Shown in pieces: positions 1-64,000 of a stretch of DNA of 64,000 nt. The position numbers were made by a program, and so were the translations under genes. Under the pieces are notes generated by a model. The model saw only the letters and a program-made list of their open reading frames with translations. It did not search any database and had not been told where the DNA came from. Every line of letters begins with the position of its first letter. The first letter of the stretch is position 1. The stretch is from assembly GCA_021772655.1 (NCBI GenBank), contig JAJFLM010000335.1, positions 34,941-98,940 on the forward strand, given 5' to 3'. The stretch is from Deltaproteobacteria bacterium (GTDB taxonomy: Bacteria > UBA10199 > 2-02-FULL-50-16 > JAJFLM01).

Positions 1-668
1 ATCTGTTCAGCGGTAGGAACATCTACTACTTCATCAAGATTGTACATTGTTAGTTCCTCTATACTAGATCCAACCGTAGCAAGTAGCTCTGGTAGTCCAG
101 TTCTAGTAGAAGTAGGTTTAGTGTTATACTTAGTATTCATTCTACCCTGACCTTGACGGGTAATCCTAAGGTTAATACCACCTTCAGGGTGGGTAATATC
201 TGCAAAGCCAGCAGCGGCATCTTGATCGATATCAAGAATATCTCTTTTAACCATGACACCAGTCTTCATAACCTTAACTCCATGAGTTAGATTAACATCT
301 CCAGTAGGAGAAGAAACAACTAGTACATTGAAGAAGAAGTTAGAGCGTGGTTTATATTCTCTAGCTGCCTGAACATTATCTTCTCCTCCCTCTTGGAATA
401 AACGTTCACCTTCATTACAGAAGGCACAGTCAACTCCAAACTGTCTACCGCAAGCTATAGGATTAAACTTACCATCCTTAGTTGAGGAATGTTCCTTTAC
501 TTCTTTGAAGAAGGAACCTGCTTCAGAGTAAGGAGGTAGAATTCTAATCTCTGTTACCCCGTTCTTTAGGAAGAGCAAAGGAATGTTACCACCCTCAGCG
601 CCCATCTTCTGATCTCGTCTATAATCTTCAGCTAATGCTGCTTCGTTTCTACTATAAAATTGTGGCAT
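1..668 (-). CDS. T4 gp32-like single-stranded DNA-binding protein (3' part of the gene lies beyond the left window edge)
   Basis: Absent from the ORF track because it is open to the window edge. ATG at 666-668 is preceded by GAGGAGG. Translation MPQFYSRNEAALAEDYRRDQKMGAEGG... stays open to position 1. H-x12-C-x7-C-x2-C (KEH..IAC..DCAFC) resembles the gp32 His-Cys3 zinc site. Adjacent to replication genes. Confidence 0.6.
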   Translation of the reverse strand, partial: MPQFYSRNEAALAEDYRRDQKMGAEGGNIPLLFLKNGVTEIRILPPYSEAGSFFKEVKEHSSTKDGKFNPIACGRQFGVDCAFCNEGERLFQEGGEDNVQAAREYKPRSNFFFNVLVVSSPTGDVNLTHGVKVMKTGVMVKRDILDIDQDAAAGFADITHPEGGINLRITRQGQGRMNTKYNTKPTSTRTGLPELLATVGSSIEELTMYNLDEVVDVPTAEQ

Positions 669-705
669 TAAAGCCTCCTCGTTTTTTGGTCTTCGTATTA
701 TCGCT

Positions 706-1131
706 TTAAAAAGCGTTTTTCGCAATCTCGTAGCCCTGTTTGTAAGCTAAAGTTCTTACTGCATCTGCTTTCTTTTGCTGGGCTCTATAATATGATTCTG
801 CTTTCTTGTGGTTTCGTTCTGCGTTATAATATTCCTCCTGTGCTTTAATATAATTAGAATCTACTAAAACTATCTCTTTTATTATGGCTTCGGTAGGTCT
901 TCGACCTTCGTCTTCAATTCTTTTACGAGCTTCGATGCTGATCGACGCAGCTTCTCTATCTCTCTTTTCCTTGAGGCGTTGAGAAAGAACCATAAACTCC
1001 GCAGATAACTCACCATAATAACGAATGAGAGACCCACTCGCGCATAACTCCGCATCAATATTATCTTCACTAATTTGGAAGTGCTGGTCTTCAATTTTAA
1101 TCTCCTGTTCATTAAGAATAAGGGTTGTCAT
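706..1131 (-). CDS. hypothetical coiled-coil protein
   Basis: 141-aa ORF with a 4-nt start/stop overlap with the upstream MazG-like gene. Charged, heptad-like sequence; no family recognised. Confidence 0.6.
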   Translation of the reverse strand: MTTLILNEQEIKIEDQHFQISEDNIDAELCASGSLIRYYGELSAEFMVLSQRLKEKRDREAASISIEARKRIEDEGRRPTEAIIKEIVLVDSNYIKAQEEYYNAERNHKKAESYYRAQQKKADAVRTLAYKQGYEIAKNAF

Positions 1132-1508
1132 CTATTGTCCCCATCTCCTTGGATTGTTCCTCGTTCGAGTCTACCAGAAATCTTTTTTATATTGGCTATA
1201 AGTAATTCATCAATGGAAGATCCTAATTCTTGAGCAGTAGCTTCAAGATACCAAGCAACATCTCCTAATTCTGAAATAAGTTCTTCTCTGGTTTTGAGAG
1301 AAACTTTTCCCTCTTTGTCTCTTAAAACCTTTTTAATTTTATTTGAAAACTCTCCCGCCTCCCCTGCTAGTCCAGTAGTAGCATAAAGAAGATTAAAAAT
1401 ATGTTCAAGATCTTTTTTGTTTATTTTTTCTATTAACTTTTTATTTCCATCTTTATATACTGCTGCTTTACTGACCATAGTTTCAAATTCATTTAAAAGT
1501 TCTCTCAT
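1128..1508 (-). CDS. mazG: MazG-like nucleoside triphosphate pyrophosphohydrolase
   Basis: GLAGEAGEF ... ELGDVAWY motif pair typical of the all-alpha NTP-PPase/MazG family. Coupled to the polymerase gene by a 4-nt overlap. Confidence 0.75.
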   Translation of the reverse strand: MRELLNEFETMVSKAAVYKDGNKKLIEKINKKDLEHIFNLLYATTGLAGEAGEFSNKIKKVLRDKEGKVSLKTREELISELGDVAWYLEATAQELGSSIDELLIANIKKISGRLERGTIQGDGDNR

Positions 1509-4123
1509 CCCGCATCCTTCTCAGCTAATGTAGCTGTCTTTCCTATTCCAATAGCACAAGGGAACACTGTGTTCTGTAGCTCTGGAATAGGTCTCTCTGC
1601 AATTATTTTTACTACCTGTGAGAACCATTCGGCAAGATCTTCTCTCACGTCCCATGTTACCGAGTCATGTACTGTAGTAACTAAGAATACATCATCAGAT
1701 TTTAAGTAACCTTTAGCAATATGTCCTTGAATCATCTTGTGGACTTCGATGAAGGTCCTGATTGTGATGGCCCCGGCTGGACTTTGAATACTAAAGTTAA
1801 CGATCTCTCGCTCCGCTGCCTTACGTATAAATTCATCGGGGTCACATAATTTAGCTCCGATACGTCGCTCTCTTCCGAAAGGAGTGACATATTTATTCCC
1901 TTGTACTCTAGCAATTTCAGGAACATCAGATAAGTATTCAGCTAGCCCGTAGAACTTAGCTCTGAATCTATCCATCCCTCGGTTAAGCATGTTCCAAGTA
2001 ATAGGATGTCTGATTCCATTATCATCTTCCCACTGTCCGGTTTCTACTAATCTATGTCCTTCGGAGCCATAAGCAATACCGAAGTTGACATTCTTTCCAC
2101 AATTCTGTCTATTGAATTTAGATACAGGACCAGAAACTAGAGGACCTAGAATGGTTTCTGCTGTAGCGGAATGGATATCCGCAGCATCATCAGGGGCGGG
2201 GGTTTGAAGATTATCCGGGTAGAAAATCTTAATCATCTCAATATCGTTAGCTAAAATAGCTAGTACCCTAAGCTCAACTTGAGAATAGTCAAAGTAAACT
2301 AATGTTCTTCCTTCTTCTGTACTATAAACATCTTTAATATTATCAGTACGCTGATCATCTACTCTAGGAGTTTGATGAAACACCGGACAGGAATATCTAC
2401 CAGACTCAGTACCATGAATTAGGAAAGAAGGACGGAACCTACCATCATTATCAATACCTTCCTCAATTACATTAAGATAGGTACCAATCATTTTAGTAGT
2501 GGTTCTATATTTAAGAATCCATTCTGCTAGTTCACATTCTTCTTTGAGTTCCATAAGTTTTGCTTTGCTGGTGGTGTAACCAGACGCAGCTTTCTTGTCT
2601 CTGATTTCTTCTTCAAACCCAGCATCAATAATAGCTTTTTGAACCTGGATTGGAGAGTTTGGATTGAAGTCAGGCCAAGTTTCACTACGAATTTTATGAA
2701 TGAGTTCATCTTTTTCTCCCTCATATTGTTCTTTAAGAACTTTAATTTTATTTTTATCTATATAATGACCGCGCTGCTCGGCAGGTATTAGAGCATGGAT
2801 CCCCGGTTCAACTTCCTCACAATATAAAGTCCATAGATGAGGCTGAGCTAATAGTCTTTGATAATATTCTACAAATAACTTCCAAGTACACTCAGAGTCT
2901 GAAGCAGAATACATCCATAGCATCTCATCGGGTATATTATCGTAAGTATTTTTAAGTACCTTACCATACCCTACAATCTCATGTAGTTCAGCAGAATAAT
3001 TACCAACAGAAAACTCTACATCTGCCAGATATTCTAAAGCATGAGGTCTGTGTTCATCTAAGACGTGATGCATAAGCATAGTATCAAAGAAGAAACCTTG
3101 GATCTTAATTCCTAACCATCTCCATATTACATGACAATCATACTTTAGATTATGTGCTATCTTAGCTATATTAATATCTTCAAATAGAGGCTTAAGCTTT
3201 TCTATTACCTGCTTTTTATTTTCTGGTAACCAGAAAGGTTTCATTTTATAATCTAATCCATCTGGATCATGATTATTAATAGGTAAAATATAGTTCTTGT
3301 CCTGGCCTATAGAAAAAGATAGACATAGGAGTGGCGCTCGATACCAAGGCAGAGAGACTGACTCTGTATCGAAAGCAAACATACCGGATTCAATTAAATC
3401 CGAAACCATTTCGTCTACTAGATCTAATGTATGTACAAGAGTATATTTAGATTGAATACAAGCACCTTCAGTGTGCTTGCCATCAGCTATATTGGCAGCT
3501 TTAGAATAGTCGCCAACAACTTTGGTTTCTAACTGATCGTTTGTGACCCGGAAGAACATCGACGGATCGAAGGTAGGAATAACCTGATATAAAGTAGTAT
3601 CATCTATAGTAGGAATAGGAAGGTGATAAGAAGTACCTCTAATATTATTTAAACCTCCCTTGTTATGTAAACGAAATAGTCTGAGCGCAGTGGAGCCCAA
3701 AAGTAAAACCACCTTGGGCTTTACCATTAGTATTTCATTTACAATGTGCGGGATACATTGGTTTATTTCTTTTACGGAAGGTTTATTGTAGCCCTGACAG
3801 CGGACTATAGGAGCACAGAACACCCGTTGCTTATTGATACCAGCTCTATCAACCAACTCAATAAGTTTTCCCATCTGGCGGGAATTACCAACGTAGCCTA
3901 AGCCATCGTCGTTACGGTCTGGTGCTTCAAAGACTATGAAGATATCACAATCTTTAGGATTAGAAGAACTAGCTGGAGGTAGGTTAGTCTCTCTTGATAT
4001 AGAAATATCATGAAGAGTTCTGCCTCTCATTTCTACTGACTTGCAGTCATATCCTCGTTTGCATTTAGGAGCGCCACCCTCGTCGCTTCGACAAGGATCA
4101 TATATTGGTAGGTCTTGTGGCAT
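1505..4123 (-). CDS. family A DNA polymerase with 3'-5' exonuclease and an N-terminal UDG-like domain
   Basis: FAFDTES (Exo I), DYSQVELRVLA (motif A), RQNCGKNVNFGIAYG (motif B), VHDS (motif C). The N-terminal ~200 aa resemble a family-4 uracil-DNA glycosylase fold, but the catalytic motifs read FEAPD and DPS instead of GEAPG and HPS. Confidence 0.9.
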   Translation of the reverse strand: MPQDLPIYDPCRSDEGGAPKCKRGYDCKSVEMRGRTLHDISISRETNLPPASSSNPKDCDIFIVFEAPDRNDDGLGYVGNSRQMGKLIELVDRAGINKQRVFCAPIVRCQGYNKPSVKEINQCIPHIVNEILMVKPKVVLLLGSTALRLFRLHNKGGLNNIRGTSYHLPIPTIDDTTLYQVIPTFDPSMFFRVTNDQLETKVVGDYSKAANIADGKHTEGACIQSKYTLVHTLDLVDEMVSDLIESGMFAFDTESVSLPWYRAPLLCLSFSIGQDKNYILPINNHDPDGLDYKMKPFWLPENKKQVIEKLKPLFEDINIAKIAHNLKYDCHVIWRWLGIKIQGFFFDTMLMHHVLDEHRPHALEYLADVEFSVGNYSAELHEIVGYGKVLKNTYDNIPDEMLWMYSASDSECTWKLFVEYYQRLLAQPHLWTLYCEEVEPGIHALIPAEQRGHYIDKNKIKVLKEQYEGEKDELIHKIRSETWPDFNPNSPIQVQKAIIDAGFEEEIRDKKAASGYTTSKAKLMELKEECELAEWILKYRTTTKMIGTYLNVIEEGIDNDGRFRPSFLIHGTESGRYSCPVFHQTPRVDDQRTDNIKDVYSTEEGRTLVYFDYSQVELRVLAILANDIEMIKIFYPDNLQTPAPDDAADIHSATAETILGPLVSGPVSKFNRQNCGKNVNFGIAYGSEGHRLVETGQWEDDNGIRHPITWNMLNRGMDRFRAKFYGLAEYLSDVPEIARVQGNKYVTPFGRERRIGAKLCDPDEFIRKAAEREIVNFSIQSPAGAITIRTFIEVHKMIQGHIAKGYLKSDDVFLVTTVHDSVTWDVREDLAEWFSQVVKIIAERPIPELQNTVFPCAIGIGKTATLAEKDAG

Positions 4124-4985
4124 CTATTATTTCCTTGAGGTGTTTCTTTGTATAATCATCTGGTTGTTTTTTTATTTTAATAAAGTCTGCGGCTATACCT
4201 ATATTATTTAATTTAGTAGCAGCTTTTTGTGCTGATTTGTTTGCACCCTCATCAAAGAGAATAGCAATATGTTTTGCTTTAGATTTTGCAATTTTTGTTA
4301 TTTGGATTGGAGACAAGTAAGAACCAAAAGGCGTCGTACAATTTAACTCCTCGCGTAACCATATAGAATTAAAAGTATTTTCTACTAGTGTTAATGTTTT
4401 CCATGTTTTGGCTTCTTCCCAACCAAAAAGATATTGAGTTATATCTATACCTTTAAGATAGTCGTATCTAGGTTCTTCTTTTGAAAAACCTTCTTTCGTT
4501 TCTGCTTTTCTGTTTAGTCGTCTTCCTACATATTGTATTAATTTTGAATCTTCATAAACCGGTACGTAAACCCAGTGATTATGAGCATGAATATTAAACT
4601 GTTTGATCTTCTTCTCTGTTACCCCTCTGTGTTTCAGTACATCGACTACCCAGGAATCAGACTCCTCACCCGCTAGAACGGGCCACACGCCCATTGGTAG
4701 ACCGACCTGGGCTGGGGATACCTGTTTCTGATTATCGAAGCGTGGAACGTATCCTGCCTCTTCTGGGGCATACCCTACTATCTCAAGGAGATCTGTATAA
4801 GTAGTACGTCTATGGCACTGCGCTCTATGACACCAACCTACTTTCTTTCTAACATTAAAATAGAAACTGGGGTGGTAACAAAAGGGACAAGGGAAATTGG
4901 CTTCGTGTTCTTGTATACTCTTAACTGGGAAAGCACCTGCCAACCAAGCTATTAAAGATCTTTCGTTTACTTTTGTCATACTCAA
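4098..4985 (-). CDS. DNA primase (zinc ribbon + TOPRIM)
   Basis: CPFCYHPSFYFNVRKKVGWCHRAQCH zinc-binding N-terminus. TOPRIM-like LVENTFNSIW and ILFDEGANKS. Lies between the helicase and the polymerase. Confidence 0.75.
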   Translation of the reverse strand: MSMTKVNERSLIAWLAGAFPVKSIQEHEANFPCPFCYHPSFYFNVRKKVGWCHRAQCHRRTTYTDLLEIVGYAPEEAGYVPRFDNQKQVSPAQVGLPMGVWPVLAGEESDSWVVDVLKHRGVTEKKIKQFNIHAHNHWVYVPVYEDSKLIQYVGRRLNRKAETKEGFSKEEPRYDYLKGIDITQYLFGWEEAKTWKTLTLVENTFNSIWLREELNCTTPFGSYLSPIQITKIAKSKAKHIAILFDEGANKSAQKAATKLNNIGIAADFIKIKKQPDDYTKKHLKEIIDATRPTNI

Positions 4986-5057
4986 TATTGCTGATACCTA
5001 CAGATGACTGCCACTTAAAGAACTGTAGGTATTAGACTTTGTTTCAAGGCTGCCCTA

Positions 5058-5222
5058 CTAATATAAAATAATCTTAAGATTTCTATACAGTAAAACAACC
5101 TTTAGTTTTTTTTTAATGGGATTTTCTTTTTTCTTTTGTTTTCGTTGTTTTTCTTCTTGTGGTTCTTTTTCTTTTCGGTGTGTTTTTTCTCTGTGTCTTG
5201 TTTGTTTTTTTCTCAGCTTCAT
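5058..5222 (-). CDS. candidate small, highly basic protein (54 aa) encoded by a polypurine tract
   Basis: Hand translation MKLRKKQTRHREKTHRKEKEPQEEKQRKQKKKENPIKKKLKVVLLYRNLKIILY. Below the ORF-track cutoff. GGAGA lies 12 nt upstream of the ATG, which is long. It may simply be a low-complexity non-coding tract. Confidence 0.3.
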   Translation of the reverse strand: MKLRKKQTRHREKTHRKEKEPQEEKQRKQKKKENPIKKKLKVVLLYRNLKIILY

Positions 5223-5347
5223 TCGGTCCACATATCTCCTAACATCAAAACCTACTCACTTTTATAGAGGGTGGCAGGGTTCATGACTCTAGGGAGAGCA
5301 GTCTTCCTGTTTAAGTATCGCTTTTCCCGAGGGATTTGTCCACCTTT

Positions 5348-6814
5348 TCAGGAAGAAAATTTTTGCTGTGCAGACCTTCGTCTTTGTTTCGCTTTCTGTC
5401 TGTCTCTAGGTGACTCAGCTTGTATAGCTTTTCCAGAACCAGAGGAATCGAACGCTGGCTTATCTTCCTCCTCATCCTCCGAGGTACCTCTAGTGCTGCT
5501 AGTAACGACTTCGATTTCTTCATCTGTAATACTCATTCTACCAAGATCAGCTTTTACGATTTTGGGTGCATGAACCAGTCTACTTTGTCTCATTTTCGTA
5601 GACATAAACTCTATAGCTACGAAGTCTGTATCTTCTAATCCAGGTATAGGTATCTGTCTGCCCATGATAACAGCAGAAGCTTCTTGTAATTGTTTAATAG
5701 AACCTTGAGTCATATGGTTTCCCATACGCCCACCATCTTCAGTATAGAGACCGGATCTATTGGTTTGAGCTGCGGTCCATAACATTATACTATGCTTTTT
5801 GCAAAACCGGGCAATGTCTTTTGCAATACCACCGATCCAATTCCATTCCTTATCTCTACTAAATCCAGATAAAGCAGGCTTCATTCTTTCCATGAAGTCA
5901 AGAACAATTACATCAGGTTTCCAGCCATGTAGGTTAGCCATCTTAGCCATTTCTGCTTCAATATCATTAATATCTACTTCTCTATTGAATTCAGTAATAA
6001 CAATACGTTGATCTAATCCATTAGTCCAATAGCGAGTTAATCCTTTATACGCTACTGCTGGGTCATCAATAATTTTATCTAATGGAATACCGGTGATTCT
6101 GGCTAGATTACGTTCAGTTACTTCTTCAATAGGAAGCTCGTTGGTAATATACCATACTCGCTTATTCTCTACCGCAGCTATCCAATTACCCATAATTAGA
6201 AGAGAAGCTGATTTACCGTGTCCTGTTGGTAGAATTAAAATACCAAATTGCTTGGGTCTTAATCCGCCTCCAGTCCAATCATCAATACATTTAATTCCGC
6301 AAGGTATTTTTTTATTGGGAGTATCGAAGCCGGATGATTGAACTAGATGTTCGATAGCGTGCTTGAGATCCATAGTTCTATCTTCACTATTCTGCTCAAA
6401 CTGAGTGATCCAAGACTGAACATCTCTTATTAATTGAGTACCATCGAAAGCAGCTTGCTTCTCAATAAAGGACTCATCTCTTAACATTTGTATGAAACTA
6501 CGTATAACTGCTACGTTTTTCGCTTGTTCCAGGGTATAAATTTGATCGGACCTATCTGGATCTGCTTCTTGAAGGGTACAAATAGCGGGCTTATATCTGT
6601 TATTGTAAGCTTCTTCATCTTTATCTTTAAATATTTTATGTAATGTATCTAATGAAGGAGGCTCTCCGTACTTTCGAGTGAAAGCGTAGATTTCGGCGAG
6701 CATAGGACGGTATTCTACTGTCTCCAGCCATTCAGGTTTGAATATTTGGGAATATTTCTTGGCGTCTTCAGGACGTACTGTTAACGCCCATAAGAATGAT
6801 GGTTCATCAAACAT
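5348..6814 (-). CDS. DnaB-like replicative DNA helicase
   Basis: Walker A ILPTGHGKSASLL and a RecA-like C-terminal core (VIVLDFMERM, TAAQTNR). DnaB-type N-terminal domain and an acidic/basic C-terminal tail. Confidence 0.85.
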   Translation of the reverse strand: MFDEPSFLWALTVRPEDAKKYSQIFKPEWLETVEYRPMLAEIYAFTRKYGEPPSLDTLHKIFKDKDEEAYNNRYKPAICTLQEADPDRSDQIYTLEQAKNVAVIRSFIQMLRDESFIEKQAAFDGTQLIRDVQSWITQFEQNSEDRTMDLKHAIEHLVQSSGFDTPNKKIPCGIKCIDDWTGGGLRPKQFGILILPTGHGKSASLLIMGNWIAAVENKRVWYITNELPIEEVTERNLARITGIPLDKIIDDPAVAYKGLTRYWTNGLDQRIVITEFNREVDINDIEAEMAKMANLHGWKPDVIVLDFMERMKPALSGFSRDKEWNWIGGIAKDIARFCKKHSIMLWTAAQTNRSGLYTEDGGRMGNHMTQGSIKQLQEASAVIMGRQIPIPGLEDTDFVAIEFMSTKMRQSRLVHAPKIVKADLGRMSITDEEIEVVTSSTRGTSEDEEEDKPAFDSSGSGKAIQAESPRDRQKAKQRRRSAQQKFSS

Positions 6815-6855
6815 TATAAAAGATCCTTTACTTTATGATTCATCCAAGCTCCTAT

Positions 6856-8277
6856 TTATATAATTCTAAATCCCTCAGCCTTCCAGTTGAGGATTCTTGT
6901 ATCGAAGTGCTTTTTGAGGATCCCAGTAGAGTCGGCGAAATCATATACGCTTGCTGTATCTTTTTCATTATCGAGCCGTAGTACTCTTCCAACCCTTTGG
7001 AGTTGTTTAATTTCAGACTTTCCTGCCCCACCGAGAATAATTGATTTGAGACTCGGGAAGTCGAGTCCTTCGTCAAAGATTTTAGTGCAGAGGACTCTTC
7101 CTTTATTTTTTCTGACATCTTCTAATACCTTTTCTCTTTCGTTTGTTTTACTTTTATAGTGTAAAATAGGAATATCCATTCCTTTTTCTGCTGCCATGCT
7201 TTGCAGAATCTCAATATGAGCCACTCGATTAGCTAGAATTATACAAGGAGTAGGGGCTTCTTCAATAGCTTTAATTATTTGTTTGTTTCTTTGTACATTA
7301 AGAATAATTCCAACTTCATATGCTTTATCATAGGTTCTAGGGAGTTTCTTTACCTTATTTACTGGCATAATATGAACAATTGGAGGAGTAAGGAACCCTC
7401 TATCAATTAAATATTTATTTGTAATATCACAAATTAGAGGACCAGTTACTCCCTCGAATACTGAGTCCGAGAAAGTATCTCTCATAAACGGAGTAGCTGT
7501 CAACCCCCATCGAGCATAAGCTCCCGGCATCATAGCAGAAATCTTAGCAAACTGATTCCCTTCAGTTAAGGTAGCCGCAATTAAGTGTGCTTCATCATAA
7601 AAAATCTGCTGTATATCTTGAAGAAACCCTAGGTCATCAAACTTTTCTCCTCTTACTAGAGAAGACAGAGTTTGAATTGTAGACACAGTAATCCCATTGG
7701 GTTTAACGTCACGAGCGCTATCTCCTAATTTACCTGCATCAATTCCATATTTTCTAAATCTTTCTACGGTTTGATTGAGAAGAGTCTTCTTATGTACGAG
7801 AAATAAGGAAGGTATATTCATATACTGATACATAGCCACCGCTATCTCAGTCTTCCCTGCACCGGTAGCTAACTTAAGTACTCCTCTAGGCCACCACGTA
7901 TCATAGTAGGTACGTTGAGTTGCTTGTTCAATTGCCCATAACTGATAATCCCTAAGAGGAACTGTAATATTACTGGTGGTAGGAGTATTAATGAGTCTCT
8001 TATCTTCTAATAAGACAGGACAACCATAATCTTGTTCAATAGTTTGAACAACGGTAGGAATTAATCCAGATAGAAATTGTCCTTTCTTGGTGATGATTCT
8101 AGCCATACCATCCCAACCCATCTTACCTTTAGTTTTAAGATAAGTTTTATGGGATGCCATATACTTAGCACCAGGAGCAGCAACTTTATAGTAATAATAT
8201 AAACTCTCTAATACTTTCTTTTCATCCTCATTTTGAGGGTAAATTTGAGAGATCACGTTCGTATATTCTATCCGCAC
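6856..8277 (-). CDS. superfamily 2 DEAD/DEAH-box helicase (UvsW/Rad25-like)
   Basis: ATGAGKT (motif I), YDEAH (motif II), TATP (motif III), QRVGRVLR (motif VI). GTG start. Confidence 0.8.
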   Translation of the reverse strand: MRIEYTNVISQIYPQNEDEKKVLESLYYYYKVAAPGAKYMASHKTYLKTKGKMGWDGMARIITKKGQFLSGLIPTVVQTIEQDYGCPVLLEDKRLINTPTTSNITVPLRDYQLWAIEQATQRTYYDTWWPRGVLKLATGAGKTEIAVAMYQYMNIPSLFLVHKKTLLNQTVERFRKYGIDAGKLGDSARDVKPNGITVSTIQTLSSLVRGEKFDDLGFLQDIQQIFYDEAHLIAATLTEGNQFAKISAMMPGAYARWGLTATPFMRDTFSDSVFEGVTGPLICDITNKYLIDRGFLTPPIVHIMPVNKVKKLPRTYDKAYEVGIILNVQRNKQIIKAIEEAPTPCIILANRVAHIEILQSMAAEKGMDIPILHYKSKTNEREKVLEDVRKNKGRVLCTKIFDEGLDFPSLKSIILGGAGKSEIKQLQRVGRVLRLDNEKDTASVYDFADSTGILKKHFDTRILNWKAEGFRII

Positions 8278-8288
8278 ATTTAATCTCT

Positions 8289-8990
8289 CTATCTTTTTCT
8301 AATAATTTTATATTGTTTGGTTGTTAACATTTGTCCTGTTAACTTTTGTATGCTTTCTTTTGTATCTTTTTCTTCTACTATCTTCTCAACTAAATCAGGT
8401 AAAGTATTTTTTTCTTCTACAAGTAAAGACATTTCTTCTGGTGCCCAATCTTCTAAATAAGAATATCGAGCAGTAACTACAATATTATTTAGTTCACTAT
8501 TAATAGTTCTCTTTATTCTTCGAAGCTTCTCTTTCAATTCAGGAGTAGGAGTTTCTCTATTTTCTAATACAGTTTCTATTAAAATGTGTATTAGATCTCC
8601 TAGAGTATCTATATCAGGAATATGATCCCTAATAGCAATCTTTCTGTCATTCTCTTCTTTATGGGAGGGACAACAAGGTACTATATTGAAAGTATCTATT
8701 ACTCCTCCTACTTCTAGAGGAATATAAAAGGAATACCTGAGAGCATGGGAGCTATTGGATTCAGCCACTAAAAGATTGATACCACAGAAAGCACAAGACC
8801 CTTTATATTCTTTATACTTTTCTTCAGCTTCAGATCTTAGAAATCTTTTCTTTAAATGAGGACGCTTACGTTTTATCTCATTATTTAATTCAGCAACAGC
8901 CTTTATATAAGCTCTCTTACTTGTAATTGGAGCCTTAGGCATCTGGAAATAGCTCTGGATTCTCTTCGGCAGCTTGCTCAAAGCTACCAC
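8289..8990 (-). CDS. hypothetical protein with a degenerate HNH/zinc-finger-like core
   Basis: 233-aa ORF. CAFCG...EVGG...NIVPCCPSHKEEN recalls an HNH beta-beta-alpha-metal core, but the catalytic His is not evident. Confidence 0.5.
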   Translation of the reverse strand: MVALSKLPKRIQSYFQMPKAPITSKRAYIKAVAELNNEIKRKRPHLKKRFLRSEAEEKYKEYKGSCAFCGINLLVAESNSSHALRYSFYIPLEVGGVIDTFNIVPCCPSHKEENDRKIAIRDHIPDIDTLGDLIHILIETVLENRETPTPELKEKLRRIKRTINSELNNIVVTARYSYLEDWAPEEMSLLVEEKNTLPDLVEKIVEEKDTKESIQKLTGQMLTTKQYKIIRKR

Positions 8991-9537
8991 ATCCGATGAT
9001 TTTTACAAGACGAGAGACATTTAATCCTCTCTTCCACCAATGATCCATCACAGTTTTATTCTCTAAAACTTTAACCCCGAAAGAAGAAGATAGTCCAATA
9101 GCTTTACCAGGAGTTAATGTATTATAAGTAGTTTCTAATTCAAGACCTAATCCATGAGCAGCAGTCTCCATCTTTTCAGATGTAGCACCCCAAGGAGTAC
9201 ACCATACCGTAGGTTGATACTTCAATACAGATGTGAACCATTCTAAACTTTTTTCAAGATGTTCTATTATCTCTCTAAGTTTTAATTTATTATAATCTAT
9301 ATGTTCAAACCCGTGTAACTGAGGGTCACATTCTCCTTTAGTTAAAGAATTTTTAGTAAGCTCAATTACTTCCGGCCACTCCTGAATTTCCGTTACTAAA
9401 ATTGTTGGGACAAAATGAATTTTTTCTTCCGATCCCAGCCACCGATACATTTTTTGTATCTGTCTTATCGATTTCTCCTTGTCGAAGGCTGAGCTGTGAC
9501 ACATCACGTCGTCGATCCTTATTCTTAACTTTGTCAC
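8935..9537 (-). CDS. hypothetical protein, possibly of the polysaccharide-deacetylase/carbohydrate-esterase fold
   Basis: 200-aa ORF. RIDDV and HGFEH are weakly reminiscent of NodB-type motifs. The start is uncertain because the first ~176 nt overlap the upstream endonuclease ORF. Confidence 0.45.
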   Translation of the reverse strand: MTKLRIRIDDVMCHSSAFDKEKSIRQIQKMYRWLGSEEKIHFVPTILVTEIQEWPEVIELTKNSLTKGECDPQLHGFEHIDYNKLKLREIIEHLEKSLEWFTSVLKYQPTVWCTPWGATSEKMETAAHGLGLELETTYNTLTPGKAIGLSSSFGVKVLENKTVMDHWWKRGLNVSRLVKIIGCGSFEQAAEENPELFPDA

Positions 9538-10021
9538 CCCATCTTTCTCCTCTAATAATAAGAGTTATAGCCCAAGGAGATACATTATACTTCCTTGCTA
9601 ACTCACTTTTTCGTCCATGAGAGTTGTCTTTAAGATACTCGGCTCTTATTTCTTGTACTTGAGGCCAAGTTAATTTTCTGTTAAATTGATGATCCACCTC
9701 AACTATTTTTATATTGTAAATAGAACAGTTAAGCTTATCTTTAGGTTCTTTTAATCTAACAGTACATCCCTCAAACCATAAAGGAATAAAATATTCGGCT
9801 ACTAAATTTTTGAGAATTATCATCTTTCTTCCACCTTCAGGATGATAAAGATGCATTCTTGCAGAGGTATTATTACTTTTAGGAGTAATAAACTTCTTAA
9901 CTCCTTTGTGTTTTTTTCTATTTTTTCCACGATGTATGATAGAATTAGCTCTGACCCTACCATAACTAGAGACAGAGTACCATTTATTAAATCCTTCTAT
10001 ATATTTCCAGCGTTCTTTCAT
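9362..10021 (-). CDS. NUMOD4/HNH_3-type homing endonuclease-like protein
   Basis: N-terminal ERWKYIEGFNKWYSVSSYGRVRA is the NUMOD4 signature. C-terminal HTH-like SELARKYNVSPWAITLIIRGERWG. The reading frame then runs ~170 nt into the next gene. Confidence 0.65.
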   Translation of the reverse strand: MKERWKYIEGFNKWYSVSSYGRVRANSIIHRGKNRKKHKGVKKFITPKSNNTSARMHLYHPEGGRKMIILKNLVAEYFIPLWFEGCTVRLKEPKDKLNCSIYNIKIVEVDHQFNRKLTWPQVQEIRAEYLKDNSHGRKSELARKYNVSPWAITLIIRGERWGDKVKNKDRRRDVSQLSLRQGEIDKTDTKNVSVAGIGRKNSFCPNNFSNGNSGVAGSN

Positions 10022-10239
10022 AATAAATCTCGCAATTTCTCAAGCATATTTCTTTTATTGATTATTTCTCTGTGTATTATAGTCCTGCATTCTATGCAAT
10101 AATGTCCGAAAGGAAAAGTAAAAGTTTTGCATTTTTTATGTTTAATTACCCATTCTAAAGGTAATATAAGATTGTCATCCCATCTTTTTTCTTCAAATTC
10201 CCAATCAGATTTATTTTCTTCTTCTGTATCTATAATCAT
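10018..10239 (-). CDS. hypothetical small Cys-rich protein
   Basis: 73-aa ORF with 4-nt overlaps to both neighbours. Confidence 0.5.
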   Translation of the reverse strand: MIIDTEEENKSDWEFEEKRWDDNLILPLEWVIKHKKCKTFTFPFGHYCIECRTIIHREIINKRNMLEKLRDLL

Positions 10240-10526
10240 AAAAGATTCGCCGTTTTATAATATAAATAAATAAATTTTTGTTCTTCTTTAGGTAAAATTT
10301 TATTACAATAACCACATTTAAAATTAGGAAAACGTCTTTCTGGATACATTATTATACAATCTTTACAAATACAAGTACGTCCCAGCTCTTTACAAGATAA
10401 ATGATATATAGCAATACCTATACCTATATTCTTTTTATATTGTACTTCTTTATACCACCATTCACACTCTTCCGTGTTGTCCTCTTTGATTATATGCGTC
10501 GTTTGTTGCATGAAGTAAAGCCTCAA
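10236..10526 (-). CDS. hypothetical Cys-rich protein
   Basis: 96-aa ORF with several CxxC-type pairs (CICKDC, CGYC). Confidence 0.5.
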   Translation of the reverse strand: MRLYFMQQTTHIIKEDNTEECEWWYKEVQYKKNIGIGIAIYHLSCKELGRTCICKDCIIMYPERRFPNFKCGYCNKILPKEEQKFIYLYYKTANLL

Positions 10527-10686
10527 GCTGTGTTCTGTCTAGTGGACCACATCCAATTTTATCATCTACTATTAGAAAATATTTATTATTAATATCATTA
10601 TAGTAAACTTCTCCTTTAGTGTGTTGAAGTTCACTACATGTAATACGAAAAAAATCCTTAGGAATTAATAATTCAGTTTCATTCAT
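10462..10686 (-). CDS. hypothetical protein
   Basis: 74-aa ORF, co-directional. Its 3' end overlaps the next ORF. Confidence 0.45.
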   Translation of the reverse strand: MNETELLIPKDFFRITCSELQHTKGEVYYNDINNKYFLIVDDKIGCGPLDRTQLEALLHATNDAYNQRGQHGRV

Positions 10687-11182
10687 TAGGGTTTACCCAT
10701 CCTTTTCTTTTTGTAAACGGTTTCTTTTTCTTTCTCTTAGGAACAGTACGCTTAATGCGATAATCTTCCTTCCAAATTCTCTGGGCTACTACAGACTCTA
10801 TTGTTTCATAGGAAACCTTATATACAACGGCAAGTCTTTCTTTATCATACCCGGCTTCAGCACACCAACGTATTACTTTAGCAGCTACAATATTTAGTTT
10901 ATTATTACTACGATTTCTTGCTTGTTCTGTTATAGTAGCCCATTTGCAGTTCTCTTTAGAATAAGGACCATCGTTGTTAATTCTATCAATAGATAACCCA
11001 AGCTCCCAAGTATCTAACATATCGTCACGGAAATTTTCAAACGATTGCCAATGCTTATCAACATAAATACCGCGTCCTCCATATTTATGGTAACGCGGAC
11101 TGTTTTCGTTCTCGCAATACTGACGCATCCTTTTCCATATCGCATAAATAGGATGCTTACTCATACCGTGACTGGATCTCAT
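10679..11182 (-). CDS. homing-endonuclease-like DNA-binding protein
   Basis: YAIWKRMRQYC...YGGRGIYVDKHW..F..F..DM...LSIDRINNDGPYSKENCKWAT..EQARN is the module often annotated as HNH/AP2-like in phages. The C-terminus is basic. Confidence 0.5.
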   Translation of the reverse strand: MRSSHGMSKHPIYAIWKRMRQYCENENSPRYHKYGGRGIYVDKHWQSFENFRDDMLDTWELGLSIDRINNDGPYSKENCKWATITEQARNRSNNKLNIVAAKVIRWCAEAGYDKERLAVVYKVSYETIESVVAQRIWKEDYRIKRTVPKRKKKKPFTKRKGWVNPNE

Positions 11183-11212
11183 ACTATATTATCTGTATTT
11201 CTGTGTTGAATT

Positions 11213-11395
11213 TCAAGTATTATTTTCTTTCCCTGTAATATAACCTACCCATAAAGCTAAAGCAACAATGGCAAATTTTAAACCCTCTGGAAATCCTGTA
11301 TTGTTTTTTAGTTGTCCTTCAAATTCTAAAAAGGAAAAAACAATTGCAAAAGTAATAAATATAAATAAATTAAATTTAAAAATTTTCATACTCAT
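11213..11395 (-). CDS. small membrane protein
   Basis: 60-aa ORF with two hydrophobic segments. Confidence 0.5.
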   Translation of the reverse strand: MSMKIFKFNLFIFITFAIVFSFLEFEGQLKNNTGFPEGLKFAIVALALWVGYITGKENNT

Positions 11396-11634
11396 TTTTC
11401 TAATTCCTCTTCTATTACTTTATGAATAGAATCTAATTCTCTCATAAATTTATAATAATATTCATCTAAAATTATATTAATTCTATCTTCTAATTCAAGA
11501 TTATTTTCTTTCAAAATTAAAAGATCTGTATGAATCCTCCATAATTTATTTTGTATTATATTAATTTTAATTTTAGCTCTCGCTAAACGTAGACTTCTTA
11601 AGAAATTCTTCCAAATAAGGAGCTTCATTTGCAA
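11392..11634 (-). CDS. hypothetical protein
   Basis: 80-aa ORF; its start region overlaps the sigma factor 3' end. Confidence 0.4.
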   Translation of the reverse strand: MQMKLLIWKNFLRSLRLARAKIKINIIQNKLWRIHTDLLILKENNLELEDRINIILDEYYYKFMRELDSIHKVIEEELEK

Positions 11635-12799
11635 TTTCCTTTAATGCAATCTTTTCTTTGTTTCGAATGGCTTCTCTAGATAATTCTCTTTCTGTTACAC
11701 CGTTCTGAAATAATTTAGAAGCTGTATCTTCAAGAGATCTTACCTTATTATGACCGCTAAAATATCTATAATAAATTATTTGATATCCAAGAGGATCTAA
11801 CACATCTCCGATAGCCTTTATTAGAAACTTTCTATCTTCTTTAAATAAAGAATCTTCCTCTGGGCTTCTCTTGTTATCAATAATTAAATCGCTTAGAGTC
11901 TGCGGCTTGTCTTCCCCTGTCTTCCAATTAACAGGAGCATCCATTGAAACAGTATTACCTCGTAGTAAAGTAATAGCTGCCTGAATTTCATCTAGAGAAA
12001 TGGCTTTCTTCTTTCTCTTTTTAAGTAAAAGATTCACCTCTTCAGCAAACTCTTCCTCGCTGACTCCTTCTTCTAAAGATCTAGCCGCTTCAATAATTAC
12101 AAAAATAATTTCCAAACGAGAGCGGGGTAATCTAATCTCACGGGATTGATTCATGATCCATTCTTTAACCCTCCTCTCAGCTCTGAGATAGGCGTAAGTA
12201 ATAAACTTAACTCTATCTCCTTCAATTGTTTTATAGTCAGGATTATATAGATCCACAGAATCGTGGAATCCAAGGCAGGCTTCTTGAACTAAATCAGAAA
12301 AACTAATACCAAATACTGTGTATTTTCCTGCTATGTCATGAGCTGCTTTAAGACAAGATCTTACCATCTTATCTGCAATATCTTCCATAGTAAACTTCAA
12401 TATTTTTATTAATTTAATATTAGTATTTTCATCTTCAAGATTTTTATAGAGGGTAGTATATAGAGACCGGGAAAATCTCAGGGAAGCTAGGTTGATCGCT
12501 CTATTTTTAGGAGAAACAGCATATTTAGGTATATTTTTTTTATATACTTCAATTATATTAGCATTATGTCCTGGCTTATTAGTATTAAAATCTCTACTAA
12601 GTTTAGCAATAGATCTTCCATCTCTAACTAAATCAGTATAAATTTCTAATAGTTTCTCAACAGAAGAACTATGCTTAAAAATCTCAAGCTCTACTGCTTC
12701 TCTACAATGCTTATAGGCATCAAATAATTGTATCTCCTCTTCCTCTGATATATCAATATGATATTTAGAAATACTATTATAATAGGAGTAGTTATACAT
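11573..12799 (-). CDS. sigma-70 family RNA polymerase sigma factor
   Basis: Region 2-like LVQEACLGFHDSVDLYNPDY...FITYAYLRAERRVKEWI. Region 4 HTH-like SLEDTASKLFQNGVTERELSREAIRNKEKIALKEI. Confidence 0.75.
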   Translation of the reverse strand: MYNYSYYNSISKYHIDISEEEEIQLFDAYKHCREAVELEIFKHSSSVEKLLEIYTDLVRDGRSIAKLSRDFNTNKPGHNANIIEVYKKNIPKYAVSPKNRAINLASLRFSRSLYTTLYKNLEDENTNIKLIKILKFTMEDIADKMVRSCLKAAHDIAGKYTVFGISFSDLVQEACLGFHDSVDLYNPDYKTIEGDRVKFITYAYLRAERRVKEWIMNQSREIRLPRSRLEIIFVIIEAARSLEEGVSEEEFAEEVNLLLKKRKKKAISLDEIQAAITLLRGNTVSMDAPVNWKTGEDKPQTLSDLIIDNKRSPEEDSLFKEDRKFLIKAIGDVLDPLGYQIIYYRYFSGHNKVRSLEDTASKLFQNGVTERELSREAIRNKEKIALKEIANEAPYLEEFLKKSTFSES

Positions 12800-13796
12800 T
12801 TATTTTCTTATGCCATTTATCTAAAATTAGAACAGGTTCACCCCAAAAAGTGGAACGATACACTCCTTTTACATAAATATTTCCATCTCTAATTTTAATA
12901 TCAGACATGATATCTTTGCCACCTGAAAGATTATAGTGAAAACTTGAACCCATTTCTAATTTATCGCTATCCGATTTTAAATCTTTCTTAGTTTGATACC
13001 ATGTTTTTAGATCTGTTTTCCATGATTCAATATTTAAAGCTATTGTAGTTCCATATTTATCAGATAATTTATCGAAGTTTACTTCCATAAACAAGGATTC
13101 TGGATTATATATAAATTCCGATCCTACTAATCCATATTGCAGTGGATTAGGTTTACCAAATAAATATTGCTTTCTCGATCCTTCAGGTTCAAACCCTTCT
13201 GGCATAGGTACAAACCAATTATTATCTAAAAAAATAGAATTAAGAATATTTTCTTTTACTTCAATAGGGAGCCTGTGAGTTCTGTACTCTACTATACTTT
13301 TTATATCGTAAGGAATTTCTCTTAAGCTTGCATAACTTTTATTATAAAAGTCAGCTTCAATATTATCTATAAACTCAGGGACAGTTTGTGGTTTAATTCT
13401 TTGAACCGTATCATAAGCAAAGTTTTTCTCTCCTATTTTAATAATAAGAGACCAACTAGATAATGAAGAAGAACTACTATAGATTTTTCTCTTTTCTAAC
13501 AAACCAGATTTAGTAATATCTCCTACTTTATCAATATTTTTATTAATTCTATATTTAATTAGACAATCAGGGAGTAAGAGTTTTCCACTTCCACCATATT
13601 TAAGAGGACCATTATCTCCTACTGTAATATTATCTCCAAAATTAATAGCTAGAATACGATCTTCTCCTTCTATTCTAGCCATTAATATATCACAATTATC
13701 ACATTCTACTACCCATCTATTTCCATATTGAGTTTTATTTCCTAGTTTCCCTTCACAAAAATCTTGTTGGAATTTTTCTGTTCCTCCTCTAGCCAC
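12792..13796 (-). CDS. hypothetical protein (334 aa)
   Basis: GTG start with GGAGG 5 nt upstream; no family recognised. Confidence 0.65.
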   Translation of the reverse strand: MARGGTEKFQQDFCEGKLGNKTQYGNRWVVECDNCDILMARIEGEDRILAINFGDNITVGDNGPLKYGGSGKLLLPDCLIKYRINKNIDKVGDITKSGLLEKRKIYSSSSSLSSWSLIIKIGEKNFAYDTVQRIKPQTVPEFIDNIEADFYNKSYASLREIPYDIKSIVEYRTHRLPIEVKENILNSIFLDNNWFVPMPEGFEPEGSRKQYLFGKPNPLQYGLVGSEFIYNPESLFMEVNFDKLSDKYGTTIALNIESWKTDLKTWYQTKKDLKSDSDKLEMGSSFHYNLSGGKDIMSDIKIRDGNIYVKGVYRSTFWGEPVLILDKWHKKINV

Positions 13797-13797
13797 T

Positions 13798-13893
13798 TTA
13801 ATCCTCCATTATTACCTGAATAATTCCTATCACCCAAGATAACACCCAAAACACAATAAGAATAATTATTAATAAGGTAAATAAATAACCCAT
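13798..13893 (-). CDS. candidate 31-aa transmembrane peptide
   Basis: Hand translation MGYLFTLLIIILIVFWVLSWVIGIIQVIMED. TAATG overlap with the upstream gene. Fills the gap to the next gene and contains that gene's SD. Confidence 0.4.
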   Translation of the reverse strand: MGYLFTLLIIILIVFWVLSWVIGIIQVIMED

Positions 13894-15179
13894 TACGTAG
13901 GGTTCAGAATCATTTCTACTTTCTTACCCCACGGAGCTTCTCTATTTCCTCTACCTTTAGCATGACACCAAATCACAGGATAGTCAGGTTTCTCAGCGGG
14001 GAAAGTAGTTTCCAAATCAGTAAAAGCAACTACCATACCAATATTTTCTAGAGTTTCATTTACCTTTTTAAATACATCAATATGAGAAGTACCACCTTTG
14101 GTTACTTTCATTTGACTAATATTTTTCTTGGTAAATCTTCCTTCAAAGTAACAATTTACATCATGAAAAAATACATGTACAAAGGCTGCTCCACTTGTTT
14201 TTAGAATACCCATGGCTTCGCTAGCTGCCTGATTCAATTCTTTATTAGAAATAGAACCAGAAGTGTCAAACATCAATACAGCACCTTCTTTTGCAGGCTT
14301 TCGGGATTGTAGCCTAACTCCCATGGTGTGTCCACGCCTTGAGGGTCGAGCAAAAGTATATTTACTTTTAAATTTAGAAGTAGCAGTATGTCTAATTTGA
14401 TCTCGCCAACTAACTGTAGGATTAGTAATTTTAGCTACATAATTTTTAATAAACCCAGGAATACTTCCTTGTCCTTCAGCTTTAGAAGTTTGTTGAGCAG
14501 CAGAAATAATCCTCTGTGTCCAATCGTGTTTTTGCTTCGCGGTTAGCCCTTGTCCAGGCTCTTTATTTCTACCTCCTTTACCTTTACCTTCAGCAATTTT
14601 TGTTGCACTACAGCAGTCTCCGTTACCGGGACCACCTTTAGGGTTAGGAAGTTTATTATTTTCTTTCATCAACTCTCTATATACTTCTTCAATTACCTTA
14701 TCGGTACAAAATTCTATCACTTCTTCTGTGATAAAATTCTTTCTACTTTCTGGCATTTTAAGTTGAGTATCATTAACAAGCTGAGTGTCAGTTACATAGT
14801 CCGCCGCAATATTCCAAGCTTTAAAACTTTTCTTATCTCCAGGAATAGAATGGTATCTTTGAATACAGCTTTGAATAATATGCATAATTTCATGTGCCAT
14901 TACAAAAGCCATATCTTGAGTAGATAAACTTTTTACAAAATCTGGATCATAATAGAAATTTCCATCTCCATCAACACTAGTGGTCCCTGCTCCTCCTCCA
15001 CCTTCTTCTTCAATAAAATTAAGTTGAAGAGCAAGGAAAGCCCAGAATTTATAATGAGTCATCATCAAAAATCTTGCATCAGTAAGATAATCGATAGGCT
15101 CTTTTTCTTTAATAATAGAATTACGCACTGAAGAAATTCTCCCATTTATCAGTAATTGCCGACAGTTCATCACTAGCAA
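13893..15179 (-). CDS. VWA-domain protein with an N-terminal HExxH zincin-like domain (CobT/DUF2201-like)
   Basis: MAHEIMH (HExxH) and a C-terminal VWA/MIDAS-like MFDTSGSIS. Partner of the upstream AAA+ gene. The start is uncertain; GTG at 15128 would overlap the partner's stop. Confidence 0.7.
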   Translation of the reverse strand: MLVMNCRQLLINGRISSVRNSIIKEKEPIDYLTDARFLMMTHYKFWAFLALQLNFIEEEGGGGAGTTSVDGDGNFYYDPDFVKSLSTQDMAFVMAHEIMHIIQSCIQRYHSIPGDKKSFKAWNIAADYVTDTQLVNDTQLKMPESRKNFITEEVIEFCTDKVIEEVYRELMKENNKLPNPKGGPGNGDCCSATKIAEGKGKGGRNKEPGQGLTAKQKHDWTQRIISAAQQTSKAEGQGSIPGFIKNYVAKITNPTVSWRDQIRHTATSKFKSKYTFARPSRRGHTMGVRLQSRKPAKEGAVLMFDTSGSISNKELNQAASEAMGILKTSGAAFVHVFFHDVNCYFEGRFTKKNISQMKVTKGGTSHIDVFKKVNETLENIGMVVAFTDLETTFPAEKPDYPVIWCHAKGRGNREAPWGKKVEMILNPT

Positions 15180-16248
15180 GAGCGATCAATCTCTCAGATT
15201 TGGGAAGTTGATTTACTGCCTTAATGATATTCTTGGTAAGAAGAAGACCGTATTCAGGCTTGCTCATTCTAACAGCATAAATAGCAAAATTCTTCCAAGA
15301 ATCAGGGTTCTTTCTAAGAAACGACTCTGCGCCGGTAAGAGTAGCCCAAAGCTTATCCAATTCTGTAGGAATTACTGCTCCATGAGGATCTTTATTAATA
15401 TGTTCAGGCTTAGTCATCCCTCTACTATTAAACATATAAGCATTAAAATCGTGGGCAACACCTTCACCCAATGAAGCTTTAGCTACTTGAAATACTAGAT
15501 TGTACTTACTATTTTCATCCAAAATCTCATCATCATCAAAATTGAAACCTTGTTTACGAAGCCTAGTCAATCCTCTACTAAATTGATCCCATGTTCGGGG
15601 AGTAGCGAACGCCGGTTCCGAGCTGTTTAGATTGGCCTGAAAGGTACTAATCTTATCGGGAGCGAATCGAAGATATCCAATGATAAGCTCATCAATATTA
15701 CCGTGCTCTCGACCCCAATTAATAAATACATTATGATCGGGGAAAGCGTTAAAATGGATGAATCTATTCCCGAGAGACTTAATCATCTCTTGAGCAGCAG
15801 ACTTATCATCAGTACGATTACCAGCAGCAAATACTCTTACATTATTTCTAATTCTGCATTCTCCTACGATACCTTCATGTACAAATTTATGAAAAGTACC
15901 TTGAGTTTGTTCGTCTGCCAATGTGATATCATCAAAAAATACTACCGTAGGTCCACGATATTCTTCAGGAACCGCCGGATGATCTGAACATTGGAATGCC
16001 CAATAAGGAGCGAGATATTTAGTATAAAGATTCTTATAAGGGAAAGGGATACCTCCAAGATCTGTAGGCTCCATAGCACCAGCAAGTACAGGAATCAATC
16101 TATATCCTTCTTTCTTTGCTCGTGCTTCAAGTCCCTGAGTCTTACCAAGCCCAGGCTCACCCCAGATCATAGCAGGTTCACCAAGCATCCATGCCAAATC
16201 AAGCACCTGATTAATATCAGGACGGTCTACACTAAATTCGAGATCCAT
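15121..16248 (-). CDS. AAA+ ATPase, MoxR/CobS-like
   Basis: Walker A IWGEPGLGKTQ and Walker B VVFFDDI. Size and pairing with a VWA protein are typical of MoxR/CobS-CobT pairs. Confidence 0.75.
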   Translation of the reverse strand: MDLEFSVDRPDINQVLDLAWMLGEPAMIWGEPGLGKTQGLEARAKKEGYRLIPVLAGAMEPTDLGGIPFPYKNLYTKYLAPYWAFQCSDHPAVPEEYRGPTVVFFDDITLADEQTQGTFHKFVHEGIVGECRIRNNVRVFAAGNRTDDKSAAQEMIKSLGNRFIHFNAFPDHNVFINWGREHGNIDELIIGYLRFAPDKISTFQANLNSSEPAFATPRTWDQFSRGLTRLRKQGFNFDDDEILDENSKYNLVFQVAKASLGEGVAHDFNAYMFNSRGMTKPEHINKDPHGAVIPTELDKLWATLTGAESFLRKNPDSWKNFAIYAVRMSKPEYGLLLTKNIIKAVNQLPKSERLIALASDELSAITDKWENFFSA

Positions 16249-16290
16249 TTCTAACTCCGTATTTGGAAAAGGTTTTTTCGGTCGGGGTTT

Positions 16291-16319
16291 AAGTTACCCC
16301 ATCGGAATCGTTTTGTCAA
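16291..16319 (-). promoter_or_regulatory. sigma-70-like promoter (TTGACA-N17-TAACTT) upstream of the AAA+ gene
   Basis: The minus strand reads GCGCTTGACA aaacgattccgatgggg TAACTT. The -35 overlaps the NAMPT stop codon. Confidence 0.45.
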
Positions 16320-17647
16320 GCGCCGTATGCGCGCTTCCTAATTATATCAAATGATTGAGTAGTATTATATATATCTCCATTACGAAATTTAAGCTGTAGT
16401 TTTTTATCTTTAGGAGAGAATCTCCCTCTTTTACTTCTTTTACCTGAATCTGTAACCGGGTCTTTATATATATCTCTCCATATACCATTTACACAAATAG
16501 CAGATGCCTTAAATGCAAATTTAGCATCATCTCTATTATGCATTTGCAATAGAGCACCACCGGAACCAAACGCAATATTATCAATACTCCATTTAAATTC
16601 TGCCATTTTATCTAAAATATCTTCCATAGTATTTAGATTAACACCATCACCTTGGATAACTCTGATTTTCGGATTTAGAGTTTTAAATCCTTTATTATTT
16701 ATTGAATACCCAAAAGCTTTAGCCAATATCTTTAAAACTTGAATAACAATTTCTTTAGGATCCCCGGAATCTGGTCTTACGATAAGAACCCCATCTCTTT
16801 CCAAAATCTTATCTTTAAGTTCTACACCCCATAGATGTTCACAAGCTTTAAAAATATCAAAACTATCTGACACACAAGCGACCAAACCAATTGGATACTG
16901 CTTAAGCATATTTGCAAAAGCCTCTAATTCTTTATCTCTACCCCAAGAAGTAATAGTAGAATGTTCCGATGCTGGGATACTAAACCCAGGCATATCCCCA
17001 ACATCATTATAATAATTATTAATTAATTTAATTGCGGGTAAAGTATCGGTTCCCTTAAAGGAAATTAGATGAGCAGCACCAGCAAGAGCAGCAGTTTCTA
17101 CAGAACTAGCTCCTCTAAATCCAAAATCATGTAGCTTAAAATCTACAGCTTCTTCTCCTCCGGTAACTTCTTTATAGTTCTCAAGCATCTCTCTCATTTG
17201 TCTAGAGTAACTAGCTACAGTAATTGGAGACCAAATATGAGTAAGAATGCTTTCTACATAATTAGTAAGCCAAGGAACCAAAGGATCTGTATTAACCACT
17301 GTCATAGCTACTTCACGAGGATTAAACACTGTACCCTCAGGCAACGCATAAATCTCTAGTGGAAGCCTTCCTCCATACATATCATTAATATAGTTCCATC
17401 CTGCTATATTAAAGATTCCAGGTCCTATATGTTCGTCACAAAGAGCAGCGGCTTCTTCAATCTTATTTTTAGAAATAACAAAACCTTGAAGATATTTCTT
17501 AATAATATACTCTAGACCAAAGAAGATTAGCTCATTAAACATACCACCCCTAGATTCAAAATATGAGTATACATATTCAGATCCAGGAGGATATTGTTTC
17601 CAATGAGTCATCTTATAACTATCAGTATTAAGCAATATATTATCCAT
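16316..17647 (-). CDS. nadV: nicotinamide phosphoribosyltransferase (NAMPT)
   Basis: N-terminus MDNILLNTDSYKMTHWKQYPPGSEYVYSYFESRGG and overall length match the NAMPT/NadV family. Confidence 0.9.
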   Translation of the reverse strand: MDNILLNTDSYKMTHWKQYPPGSEYVYSYFESRGGMFNELIFFGLEYIIKKYLQGFVISKNKIEEAAALCDEHIGPGIFNIAGWNYINDMYGGRLPLEIYALPEGTVFNPREVAMTVVNTDPLVPWLTNYVESILTHIWSPITVASYSRQMREMLENYKEVTGGEEAVDFKLHDFGFRGASSVETAALAGAAHLISFKGTDTLPAIKLINNYYNDVGDMPGFSIPASEHSTITSWGRDKELEAFANMLKQYPIGLVACVSDSFDIFKACEHLWGVELKDKILERDGVLIVRPDSGDPKEIVIQVLKILAKAFGYSINNKGFKTLNPKIRVIQGDGVNLNTMEDILDKMAEFKWSIDNIAFGSGGALLQMHNRDDAKFAFKASAICVNGIWRDIYKDPVTDSGKRSKRGRFSPKDKKLQLKFRNGDIYNTTQSFDIIRKRAYGA

Positions 17648-17665
17648 TATTTTTCCTTAAATTAT

Positions 17666-17724
17666 ATTTTGTATGACGTTATGTGGGCTAAAAGCGGTTG
17701 ACTTTCCTTTTTAACCTCCTGATT
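17666..17724 (-). promoter_or_regulatory. copy 1 of a conserved ~59-nt upstream motif (candidate phage-specific promoter/5' leader)
   Basis: The minus strand reads AATCAGGAGGTTAAAAAGGAAAGTCAACCGCTTTTAGCCCACATAACGTCATACAAAAT, just upstream of the NAMPT SD. Near-identical copies lie at 25024-25082 and 29531-29590. Confidence 0.55.
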
Positions 17725-17750
17725 TTAAACGGTATTCTGGCTTTTGCGGA

Positions 17751-18017
17751 TTAATACTCTATCCACCACCACAAAGGACCTTGATAAGGTTTAAGCTTTT
17801 CAAGAAAATAATTAGTTGCTCTTTCGGTTGAACTAAATTCCGCGCCTTTTATCTCTTCAGTAGAAACTACAAAATAGATTTCTTTAATATTTTTAGGTAT
17901 TTTAAATCCTTTTGTACTACAAGCTATCTCTTCTTCAAGATAATTTACCCATGCAGTACACTGTGTAATACAACTAATATTATATTTACATTTATAAGCT
18001 TTAATCGTTATCTTCAT
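17751..18017 (-). CDS. hypothetical protein
   Basis: 88-aa ORF between the two NAD salvage genes. Confidence 0.55.
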   Translation of the reverse strand: MKITIKAYKCKYNISCITQCTAWVNYLEEEIACSTKGFKIPKNIKEIYFVVSTEEIKGAEFSSTERATNYFLEKLKPYQGPLWWWIEY

Positions 18018-18029
18018 TATTCAATCCCC

Positions 18030-18935
18030 TTACTTTATTTTAAAACTCCGCCGTTTGTCATACCAATTAATAAAGTCAACCATCAAAGCAGCATGTCCAT
18101 CTGCAAAATTAGTGGGACCATCAAAGATACTTTTCCATTCTAAAATATCCATATCATCCTTTGCTTCAATATAACTATTGTCTGAATAATAATCAGCTGC
18201 AAAGAAGAAAGTAAGAATAGAACTATTACTAGTATTTCTCCAATCTGTTACTGGATGACTACTAATATATTCTAGTTTACTTGTATCAATAATTAGAGAA
18301 GTTTCTTCTTTCAATTCTCTGCAAGCACTAAATTCTGCATTTTCGCCTTCCCCAATAAAACCACCAGGGAATCTCCAATAACCTTCATTACTTTTCTTTT
18401 GTCCGAGAAGAACAAGATCCTGTTTTTTATCATATATTGCAATATCTACTGTAGGTTTAATCTCGGGCCACCTTGTTTTAGCAGCGTAGATCAATCCCTT
18501 TCTAAAATCTTCAGAATTTACTGTAGTAATAGAATTTCTAATCTCTGTACCGGAATCTCCCTGAAACTTCTCAAGCTCTACTGTAGGATAGACTCCCTTA
18601 TAATGAGGAATAAAAGAATCTCTTCCACCATAGAGCATGAATTTTCTATAAGGAAGAACCTGTCTCAAAGTTTGATCTATTTGTTCAGACCATTTATCAT
18701 CCGATGGACTATCAAACAAAGGCAGAACAATAGCTTTTGGATACTTACTTAGTATCATATCTGCTCTCATTCTAAAGTCAAGAGGATGTTCAAGGCTATT
18801 AGGGATAGGATGTACTCCAATGAAAACAACAATTTCTCTTTTTCCTACATCCGAGGCTTCATCAATTAAATATCTATGTCCTTCATGAAGTACAGGTACT
18901 TGAAATCTACCAATCACAACGCCTACGGTTTCCAT
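18030..18935 (-). CDS. natV: bifunctional NMN adenylyltransferase / Nudix hydrolase
   Basis: N-terminal cytidylyltransferase-fold motif GRFQVPVLHEGHRYLI. C-terminal Nudix box GGFIGEGENAEFSACRELKEETSL. Confidence 0.85.
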   Translation of the reverse strand: METVGVVIGRFQVPVLHEGHRYLIDEASDVGKREIVVFIGVHPIPNSLEHPLDFRMRADMILSKYPKAIVLPLFDSPSDDKWSEQIDQTLRQVLPYRKFMLYGGRDSFIPHYKGVYPTVELEKFQGDSGTEIRNSITTVNSEDFRKGLIYAAKTRWPEIKPTVDIAIYDKKQDLVLLGQKKSNEGYWRFPGGFIGEGENAEFSACRELKEETSLIIDTSKLEYISSHPVTDWRNTSNSSILTFFFAADYYSDNSYIEAKDDMDILEWKSIFDGPTNFADGHAALMVDFINWYDKRRSFKIK

Positions 18936-19550
18936 TTAAGCCACCCAAATAGTAGTAATAAGACCTATAAAAAGAAGAATAACAGTAAAAACCCAAACAT
19001 TTCCACATGCTCTATTTTCTTTATTATTTGATCCATATCCTAAAAAGAAAGCAGGCTTAGTTCTAATGGGCTTTTTAACAACATAAGTTTCATTTTTAAA
19101 CCAATACTTTTTAATCACCTCTTCATATTCTTCAATAGGAATAACTATTTTGTAAAATAGAATCAGCCAAATTGGAAACATCGTCCAAAAGAATCCTATC
19201 CCTAAAATAATATTTAGAACTTTATCTCCCATAATATGATATGCTATCATACTAACAGTGACAATTCCTACTGGAGTATAAATCAATTCATTAGCAGTGG
19301 TTCCAAGATCTTTAGCAAGCTTAATAAGTCCTTCTCCAATAGAATTAATAAGCTTTAGATAAGGTTCCACTTCTTCTTTCGATATATTAACATCCTGACC
19401 ATTCTTATTTTTTGTAGCAATAAGAGAAACTATTTCAGCTTTATCTGTATCTGAGAGATTTTCAAAATCATATCCGATAGAATGTCTATCTAAAGCTGCC
19501 ATACTAGGAGAAGCGAACGCCAAAATAATCAATATTATAAAATTTCTCAT
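18936..19550 (-). CDS. membrane protein with signal peptide
   Basis: MRNFIILIILAFASPSMAA signal-like N-terminus plus several C-terminal TM segments. Confidence 0.6.
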   Translation of the reverse strand: MRNFIILIILAFASPSMAALDRHSIGYDFENLSDTDKAEIVSLIATKNKNGQDVNISKEEVEPYLKLINSIGEGLIKLAKDLGTTANELIYTPVGIVTVSMIAYHIMGDKVLNIILGIGFFWTMFPIWLILFYKIVIPIEEYEEVIKKYWFKNETYVVKKPIRTKPAFFLGYGSNNKENRACGNVWVFTVILLFIGLITTIWVA

Positions 19551-19778
19551 TTAATTTTCCTCTTTATACTCTACAGGAAAGGATACAGAATAACCACAAC
19601 GATCACAACCTAGCCACCTTACTGTAGATTTAGCATCTATAATTCTATACCAAGACCAATCATGATTGATAAAAAAACAAACTATCTCAAGAATCCAAAT
19701 ACCTGTTTTACTTTTTACTTCTCTATTCTGTGAGATTAAATCCACCAAGCTTCTCCTCAATTTTGATAGCAGCAGCAT
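19551..19778 (-). CDS. hypothetical protein
   Basis: 75-aa ORF; its start region overlaps the upstream gene's 3' end. Confidence 0.45.
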   Translation of the reverse strand: MLLLSKLRRSLVDLISQNREVKSKTGIWILEIVCFFINHDWSWYRIIDAKSTVRWLGCDRCGYSVSFPVEYKEEN

Positions 19779-20763
19779 AAGATCTAGCTTTCTTTTCTGC
19801 TACATTACCTGCCAGCATGGATTCTACCCTTGCACTATTAGCATCCAAAGTTTTACGCTTTCGAGTAATGGTATGATGATCATAGAATTCAGTAGCAGCA
19901 AAATAAAGACCAAGCAATGTACCATTAGTACTAGGAAGCTTGCAGCTAGGGCTAGTTCTATACACAGTCTCGATCTTTCCTCTAAGCTCTTCTATCTTAG
20001 TTTGACCTTTATCTGTCTTAGCATCTGGTGCAAGCATCTCAAGGTAAGTTTTAACTACAGAGGGAGTAGCAACTACTTTTCCCATCAACTGGAAACTATT
20101 ACCAAACTCCTCCCAATAAGTCTTAACCTTCGTTAGACTGTTACGAGCCCTTGCTACTCTATCAATAACATGCTTGGTGTGCTTAATCTTAATATTATTA
20201 TTAAGAGCACCTGGGGCAATAAGAACTGTCTTACTATGTTCCCTCAAAGCAGCAGGGATTACGTTAAGAGCAGACGTTCCATCATGAGAGGTAGTAATAT
20301 AAAAATAACAAGATACGCGATCCTCTTCAGAAAGATCTACATAATCTGCTGTTTTCATAACTACCCAAGCCCGCTCACCTTCTCCAGTATATCCACCGGA
20401 AACATAGCCAGCTTCACCTTCTTTAACAAGCAGCTCGGTAAACTCAAGCATATCAATATACTGAACAAGCCCGTAATTCTTCTTCATTACTCCTACTTGT
20501 TCATCATTATCCATTCTAACAATAGATACGTGAGAGGGACTCACTCTCTCAAGCGGTACCTTATGAGCATGATCACACTTCTCACAAGTAAACTCTTCCT
20601 TACGCAAAACAGAAGAATATTTGAGAGGTTGCTTGGTTACAATGAAATCCAATCCAGTTTGAACAGCCATATCCTTAGCGTTATCCGCAGCAATAGGCTT
20701 AAACATATCAAAAGCACTTTTACTTCGGCGGGGACCAATCCCCAACTTTCCACCTTTAATCAT
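19723..20763 (-). CDS. DUF932-like phage/plasmid protein
   Basis: 346 aa. N-terminal NAKDMAVQTGLDFIVTKQPL resembles the conserved start of the DUF932 (TIGR03299-type) family, recalled from memory. Confidence 0.55.
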   Translation of the reverse strand: MIKGGKLGIGPRRSKSAFDMFKPIAADNAKDMAVQTGLDFIVTKQPLKYSSVLRKEEFTCEKCDHAHKVPLERVSPSHVSIVRMDNDEQVGVMKKNYGLVQYIDMLEFTELLVKEGEAGYVSGGYTGEGERAWVVMKTADYVDLSEEDRVSCYFYITTSHDGTSALNVIPAALREHSKTVLIAPGALNNNIKIKHTKHVIDRVARARNSLTKVKTYWEEFGNSFQLMGKVVATPSVVKTYLEMLAPDAKTDKGQTKIEELRGKIETVYRTSPSCKLPSTNGTLLGLYFAATEFYDHHTITRKRKTLDANSARVESMLAGNVAEKKARSYAAAIKIEEKLGGFNLTE

Positions 20764-21173
20764 TATTTCTCTCCTTTAGCGAGATCGGAAACAAAAACTT
20801 CAAATGTTTCCTCTTCGGGATGATAGATATAACTACCAGTCCGCTCATTACAATTATTATAAATACTTTCTCTTTCCATCAATACAGATACTGTAATTTG
20901 TTTTATTTTAGTACCATAAGCTTTCCCCCGGATAACTAGTTCCGTTCCTATCTCAAGTTCATCTAATCGAGTAGCTTCTTTAGGATAATAATACCAAAGA
21001 CTACCTATTTTCAGATTCTTCGGTCTCTTCGGTCTCTGCATTAATTTCGGATTGCTCATCTTCGTATTCTTTAATACCTTCTCGAACGCTTCTTTTATCG
21101 CCGATTGGATCAGGTTTCTTAGATCCAGAGTGAAATTTCCCCGGCGGCGGTGTAGGTAATCTTTCTTTACCAA
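20763..21173 (-). CDS. hypothetical protein (start uncertain)
   Basis: 136-aa ORF from a TTG. In-frame ATGs at 21059 and 21041 are alternatives. It competes with ORF 21001-21195 in another frame. Confidence 0.45.
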   Translation of the reverse strand: MVKKDYLHRRRGNFTLDLRNLIQSAIKEAFEKVLKNTKMSNPKLMQRPKRPKNLKIGSLWYYYPKEATRLDELEIGTELVIRGKAYGTKIKQITVSVLMERESIYNNCNERTGSYIYHPEEETFEVFVSDLAKGEK

Positions 21174-21196
21174 AATATTTATTTGATTTAGACATA

Positions 21197-21250
21197 AACG
21201 AAAAGGCCCCCTACCTGTGGCATCCTTTAAGGGTTTCCAGGTAGGGGACC
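21197..21250 (-). terminator. intrinsic terminator-like hairpin
   Basis: 13-bp stem GGTCCCCTACCTG/CAGGTAGGGGGCC with one mismatch, followed on the minus strand by CTTTTCGTTT. Sits directly after the stop of gene 21266-22012. Confidence 0.55.
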
Positions 21251-21265
21251 TCCAAGCCTTACACC

Positions 21266-22012
21266 TTAAGAGGTGTATTCCTTGTTAACGAAAGCCGCTA
21301 CGTGAGTACCGAACATTTCCGTAGAGGCAAGCAGCGAAGCATTACCGTACCAACGCTGTGTCTTACCATTCCAACGAAACTGCCCACCCTTAAGGATAGC
21401 ACGAGTCTCTTCCGAAGGCTTCTGATTGAACTTAATCTCACAGAAACCCTTCTTACCAACACTCGAATCCAGAACCTCAAAATTGAGATCCTTATCCGAT
21501 CCAGGGTTAGCAACTCTAGCTTCCTTAGCCGGTGCTTCACTTCCCAGAAGCTGAGTCAGGACACTCTTAAACTCCGGGTTAGAAAGCATAGCCTCGGCAG
21601 CGGCGAGAAAATCCGGCTCGGCAGCAGGAGTAGAAGGCTTAACCTCACGATCTTCGCTCTCATCCTGCAAACTCGAACCAATCAGCTTACCACCGCGAGC
21701 AACCGTAGGCTCCGCAGCAATAGGCTCTTCCTCACAAATCTCCTCATCATACTCAGTATCAACCATCTCGTCATTCTCCTCGTTTTGGGTTTCCCCATGA
21801 TTATAAATAGTAGAACTTCCACTATCCTCATCAAACTCTTCTTCTACTGTTCGTAGTGCCATTTCCATGACCGCCGGCAAAACAGTACCACAAATAGAAC
21901 ACACTTCCTTACCATGGACTACAGTAAGCTCGCTGCCCTCACAACTATCATGGGATACTTCCCCAGTGACGGTATCCAGAGTCCAGCCTGCCATGTTAAG
22001 AGTATCGCTCAT
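21266..22012 (-). CDS. acidic protein with an N-terminal zinc ribbon and a C-terminal DUF5710-like module
   Basis: CEGS..CSICG near the N-terminus and an acidic middle. The C-terminus FCEIKFNQKPSEETRAILKGGQFRWNGKTQRWYG resembles the VPF..KD.AK.LGARWD...K.W module, recalled from memory. Confidence 0.6.
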   Translation of the reverse strand: MSDTLNMAGWTLDTVTGEVSHDSCEGSELTVVHGKEVCSICGTVLPAVMEMALRTVEEEFDEDSGSSTIYNHGETQNEENDEMVDTEYDEEICEEEPIAAEPTVARGGKLIGSSLQDESEDREVKPSTPAAEPDFLAAAEAMLSNPEFKSVLTQLLGSEAPAKEARVANPGSDKDLNFEVLDSSVGKKGFCEIKFNQKPSEETRAILKGGQFRWNGKTQRWYGNASLLASTEMFGTHVAAFVNKEYTS

Positions 22013-22070
22013 TTGTTTCTTCCTTTCTCTTTTCTGTCATTTGACTGCGGCGCTTTGCCGCGAGTCGTCT

Positions 22071-22099
22071 AAGGTACCACACCGGATTCGGGTTGTCAA
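22071..22099 (-). promoter_or_regulatory. sigma-70-like promoter (GGGGTTGACA-N17-TACCTT)
   Basis: The minus strand reads GGGGTTGACA acccgaatccggtgtgg TACCTT, about 55 nt upstream of the ATG at 22012. Confidence 0.45.
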
Positions 22100-22126
22100 C
22101 CCCACCGGTATAGTTCTACTGAACTA

Positions 22127-22618
22127 TTATATAGTATAACTATGTTTAGCTATACCTTTTCTGTTTTTTCCAAGGGATACCCTTTCCAAATCTCTAAGAT
22201 CAAAATTATCTACGAGAATAGGGTATTCATTTGGACTGAAAAACGTAGTTGTTTTTCTTTCTTCAATAGCTTTTCCTGTTGTGAAGTGTCTCCTAAGCAT
22301 AATTTGATTAATTTCTTGGGTTCTCATATTTTTATACAGTTCGATTAGCTCCTCAATATATTTCAATGCCGTTTTAAAATTGTTTTCTCCATTGCCATCA
22401 AAGGTTTTTACAAATCCTTTTGCGATTTTATAATCTTGACCTTTCCCGGTTCTTCCTTTTCTAGTTGTTGAACTAATACTATAAGGAGCGACTAGATGAT
22501 GATAATAATGCCAGATCTCTTCATCTTCCTCCAATTTATCCGGGAGAAGTTCGATTACTTTCTTATTCTTACGGTAAATCATATACATACACCTCCGAAT
22601 TTTGGACATTATCTTCAA
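22127..22618 (-). CDS. hypothetical protein
   Basis: 163-aa ORF. An internal Met start near 22582 would reduce the overlap with the macro gene. Confidence 0.55.
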   Translation of the reverse strand: MKIMSKIRRCMYMIYRKNKKVIELLPDKLEEDEEIWHYYHHLVAPYSISSTTRKGRTGKGQDYKIAKGFVKTFDGNGENNFKTALKYIEELIELYKNMRTQEINQIMLRRHFTTGKAIEERKTTTFFSPNEYPILVDNFDLRDLERVSLGKNRKGIAKHSYTI

Positions 22619-23069
22619 TAATCTTCTCTACTTCACCCCATTCTCCACCAGCAAGACCACATCCAATACGAGGCATATGAATACTAACTAAAGTATACAT
22701 ACCCATAGGTTCTGAGAAGGCTTCTCTTAAATTATAAGCAGCATTATCAAGACTTGCCAAACACACTTGCAAAGCTTCATATCTAATAGGAGGCAGTCCG
22801 TCTGTAGTTTGTCCTTTAACTTTATGCTGAGCTACCATATTACAAATCCAAATATCAGGAAAATATTTACCCATAACAACAGGGATCAATTGAATATCTT
22901 CCAATTGAAGCTCGTGTTTCTTATATATTTCTTTGGCAAGAGGGTATTTATTTCCCAAAGGAACTACAAAACCAGATCCCCATCTTCCAATATCGTTACA
23001 AATATGAGCAATAATCTTAACTCCTTCACCAGTAGGTTCAGTAGCATCTCCAGTAACATAATTAATCAT
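22569..23069 (-). CDS. macro domain protein (ADP-ribose binding/hydrolase fold)
   Basis: MINYVTGDATEP...IIAHICNDIGRWGSGFV...RIGCGLAGGEW matches the Macro/Appr-1-p processing signature. Confidence 0.8.
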   Translation of the reverse strand: MINYVTGDATEPTGEGVKIIAHICNDIGRWGSGFVVPLGNKYPLAKEIYKKHELQLEDIQLIPVVMGKYFPDIWICNMVAQHKVKGQTTDGLPPIRYEALQVCLASLDNAAYNLREAFSEPMGMYTLVSIHMPRIGCGLAGGEWGEVEKIIEDNVQNSEVYVYDLP

Positions 23070-23215
23070 TTCTTTTTCCTTTTAGGAGCAGGGAGTTTAT
23101 GACTAGGAACATCTGTACAAGTATCTGTTTTCTTACATATTTCACAGGGACCATACGATCCAGACAATCCCCAAGGCCACCCATTTTTATCAGCACATTT
23201 TCTACAATAAAACAT
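23066..23215 (-). CDS. 49-aa zinc-ribbon mini-protein
   Basis: Hand translation MFYCRKCADKNGWPWGLSGSYGPCEICKKTDTCTDVPSHKLPAPKRKKK. ATGA overlap with the macro gene start and TAATG overlap with the HNH gene stop. Confidence 0.5.
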   Translation of the reverse strand: MFYCRKCADKNGWPWGLSGSYGPCEICKKTDTCTDVPSHKLPAPKRKKK

Positions 23216-23511
23216 TATACTTTTCCTTCTTTAATCAATCGACTTCTAATTCCTAAACCTTTATAGCGTCTACCTATTTTACGTTTAGGGTGGTTTTTCA
23301 TATCTATTTGATCTAGTTTGCCTTTCTTATTATTACAAGACTCACAAGAGAGTCTTAAATTAGAAAACTTATGTCTTCCACCTATTCCTCTAGGCTTAAT
23401 ATGTTCTATTGTAATATTCTCACGGTTTAAATCACAAAAACAAAAACAGCATATACCTTGGCTATTCTCCCATAATTTTAAAGCCTTAGTTTTAGTCATA
23501 ATAGCCATCAT
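23215..23511 (-). CDS. HNH endonuclease
   Basis: CCFCFC...EHIKPRGIGGRHKFSNLRLSCESCNNKKG is a canonical HNH core. Confidence 0.8.
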   Translation of the reverse strand: MMAIMTKTKALKLWENSQGICCFCFCDLNRENITIEHIKPRGIGGRHKFSNLRLSCESCNNKKGKLDQIDMKNHPKRKIGRRYKGLGIRSRLIKEGKV

Positions 23512-23520
23512 ATCAGCTCC

Positions 23521-23551
23521 ATAAAAAAAGGAGGCAGACTTAGACCCCTCC
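23521..23551 (-). terminator. rho-independent terminator
   Basis: The minus strand reads GGAGG ggtctaagtctg CCTCC TTTTTTTAT, downstream of the flotillin-like gene. A second hairpin CCTCAG/CTGAGG lies at 23575-23591. Confidence 0.65.
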
Positions 23552-23597
23552 GCAGCTCTAAGTCCACCTCCTTACCTCAGACGGTCTGAGGTTTTAT

Positions 23598-24971
23598 TTA
23601 CGCGGCACCATTAGTGCGGTTCTCCTTATCTGAATGGATACCAAGATTCTCAAGAACCTTAGCACCTTGCGGAGTCTGAGCGAAACCCTCCACCGCAGCA
23701 CCGATAGCAGTACCACCCTTAGAACTAAACAGATCCATAGCATTATTCACACCGTTAGTAACACTACCGGTATTAGCAATAACCTTGATCTGCGCTTCCT
23801 GAAGAGCCTTAGCTTGCTCAATACCAACTGCCTGATCCTTTTCGATACTTCGAATAGAAGTCAGATAAGTCTGGTACCCTTCATTATCACCAATCTCAGT
23901 AGCGAGGGCAATCTGTGGATCAACAAGTGCCATCTCAGCAAGCCGCCTAGATTCTGCTTGAGACTGACCAATTGCCAGGATACCTTCAGCTTGCTTCTGT
24001 TGCTCAGCAAGAGAACCTTCAGCAAGAGTAACAGTTTCCTGCTTCTTACCTTCGGCTTCAATTACCTGAGTTTCTCTAAGCTGCTCGGCTGCTACCACCC
24101 TGACAGACTTATTGATTTCAGCTTGCTGTACCTCAGCAACTCGCTTAATTTCCATGTCGCGGGCCATGGTGGTCCTAGCTTCAAGCTTAATTTCCTGTTG
24201 AGCTTGCTCAGTAGCAATACCAACAGCCTTGTCCTTATCAGCAGTTCGTCTACCAATAAGCTCAAGTGCTTCCTGTTCTCTAACCTGAACTTCCTGCTCA
24301 GCAGCAATCTCAGCAATCCTAGCAGCCTGCTTATTAGTAGCAACCTCAGTACGAGATTCCTTATCAATCAGGGATTCTTTCTTAGCTTGAATATCAGAAA
24401 CAACCTTAGAACCATTACCGTCTCTAATATCCATCAGCTCGATATTTTTTACATTAGTAACACCCCAAGCTGAAAGCTGATCCGCAGTCTCTTGAGTGAA
24501 AAGATCACCGTAAGTACTACGATCCATCATGATGTCTTCAATCTCATGCTTCGCCAGAATGGTACGGGCAGCACCTTGGAGAATCGAATGAAGCTGCTCA
24601 TTAAGTTCTCTAAGAGAAGTAATGCGCTGAGCTGCAAGAGAAGGGTCATCAATTCGGAAGAACGATACTACATCTACAACGAAAGGCACCTTACCTACGT
24701 CGTAAGCCTCGTAACCGTTAAGTTCGAGGGAAAATACAGACAAAGGAAGAACCTTAACCTGTACACCAATCACAGGTACCCATGAAGGCCAAGAATAATA
24801 ACTATTATTAATCTCGGTATCATTATCAAGACCATAAATAGTCTTGCCTGAATTACTCTGTACAATATGCACCTCGTTCGGCTCTACAACCGTTCTATAT
24901 GCAATTGCCAGAAGAACAAATACTGCTAGTGAAATACCAGCAACAATTCCAAAAATTCCAATACCAACCAT
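23598..24971 (-). CDS. SPFH/Band-7 (flotillin/YqiK-like) membrane protein
   Basis: N-terminal TM segment, an SPFH-like domain, then long Ala/Glu/Gln-rich coiled-coil repeats typical of flotillin-like proteins. Confidence 0.8.
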   Translation of the reverse strand: MVGIGIFGIVAGISLAVFVLLAIAYRTVVEPNEVHIVQSNSGKTIYGLDNDTEINNSYYSWPSWVPVIGVQVKVLPLSVFSLELNGYEAYDVGKVPFVVDVVSFFRIDDPSLAAQRITSLRELNEQLHSILQGAARTILAKHEIEDIMMDRSTYGDLFTQETADQLSAWGVTNVKNIELMDIRDGNGSKVVSDIQAKKESLIDKESRTEVATNKQAARIAEIAAEQEVQVREQEALELIGRRTADKDKAVGIATEQAQQEIKLEARTTMARDMEIKRVAEVQQAEINKSVRVVAAEQLRETQVIEAEGKKQETVTLAEGSLAEQQKQAEGILAIGQSQAESRRLAEMALVDPQIALATEIGDNEGYQTYLTSIRSIEKDQAVGIEQAKALQEAQIKVIANTGSVTNGVNNAMDLFSSKGGTAIGAAVEGFAQTPQGAKVLENLGIHSDKENRTNGAA

Positions 24972-25023
24972 ATTCTTTCCTTTAGTTATCCACTACTTTA
25001 GCGTAGTAGAATCGTTTAATCCG

Positions 25024-25082
25024 ATTTTGTTTCCCTTTATATGGGGTAAAAGCGGTCGACTTTCCTTTTTAAGTGCCTGATA
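25024..25082 (-). promoter_or_regulatory. copy 2 of the conserved ~59-nt upstream motif
   Basis: The minus strand reads TATCAGGCACTTAAAAAGGAAAGTCGACCGCTTTTACCCCATATAAAGGGAAACAAAAT, upstream of the flotillin-like gene. Confidence 0.55.
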
Positions 25083-25121
25083 TTACACAGGAAAGCGATC
25101 ACCAGACATTATTCACCTTCA

Positions 25122-25466
25122 TTACTGTACCTCAAAGAAAGGATCTTCAAGCCATAGTCTAGTATACTCAAACTCTTCTTCGGTGGCGAAGATAAACGCT
25201 TTAAATACTATTCTACCTTGTCTCTTCTCTGTAGGAATAGCAACAATTAATTCGTCCTTAGCCATACTAATTAAATCTTCTCTAACCTCCTCTTCAGTAT
25301 GATTAGGGAACAGTTCACTTAATTCTTTAATACTCAGCTCATTACTGGTCAACTTCGGCTCCGTATGGGCGCAAAATATATACAAATCTATTCTTCTCAC
25401 GAGCATATCGTACTGTATACCATGTTCCTCCTCGTTGCTGTTCTTCATTCTCAAGAGGACAAGCAA
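25122..25466 (-). CDS. hypothetical protein (start uncertain)
   Basis: The ORF overlaps the SLOG gene by 125 nt. A TTG at 25352 would give an ~76-aa product with only an 11-nt overlap. Confidence 0.4.
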   Translation of the reverse strand: MLVLLRMKNSNEEEHGIQYDMLVRRIDLYIFCAHTEPKLTSNELSIKELSELFPNHTEEEVREDLISMAKDELIVAIPTEKRQGRIVFKAFIFATEEEFEYTRLWLEDPFFEVQ

Positions 25467-25776
25467 TCAATATATCAGTATTGTTAACAATATTCTCATT
25501 GCGAACTAAATATCCATCCGCCTCATAAATTACATCTGCTCCCTTACAGAAAGCTCTATTCTCTTCCTTATTGGGAGGGTGAATATGAATCTTAATATCT
25601 CTTCCTTCTTCCTGTAGAAGAATTAGAATTTGGTGAAATTGTGCGTCGGCTCCAACACAATCTCCATGATGCGCTTCAATGGTTTCTTCTAAAGATAGAT
25701 GTCTAACAAATTTAATTAAGGAATCATGCTGATGGGAGTTGATACCTTTCCTCGTCCCAGTAAATCCAATTTTCAT
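25342..25776 (-). CDS. SLOG-superfamily protein (DUF2493/YpsA-like)
   Basis: MKIGFTGTRKG...HHGDCVGADAQ matches the GxTGTR / HGD.xGAD signature of DUF2493-type SLOG domains, recalled from memory. Confidence 0.6.
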   Translation of the reverse strand: MKIGFTGTRKGINSHQHDSLIKFVRHLSLEETIEAHHGDCVGADAQFHQILILLQEEGRDIKIHIHPPNKEENRAFCKGADVIYEADGYLVRNENIVNNTDILIACPLENEEQQRGGTWYTVRYAREKNRFVYILRPYGAEVDQ

Positions 25777-25789
25777 TTTAAACCTTTAT

Positions 25790-26036
25790 AAAAAAATACA
25801 GGGAGCCCGGTCTGCCTAATATAATTAGGTGTTACTTACGTCCAGACTCCCTGTTTGCACCGGGATATTAGATGCCTAACATATAGTCAGGTGTTGCTTA
25901 TAAACTAATGAATCCCTTCTTCACCTTTTGGTAATTGAATAAAACCCCTTTATCAATTACCCTATAAACCACCGAACAGCTTTCTCCAATAAACAGTTAT
26001 AACCTATTTGTTTTATGTCCGGGTCTTTCCCGAGCA
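25790..26036 (-). ncRNA. candidate ~245-nt structured leader or sRNA between a promoter and a terminator-like hairpin
   Basis: No ORF. Hairpins CGGG-aaaga-CCCG and GGTAATTGA/TCAATTACC. Two repeated hairpin modules TAAG(C/T)AACACCT..AGGCA lie 60 nt apart. A closing stem ACAGGGAG/CTCCCTGT is followed by ATTTTTTT, ~15 nt before the SLOG ATG. Confidence 0.4.
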
Positions 26037-26042
26037 CCGCAT

Positions 26043-26070
26043 ACCGTAGCGCACCGATTAAGCGTGTCAA
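26043..26070 (-). promoter_or_regulatory. sigma-70-like promoter (GGGGTTGACA-N16-TACGGT)
   Basis: The minus strand reads GGGGTTGACA cgcttaatcggtgcgc TACGGT. Same GGGGTTGACA -35 context as at 22094. Confidence 0.4.
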
Positions 26071-26091
26071 CCCCATGCACTACGTAGCTAC

Positions 26092-26301
26092 TTATTTAAA
26101 TACAAAGAATCCTTCTTTTTCTAGATCATTTAAAGCTTGTTGTATCACTATAGCTTCTTCACAATCCCAAGCTCCTGTTCTAACTATAGATATAGCAGCT
26201 TCTCGTACTCTCGCCGGTCTACTAATTGTATCTCTTACTATTGGATTATTAAAAGAAGGAACAAAGGTTTCTATTGCAGCGTCTAGAGACTTTTTTGTCA
26301 T
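26092..26301 (-). CDS. hypothetical protein
   Basis: 69-aa ORF, co-directional. Confidence 0.5.
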   Translation of the reverse strand: MTKKSLDAAIETFVPSFNNPIVRDTISRPARVREAAISIVRTGAWDCEEAIVIQQALNDLEKEGFFVFK

Positions 26302-26443
26302 TATTAATACTCACGGAAGTTTAGTTGTAATATTAAGGAGAATAGTATTCATTTCAGTTAAAATATTAATTATCTTATTAAGAGAGAAAGTTATAGCCAA
26401 TAGACCTAAACATATTGAAAAAGCTATTGAATAATAATCAAAT

Positions 26444-26638
26444 CTACTCATTCTTTACATTCCTCATACTATACGCAAGCCCCATACCACGAGTCCACTT
26501 ACTAAACTGTCGTCTAGTAGGCGGGATGCTAGCAGCATCACAGGCTTCCTTGAACTTACCACTAGGATTGATTGCCATCTTAATACCATTCATCTGATTG
26601 ATATTACCTCTACGATTACGATACTTACGCTTTGCCAT
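26444..26638 (-). CDS. hypothetical basic protein
   Basis: 64-aa ORF abutting the phosphoesterase gene's stop. Confidence 0.5.
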   Translation of the reverse strand: MAKRKYRNRRGNINQMNGIKMAINPSGKFKEACDAASIPPTRRQFSKWTRGMGLAYSMRNVKNE

Positions 26639-27414
26639 TAAATCTCTACCACCTTTCCATCAATATCAAAGTTAGGATTGATTCCATCTGAGTAGTAACC
26701 ATAAGGATTATTATAAATCCTCGTCTTTCCAATCACTGTTTCAGTAGACTCATGAGTGTGACCAAAGAGCCATAGCTCTGGTTGAAACTCAAGAATCACA
26801 TCTTCAAGATTAGAGGCGTATGCTGGGTTAGTATCTTCTCCTCTATATTTACCATGCAAGCATTGGAAACTAGGGGCGTGGTGAGTGACTACTACTTGCT
26901 TATCGTAGTTTCCATATTCTCTATTTGAGAGTTCACTGATAATAAATCTTTTAGTTCGTTGATGGGCCTCATATAGTACGTCAGGGATAAGCTTAGCACC
27001 TCCAATCTGTCGAATAAGATGATAATCTGTCATTTTCTGTTGTGCTCTCATCATATCCATAGCATTGCCATTATTGAAATCAGTCCACAATGTACCCCCA
27101 ATAAATCTAGTATCATCAATTGTTACAGCTGTACTATCAAGAACATAAACATTATTACTATTACCTCTCTCTAGTCTCTCTTCTATTTGTTGAGGTACCA
27201 TCGGAAATGTTTCATAATAATACTCGTGATTACCTACCACATATATTACTGCTTTAAACCTTTCCGCTGCTTTTTCAATAAAAGGTACTGCATCTGTAGC
27301 CAATTCAATATCACCAGCAAGGACAAGCACAGTATCATCATCATGCTTAAGGCTAGGGATTTCAAACGGATTACCAAATTCGAGATGCAAGTCATCATAC
27401 AATCTAATCTTCAT
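26638..27414 (-). CDS. calcineurin-like metallophosphoesterase
   Basis: Motifs VLAGDI, GNHEYY, VTHHAP and GHTHE. Confidence 0.8.
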   Translation of the reverse strand: MKIRLYDDLHLEFGNPFEIPSLKHDDDTVLVLAGDIELATDAVPFIEKAAERFKAVIYVVGNHEYYYETFPMVPQQIEERLERGNSNNVYVLDSTAVTIDDTRFIGGTLWTDFNNGNAMDMMRAQQKMTDYHLIRQIGGAKLIPDVLYEAHQRTKRFIISELSNREYGNYDKQVVVTHHAPSFQCLHGKYRGEDTNPAYASNLEDVILEFQPELWLFGHTHESTETVIGKTRIYNNPYGYYSDGINPNFDIDGKVVEI

Positions 27415-27416
27415 AA

Positions 27417-27593
27417 TTAAATAAGTCCTTTAAGAAAACTTTTACAAGCAAGGAAACCAGAGGTACAAATAATTAGCGTACCTAGTTTTGGATCATAATT
27501 AAAAGCTACTCCATATAGTACAATAGTTCCTGTTATATAAAAAGTTACCATAGTAAGATAAACTACTAGTGCTGTAATTTCTTTAATTGTCAT
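27417..27593 (-). CDS. small membrane protein (58 aa)
   Basis: The internal ATG at 27593 is chosen because ATGACAATTAA overlaps the upstream stop. Two TM segments. Confidence 0.5.
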   Translation of the reverse strand: MTIKEITALVVYLTMVTFYITGTIVLYGVAFNYDPKLGTLIICTSGFLACKSFLKGLI

Positions 27594-27882
27594 TAAGTTT
27601 CTCCAATTCAGACAAATATTTGAAGGCTTCCAAGGCTTTCTCTTCAGTCTCAAACGTTTGGCACACTCTCATTAGAGAGCGTCTATTATCATAAAGTCTA
27701 CATACCTCCTTACCGCTAACTACATAACCAGCGAGGATATCATCTTTACGCGGAGGATCATCAGGTCCTCTAACCTCAAAATAACCAGAGGCAGGAGTAG
27801 ACAAAGTAAGCAGTACAATAGCGATAACAATAATTCCCACTATTGTAATATCAAGTACTTTTTGTTTAGTATTCCTAGTCAT
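27583..27882 (-). CDS. membrane-anchored protein (99 aa)
   Basis: The ATG at 27882 is preceded by GAGAGGAAG. N-terminal TM helix. Confidence 0.5.
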   Translation of the reverse strand: MTRNTKQKVLDITIVGIIVIAIVLLTLSTPASGYFEVRGPDDPPRKDDILAGYVVSGKEVCRLYDNRRSLMRVCQTFETEEKALEAFKYLSELEKLNDN

Positions 27883-27957
27883 TTTTTCTTCCTCTCTTAT
27901 TATTAATAATTGTTTGCATAAGAAAACAAACAGCAATCACCAAGCATCCAAGCTTAA

Positions 27958-28329
27958 TCATACAACATACCCTGCACAGAAGAACAATGCTGATAGTCTA
28001 ATGATTCCGAAAGGATAGAACATATTTTTCCTAATCTCCTTTGGCAATACCCCTAAACAAATAAAGGGAATAAAAATAAACCAAACTTGCTTGAATGCAA
28101 CAGCAAATGAAATCAAAGTGAGCAAAGTATAGATAAATCTAATACAAAGGACCACTCTATCCATAAGATCCTTATCTTCAATAGGGCTTTCATCTTCATC
28201 AATTCTATAAAATTCTTCCTTTCCGAGTTGCATAAGGGAAAGACCAAACATACCAGCGAGAAAAAACATTACAGTCATTATATTAATCCAATGAATGGAA
28301 AACGGAAAGTCTAACTTTACCATTTTCAT
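27958..28329 (-). CDS. multi-pass membrane protein (start uncertain)
   Basis: 123-aa ORF. A start at 28278 would avoid overlap with the 57-aa ORF upstream. Confidence 0.5.
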   Translation of the reverse strand: MKMVKLDFPFSIHWINIMTVMFFLAGMFGLSLMQLGKEEFYRIDEDESPIEDKDLMDRVVLCIRFIYTLLTLISFAVAFKQVWFIFIPFICLGVLPKEIRKNMFYPFGIIRLSALFFCAGYVV

Positions 28330-28456
28330 CTGTTACTTCAGACAAACCACCACGGTCTGCAAGATCGTAGCACAACGCGGTGGCCTCATGCCAGTCATTC
28401 TTAATTGAACGAACAGGTTTACCACCATAACTAGGCTTAAAAGTTACTTCGTACAT
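28283..28456 (-). CDS. hypothetical 57-aa protein
   Basis: Hand translation MYEVTFKPSYGGKPVRSIKNDWHEATALCYDLADRGGLSEVTDENGKVRLSVFHSLD. Below the ORF-track cutoff. Confidence 0.45.
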   Translation of the reverse strand: MYEVTFKPSYGGKPVRSIKNDWHEATALCYDLADRGGLSEVTDENGKVRLSVFHSLD

Positions 28457-28554
28457 ATTAACCTCTAGGAGTTAGCTCAAACAGCATAATAATATATGCA
28501 GTCCAAGTAACTCCTGCAATTATAAAATTAGTATCTATATCTCCAATAAATTTT

Positions 28555-28821
28555 TTAATCTTGTTCATCAATCACCGTAGAAATAAGGGTTCTCTTAATT
28601 TCAATACATTCTACTTGATATACTTCAATATTACCTTCAAGATCTTCGCAAGCTTCTCTTACATCTCTATCACTAGGGGGAGAATCAAATTGTACCGTAC
28701 CATTATCACCTTCAGCGACCCAAATAATCAGCATCTTTTTCTTCCACTGTGAATCCAACGATCCAATCTCTTTCATCCCGACAACGGAATCCATATCGGA
28801 CAGCATCGTGGCGAGTGCCAT
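28555..28821 (-). CDS. hypothetical acidic protein
   Basis: 88-aa ORF overlapping the upstream ORF by ~110 nt. An internal Met at 28734 is possible. Confidence 0.45.
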   Translation of the reverse strand: MALATMLSDMDSVVGMKEIGSLDSQWKKKMLIIWVAEGDNGTVQFDSPPSDRDVREACEDLEGNIEVYQVECIEIKRTLISTVIDEQD

Positions 28822-28885
28822 AAATAATCTCCTTTTTGTAAGCTGGCTTACAATCTTTACTATAATATAGTTTAACTATGTACAT
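28712..28885 (-). CDS. hypothetical protein
   Basis: Start placed at Met-12 (MYIVKLYYSKDCKP...). Confidence 0.4.
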   Translation of the reverse strand: MYIVKLYYSKDCKPAYKKEIIYGTRHDAVRYGFRCRDERDWIVGFTVEEKDADYLGR

Positions 28886-29063
28886 TATTTCTTTCCATTT
28901 CAATACCAAGCTCAACATCTTTAGCAGTTAGATCAACTAGTTTAGCAATACAATCAACGCAAGCTGCATTTCCTAGTATATGTTTACATTCACTTGCAAG
29001 TTTCTCACTTCTAGTTGGCGGATCAATAATTGCAAAACCATAGATAAGTTTATAGCTGCTCAC
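28872..29063 (-). CDS. hypothetical protein
   Basis: 63-aa ORF with a GTG start adjacent to the upstream stop. Confidence 0.45.
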   Translation of the reverse strand: MSSYKLIYGFAIIDPPTRSEKLASECKHILGNAACVDCIAKLVDLTAKDVELGIEMERNNVHS

Positions 29064-29300
29064 TCAATCTACCTCCATATCATCAATTATATTGTTAAGA
29101 TTACTAACTCTAGTATCAATATCTTCTTTTACTTCATGAAAAGTACTATAAGTAATATACTCACCTTCAAGATCAGAAATAATATCACCTATATCTAGAC
29201 TTAAAGCCTTAATATATTCCTGTAGGTTTTTAATTTCAGCCTCAGCTTCTTTCAATCTCTTAAAGATTCTAATTCTCAAGGTTCTTAATCCTCCTTTCAA
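29064..29300 (-). CDS. hypothetical coiled-coil protein
   Basis: 78-aa ORF. Confidence 0.5.
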   Translation of the reverse strand: MKGGLRTLRIRIFKRLKEAEAEIKNLQEYIKALSLDIGDIISDLEGEYITYSTFHEVKEDIDTRVSNLNNIIDDMEVD

Positions 29301-29511
29301 GGGCCATTACTACAAACTCAAGGTCATCGTATCGTTCCCCCATCCTAGCCTCAGCTTCATCATTAACAACAACACCACTAATCTGATCGTGCTCACCATC
29401 AAGTATTTTAACTGTAGTCTCCAGCCTCTCGATCCTATCTGCTTGGTTGAAATTAACTCCAAAACTAATAAATGCTGCAATAGCAGTAACAGTAAGAAGA
29501 AGTTCTCTCAT
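29269..29511 (-). CDS. membrane-anchored coiled-coil protein (80 aa)
   Basis: Start placed at the ATG preceded by AAGGAAAATATA, the same SD context as NAMPT. N-terminal TM helix. Confidence 0.5.
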   Translation of the reverse strand: MRELLLTVTAIAAFISFGVNFNQADRIERLETTVKILDGEHDQISGVVVNDEAEARMGERYDDLEFVVMALERRIKNLEN

Positions 29512-29530
29512 TATATTTTCCTTAAATACC

Positions 29531-29590
29531 ATTTTGTATGGCATCATGTGGGTTATAAGGCGCTCGACTTTCCTTTTTAAGTGCCTGATT
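29531..29590 (-). promoter_or_regulatory. copy 3 of the conserved ~59-nt upstream motif
   Basis: The minus strand reads AATCAGGCACTTAAAAAGGAAAGTCGAGCGCCTTATAACCCACATGATGCCATACAAAAT. Confidence 0.55.
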
Positions 29591-29629
29591 ATGCTAGGGT
29601 TTTCGTTCGCTAGGCATTCTCCTCCTTAA

Positions 29630-29815
29630 TCATACCACCGAATATCCTACAATCTTACTTTGATCTGACAGCTGTCGTCCAATAGATTCAGCTTCCTTGT
29701 GTGCTACCCTCTTATCATCAGAGAAGAAAGTAATAATCTCTCTCTTACTACCAAACGTATTGTCTGGTTGGATAAGCATTAGTGCTACCATTTCACGTCC
29801 TTGCTTAATCTTCAT
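29630..29815 (-). CDS. hypothetical protein
   Basis: 61-aa ORF. Confidence 0.5.
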   Translation of the reverse strand: MKIKQGREMVALMLIQPDNTFGSKREIITFFSDDKRVAHKEAESIGRQLSDQSKIVGYSVV

Positions 29816-29973
29816 TAGTAAATCTCCGCTGGTTTATTATGGTGAACTGTATAGATATCAGCATCAAGAATGACTGCTGTTTTCTTTAGCTCAGCTTCGT
29901 TGTCAAAAGTAATCATCGTATGATCTGTACCGTTTTCAGAATGAAAGGTAACTTCAACTAGTGTATCAGGCAT
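29815..29973 (-). CDS. hypothetical protein (52 aa)
   Basis: Start placed at the Met whose ATG overlaps the upstream stop (ATGCCTGA). Confidence 0.4.
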   Translation of the reverse strand: MPDTLVEVTFHSENGTDHTMITFDNEAELKKTAVILDADIYTVHHNKPAEIY

Positions 29974-30103
29974 GAGTTTCTTCCTCTGTTCCATCAAAGA
30001 TAACATTAACAAAGAAGTCTTCCACTACGTCAGCTTCTTCATTATGTCCTGTGTTGCGGGCTGCATCAAGTACAGTCTGAACTGCTTCCTCTAAAGTAAT
30101 CAT
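29966..30103 (-). CDS. hypothetical acidic 45-aa protein
   Basis: Hand translation MITLEEAVQTVLDAARNTGHNEEADVVEDFFVNVIFDGTEEETHA. ATGA overlap with the upstream gene. Confidence 0.4.
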   Translation of the reverse strand: MITLEEAVQTVLDAARNTGHNEEADVVEDFFVNVIFDGTEEETHA

Positions 30104-30456
30104 AGACTCTCCAAATAATTGTAAAGGTCTTCTCTCAATGCTGAAGCATGGAGAGAGTTAGTCTTCCCTGACTTAGCTCTAACATAAGCATCATTTAGTT
30201 TTTCAATAGTCCATTGTTCATCCTCATTAATACCGTAATGATCTATGATAACAGAATGAAAAATAATAATATTATTATCTATTACATGAGGAATAAACAT
30301 AGCTCCAACGGCACATCGACATCCACTATAATCAGTAGCCATAATATTTTCCCAAGGACCAAGAAAATATCTATCACTAATAAGCACATCAGATTCATCA
30401 GCATCACGAATCAATCTAATTGCCTCGGCCTTGACTACGCTATTCTTAAATCCCAT
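30100..30456 (-). CDS. hypothetical protein
   Basis: 118-aa ORF. Confidence 0.55.
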   Translation of the reverse strand: MGFKNSVVKAEAIRLIRDADESDVLISDRYFLGPWENIMATDYSGCRCAVGAMFIPHVIDNNIIIFHSVIIDHYGINEDEQWTIEKLNDAYVRAKSGKTNSLHASALREDLYNYLESL

Positions 30457-30542
30457 CTATCTATCCTTTATCTCCGGGGTGAATCACCGGTTGCCTTTAC
30501 GTATCGGCATCCGGGCTGAGAACTTGAGCGATTTCTCTAGTG

Positions 30543-30734
30543 TTATACCACCACCTCCAACCCCACAATATCTTCATTAAATATCTCTCTAAATGCTACA
30601 TCTACATCATCATCAATCATAACGGATAAATCTTCCATCTGAATCTTTGTCCTTCTACATTTCAAACAGACAATCTGTTTGAATCTAAAGAATAGTTCTC
30701 TCACTCTCCAACTACCGCAGTATGTGCAACTCAA
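30543..30734 (-). CDS. zinc-ribbon mini-protein
   Basis: 63 aa with CTYCG...CLKC. Confidence 0.5.
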   Translation of the reverse strand: MSCTYCGSWRVRELFFRFKQIVCLKCRRTKIQMEDLSVMIDDDVDVAFREIFNEDIVGLEVVV

Positions 30735-30955
30735 AGGGAAACCTCTATAATACTAATGAAGGCACGCCACCCATTCTCATCATCTTCACTAAAGTTAAAG
30801 ACTGCTATATCTTTAGCCTTAGCTTCAGCCTTATCTTCTACTACATTAAACAATCCGGCTGTATCTCCTCCCCTAAGTGGGTGAGTAGGTAGAATGTTTT
30901 CACTGTAAGCCTGTCGCTCACCAGTATCCCAGAGCTTAGGTGTACTCCATCTCAT
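30731..30955 (-). CDS. hypothetical protein
   Basis: 74-aa ORF with a 4-nt overlap to the next gene. Confidence 0.5.
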   Translation of the reverse strand: MRWSTPKLWDTGERQAYSENILPTHPLRGGDTAGLFNVVEDKAEAKAKDIAVFNFSEDDENGWRAFISIIEVSL

Positions 30956-30984
30956 TTACTCTACTCCCAAGACCCATACATATT

Positions 30985-31224
30985 TCATTCAACAATCTCC
31001 TTAATCTCTGCGCAGTCACCATACCCAGAGTAGTCATACTTTTCATTAGGCACCATGTCTTTAATTTCATTAAGAGAAATATAAGACACAAACCAATTAT
31101 AAGCATAGTCTTTAGCATCTTCAAGAGTATTAAAAATGCTGTTATCCCAGCCATGTCCTTTATTAATATAAACATGATGCTTACTATCAGCAGGTTTGCC
31201 ACCGTCATATACTTGATACTTCAT
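30985..31224 (-). CDS. hypothetical protein
   Basis: 79-aa ORF. Preferred over the Leu/Ile-rich alternative frame at 30936-31208. Confidence 0.5.
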   Translation of the reverse strand: MKYQVYDGGKPADSKHHVYINKGHGWDNSIFNTLEDAKDYAYNWFVSYISLNEIKDMVPNEKYDYSGYGDCAEIKEIVE

Positions 31225-31605
31225 TAATACTTACCTCTTCGAATAACACTTCTCGTTTTTAGATTAGGAATCGTAGGTCTAATACCAAATGCTTTACTTG
31301 TCCTCTCTGAATGTACACTAAATATTTTGAATTTCTTTTTTAAATATACAAGGCTCTCCTTCTTTAGCCTCACACACAGGGCAGCTAATTATAGTAGGAT
31401 CAAATATAATCTCTTTTTCATTAGCTCCTACAATCCCCTCTAAGGGGCTTAATATATTTAGTTGGATCGGGATACCTATTAAGAGTAGATATCTTAATGT
31501 ACCCCTAGTCTAGTCCTCCTCATCCCATATCTCCTACGATAATAAACTTATACCAAAGCATGATACCATGGATGGTACCCAAGATAGCAGGGATAGTAAG
31601 CCAGT

Positions 31606-31815
31606 TCACTTGCTCTTTTCCTTCAGCTTCTCTATATCTTTCTTATTATTATCCTTGATCCATCCAATTAAGTAACGCTCAGCCTCATCACAACAAACAG
31701 CACCACGAGTCTTCAGTTTCTCGTACTTCTGTTTGTTAGTGAGCTTATCATGCTCAGCCTGTCGTTCAATAGCCTCACGCTGTCGTACTTGCTTCCGAGT
31801 CTCGTAACTATTCAT
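31606..31815 (-). CDS. hypothetical charged protein
   Basis: 69-aa ORF. Confidence 0.5.
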   Translation of the reverse strand: MNSYETRKQVRQREAIERQAEHDKLTNKQKYEKLKTRGAVCCDEAERYLIGWIKDNNKKDIEKLKEKSK

Positions 31816-31817
31816 TA

Positions 31818-31952
31818 TTATTCTCCTTTAAGGGCCTTCATAATAGTTTTGACTATTAGATTAATATGCTTACTATCCTCAAGATTAAGACCACCTTGGC
31901 CCATCGTAGCTAGGATAGCAGTAAGCTTGGCCTCAATCACCTCGTTCTTCAT
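31818..31952 (-). CDS. hypothetical 44-aa protein
   Basis: Hand translation MKNEVIEAKLTAILATMGQGGLNLEDSKHINLIVKTIMKALKGE. Its start overlaps the upstream gene's end. Confidence 0.35.
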   Translation of the reverse strand: MKNEVIEAKLTAILATMGQGGLNLEDSKHINLIVKTIMKALKGE

Positions 31953-32118
31953 TGCTTTCATTAGTCATCCTCATTCTCCTGAATCCAGCGTTAACTACAG
32001 CCATACATAATTTGCAGATAACACCGAATACAGGCTCACCTATATTAGTGAGAGTTAGTTTCTCCTTGCACCTTAGACAATGTAAGGGCTCAAGGTTCTC
32101 ATCTAATAGATCATTCAT
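31933..32118 (-). CDS. zinc-ribbon mini-protein
   Basis: 61 aa with CLRC...CKLC. Confidence 0.5.
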   Translation of the reverse strand: MNDLLDENLEPLHCLRCKEKLTLTNIGEPVFGVICKLCMAVVNAGFRRMRMTNESNEERGD

Positions 32119-32255
32119 CTCCTTCTCCTTAGTTCATCAATCCCTAACCCTCCAATTAGGGATTAATCAACTAATAGTTTTACTTCAGCATCCCTCAGGC
32201 TCCTTGTGATATGAGAGAAAGATATCTCTCTTGTTTTGTCCAATCTTGTCTTAAT

Positions 32256-32456
32256 CTAGTAGTAACGCCTATCCTCCTCATCTTCGTCATCGAAGAGTTT
32301 CCTGAAAGCTCGGTTAACATCGCTTCCGATGCTAGCCAAAAGCAGCCTTCGCTCTCCATCCTTACCCCAAGTATGATAACAGTCTTTGCACTTGTGGTAG
32401 TCTTGCTTCCCCAAGGTAAGGAAGTTAAGACCTTTGCATTTAGGACACCGTTTCAT
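32256..32456 (-). CDS. zinc-ribbon mini-protein
   Basis: 66 aa with CPKC...CKDC. SD AGAGGAGAG upstream. Confidence 0.55.
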   Translation of the reverse strand: MKRCPKCKGLNFLTLGKQDYHKCKDCYHTWGKDGERRLLLASIGSDVNRAFRKLFDDEDEEDRRYY

Positions 32457-32475
32457 TTAATCTCTCCTCTATTAT

Positions 32476-32534
32476 AAAACACCCTCTCACCCTATGTCCC
32501 CTTCCACACACCAGTGTAAAAGTAGGGTGAGAGG
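32476..32534 (-). terminator. terminator-like hairpin
   Basis: 12-bp stem CCTCTCACCCTA/TAGGGTGAGAGG, followed on the minus strand by GTGTTTTATAAT. Confidence 0.5.
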
Positions 32535-32603
32535 TCCTTTAGTAGTACATCTACTAAAGATTCATCAATACCTAGCTCCTCCAAGCTAGGTATTAACGAG
32601 TCT

Positions 32604-32753
32604 TCAGATATTAATCACCTCATACCCAACAAGGTGAGCCTCAGCATCCAGAGACTTAAGAGCAACATGCTCAGCTTGGAACCTGGTCTTGTAGTTCTTC
32701 CAAGCTTTGAACATCTTACCGTACTTTGTGAGGTACCACACTTCCCAGTTCAT
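32604..32753 (-). CDS. hypothetical 49-aa protein
   Basis: Hand translation MNWEVWYLTKYGKMFKAWKNYKTRFQAEHVALKSLDAEAHLVGYEVINI. AAGGAG lies 7 nt upstream. Confidence 0.45.
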   Translation of the reverse strand: MNWEVWYLTKYGKMFKAWKNYKTRFQAEHVALKSLDAEAHLVGYEVINI

Positions 32754-32812
32754 TTGAGTTCTCCTTGTCGTATTCTTCAATAGCAGACTTACTAATGTAA
32801 GTAGTCATACCA

Positions 32813-33013
32813 TTAGGACAATGCCAATGCTTCATCCAACCATTGGCAGAGGGCAGATGATCCTTTCACCGGTCGAATCTTCGCTACCTCTACATCACTG
32901 CCGTCGAGCATAGCCTCAGCGTGGTAGAAAGCACCGATCATCGTCGGATGAAGATGTGAGGTAAAATGCCACACATTTTCGCTCTTCACTTCAACCATAT
33001 ATACAATAATCAT
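32813..33013 (-). CDS. hypothetical protein
   Basis: 66-aa ORF within the GC-richer island. Confidence 0.5.
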   Translation of the reverse strand: MIIVYMVEVKSENVWHFTSHLHPTMIGAFYHAEAMLDGSDVEVAKIRPVKGSSALCQWLDEALALS

Positions 33014-33120
33014 CCTCGTTCTCCTTTCTGTAGAAATATAACCCTAAAGTAAAGACTTCAAGGTTATATTAAAACAGAAAACCCCCCTAGGTGTTACCCT
33101 AGGGGGGATTCTAGTCTTAC

Positions 33121-33573
33121 CTACTCATCAAACTTGTAGGTATCGGGCAGGACACTCTCAGAACCCCACCAGTTGCCGGTACTTCCGGCCCACCGGAACC
33201 CTGCGGCCATCAGCTCGTTGTACCCATCGGTACCCTTGCCGTAGCCTGCGGTCGAGGGCGCTCCATCCTGATGCACATCCTCAGCGTAGAGATAGAGGTT
33301 GATGAAGCCGGGACGCTTACCGGGAAGAGTACAGAAACTCTTCGGTGCGGCGAGAGTCCGCTTGGTACGGGTAGCCTTGGGAGCTGCCGTACCTACCGAT
33401 CCTTCAGCCTTGGGAGCCTTCGGAGCGGCCAGCGTAGGAGTGGCGGCGATATTCGCCACTCCAATCTGCCTCTTGATCTCGGCGAGGATAGCCTCGGGAG
33501 AATCACCCTTACCCAGGAGTTCAGCAAGCTGAGTCTTGAGCATCTTGGCAGAGGTTCGCTTTGCAGTTGACAT
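33121..33573 (-). CDS. GC-rich gene: protein with an Ala/Pro/Lys-rich linker and a C-terminal DUF5710-like module
   Basis: 150 aa. AAPKAPKAEG...AAPKATRTKRTLAAPK low-complexity basic linker. The C-terminus FINLYLYAEDV...NELMAAGFRWAGSTGNWWG parallels the C-terminus of gene 21266-22012. SD TAGGAG upstream. Confidence 0.65.
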   Translation of the reverse strand: MSTAKRTSAKMLKTQLAELLGKGDSPEAILAEIKRQIGVANIAATPTLAAPKAPKAEGSVGTAAPKATRTKRTLAAPKSFCTLPGKRPGFINLYLYAEDVHQDGAPSTAGYGKGTDGYNELMAAGFRWAGSTGNWWGSESVLPDTYKFDE

Positions 33574-33682
33574 ATATTATCTCCTATACCCTAACTAAGA
33601 GGGTACTGTATGGACGGTACCTATATCTCATCTACAGTGATGAGGTGGTTCCGTCGGTCGTGCTTTCCTTTTCGGTCATTCC

Positions 33683-33965
33683 AAAAAAAACTTGAGACCT
33701 TTTTGAAATCCCGTTTGAAATCAAGGGGTTACGAGCGGAGTTGCATGTGCAACTGACCGGTAACACCCTAGATAAGTGGACGGCTATTTCCATATTCCTC
33801 AATGAAATCAATAACTTACGTCCTATAGTTATAGGGAGACCGAATTTTATCCGGGGATAAAACCAACCACCTAGAAACACAGAGAAACCTCAACGATTCC
33901 GGGCACTTGAGTGGGACTGTTGCCTATTCGCGAAGGGGGGTGGCCCCTGTTTGGGCCAATGGCAT
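33683..33965 (-). ncRNA. GC-rich structured non-coding segment ending in a terminator-like hairpin plus T8
   Basis: Minus-strand hairpins TGGCCC/GGGCCA, CTCAA/TTGAG, TTTATCC/GGATAAA, CCTATA/TATAGG and GTTGCA/TGCAAC. A GATTTCAAA duplication is present. CTTGA..TCAAG is followed by TTTTTTTT (33683-33690). No convincing ORF or SD. Class unknown. Confidence 0.3.
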
Positions 33966-34000
33966 ATCTAGTATATCATACTTGCAATTTTGTTTTTGAA

Positions 34001-34110
34001 AATAGGTGGAAAGAATCCTAACCATATACAATAATGGTTTTTATATAAAAATAGGTGGAATTAACTGTAGGGGCTCAGGATGAACCTAGATGGTTTACTA
34101 ATAGGTGTAA
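34001..34110. repeat. three direct repeats AATAGGTG(G/T)AA spaced 49-50 bp apart (iteron-like)
   Basis: Copies start at 34001, 34050 and 34100, in the non-coding gap between the mini-protein array and the GC-rich island. Confidence 0.6.
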
Positions 34111-34157
34111 CATTAGTAGTACAGTTGTATGTGCAGGTACTATGAAAGTAGTTGCTG

Positions 34158-34349
34158 TTAGAGAAGATATTTGGTGAAATTTAATAAATCAATTGCTTTA
34201 ACCAACCGTTTAGGAACAGAAGTATTACATACATTACATTTATTTCCTGCATCTGCAATTAAAGTCCTCCATTTTACTTCTTTTGTACAGTTATGTTTTA
34301 AATAGGTATACCCTTGAAGAGTTGTTAATAGAGACCATTGATCTTTCAT
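34158..34349 (-). CDS. LL-tail zinc-knuckle mini-protein, paralog (last of the array)
   Basis: 63 aa. KHNC...CNVCN...VPKRLVKAIDLLNFTKYLL-stop. Confidence 0.65.
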   Translation of the reverse strand: MKDQWSLLTTLQGYTYLKHNCTKEVKWRTLIADAGNKCNVCNTSVPKRLVKAIDLLNFTKYLL

Positions 34350-34410
34350 AATAGATTCTTGGTAAACTGCATTAGCTTTCTGGTGTGTTTTCTATTACCC
34401 AACCGTTCAT
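34346..34410 (-). pseudogene. deletion remnant of an LL-tail paralog
   Basis: ATGA-coupled start at 34410 gives MNGWVIENTPES-stop. 24 nt further on, AAG AAT CTA TTA TGA (KNLL-stop) is fused to the next gene's ATG. The two pieces are out of frame. Confidence 0.5.
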
Positions 34411-34598
34411 AATAACCTCCTTACTATATTAAGTAATTTTTTCTGTTTCAATAGCTTTTCTGGTATTTTTTTATTACAATAGATACACTTAGTTTGATCT
34501 ACCCCCATTACTATAGTAGGATAGTTTATAATATCTTTACAATAATGTCTAATAATTATAACTTCAAAAGAGAAGGATTCTAGATAGAAGCTTTTCAT
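34407..34598 (-). CDS. LL-tail zinc-knuckle mini-protein, paralog
   Basis: 63 aa. RHYC...CIYCN...IPEKLLKQKKLLNIVRRLL-stop. ATGA overlap. Confidence 0.65.
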   Translation of the reverse strand: MKSFYLESFSFEVIIIRHYCKDIINYPTIVMGVDQTKCIYCNKKIPEKLLKQKKLLNIVRRLL

Positions 34599-34783
34599 AA
34601 TAGATTTTTTGTATAATTTATTATATCTCTAAGTTTTACAAGAGATTTGGGTATTTCATTATTACATAAATTACAAGAATTAGAATATATAAAACATAAA
34701 TAATTAGGGTCTAATTTAGTGCAATAATGAGTAATAATCCATATTTTATCTCTTTCAATATATAAAATATCCCAGTTACTCAT
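34595..34783 (-). CDS. LL-tail zinc-knuckle mini-protein, paralog
   Basis: 62 aa. THYC...CNLCN...IPKSLVKLRDIINYTKNLL-stop. ATGA overlaps on both sides. Confidence 0.65.
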   Translation of the reverse strand: MSNWDILYIERDKIWIITHYCTKLDPNYLCFIYSNSCNLCNNEIPKSLVKLRDIINYTKNLL

Positions 34784-52349: not shown

Positions 52350-54543
52350 ACCAAGACCAAAATTAGGAAGACCTAAAAAGAAAATCACCAAGTCAGAAAG
52401 AGAATTCGCTGACTTTATGGTAGATCAGAACGTTGGTTGTATCGAGGCGGCACGAAAAGTATTCAAGTGGAAGTGTGAGCCAAATAGTAAGCAAGCCCTT
52501 AAAGCCGTAGAACTAACTCGTGCCCCTCGTATCAAAGCCTATATAGAAAGTAGAAGAGTTAAAGTAACCCAGGAAGCTGAGGCTACTGGGATGCTGGCTG
52601 ATATTGATATCCTAGATATGGATAACTTTCGTAAGTTTTTTTACGAAAGACTTCGAACTATTAGGGACGATCCTGATGTAGGGGCTCAAGCCAGATATCA
52701 GGCTATCATGACTCTTAAGAAGATGGCAGATCCTTCTTCTGACTATAATCTAATCATGATGTATGTTGATCTCATTTGGAGAGGCACAACTGTCCATTGT
52801 CCTAACTGTCACAATACTTTTCCTTTATGGAAAATTGAAAATGAATCTCTTGAAGCTTGGCATAAAGAAGAAGAGATTACTCCTATTGATAAAGTAGAAT
52901 CTCTTCTTGATAGAAGAATGGAGATTCTCCACCGGGCGGACAATCGTAAGCGCCCTCACGCCAGTCAGATAATAGCCCTTGAGGCTCCCGAACGACATAT
53001 AGCTGGATTGGCTGGTGCTCGTGCTGGCAAGTCTTGGTTGTTAGCTTGTCTAGCTTTAATCCATTTCCTGATTCCAGGAGTGGAGATTTGGATCCTAGCG
53101 CGTATTTATGAAGACGCTAAGTCGGAGGTAGAGTTTCTAAGGAACTTCATCAAGACCTTATTCTACCCACACTCCCGACACCTTGTATCAGAACACTATG
53201 ACTCCCGAACCGGTGAATTAACTATTTCATCGAAATGGGGATCTCTGCTTAAAGTTAGATCCGCCAAGGCTAAAGGATCTATTACCGGTAGAGAGTTAGA
53301 GTTAGCTCTAGTAGCTGAGCCTGGGTGGGTACCTGAGGATCTGTATGAAGAGCTTCGAGCGCGTATGACTTCTCGTCTAGGACGTATCATTCTATTAGGT
53401 ACTCCTAAGGGATATACAGGTATCCTTGGGCGTATGGTTAATATGATGGGTAGAGACGAACACGGTAGAATGGTACGTATTCCAAAAGAACAACGTACTA
53501 TAGCTGCTGGAATGCCTTGGTCAAGATCCATGCTTGTCTATAATCTAAAAGTAGAAGATAACCCGGAATATGTAAAGTCGGAGCGAGATGCCGCTAGATA
53601 CGAGCTTACTGAATCAGAATATGCATCGGAGTTTGAAGGTGCAATGACTTCTGAGGAGGGAGCTAAATTCCCTCTTCTAGAACAAAGACACTTAATAAAA
53701 GTAGATCTATCCGATTATTTTAATTGTGTTTTCGTTTTGGGTATAGATCAGGGAGCTAAGAATTTTGCTGCTTGCCTCCTTGCGTTCGATGGGAAACGGG
53801 TGTACGTTGTCCGAGAGTATTTCTTCTGCGACAACAATACTATGTTGTATCATATTAAAGAACTACAAAGATTAGTTCCATTATGGATTAGACAAGTTGG
53901 TGGTAATAAGAATAATTGGCAATTAACTATCTTTGATGCAGATCCTCTGGTATTTAGTGAGCTTCAAGAATTAGAAGATGACCCCAAGAATAAACCATGG
54001 GCTACTCCAGTTACTTTCAGACCTAAAGGTAAGGGAGGTAAAAATTCTTCTGCTGCTACTTGGAGACCTAGAACTTATGAATATGTAAATAATCTGTGTT
54101 CTGCCAAGACGGCTCAACTTATTTTTGATGAAAACGGAGAAGATGTTTATCTTCTACACGATCAGCTTATTCGGGCTCAAAATGTTACAGTAGATAGATC
54201 TAAAGACTCAGATCCTAATAAATCTAAAGGATGGGTTATCTCTAAGATGATGGATCGTGCTGACCACGTATGTGATGCTTTTATCATGGCTATGTGGACT
54301 ATTCTTAATGGAGAGTTACAATTAACAGATGAGTCTGGAACTCCTCCCAATAATGTGTGGGAAGAACATACTAATATGTTTAATTATAATATAATGGTTA
54401 GTGAAAGAAACGAACTACAAGGGTACTTACCTAAAGATGAGCGTATGTCAGAGAATGACATGTTCAAGAAAAACTTTGGAAGAAAACGTGCCTCCTCTTG
54501 GACTATAGGAGGAGCCCCGGGATATTATAAGGACGAATCGTGA
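52336..54543 (+). CDS. terL: terminase large subunit with an N-terminal small-terminase-like extension
   Basis: Residues ~1-140 (GRPKKKITKSEREFADFMVDQNVGCIEAARK...RIKAYIESRR) look like a Terminase_2/P27-type TerS HTH domain. Then CPNCHN, Walker A LAGARAGKSW, and a C-terminal RNase H-like nuclease region. Confidence 0.8.
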   Translation: MPSGKPRPKLGRPKKKITKSEREFADFMVDQNVGCIEAARKVFKWKCEPNSKQALKAVELTRAPRIKAYIESRRVKVTQEAEATGMLADIDILDMDNFRKFFYERLRTIRDDPDVGAQARYQAIMTLKKMADPSSDYNLIMMYVDLIWRGTTVHCPNCHNTFPLWKIENESLEAWHKEEEITPIDKVESLLDRRMEILHRADNRKRPHASQIIALEAPERHIAGLAGARAGKSWLLACLALIHFLIPGVEIWILARIYEDAKSEVEFLRNFIKTLFYPHSRHLVSEHYDSRTGELTISSKWGSLLKVRSAKAKGSITGRELELALVAEPGWVPEDLYEELRARMTSRLGRIILLGTPKGYTGILGRMVNMMGRDEHGRMVRIPKEQRTIAAGMPWSRSMLVYNLKVEDNPEYVKSERDAARYELTESEYASEFEGAMTSEEGAKFPLLEQRHLIKVDLSDYFNCVFVLGIDQGAKNFAACLLAFDGKRVYVVREYFFCDNNTMLYHIKELQRLVPLWIRQVGGNKNNWQLTIFDADPLVFSELQELEDDPKNKPWATPVTFRPKGKGGKNSSAATWRPRTYEYVNNLCSAKTAQLIFDENGEDVYLLHDQLIRAQNVTVDRSKDSDPNKSKGWVISKMMDRADHVCDAFIMAMWTILNGELQLTDESGTPPNNVWEEHTNMFNYNIMVSERNELQGYLPKDERMSENDMFKKNFGRKRASSWTIGGAPGYYKDES

Positions 54544-55331
54544 GTCTACCTCCTCTGGAGTCTATACCTAAATTTTTAACTTTTGTATGTTGTGGTCAAA
54601 GTGGTCATACTATTTTAGCTGCCATTCTTGACTCTCATCCTAATGTGATTATTGGAGAAGAGAAAAAAGCTATATGGCGACGCCGCTCAAAAGAAGACCT
54701 ATATAGAGTTTTATTTGAAGACTCTCAAGGTAGAGCTAAAAGCACTAAATCCTATAGATCTAAAGTAGGATCTTTCCCCAATTTGTATCAAGGTAGATAT
54801 ATTAGCCATTTAGATGTTATAGGAGATAAATGCGGTTGGGATGTTATAGGCCCTCAATTAGATAAAGAAAACCCTACCGACAGAAGAATAAAACAATTTC
54901 TTAGTAGGATACATCCAGCTGAACATAAATACATACATGCGCTAAGAAATCCTTTTGATATTATATCTAATTGGAATTCTAATAAAGCAGGGAGAAAACA
55001 CTCTGGTCATAAAGGACCGGATAATATTCTTAAAGCTATAGATCTTTATGAAAAATATGCTAGAACCATTCAGAAAGTATATTATGACAACGGATACAAT
55101 CCTTATCAAATAAGAAACGAAGACCTATGTTTGGATCCAGAGTTTATAATAGAATCTCTTTGTGATTATTTGGAAATTCCCTGTCCAGAAGATTGGCTAA
55201 AGATTTGCGTGGAAGCTATAAATCCTGTACACCGCCGAGTCTCTGAAGGTTTTTGGACAAAAGAGAGTATAAACAAGGTAGAGGAAATCATCGATACTTA
55301 TGATTTTCTTGGAGGGTATAAATATGAATGA
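54540..55331 (+). CDS. sulfotransferase-like protein
   Basis: FVCCGQSGHTILAAILDSHPNV resembles the 5'-PSB loop of sulfotransferases. 263 aa. Confidence 0.5.
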   Translation: MSLPPLESIPKFLTFVCCGQSGHTILAAILDSHPNVIIGEEKKAIWRRRSKEDLYRVLFEDSQGRAKSTKSYRSKVGSFPNLYQGRYISHLDVIGDKCGWDVIGPQLDKENPTDRRIKQFLSRIHPAEHKYIHALRNPFDIISNWNSNKAGRKHSGHKGPDNILKAIDLYEKYARTIQKVYYDNGYNPYQIRNEDLCLDPEFIIESLCDYLEIPCPEDWLKICVEAINPVHRRVSEGFWTKESINKVEEIIDTYDFLGGYKYE

Positions 55332-56139
55332 GACGCTAGAAGGTGAAGGTTACTATTATATAGTATATGGGCACGGTAAGAACTTCAGAGAAGTAACCTT
55401 ATCTATCTCTAGTCTAAAGAAAGTAAGTCCAAAAGCTAAGGTAACAGTAATCTCTTCTCGTCCTTCTCCTGGATTGGATGAGTTGTGTGATAGAGTTATT
55501 GTAGATAGAGATTTAGATTTTAAGCGGACTACTATAGGAAAAGATAAAGTTCGAGGTTTACAAGGTAAAACCATGTGGATGAAGAATTTTATTCCATATG
55601 AAAGGACTTGTTTTGTAGATGGAGATACATATTGGTGTGAGTCGATTAGCTCAATATTTAGGCATCTTGATCATTATGATGTACTTGCTGCTCCTGATCC
55701 TGGGGAGATAGAGATCAAGGAAGTTGATCCGCCCCATGATACTCTAGAAGGAATTATTCCTCCTAACCTTGGATTAGTATTATATAAAGCTACAACTCAG
55801 ATAAACGCTTTGTGGGATAATGTTTATGATCAACAACAAAATCTACCTACAGATGTTTATTTTCCTGAATACCATGGACAACCTAACTCTGCTTCCGATC
55901 AACCTTATTTTGCCGGTCATTTAATGAAAAGTAGACTTCGATATTATCCTCTTCCAAGCGTATATAATTTTCAATGGAGAAAGTGGCAGACCGTACAGGG
56001 AACGGTTAAGATGATCCATGGTCGAGGGAAAGATTATGAAGAACTTAAAGGAAAAATAAATCAAAATTCTCAGGCTTATAATAGAATATGGAATCCAGTT
56101 AAACAAGAAATATTACTAAGCAAAGGATTTATAATATGA
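55324..56139 (+). CDS. nucleotide-diphospho-sugar glycosyltransferase (GT8-like)
   Basis: The start at 55324 follows GGAGGG. DxD context CFVDGDTYW. Confidence 0.55.
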   Translation: MNETLEGEGYYYIVYGHGKNFREVTLSISSLKKVSPKAKVTVISSRPSPGLDELCDRVIVDRDLDFKRTTIGKDKVRGLQGKTMWMKNFIPYERTCFVDGDTYWCESISSIFRHLDHYDVLAAPDPGEIEIKEVDPPHDTLEGIIPPNLGLVLYKATTQINALWDNVYDQQQNLPTDVYFPEYHGQPNSASDQPYFAGHLMKSRLRYYPLPSVYNFQWRKWQTVQGTVKMIHGRGKDYEELKGKINQNSQAYNRIWNPVKQEILLSKGFII

Positions 56140-56741
56140 TTATTTCTTTTAAAAAAGTAATGTCAAGACTAGAGCATCCTATCACTGGAATTATTCATAT
56201 TGGAGCTAATGATAAGAAAGAAGAAAAAATATATAAACAAGAGGGCATTGAAGATATTATTTGGGTTGATGCTAACCCAGAGTGTGAAGGGGTAATTAAT
56301 GAGTTGGTGTGGAGTAGTAGTTATACTATGCCTTTCTATTTAACTAATAGAAGGATGTGTTCTTCGGCCTTCGAATTAGAAAAACATCTAGTACTCTTTC
56401 CTACAATTGAAGTAGAAAAAGAAATAGAACTAACTTCTATAACTCTTCCTTCTCTTATTAAAAAATATAATATCGATATTACTAAATATAATTTTTTGAA
56501 CATGGATGTTCAAGGAGCAGAATGGGAAATTTTATTTGGAGCCGGAGATTTTCTTAATAATTTTCAAGCGGTATATTGTGAGTTTTCCACTGATTCAGTT
56601 TTTAAATATAATCCTAATGATTTAGATGATTTAGATGATATATTAAAATCTAATGGTTTTGTAAGAGTTTTAACTAAATGTTTTGGAAATCATCCATGGG
56701 GAGATGCTTTATATGTCAATAAGACATATACTTCTAACTAG
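56136..56741 (+). CDS. FkbM-family methyltransferase
   Basis: NFLNMDVQGAEWEILFGAGDFL is typical of the FkbM/Methyltransf_21 family. Confidence 0.65.
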   Translation: MIISFKKVMSRLEHPITGIIHIGANDKKEEKIYKQEGIEDIIWVDANPECEGVINELVWSSSYTMPFYLTNRRMCSSAFELEKHLVLFPTIEVEKEIELTSITLPSLIKKYNIDITKYNFLNMDVQGAEWEILFGAGDFLNNFQAVYCEFSTDSVFKYNPNDLDDLDDILKSNGFVRVLTKCFGNHPWGDALYVNKTYTSN

Positions 56742-57393
56742 GTTTGCTCTTCTTCACCCACAAAGCTCTGAAGAGTGGTTAGAACATAGAATAGAACTAT
56801 TTGAAAAATATACCCTACCTTCAGTAGAGAAACAGACTTGTAAGAATTTTGAATGGTATCTAATAGCGAATCCTAACTTTCCTGGTATTAAAAAATTTAG
56901 GATTGATAAATATGCTAGAGTTTTATGGGAAGATTGGAAATGGGATGAAGATCAAGATAATATAGGAAAACTTTTTAGAAGCGGGTGGCCTTGGATTCGG
57001 GGTCGTGAGATAGGGCGTCCTTGGTTAATTAGCTCTCGCTTAGATAGTGATGATATATTAGCTGAAGATTTCATAGAAAGAATCCAGAACACTGCTGAAG
57101 AAAAAGAAGAATGGCTTAGTATCCCTCGTGGTTATATGGTGAAAGGAGACAAAGCTTATCCCAGGTACTATGAAAAATCTCCGTTTGTTTCTTTTGTGGA
57201 AAAAAGACATACTCCTAAAACTGTGCTACACACTCCTCACACCAAAGCCGATTCGGTGAGAATCATAGATGACAAGCCTGGGTGGATTCAGTTAGACCAT
57301 GGTAAAAATATAAAGAACTCCGTAGAGAGAGCTAAGTTAGTTCGCTACATAAATGTTAATCAAATTGAAGGAAAGTTTAGTGCGTATCCATGA
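56713..57393 (+). CDS. glycosyltransferase (rhamnosyltransferase-like family)
   Basis: ILLTRFAL....WLEHRIELFEKYTLPSVEKQTCKNFEWYL and SSRLDSDDIL match the putative rhamnosyl transferase-type family, recalled from memory. Confidence 0.55.
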   Translation: MSIRHILLTRFALLHPQSSEEWLEHRIELFEKYTLPSVEKQTCKNFEWYLIANPNFPGIKKFRIDKYARVLWEDWKWDEDQDNIGKLFRSGWPWIRGREIGRPWLISSRLDSDDILAEDFIERIQNTAEEKEEWLSIPRGYMVKGDKAYPRYYEKSPFVSFVEKRHTPKTVLHTPHTKADSVRIIDDKPGWIQLDHGKNIKNSVERAKLVRYINVNQIEGKFSAYP

Positions 57394-58210
57394 AGTAATA
57401 TATTTTACTCACGAACTAGATATGCTAGAGGCTCATCTTGAGGAGCACGCTAATTTTGTAGATAAGTTCTACATTAAAGAATCTCCTGTACTGTGGACTG
57501 GAGTAGAAAAACCTCTTATCTTTTCTGATAATTTAGATAGATTTAGTCGGTTTAATGTAGAACCTATGCTTATACCTAAGGAGGAATTTAACTGTGAAAT
57601 CCCAGCTACATTCCCTGAAGAAGAACATAAGAAATGGTTTGATGTACGTAGATCCAATCGCCAGCGCAGTCGTACTTATCGTTGGGATGATATTACTAGT
57701 GGTAGCGACTATACCTTATCTACCGATGCCGATGAAATTATTGATAGTCGTCGTGCTAAAGGGTTATTAGATTTACTTCCTAGTAGAGAGTATGAACATA
57801 TTGCAATTAAACTAACTCAATCTCAGTTTTGGGTTAATGCATTGGGAAAAAAGCTTGCCATTTACAGAGTATTCCGATCAGATGTACCTAATCGGTCACA
57901 AGTAAAAGGATTCCCTAGAACAACTACTCCTTTAATCGGATGGCATTTTACTAACTGTTATGACCCAGAAGGGATTAGAACTAAAACCATGGGCATTACC
58001 ACTCACTATGGTATATGTGGAGTGGAACAAGTTCCTAACGTAGAAAATATAGCTAAGTCTCTAGAGGAAAATAAGAATCCGTTTAGAAGACGTTGGGCCG
58101 GCGGTAAATTAGTTAAAGATGTAGAAGAGATAGATAAAGGTAAAAAAGAAGGATTGGATTGGGCTCCTAAATTTATGAGAGAGAACCCAGAGTTATTTCC
58201 ATGGAAATGA
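57353..58210 (+). CDS. glycosyltransferase family 17-like protein
   Basis: VIYFTHELDMLEAHLEEHANFVDKFYIKES resembles the GT17 N-terminal signature. The start is uncertain; GTG at 57380 is an alternative. Confidence 0.55.
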   Translation: MLIKLKESLVRIHEVIYFTHELDMLEAHLEEHANFVDKFYIKESPVLWTGVEKPLIFSDNLDRFSRFNVEPMLIPKEEFNCEIPATFPEEEHKKWFDVRRSNRQRSRTYRWDDITSGSDYTLSTDADEIIDSRRAKGLLDLLPSREYEHIAIKLTQSQFWVNALGKKLAIYRVFRSDVPNRSQVKGFPRTTTPLIGWHFTNCYDPEGIRTKTMGITTHYGICGVEQVPNVENIAKSLEENKNPFRRRWAGGKLVKDVEEIDKGKKEGLDWAPKFMRENPELFPWK

Positions 58211-58773
58211 AACACCCAGAGAAAATTCTTATAACTGGTATGATGCATACCGGTAGTACTTTATTAGTTCGTATATTAGAAGAGTTGGGGTATGATATAG
58301 GAGGAGAGACTGAGTGGCTTAACCCAAGAGAAAACAGATCTCTGTTAGCTAGATCTAGAGAGGCGGGATATGATCCCTCTCCACAGGTAATTAAATATCC
58401 ACATCAACTAAAGAAGAAAGGAATTAGGAGTCTTATTCATTTTGCACAAAATAATGAGTGGAGAATTAGAGGGTTAATAATTACTACTAGAAGATTTCCT
58501 GATTTGGTTAAAGCTACATACCACCCTAAATATCACAAGAGTTCTCAAGACTGTGAGAAATTAATCTTGGCTAGACAGGGAGATCTTATGCAAAGTATTG
58601 CAGATAGTGACTATGCTTGTGGCCCTGTAGTATTTTTAAACTTTCCAAGATATACTAGAGATCCCGATTATTTCTATGGAAGAATGCGTCCGGTATTAGA
58701 TTTTCTAGATATAGAAACAATTCACAATGTTTTAAAAAAACACGTTGATGCTAGTAAGGTTCACTATGGATAA
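58201..58773 (+). CDS. second sulfotransferase-like P-loop protein
   Basis: ITGMMHTGSTLLVRILEELGY is a PSB-like loop. 190 aa. Confidence 0.45.
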   Translation: MEMKHPEKILITGMMHTGSTLLVRILEELGYDIGGETEWLNPRENRSLLARSREAGYDPSPQVIKYPHQLKKKGIRSLIHFAQNNEWRIRGLIITTRRFPDLVKATYHPKYHKSSQDCEKLILARQGDLMQSIADSDYACGPVVFLNFPRYTRDPDYFYGRMRPVLDFLDIETIHNVLKKHVDASKVHYG

Positions 58774-59479
58774 ACTCAGTGTAATCTACCCATATTTTCA
58801 CAGTGAGAGAATGTTAAGTATTCATTTAAATACTTGGGATTCATACCCGGATTATATTAAAGAAAAGATTAATTTCATTGTAATAGATGACTGTTCTGAT
58901 CCTCCAATGCACATCCCAGAAATGAATTTAAATTTGAAAGGGTTTCGAATCTTAGATAATATTAAGTGGAATCAGCCTGGAGTTAGAAACTTAGGAGCTA
59001 CAGTAGCTGAAACAGATTGGCTTCTTTTTGCTGATACAGATATGGTTATTTCTGCTGATATTATGGTTCAGGTGTTCGAGCGAGAATTTGATCCAGAGAA
59101 GCTATATAACTTTCAGCGAAAGAGAATGTCTAACCCTAACGTAATTCACCACAAAATTCATAAGTGTACTGCTATCATGACAAAAAATCTTTTCTGGAAT
59201 ATAGGTTTAGGGTATGATGAAGATTTTTGCGGAGAGTATGGGTTTGATGATAGCTTCTTCTTTTCTTTTTTTGAAAAAGAACGTTGGGTTACCATGGAAG
59301 GACTTGTAGTCACGGAGTATGATAAAGAGTTTCTTGAGGATGATGGGACTCCGTTAGTTAGGAATCCGGGTCCTAATAAAAAATTGTTTAGAGAGAAGCG
59401 GAAAGATAAATATACTAATCACAGCCGAGATTATATAAGATTCTCCTATATGAAAGTTTATGATTATTTATACAGCTAA
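58766..59479 (+). CDS. family 2 glycosyltransferase
   Basis: VIYPYF...FIVIDDCSDPP...FADTDM. The ATG at 58766 overlaps the previous stop (ATGGATAA). Confidence 0.7.
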   Translation: MDKLSVIYPYFHSERMLSIHLNTWDSYPDYIKEKINFIVIDDCSDPPMHIPEMNLNLKGFRILDNIKWNQPGVRNLGATVAETDWLLFADTDMVISADIMVQVFEREFDPEKLYNFQRKRMSNPNVIHHKIHKCTAIMTKNLFWNIGLGYDEDFCGEYGFDDSFFFSFFEKERWVTMEGLVVTEYDKEFLEDDGTPLVRNPGPNKKLFREKRKDKYTNHSRDYIRFSYMKVYDYLYS

Positions 59480-60110
59480 TTTCGGTAGGAAAGATAAATA
59501 TGAAGAACCATGGTGTGGAAAACTTCCTGGGTATGAATTTCATTATTTCACCGATGATCCCAAAAAACGGAATGGTGATATCTGGGATATCCAACATGAA
59601 AAACCCCGATTACCTGGGGACACTAGAATGTCCGCTAAGTGGTACAAGATGCACCCTCACTTACTCTTTCCAGGCGAAAGAACTATTTGGATTGACTCTA
59701 ATTACTCTGTCACAAAAAACCCTGATCCCCTCTTAGAGGATAAAGAATTAATTTGTTATGAACATGCTTTGAGAGATTGCGTGTGGGATGAATTAGATCA
59801 ATGTATAAAGAAAAAAGCAGATAAAGAAGAGCGTTTAAATAAATTTAAAAATATGCTTGTTAATAAAAACTTTCCTAGAAACAAAGGATTGTATCAAGGA
59901 AACGTCTTAATAAGAGAAGATACCGCGGCAGTAAGAAATTTTGATAGAGAATGGTGGGATCTTATTCATGTTTATACATCACGAGATCAGCTCACTCTTC
60001 CTTTAATTATAGAGAATTTAAAATATATTTCTTTACCTCATGAGGCTAAAAGAAATTATTTTTTTAAAATAGGGAAGCATTTATTTCATGGGAGTAGAAA
60101 TGGAAATTGA
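59460..60110 (+). CDS. DUF616-type glycosyltransferase-like protein
   Basis: MIIYTANFGRKDKYEEP start typical of DUF616. Confidence 0.55.
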   Translation: MIIYTANFGRKDKYEEPWCGKLPGYEFHYFTDDPKKRNGDIWDIQHEKPRLPGDTRMSAKWYKMHPHLLFPGERTIWIDSNYSVTKNPDPLLEDKELICYEHALRDCVWDELDQCIKKKADKEERLNKFKNMLVNKNFPRNKGLYQGNVLIREDTAAVRNFDREWWDLIHVYTSRDQLTLPLIIENLKYISLPHEAKRNYFFKIGKHLFHGSRNGN

Positions 60111-60690
60111 AAACTTAGATGATCTTTGTAATGCAGTTACAGAGATAAAAAGAGACAAGGAAAACAGAAGAGACTATGGCGTAGCTAAATGGTCTCATCG
60201 AAATGATTATCCTGTTTTCTATACTTTAGCTAAAGCTTATAATGTTGATAACGTTTTTGAATGTGGTACTAATGGAGGAATGTCCGCCTGTGCCTGGGCC
60301 TTAGCATTGAGAGAAATGAAGAAGCTGGGAAACGTATATACCTGGGATGTACAAGAATTACGTCAAGTACACCATGGTATGGAGATTTCTCATAAAATAG
60401 TACGTCATGTAGAATCTTTCCATCCTACTGCTGGAGATGTTATTAGGAGAGTTCGTAGGGTTCATTCAGGTCCCGCTCTGTTTTTTGTAGATGGCGATCA
60501 TTCTGAGAAAGGATGTAGAGCAGATTGGGTTACTATACTTCCTCATGTTCGCCCCGGTGACGCAGTAGTTTTTCATGACTATGCTGGTGCTACAGGAGTT
60601 AAGAAGATAGCGGATGAACTTACAGAGAGTTTTAATAAATACGGATATGAGATAACAACTAATACTGGAATTTATATACTGGAGTGGTAA
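60100..60690 (+). CDS. class I SAM-dependent methyltransferase (CmcI/Methyltransf_24-like)
   Basis: FECGTNGGMSA and FFVDGDHSEKGCRADW. Confidence 0.55.
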   Translation: MEIENLDDLCNAVTEIKRDKENRRDYGVAKWSHRNDYPVFYTLAKAYNVDNVFECGTNGGMSACAWALALREMKKLGNVYTWDVQELRQVHHGMEISHKIVRHVESFHPTAGDVIRRVRRVHSGPALFFVDGDHSEKGCRADWVTILPHVRPGDAVVFHDYAGATGVKKIADELTESFNKYGYEITTNTGIYILEW

Positions 60691-60691
60691 A

Positions 60692-61135
60692 ATGGATTGG
60701 GATGATTATTTTATTGAGGGAGTTCATTGGGTAGCTAAGAAGTCTAAGGATACTAGCACTAAAGTAGGTTGCATTATAGTATCGGCTTCTAATGAAATAC
60801 TATCTACCGGATACAATGGAATACCAAGAGGTATCTCAGATGACAGACCGGAACGCCATGAGCGTCCCGAGAAATATGAATGGTTTGAACATGCAGAGAG
60901 GAATGCCGTATATAACGCAGCTAGAAATGGGGTAATGCTTCTAGATAGTACCTGTTATATTACACATCCTCCATGTGTAGACTGTGCTAGAGGTTTAATT
61001 CAAGCAGGAATTACTTGTGTGATTTGGCCTACAGATAATAAATTTGAGAACAGTGAGGAAGGAAACCGATGGCCTGGAATAATAAAAGCCGAAGCAATGA
61101 TGCAAGAAGCTGGTATAGAAATTGTAAGAGTCTAA
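60692..61135 (+). CDS. dCMP deaminase
   Basis: HAERNA ... PCVDCA zinc-binding motifs of the cytidine/deoxycytidylate deaminase family. 147 aa. Confidence 0.85.
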   Translation: MDWDDYFIEGVHWVAKKSKDTSTKVGCIIVSASNEILSTGYNGIPRGISDDRPERHERPEKYEWFEHAERNAVYNAARNGVMLLDSTCYITHPPCVDCARGLIQAGITCVIWPTDNKFENSEEGNRWPGIIKAEAMMQEAGIEIVRV

Positions 61136-61785
61136 TATTAGCTCTTCTACTAGGGTGTGCAACTCCGCTTCCTATAGAGGCTCTTACTTTATGTGTAGCT
61201 GGAGACTCTCTGGCTTATCCTGGACCTTCAGGAAGCTGGGGTAATCGACTACCTTCCGAATATGTAGTTGATTTTAGGGGAACACCGGGAGCCACCACAG
61301 ATAATTGGGTAGGTCCTGGGCATGGACAACCCGAGGGATTTGCTTGGCCTAGGGTACAGCAATGCTTTAATCAGGGAGCAACACACATTTCCTTTAATTT
61401 AGGTTCTAATGATCGTTCTCCTGCATGGCAAATTACACCTTTCAATCAATTCCTAAAGATGCTAACTATAACTCAAGACGCTCTTACTATAGGATATCAT
61501 CAAGTCTTCCTATTTCAGATTGATCCTTATGGAGACTTCACTCAGATTATTTGTGATGAAGTAGAGGGTGCTACTTGTATCGACCAGCGCGGACTACTTC
61601 CTAATACAACTGAATACTATGTTGATATAAACCCTGACGGGTTGGGAGTACATCCTAATCTACTAGGACAGACAATTCTAGCTGATGAGGTAGTACGTTT
61701 GACTATAACACCAGAGTCTTCTACCATTGTTATGTTAGGCTTCGGTATGGGGATGATGGCTTTAATAGGAAGAAAACGTGGCTGA
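61069..61785 (+). CDS. SGNH/GDSL hydrolase with a lipoprotein-type signal and a PEP-CTERM-like C-terminal anchor
   Basis: LILALLLGC lipobox. GDSLAY block I and DGLGVHPN block V. C-terminus TPESSTIVMLGFGMGMMALIGRKRG. Confidence 0.65.
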   Translation: MAWNNKSRSNDARSWYRNCKSLILALLLGCATPLPIEALTLCVAGDSLAYPGPSGSWGNRLPSEYVVDFRGTPGATTDNWVGPGHGQPEGFAWPRVQQCFNQGATHISFNLGSNDRSPAWQITPFNQFLKMLTITQDALTIGYHQVFLFQIDPYGDFTQIICDEVEGATCIDQRGLLPNTTEYYVDINPDGLGVHPNLLGQTILADEVVRLTITPESSTIVMLGFGMGMMALIGRKRG

Positions 61786-61966
61786 ACCTTCCATCACTCA
61801 ACAACAAATAGATACTCTTAATAATCTATATACTACTGAACCGATTCTAGCGGTCTTTAATAAAAAAGCAGGGCATATAGGTCTAGGAGACTTAGTAGTT
61901 CTTCTAAATCAAAACGACGAAAATCTACAAGAGGAAGCACAAAGGTATGCTTTCATGCTATCATAA
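61778..61966 (+). CDS. hypothetical protein
   Basis: 62-aa ORF with a GTG start. Confidence 0.45.
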   Translation: MAEPSITQQQIDTLNNLYTTEPILAVFNKKAGHIGLGDLVVLLNQNDENLQEEAQRYAFMLS

Positions 61967-61974
61967 GGTGAAAC

Positions 61975-64000: not shown

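What the first reader, a model, noticed from the sequence alone, without database searches (positions are those of the whole stretch)
54540..60690. Nine-gene glycan-modification cluster with two sulfotransferase-like genes directly after the terminase
- Where a portal gene would normally follow terminase there are nine tightly coupled genes.
- In order: a sulfotransferase-like protein, a GT8-like DxD transferase, an FkbM methyltransferase, a rhamnosyltransferase-like GT, a GT17-like GT, a second sulfotransferase-like P-loop protein, a GT2, a DUF616-type GT and a CmcI-like methyltransferase.
- Phage-encoded GTs that glycosylate virion proteins or alter host surface glycans are known. A pathway that could build a methylated and sulfated oligosaccharide is unusual for a phage and is closer to giant-virus glycosylation machinery.
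- The target is unknown. It could be capsid or tail proteins, host LPS/EPS for superinfection exclusion, or conceivably DNA, given the adjacent dCMP deaminase.
Basis: partly seen in the sequence, partly recalled or inferred. Interest (0 to 1): 0.65.

Follow-up and report, generated by a model that had tools for sequence, protein, structure and literature searches.

The report
Variable sulfated-glycan gene island after phage terminase
An uncultured ~120-kb phage carries nine overlapping genes for sugar-adding, methylating and sulfating enzymes right after its DNA-packaging gene, and related phages carry a fast-changing set of such genes at the same spot, so the lineage probably builds its own variable sulfated sugar coat, on a target that is still unknown.

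Summary
Nine overlapping + strand genes (54540-60690) follow the large terminase. Seven pass Pfam's own thresholds: Sulfotransfer_3, FkbM, Rhamno_transf, GT17, GT2, TOD1/MUCI70 and Methyltransf_24. Gene 2 is a borderline GT-A (PF03407, not GT8).

Gene 1 is a sulfotransferase by profile and by fold, and is closest to tyrosylprotein and CurM sulfotransferases. Gene 6 is only probably a minimal sulfotransferase.

The new finding is comparative. In about 70 related contigs (TerL 38-58% identical) the same site holds a variable island of 3-14 small soluble enzymes. Two phages with 90% identical TerL share only about half of their island genes. The two sulfotransferase families gave 31 hits downstream of TerL and none upstream.

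None of the 106 island proteins is an integral membrane protein. The contig has ThyX, but no ThyA-type hydroxymethylase, no C5 DNA methylase and no APS kinase.

My best reading is a cytoplasmic pathway that builds a methylated, sulfated oligosaccharide, most likely on virion proteins (about 0.45). Remodelling of host envelope glycan is the main rival (about 0.3), and DNA is unlikely. The closest parallels are the fixed-locus glycosylation clusters of Megavirinae and the hypervariable GT islands of cyano- and pelagimyophages. I rate it a new variant of a known kind, of moderate interest.

The parts
50842..50865 (+). Strong terminator-like hairpin with a T-run after the tRNA array. It is the likely upstream limit of the transcription unit that contains TerL and the island.
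   Evidence: 10-bp stem, 7 GC pairs, T8. No comparable site lies between it and 61785.
52336..54543 (+). Large terminase (TerL, 735 aa). It is the conserved left border of the island.
   Evidence: PF03237 at 5.6e-11 and phrog_2 at 3e-24. TerL is 38-58% identical in about 70 related contigs.
54540..55331 (+). g1: PAPS-type sulfotransferase (263 aa) of a family found only in phage-like metagenome contigs. It has a TPST-like core: invariant E41, K97 and R136. The P-loop is GQSGHT, with Gln where Arg or Lys is usual.
   Evidence: Sulfotransfer_3 at 36.1 bits. The family profile matches TPST1 at 5e-13 and CurM ST at 2e-10. The AF2 model has pLDDT 88.7, and all top-50 Foldseek PDB hits are sulfotransferases.
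55300..56139 (+). g2: GT-A-type nucleotide-sugar transferase with a DxD motif (FVDGDTYW). The family assignment is borderline.
   Evidence: PF03407 at 21.6 bits against a cut-off of 22. A homologue sits in the L002 island (29% identity). No PDB sequence hit.
56136..56741 (+). g3: FkbM-family SAM methyltransferase.
   Evidence: PF05050 at 42.3 bits, phrog_8156 at 1e-9 and TIGR01444 at 33 bits. It is unique to this island among those compared.
56683..57393 (+). g4: Rhamno_transf (PF11316) glycosyltransferase with a DSDD motif.
   Evidence: 62.3 bits. Homologues occur in 7 of 12 islands.
57353..58210 (+). g5: GT17-like glycosyltransferase with a DADE motif.
   Evidence: PF04724 at 43.7 bits. It is 55% identical to a gene in the L004 island of a different sub-lineage.
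58201..58773 (+). g6: minimal (188-190 aa) sulfotransferase-like P-loop protein. The family consensus is GxxRxGTT...R...FPRxVxDxxY. g6 itself has His16 in place of the Arg, and it has no Walker-A Lys.
   Evidence: Sulfotransfer_3 at 17.1 bits, below cut-off. It has 60 distant relatives, and 11 of 29 aligned members hit Sulfotransfer_3. The AF2 model has pLDDT 89.8. Foldseek hits are mixed between kinases and sulfotransferases. hhalign against the g1 family gives 65% probability, E 6e-5.
58745..59479 (+). g7: GT2 glycosyltransferase with VIDDCSD and FADTDMV motifs.
   Evidence: PF10111 at 31 bits and PF00535 at 25.4 bits. Homologues occur in 4 islands.
59460..60110 (+). g8: TOD1/MUCI70 (formerly DUF616) glycosyltransferase-like protein.
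   Evidence: PF04765 at 40.3 bits and phrog_26101 at 1.3e-8.
60088..60690 (+). g9: Methyltransf_24 / CmcI-like SAM O-methyltransferase with ECGTNGG and VDGDHS motifs.
   Evidence: PF13578 at 59.2 bits, PF04989 at 19.5 bits, and NF045824 (rhamnosyl O-methyltransferase) at 1.2e-6. Homologues occur in 8 of 12 islands.
60692..61135 (+). dCMP deaminase. It is a nucleotide-metabolism gene at the right edge and not part of the glycan pathway.
   Evidence: PF00383 at 1.8e-20. It holds the same position in L002 but lies upstream of TerL in L011.
61069..61785 (+). Exported SGNH/GDSL hydrolase with an N-terminal signal peptide (possible lipobox LLLGC) and a C-terminal PEP-CTERM sorting tail. It is the last gene of the + strand block and may be accessory to the island.
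   Evidence: PF13472 at 24.6 bits (below cut-off). TIGR02595 PEP_CTERM at 17.1 bits against a cut-off of 16. A hydrophobic segment was found.
62298..63301 (-). Conserved convergent block (128-aa and 205-aa proteins of unknown function) that forms the right border of the island across the lineage.
   Evidence: Homologues lie directly after the island in L002, L011, L012, L020, L021 and L022.
8289..9537 (-). Glycan genes at a second site beside the replicative helicase: a PF01522 polysaccharide deacetylase (8935-9537) and a 233-aa protein (8289-8990). The 233-aa protein is homologous to an island gene of L004-type phages, whose whole island sits at this site.
   Evidence: The region has low GC (0.30-0.34).

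Best explanation
The nine genes are this phage's version of a hypervariable glycan-building island. The island sits at a fixed site, directly after the large terminase and translationally coupled to it, in a widespread uncultured lineage of ~120-kb phages.

All nine products are small soluble enzymes: five glycosyltransferases, two SAM methyltransferases, one clear PAPS-type sulfotransferase (g1) and one probable minimal sulfotransferase (g6). Using host nucleotide sugars, SAM and PAPS, they would assemble and tailor a methylated, sulfated oligosaccharide in the cytoplasm late in infection.

No island in the lineage encodes a lipid-carrier priming enzyme, flippase, polymerase or any other membrane protein. 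The acceptor is therefore most likely a cytoplasmic one, and I commit to virion structural proteins. That would parallel mycobacteriophage capsid and tail glycosylation and the fibril or capsid glycans of giant viruses. The rapid turnover of gene content would then reflect selection on an exposed virion glycan 'serotype'.

What is shown: the enzyme identities, operon structure, fixed site, turnover and solubility. What is inferred: the product, the timing and the acceptor.
For: - The catalytic motifs (DxD in g2, g4, g5 and g7; SAM motifs in g3 and g9) can be read directly from the translations.
- Every junction from TerL onward overlaps, and there is no internal terminator.
- The site is fixed. 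All 10 TerL-bearing relatives first examined have small enzyme genes directly after TerL, bounded by the conserved minus-strand block.
- Of 69 TerL loci, the g1 family gave 14 hits and the g6 family 17 hits. All were downstream and none upstream, in 303 kb against 227 kb searched. Of the 15 loci with at least 8 kb downstream, 13 carry an island family.
- A census of 106 island proteins found Sulfotransfer_3 in 11, GT2 in 10, Methyltransf_24 in 9, Methyltransf_11 in 9, Rhamno_transf in 7, Polysacc_deac_1 in 7, NAD epimerase/dehydratase in 6 and GT17 in 4.
- Turnover is fast. L019 and L022 have 90% identical TerL, but only 6-7 of their 12-13 island genes are shared, at 66% identity or less. Island GC is below that of the flanks in 10 of 12 loci.
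- Only 3 of 106 proteins have any hydrophobic 19-mer, and none of them looks like a transporter or polymerase.
- The g1 family is absent from 185,579 species genomes and from GenBank phages, so it looks virus-specific.
- Precedents: virion glycans on mycobacteriophage capsid and tail (cited in PMC12619734), and Megavirinae fixed-locus clusters with a sulfotransferase that decorate capsid fibrils (PMC10117803).
Against: - No glycan, sulfate or acceptor was observed, so everything about the product is inferred.
- The major capsid protein has no Ser/Thr-rich tail like the mycobacteriophage acceptors. The only such stretch is in an unannotated 696-aa protein after the portal.
- g1 has Gln at the P-loop position that is Arg or Lys in characterised sulfotransferases, and g6 has His there. 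Either could be inactive or use a different chemistry.
- Soluble glycosyltransferases also act on lipid-linked intermediates at the inner face of the membrane, so the lack of membrane proteins does not exclude host glycan as the target.
- The next gene in the operon is an exported PEP-CTERM esterase. It shows that this phage does send at least one enzyme to the host envelope.
- Published authors read comparable islands in pelagimyophages as host O-chain modification.
Confidence: 0.45

Rival explanations
1. The island remodels the host envelope glycan. Its enzymes would add sugars, methyl groups and sulfate to the host's own lipid-linked O-antigen, EPS, capsule or S-layer glycan units at the cytoplasmic face of the membrane. 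Host flippases and polymerases would then export them. The changed cell surface would block superinfection or stop progeny from sticking to debris.
For: - This is the published reading of analogous hypervariable GT islands in pelagi- and cyanomyophages (PMC7029224).
- The island families (GT2, Rhamno_transf, NodB-type deacetylase, GDP-mannose-dehydratase-type epimerases) are typical of O-antigen and EPS loci.
- Island GC below that of the flanks resembles bacterial surface-glycan loci.
- The same operon ends with an exported SGNH esterase carrying a PEP-CTERM tail. That signal is tied to exopolysaccharide-producing hosts.
Against: - From my own knowledge, known seroconversion systems (Gtr, Oac, Wzy/Iap) each need at least one integral membrane protein. 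None is present among the 106 island proteins.
- The island is translationally coupled to the late packaging gene. That is late for superinfection exclusion.
- The g1 sulfotransferase family is missing from 185,579 bacterial and archaeal species genomes, so it was not simply borrowed from a host surface-glycan locus.
- The SGNH gene is not conserved in the relatives.
Confidence: 0.3
2. The island hypermodifies DNA. Its glycosyltransferases, methyltransferases and sulfotransferases would build a glycan on hydroxymethylated pyrimidines in the phage genome to evade restriction.
For: - Phage GT-A and GT-B enzymes related to LPS and teichoic-acid enzymes do build multi-sugar glycans on 5hmC. Such clusters can lie near terminase and dCMP deaminase genes (bioRxiv 10.1101/2023.12.21.572611).
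- A dCMP deaminase abuts the island.
Against: - Those pathways need a ThyS-type hydroxymethylase or a C5-methylase plus a TET-type oxygenase.
- The contig has only ThyX. It has no ThyA-family gene and no C5-methylase. There was no Tet_JBP hit either, but that search had no positive control.
- The deaminase, ThyX and RNR together form an ordinary dTMP supply route.
- The deaminase is not linked to the island in L011.
Confidence: 0.05
3. The island makes a free or lipid-anchored decorated oligosaccharide, such as a signal, a glycolipid or a decoy, and no macromolecule is modified. The toolkit resembles the Nod-factor one: GT2, NodB-type deacetylase, NodH-type sulfotransferase and NodS-type methyltransferase.
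For: - The island census combines GT2, PF01522 deacetylase, sulfotransferase, SAM methyltransferases and sugar-nucleotide dehydratases, and every protein is soluble.
- From my own knowledge, this mirrors the cytoplasmic Nod-factor tailoring enzymes.
Against: - No NodC-like membrane synthase, acyltransferase or exporter is present.
- No precedent exists in phages.
- Such a product does not explain the fixed position next to the packaging gene.
Confidence: 0.08

Closest known systems
Megavirinae (giant virus) glycosylation gene clusters (Notaro et al. 2022, PMC10117803)
   Same: - Virus-encoded clusters of 6-33 genes with glycosyltransferases, sugar-nucleotide enzymes and methyltransferases.
- In Moumouvirus australiensis and Cotonvirus the cluster includes a ~263-aa sulfotransferase.
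- The cluster lies at a fixed locus between conserved genes.
- Its content is clade-specific and variable.
   Different: - The hosts are eukaryotes and the viruses are Nucleocytoviricota.
- Their clusters carry their own adenylyl-sulfate kinase and full sugar-nucleotide pathways. This phage has no APS kinase.
- In giant viruses the glycans on fibrils were shown chemically. Here nothing has been shown.
Hypervariable 'host recognition cluster' and LPS-gene islands of pelagimyophages and cyanomyophages (Zaragoza-Solas et al. 2020, PMC7029224)
   Same: - A non-syntenic island at a constant position inside a conserved late or structural region of large aquatic phages.
- It is rich in glycosyltransferases and deoxy-sugar enzymes.
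- Its function is inferred, not shown.
   Different: - Those are T4-like myoviruses. Their island lies between VrlC and gp14 and is mixed with tail-fibre genes.
- GT8 dominates there, and sulfotransferases are not a hallmark.
- The backbone here is only distantly T5-like (TerL and DNA polymerase 23-27% identical to Proteus and Vibrio T5-like phages).
- The island here abuts TerL and holds only enzymes.
Mycobacteriophage virion glycosylation (Freeman et al. 2023, as cited in PMC12619734)
   Same: Phage-encoded soluble glycosyltransferases put glycans on capsid and tail-tube subunits, giving a surface shield.
   Different: - Those systems have two to four GT genes, and no sulfotransferase has been reported.
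- Their acceptors are C-terminal extensions, which this phage's capsid protein lacks.
- The Freeman paper itself was not available in the library.
Tyrosylprotein sulfotransferases (TPST1/2) and CurM/OLS sulfotransferase domains
   Same: - They are the best sequence and fold matches of g1.
- The stretch RSGTTLMRAMLDAHP..CGEE aligns with g1 (G)QSGHTILAAILDSHP..GEE. This includes the Glu that I recall as the TPST2 catalytic base (Glu99).
   Different: - Overall identity is only about 15-18%.
- g1 has Gln in place of the P-loop Arg.
- g1 is cytoplasmic, with no membrane anchor.
- Its context of glycosyltransferases suggests a sugar acceptor, but a peptide acceptor is not excluded.

Membership tests
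PAPS-dependent sulfotransferase superfamily (g1) | Profile match above the curated threshold | tested here: met
   PF13469 at 36.1 bits against a cut-off of 27. The family profile matches TPST1 at 4.9e-13.
PAPS-dependent sulfotransferase superfamily (g1) | Sulfotransferase fold | tested here: met
   The AF2 model has pLDDT 88.7. All 50 best Foldseek PDB matches are sulfotransferases, with TM 0.45-0.56.
PAPS-dependent sulfotransferase superfamily (g1) | 5'-phosphosulfate-binding loop with a basic residue (P-K/R-S-G-T-T) | tested here: inconclusive
   The loop is present and S21-G22 are invariant. The basic residue is Arg in 10 of 19 family members, but Gln in g1 and most of its nearest relatives.
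PAPS-dependent sulfotransferase superfamily (g1) | 3'-phosphate-binding Arg motif (R-x-P-x-D...S) and a catalytic base | tested here: met
   R136 and P138 are invariant, D140 is nearly so, and S143 follows. E41 is invariant and aligns with the TPST GEE Glu.
PAPS-dependent sulfotransferase superfamily (g1) | PAPS-dependent sulfate transfer | not testable with these tools
   This needs an enzyme assay. No PAPS-synthesis gene is on the phage contig.
PAPS-dependent sulfotransferase superfamily (g6) | Profile match above the curated threshold | tested here: not met
   PF13469 at 17.1 bits against a cut-off of 27, on residues 9-49 only. 11 of 29 family members match weakly, the best at 1e-5.
PAPS-dependent sulfotransferase superfamily (g6) | Sulfotransferase fold and remote homology over the whole length | tested here: inconclusive
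   Foldseek PDB hits mix P-loop kinases and sulfotransferases, with TM 0.40-0.55. The top three BFVD hits are viral 'sulfotransferase' proteins. hhalign against the g1 family gives 65% probability, E 5.8e-5, over 175 columns.
P-loop kinases (alternative for g6) | Walker A motif GxxxxGK[ST] with the Lys | tested here: not met
   g6 reads GMMHTGST and the family consensus is GxxRxGTT. There is no Lys before the S/T.
Seroconverting-phage O-antigen modification systems (Gtr, Oac, Wzy/Iap types) | At least one integral membrane enzyme or flippase | tested here: not met
   None of g1-g9 has a hydrophobic 19-mer at or above the threshold. Only 3 of 106 island proteins do, and none of them resembles a transporter.
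Phage DNA-glycan hypermodification clusters (ThyS- or C5-MT/5mYOX-linked) | An enzyme that makes 5-hydroxymethyl-pyrimidine in the same genome | tested here: not met
   PF00303 and PF00145 hit only other contigs of the bin. The phage contig has ThyX. Tet_JBP gave no hit, but its control was silent.
Hypervariable glycan islands of large aquatic phages | A fixed position between conserved genes, with non-syntenic enzyme content | tested here: met
Virus-encoded virion glycosylation systems | Glycan chemically detected on a virion protein | not testable with these tools
   No isolate and no particle data exist.

The most novel reading that the evidence does not exclude
This lineage decorates its virions with a methylated, sulfated glycan, or sulfates virion tyrosines directly through the TPST-like g1. 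The post-terminase island would then act as a rapidly exchanging 'serotype locus' for phage particles. That would be the first sulfated bacteriophage virion and a prokaryotic-virus counterpart of giant-virus fibril glycosylation. It would involve two virus-specific sulfotransferase families, one of them a ~190-aa minimal form.
Probability: 0.3. Interest if true: 0.75.

Novelty: new variant of a known kind. Interest (0 to 1): 0.52.

Why it matters
- Phage-encoded sulfotransferases are repeatedly listed as 'auxiliary' genes of unknown role. Here they are the most constant part of a positionally fixed, fast-evolving glycan island in a phage lineage found in groundwater, sediment, soil and ocean assemblies. 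That gives them a concrete and testable context.
- If the product sits on the virion, phages, like giant viruses, would carry self-made variable sulfated glycans. This would bear on adsorption, particle stability, grazing and how phage 'serotypes' are read.
- If the product sits on the host, it would be a membrane-protein-free route to surface conversion.
- Either way, g1 (TPST-like, with Gln in the P-loop) and g6 (a minimal ~190-aa form) are compact new sulfotransferase candidates for enzymology.

Tried and rejected
- Near-identical DNA in GenBank phages: none found.
- A TerL single-sequence scan of IMG/VR found nothing. An alignment query was needed.
- tblastn of g1 and g5 against 50,697 phage records: no match.
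- The g1-family pattern in 185,579 species genomes: no relative.
- g6 in the word-indexed protein search found only itself. The exhaustive search found 60 distant relatives.
- PDB sequence searches for g2, g4 and g9 found nothing.
- Host link to the bin. The bin has no exosortase. None of the 92 other genomes of its phylum has a TerL relative. Shared 20-mers are only tRNA-like and there is no spacer-like match. The contig has 38% GC against 46% for the bin. I therefore treat the MAG as an unproven host.
- A search for a Ser/Thr-rich or acidic-Tyr acceptor tail on structural proteins found nothing convincing.
- The Tet_JBP search was uninformative because no control genome rang.
- The Freeman et al. 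2023 paper was not held.
- Rejected: a 'GT8' label for g2 (Pfam gives PF03407, borderline), and a functional link between the dCMP deaminase and the island.

Full report
**Setting**

The window is C263:34941-98940 of a 474-contig bin. C263 is by far the longest contig, at 119,592 bp. It has 38% GC against 46% for the bin.

C263 is a phage genome and is probably near complete:
- It carries 28 tRNA genes.
- It has a T4-type large terminase, a portal at C263:107754-109979 and a major head protein at C263:118350-119492. Tail- or internal-virion-like proteins lie at its start.
- It has a full replication set: DNA polymerase, primase, DnaB, helicase, a sigma factor, RNR, and SbcCD- and UvsX-like proteins.
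- Two IMG/VR relatives are 119,470 and 119,599 bp long.

It is remote from cultured phages. TerL is 23% identical to T5-like Proteus and Vibrio phages. The DNA polymerase is at most 27% identical to anything in GenBank phages.

Nothing ties it to the bin as a host. The bin has no exosortase. No TerL relative occurs in the 92 other genomes of its phylum. The only shared k-mers are tRNA-like.

**The observation**

Nine + strand ORFs lie at 54540-60690 exactly as described. Each junction overlaps or abuts. TerL and g1 share GTGA, g2 and g3 share ATGA, and the g5 stop overlaps the ATG at 58207, which gives the 188-aa form of g6. There is no strong terminator inside the block. The nearest one upstream is at 50842-50865.

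Seven of the nine pass the Pfam gathering threshold: g1 Sulfotransfer_3, g3 FkbM, g4 Rhamno_transf, g5 GT17, g7 GT2, g8 TOD1/MUCI70 and g9 Methyltransf_24. The other two are weaker:
- g2 is a borderline PF03407 GT-A (21.6 bits against 22) with a clear DxD motif. It is not GT8.
- g6 matches Sulfotransfer_3 only over its P-loop (17.1 bits).

The DxD and SAM-binding motifs are intact in all the GTs and MTs, read directly from the translations.

**The two sulfotransferase-like genes**

g1 belongs to a small family of 32 clusters among 5.8 billion proteins, all from metagenomes.
- A profile of the family hits TPST1/2 at about 5e-13 and the CurM sulfotransferase at 2e-10.
- The AlphaFold model is confident (pLDDT 88.7). 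Its 50 best PDB neighbours are all sulfotransferases.
- Invariant residues include S21-G22 of the phosphosulfate loop, E41, K97 and R136-x-P138. E41 aligns with the Glu of the TPST 'GEE' motif, which I recall as the catalytic base Glu99 of TPST2.
- One caveat: the loop's usual Arg or Lys is Gln in g1 and most of its nearest relatives, while the more distant half of the family keeps Arg.

g6 had no relatives in the word-indexed search. The exhaustive search found 60 distant relatives of about 200 aa.
- Their consensus is GxxRxGTTFL ... IIKxP ... R ... FPRxVxDxxYxYxKLxP. It lacks a Walker-A lysine and resembles sulfotransferase PSB and PB motifs.
- 11 of 29 members touch Sulfotransfer_3.
- The model is confident (pLDDT 89.8), but its PDB neighbours are a mix of P-loop kinases and sulfotransferases at TM 0.4-0.55.
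- In the viral structure library the top three hits are annotated sulfotransferases from phages and a giant virus.
- Profile-profile comparison with the g1 family gives 65% probability, E 6e-5, over 175 columns.

I call g6 a probable minimal sulfotransferase (about 0.6). It has His where the family has Arg.

**Comparative evidence, the main new result**

Contigs that encode g1 homologues show the same layout. L002 (TerL 48% identical) reads TerL, MT, g6-like, g2-like, g4-like, g1-like, MT, dCMP deaminase, and then the same minus-strand block as here. L011 and L012/L013 show TerL followed by different mixes of MTs, a sulfotransferase, Rhamno_transf, GT2, GT17, a deacetylase and an epimerase.

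An alignment-based scan added 7 IMG/VR loci and 71 metagenome loci. Their contig names point to groundwater, sediment, soil and Tara ocean assemblies.

In every TerL-bearing locus examined first, 3 to 14 small enzyme genes follow TerL. Where sequence continues, the conserved 128-aa and 205-aa minus-strand genes come next.

A Pfam census of 106 island proteins from 12 loci gave:

| Family | Members |
|---|---|
| Sulfotransfer_3 | 11 |
| GT2 | 10 |
| Methyltransf_24 | 9 |
| Methyltransf_11 | 9 |
| Rhamno_transf | 7 |
| Polysacc_deac_1 | 7 |
| NAD epimerase/dehydratase | 6 |
| GT17 | 4 |

HMMs of the two sulfotransferase families hit 14 and 17 ORFs in 69 loci. All hits are downstream of TerL and none is upstream, in 303 kb against 227 kb searched. 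Of the 15 loci with at least 8 kb downstream, 10 carry a sulfotransferase-family gene and 13 carry some island family.

Turnover is fast. L019 and L022 have 90% identical TerL, yet only 6-7 of their 12-13 island genes are shared, at 66% identity or less. Island GC is lower than that of the flanks in 10 of 12 loci.

A sister sub-lineage (L004-L006; DnaB 46% and helicase 41% identical) keeps its island beside the helicase. At that second site our phage has a PF01522 deacetylase and a homologue of an L004 island gene. It also encodes a 1038-aa GT2+GT4 protein elsewhere on the contig.

**What the island lacks**

- No island protein looks like an integral membrane protein. Only 3 of 106 have a hydrophobic 19-mer, and two of those lie beyond the island border. 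There is therefore no priming transferase, flippase, polymerase or exporter.
- No APS kinase is present in the phage or its relatives, so PAPS must come from the host.
- For DNA modification, the contig has ThyX but no ThyA-family enzyme and no C5-methylase. Tet_JBP gave no hit, but that search had no positive control. Known DNA-glycan pathways need one of those routes.

**Interpretation**

It is shown that this is a lineage-wide, fixed-site, rapidly exchanging island of soluble glycan-building and tailoring enzymes, with sulfotransferases as its most constant members, co-oriented with and coupled to TerL.

It is inferred that the island makes a methylated, sulfated oligosaccharide late in infection.

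On the acceptor, I favour virion proteins (0.45). The toolkit is all soluble, it is coupled to the late packaging gene, and the sulfotransferase family is virus-restricted. There are also precedents in mycobacteriophages and in Megavirinae, whose fixed-locus, clade-specific clusters include a ~263-aa sulfotransferase.

Host envelope remodelling at the cytoplasmic face is the serious rival (0.3). It is the published reading of pelagimyophage islands, and the exported PEP-CTERM esterase at the end of this operon fits it. A free Nod-factor-like product (0.08) and DNA (0.05) are less likely.

**Novelty**

Phage GT islands, phage PF13469 genes of 'unclear' function and virus-made glycans are all known. 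Four things are new here:
- the uncultured lineage;
- the post-terminase site;
- the dominance of two sulfotransferase families, one of them minimal;
- the measured turnover of the island.

I rate it a new variant of a known kind, with interest of about 0.5.

Noticed in passing
window 61069-61785 (+): A phage-encoded SGNH/GDSL esterase with an N-terminal signal peptide (possible lipobox LLLGC) and a C-terminal PEP-CTERM sorting tail (TIGR02595, 17.1 bits against a cut-off of 16). This implies a host with an exosortase. The bin that holds the contig has none. A PEP-CTERM cargo encoded by a phage seems unusual.
   Followed up: partly
G000:C263:20062-23178 (-), = L008:4062-7178; outside the window: A 1038-aa protein with one GT2 domain and GT4/GT1-type glycosyltransferase matches. 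It shows a further large glycosylation capacity away from the island.
   Followed up: partly
window 8289-9537 (-): A second, small glycan site next to the replicative helicase, in a 30-34% GC stretch. It holds a PF01522 polysaccharide deacetylase and a 233-aa protein homologous to an island gene of L004-type phages, whose whole island sits at this position.
   Followed up: partly
window 16316-18935 (-): A nicotinamide phosphoribosyltransferase (phrog_448, 1.8e-148) lies next to a cytidylyltransferase-like + NUDIX protein. Together they look like a two-gene NAD+ salvage or reconstitution pair of the kind phages use against NAD-depleting defences. That last point is from my own knowledge.
   Followed up: no
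L076:1515-4751: In one metagenomic relative the TerL match spans 3.2 kb instead of 2.2 kb, and three Methyltransf_24-family hits fall 'inside' TerL matches. This may be an insertion in TerL, or a gene nested in or overlapping it.
   Followed up: no
window 23598-24971 (-): A 457-aa SPFH/Band 7 domain protein in the phage.
   Followed up: no
G000:C263:99748-100545 (-), = L009:1748-2545: A tyrosine recombinase (PF00589, 86.9 bits) is conserved in the minus-strand block to the right of the island in several relatives. It could mean a temperate lifestyle or dimer resolution in a ~120-kb phage.
   Followed up: no
related loci L002-L022: GC content in the lineage ranges from about 36% (L017) to about 56% (L020) with the same gene order around TerL. 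This suggests hosts of very different GC content.
   Followed up: no
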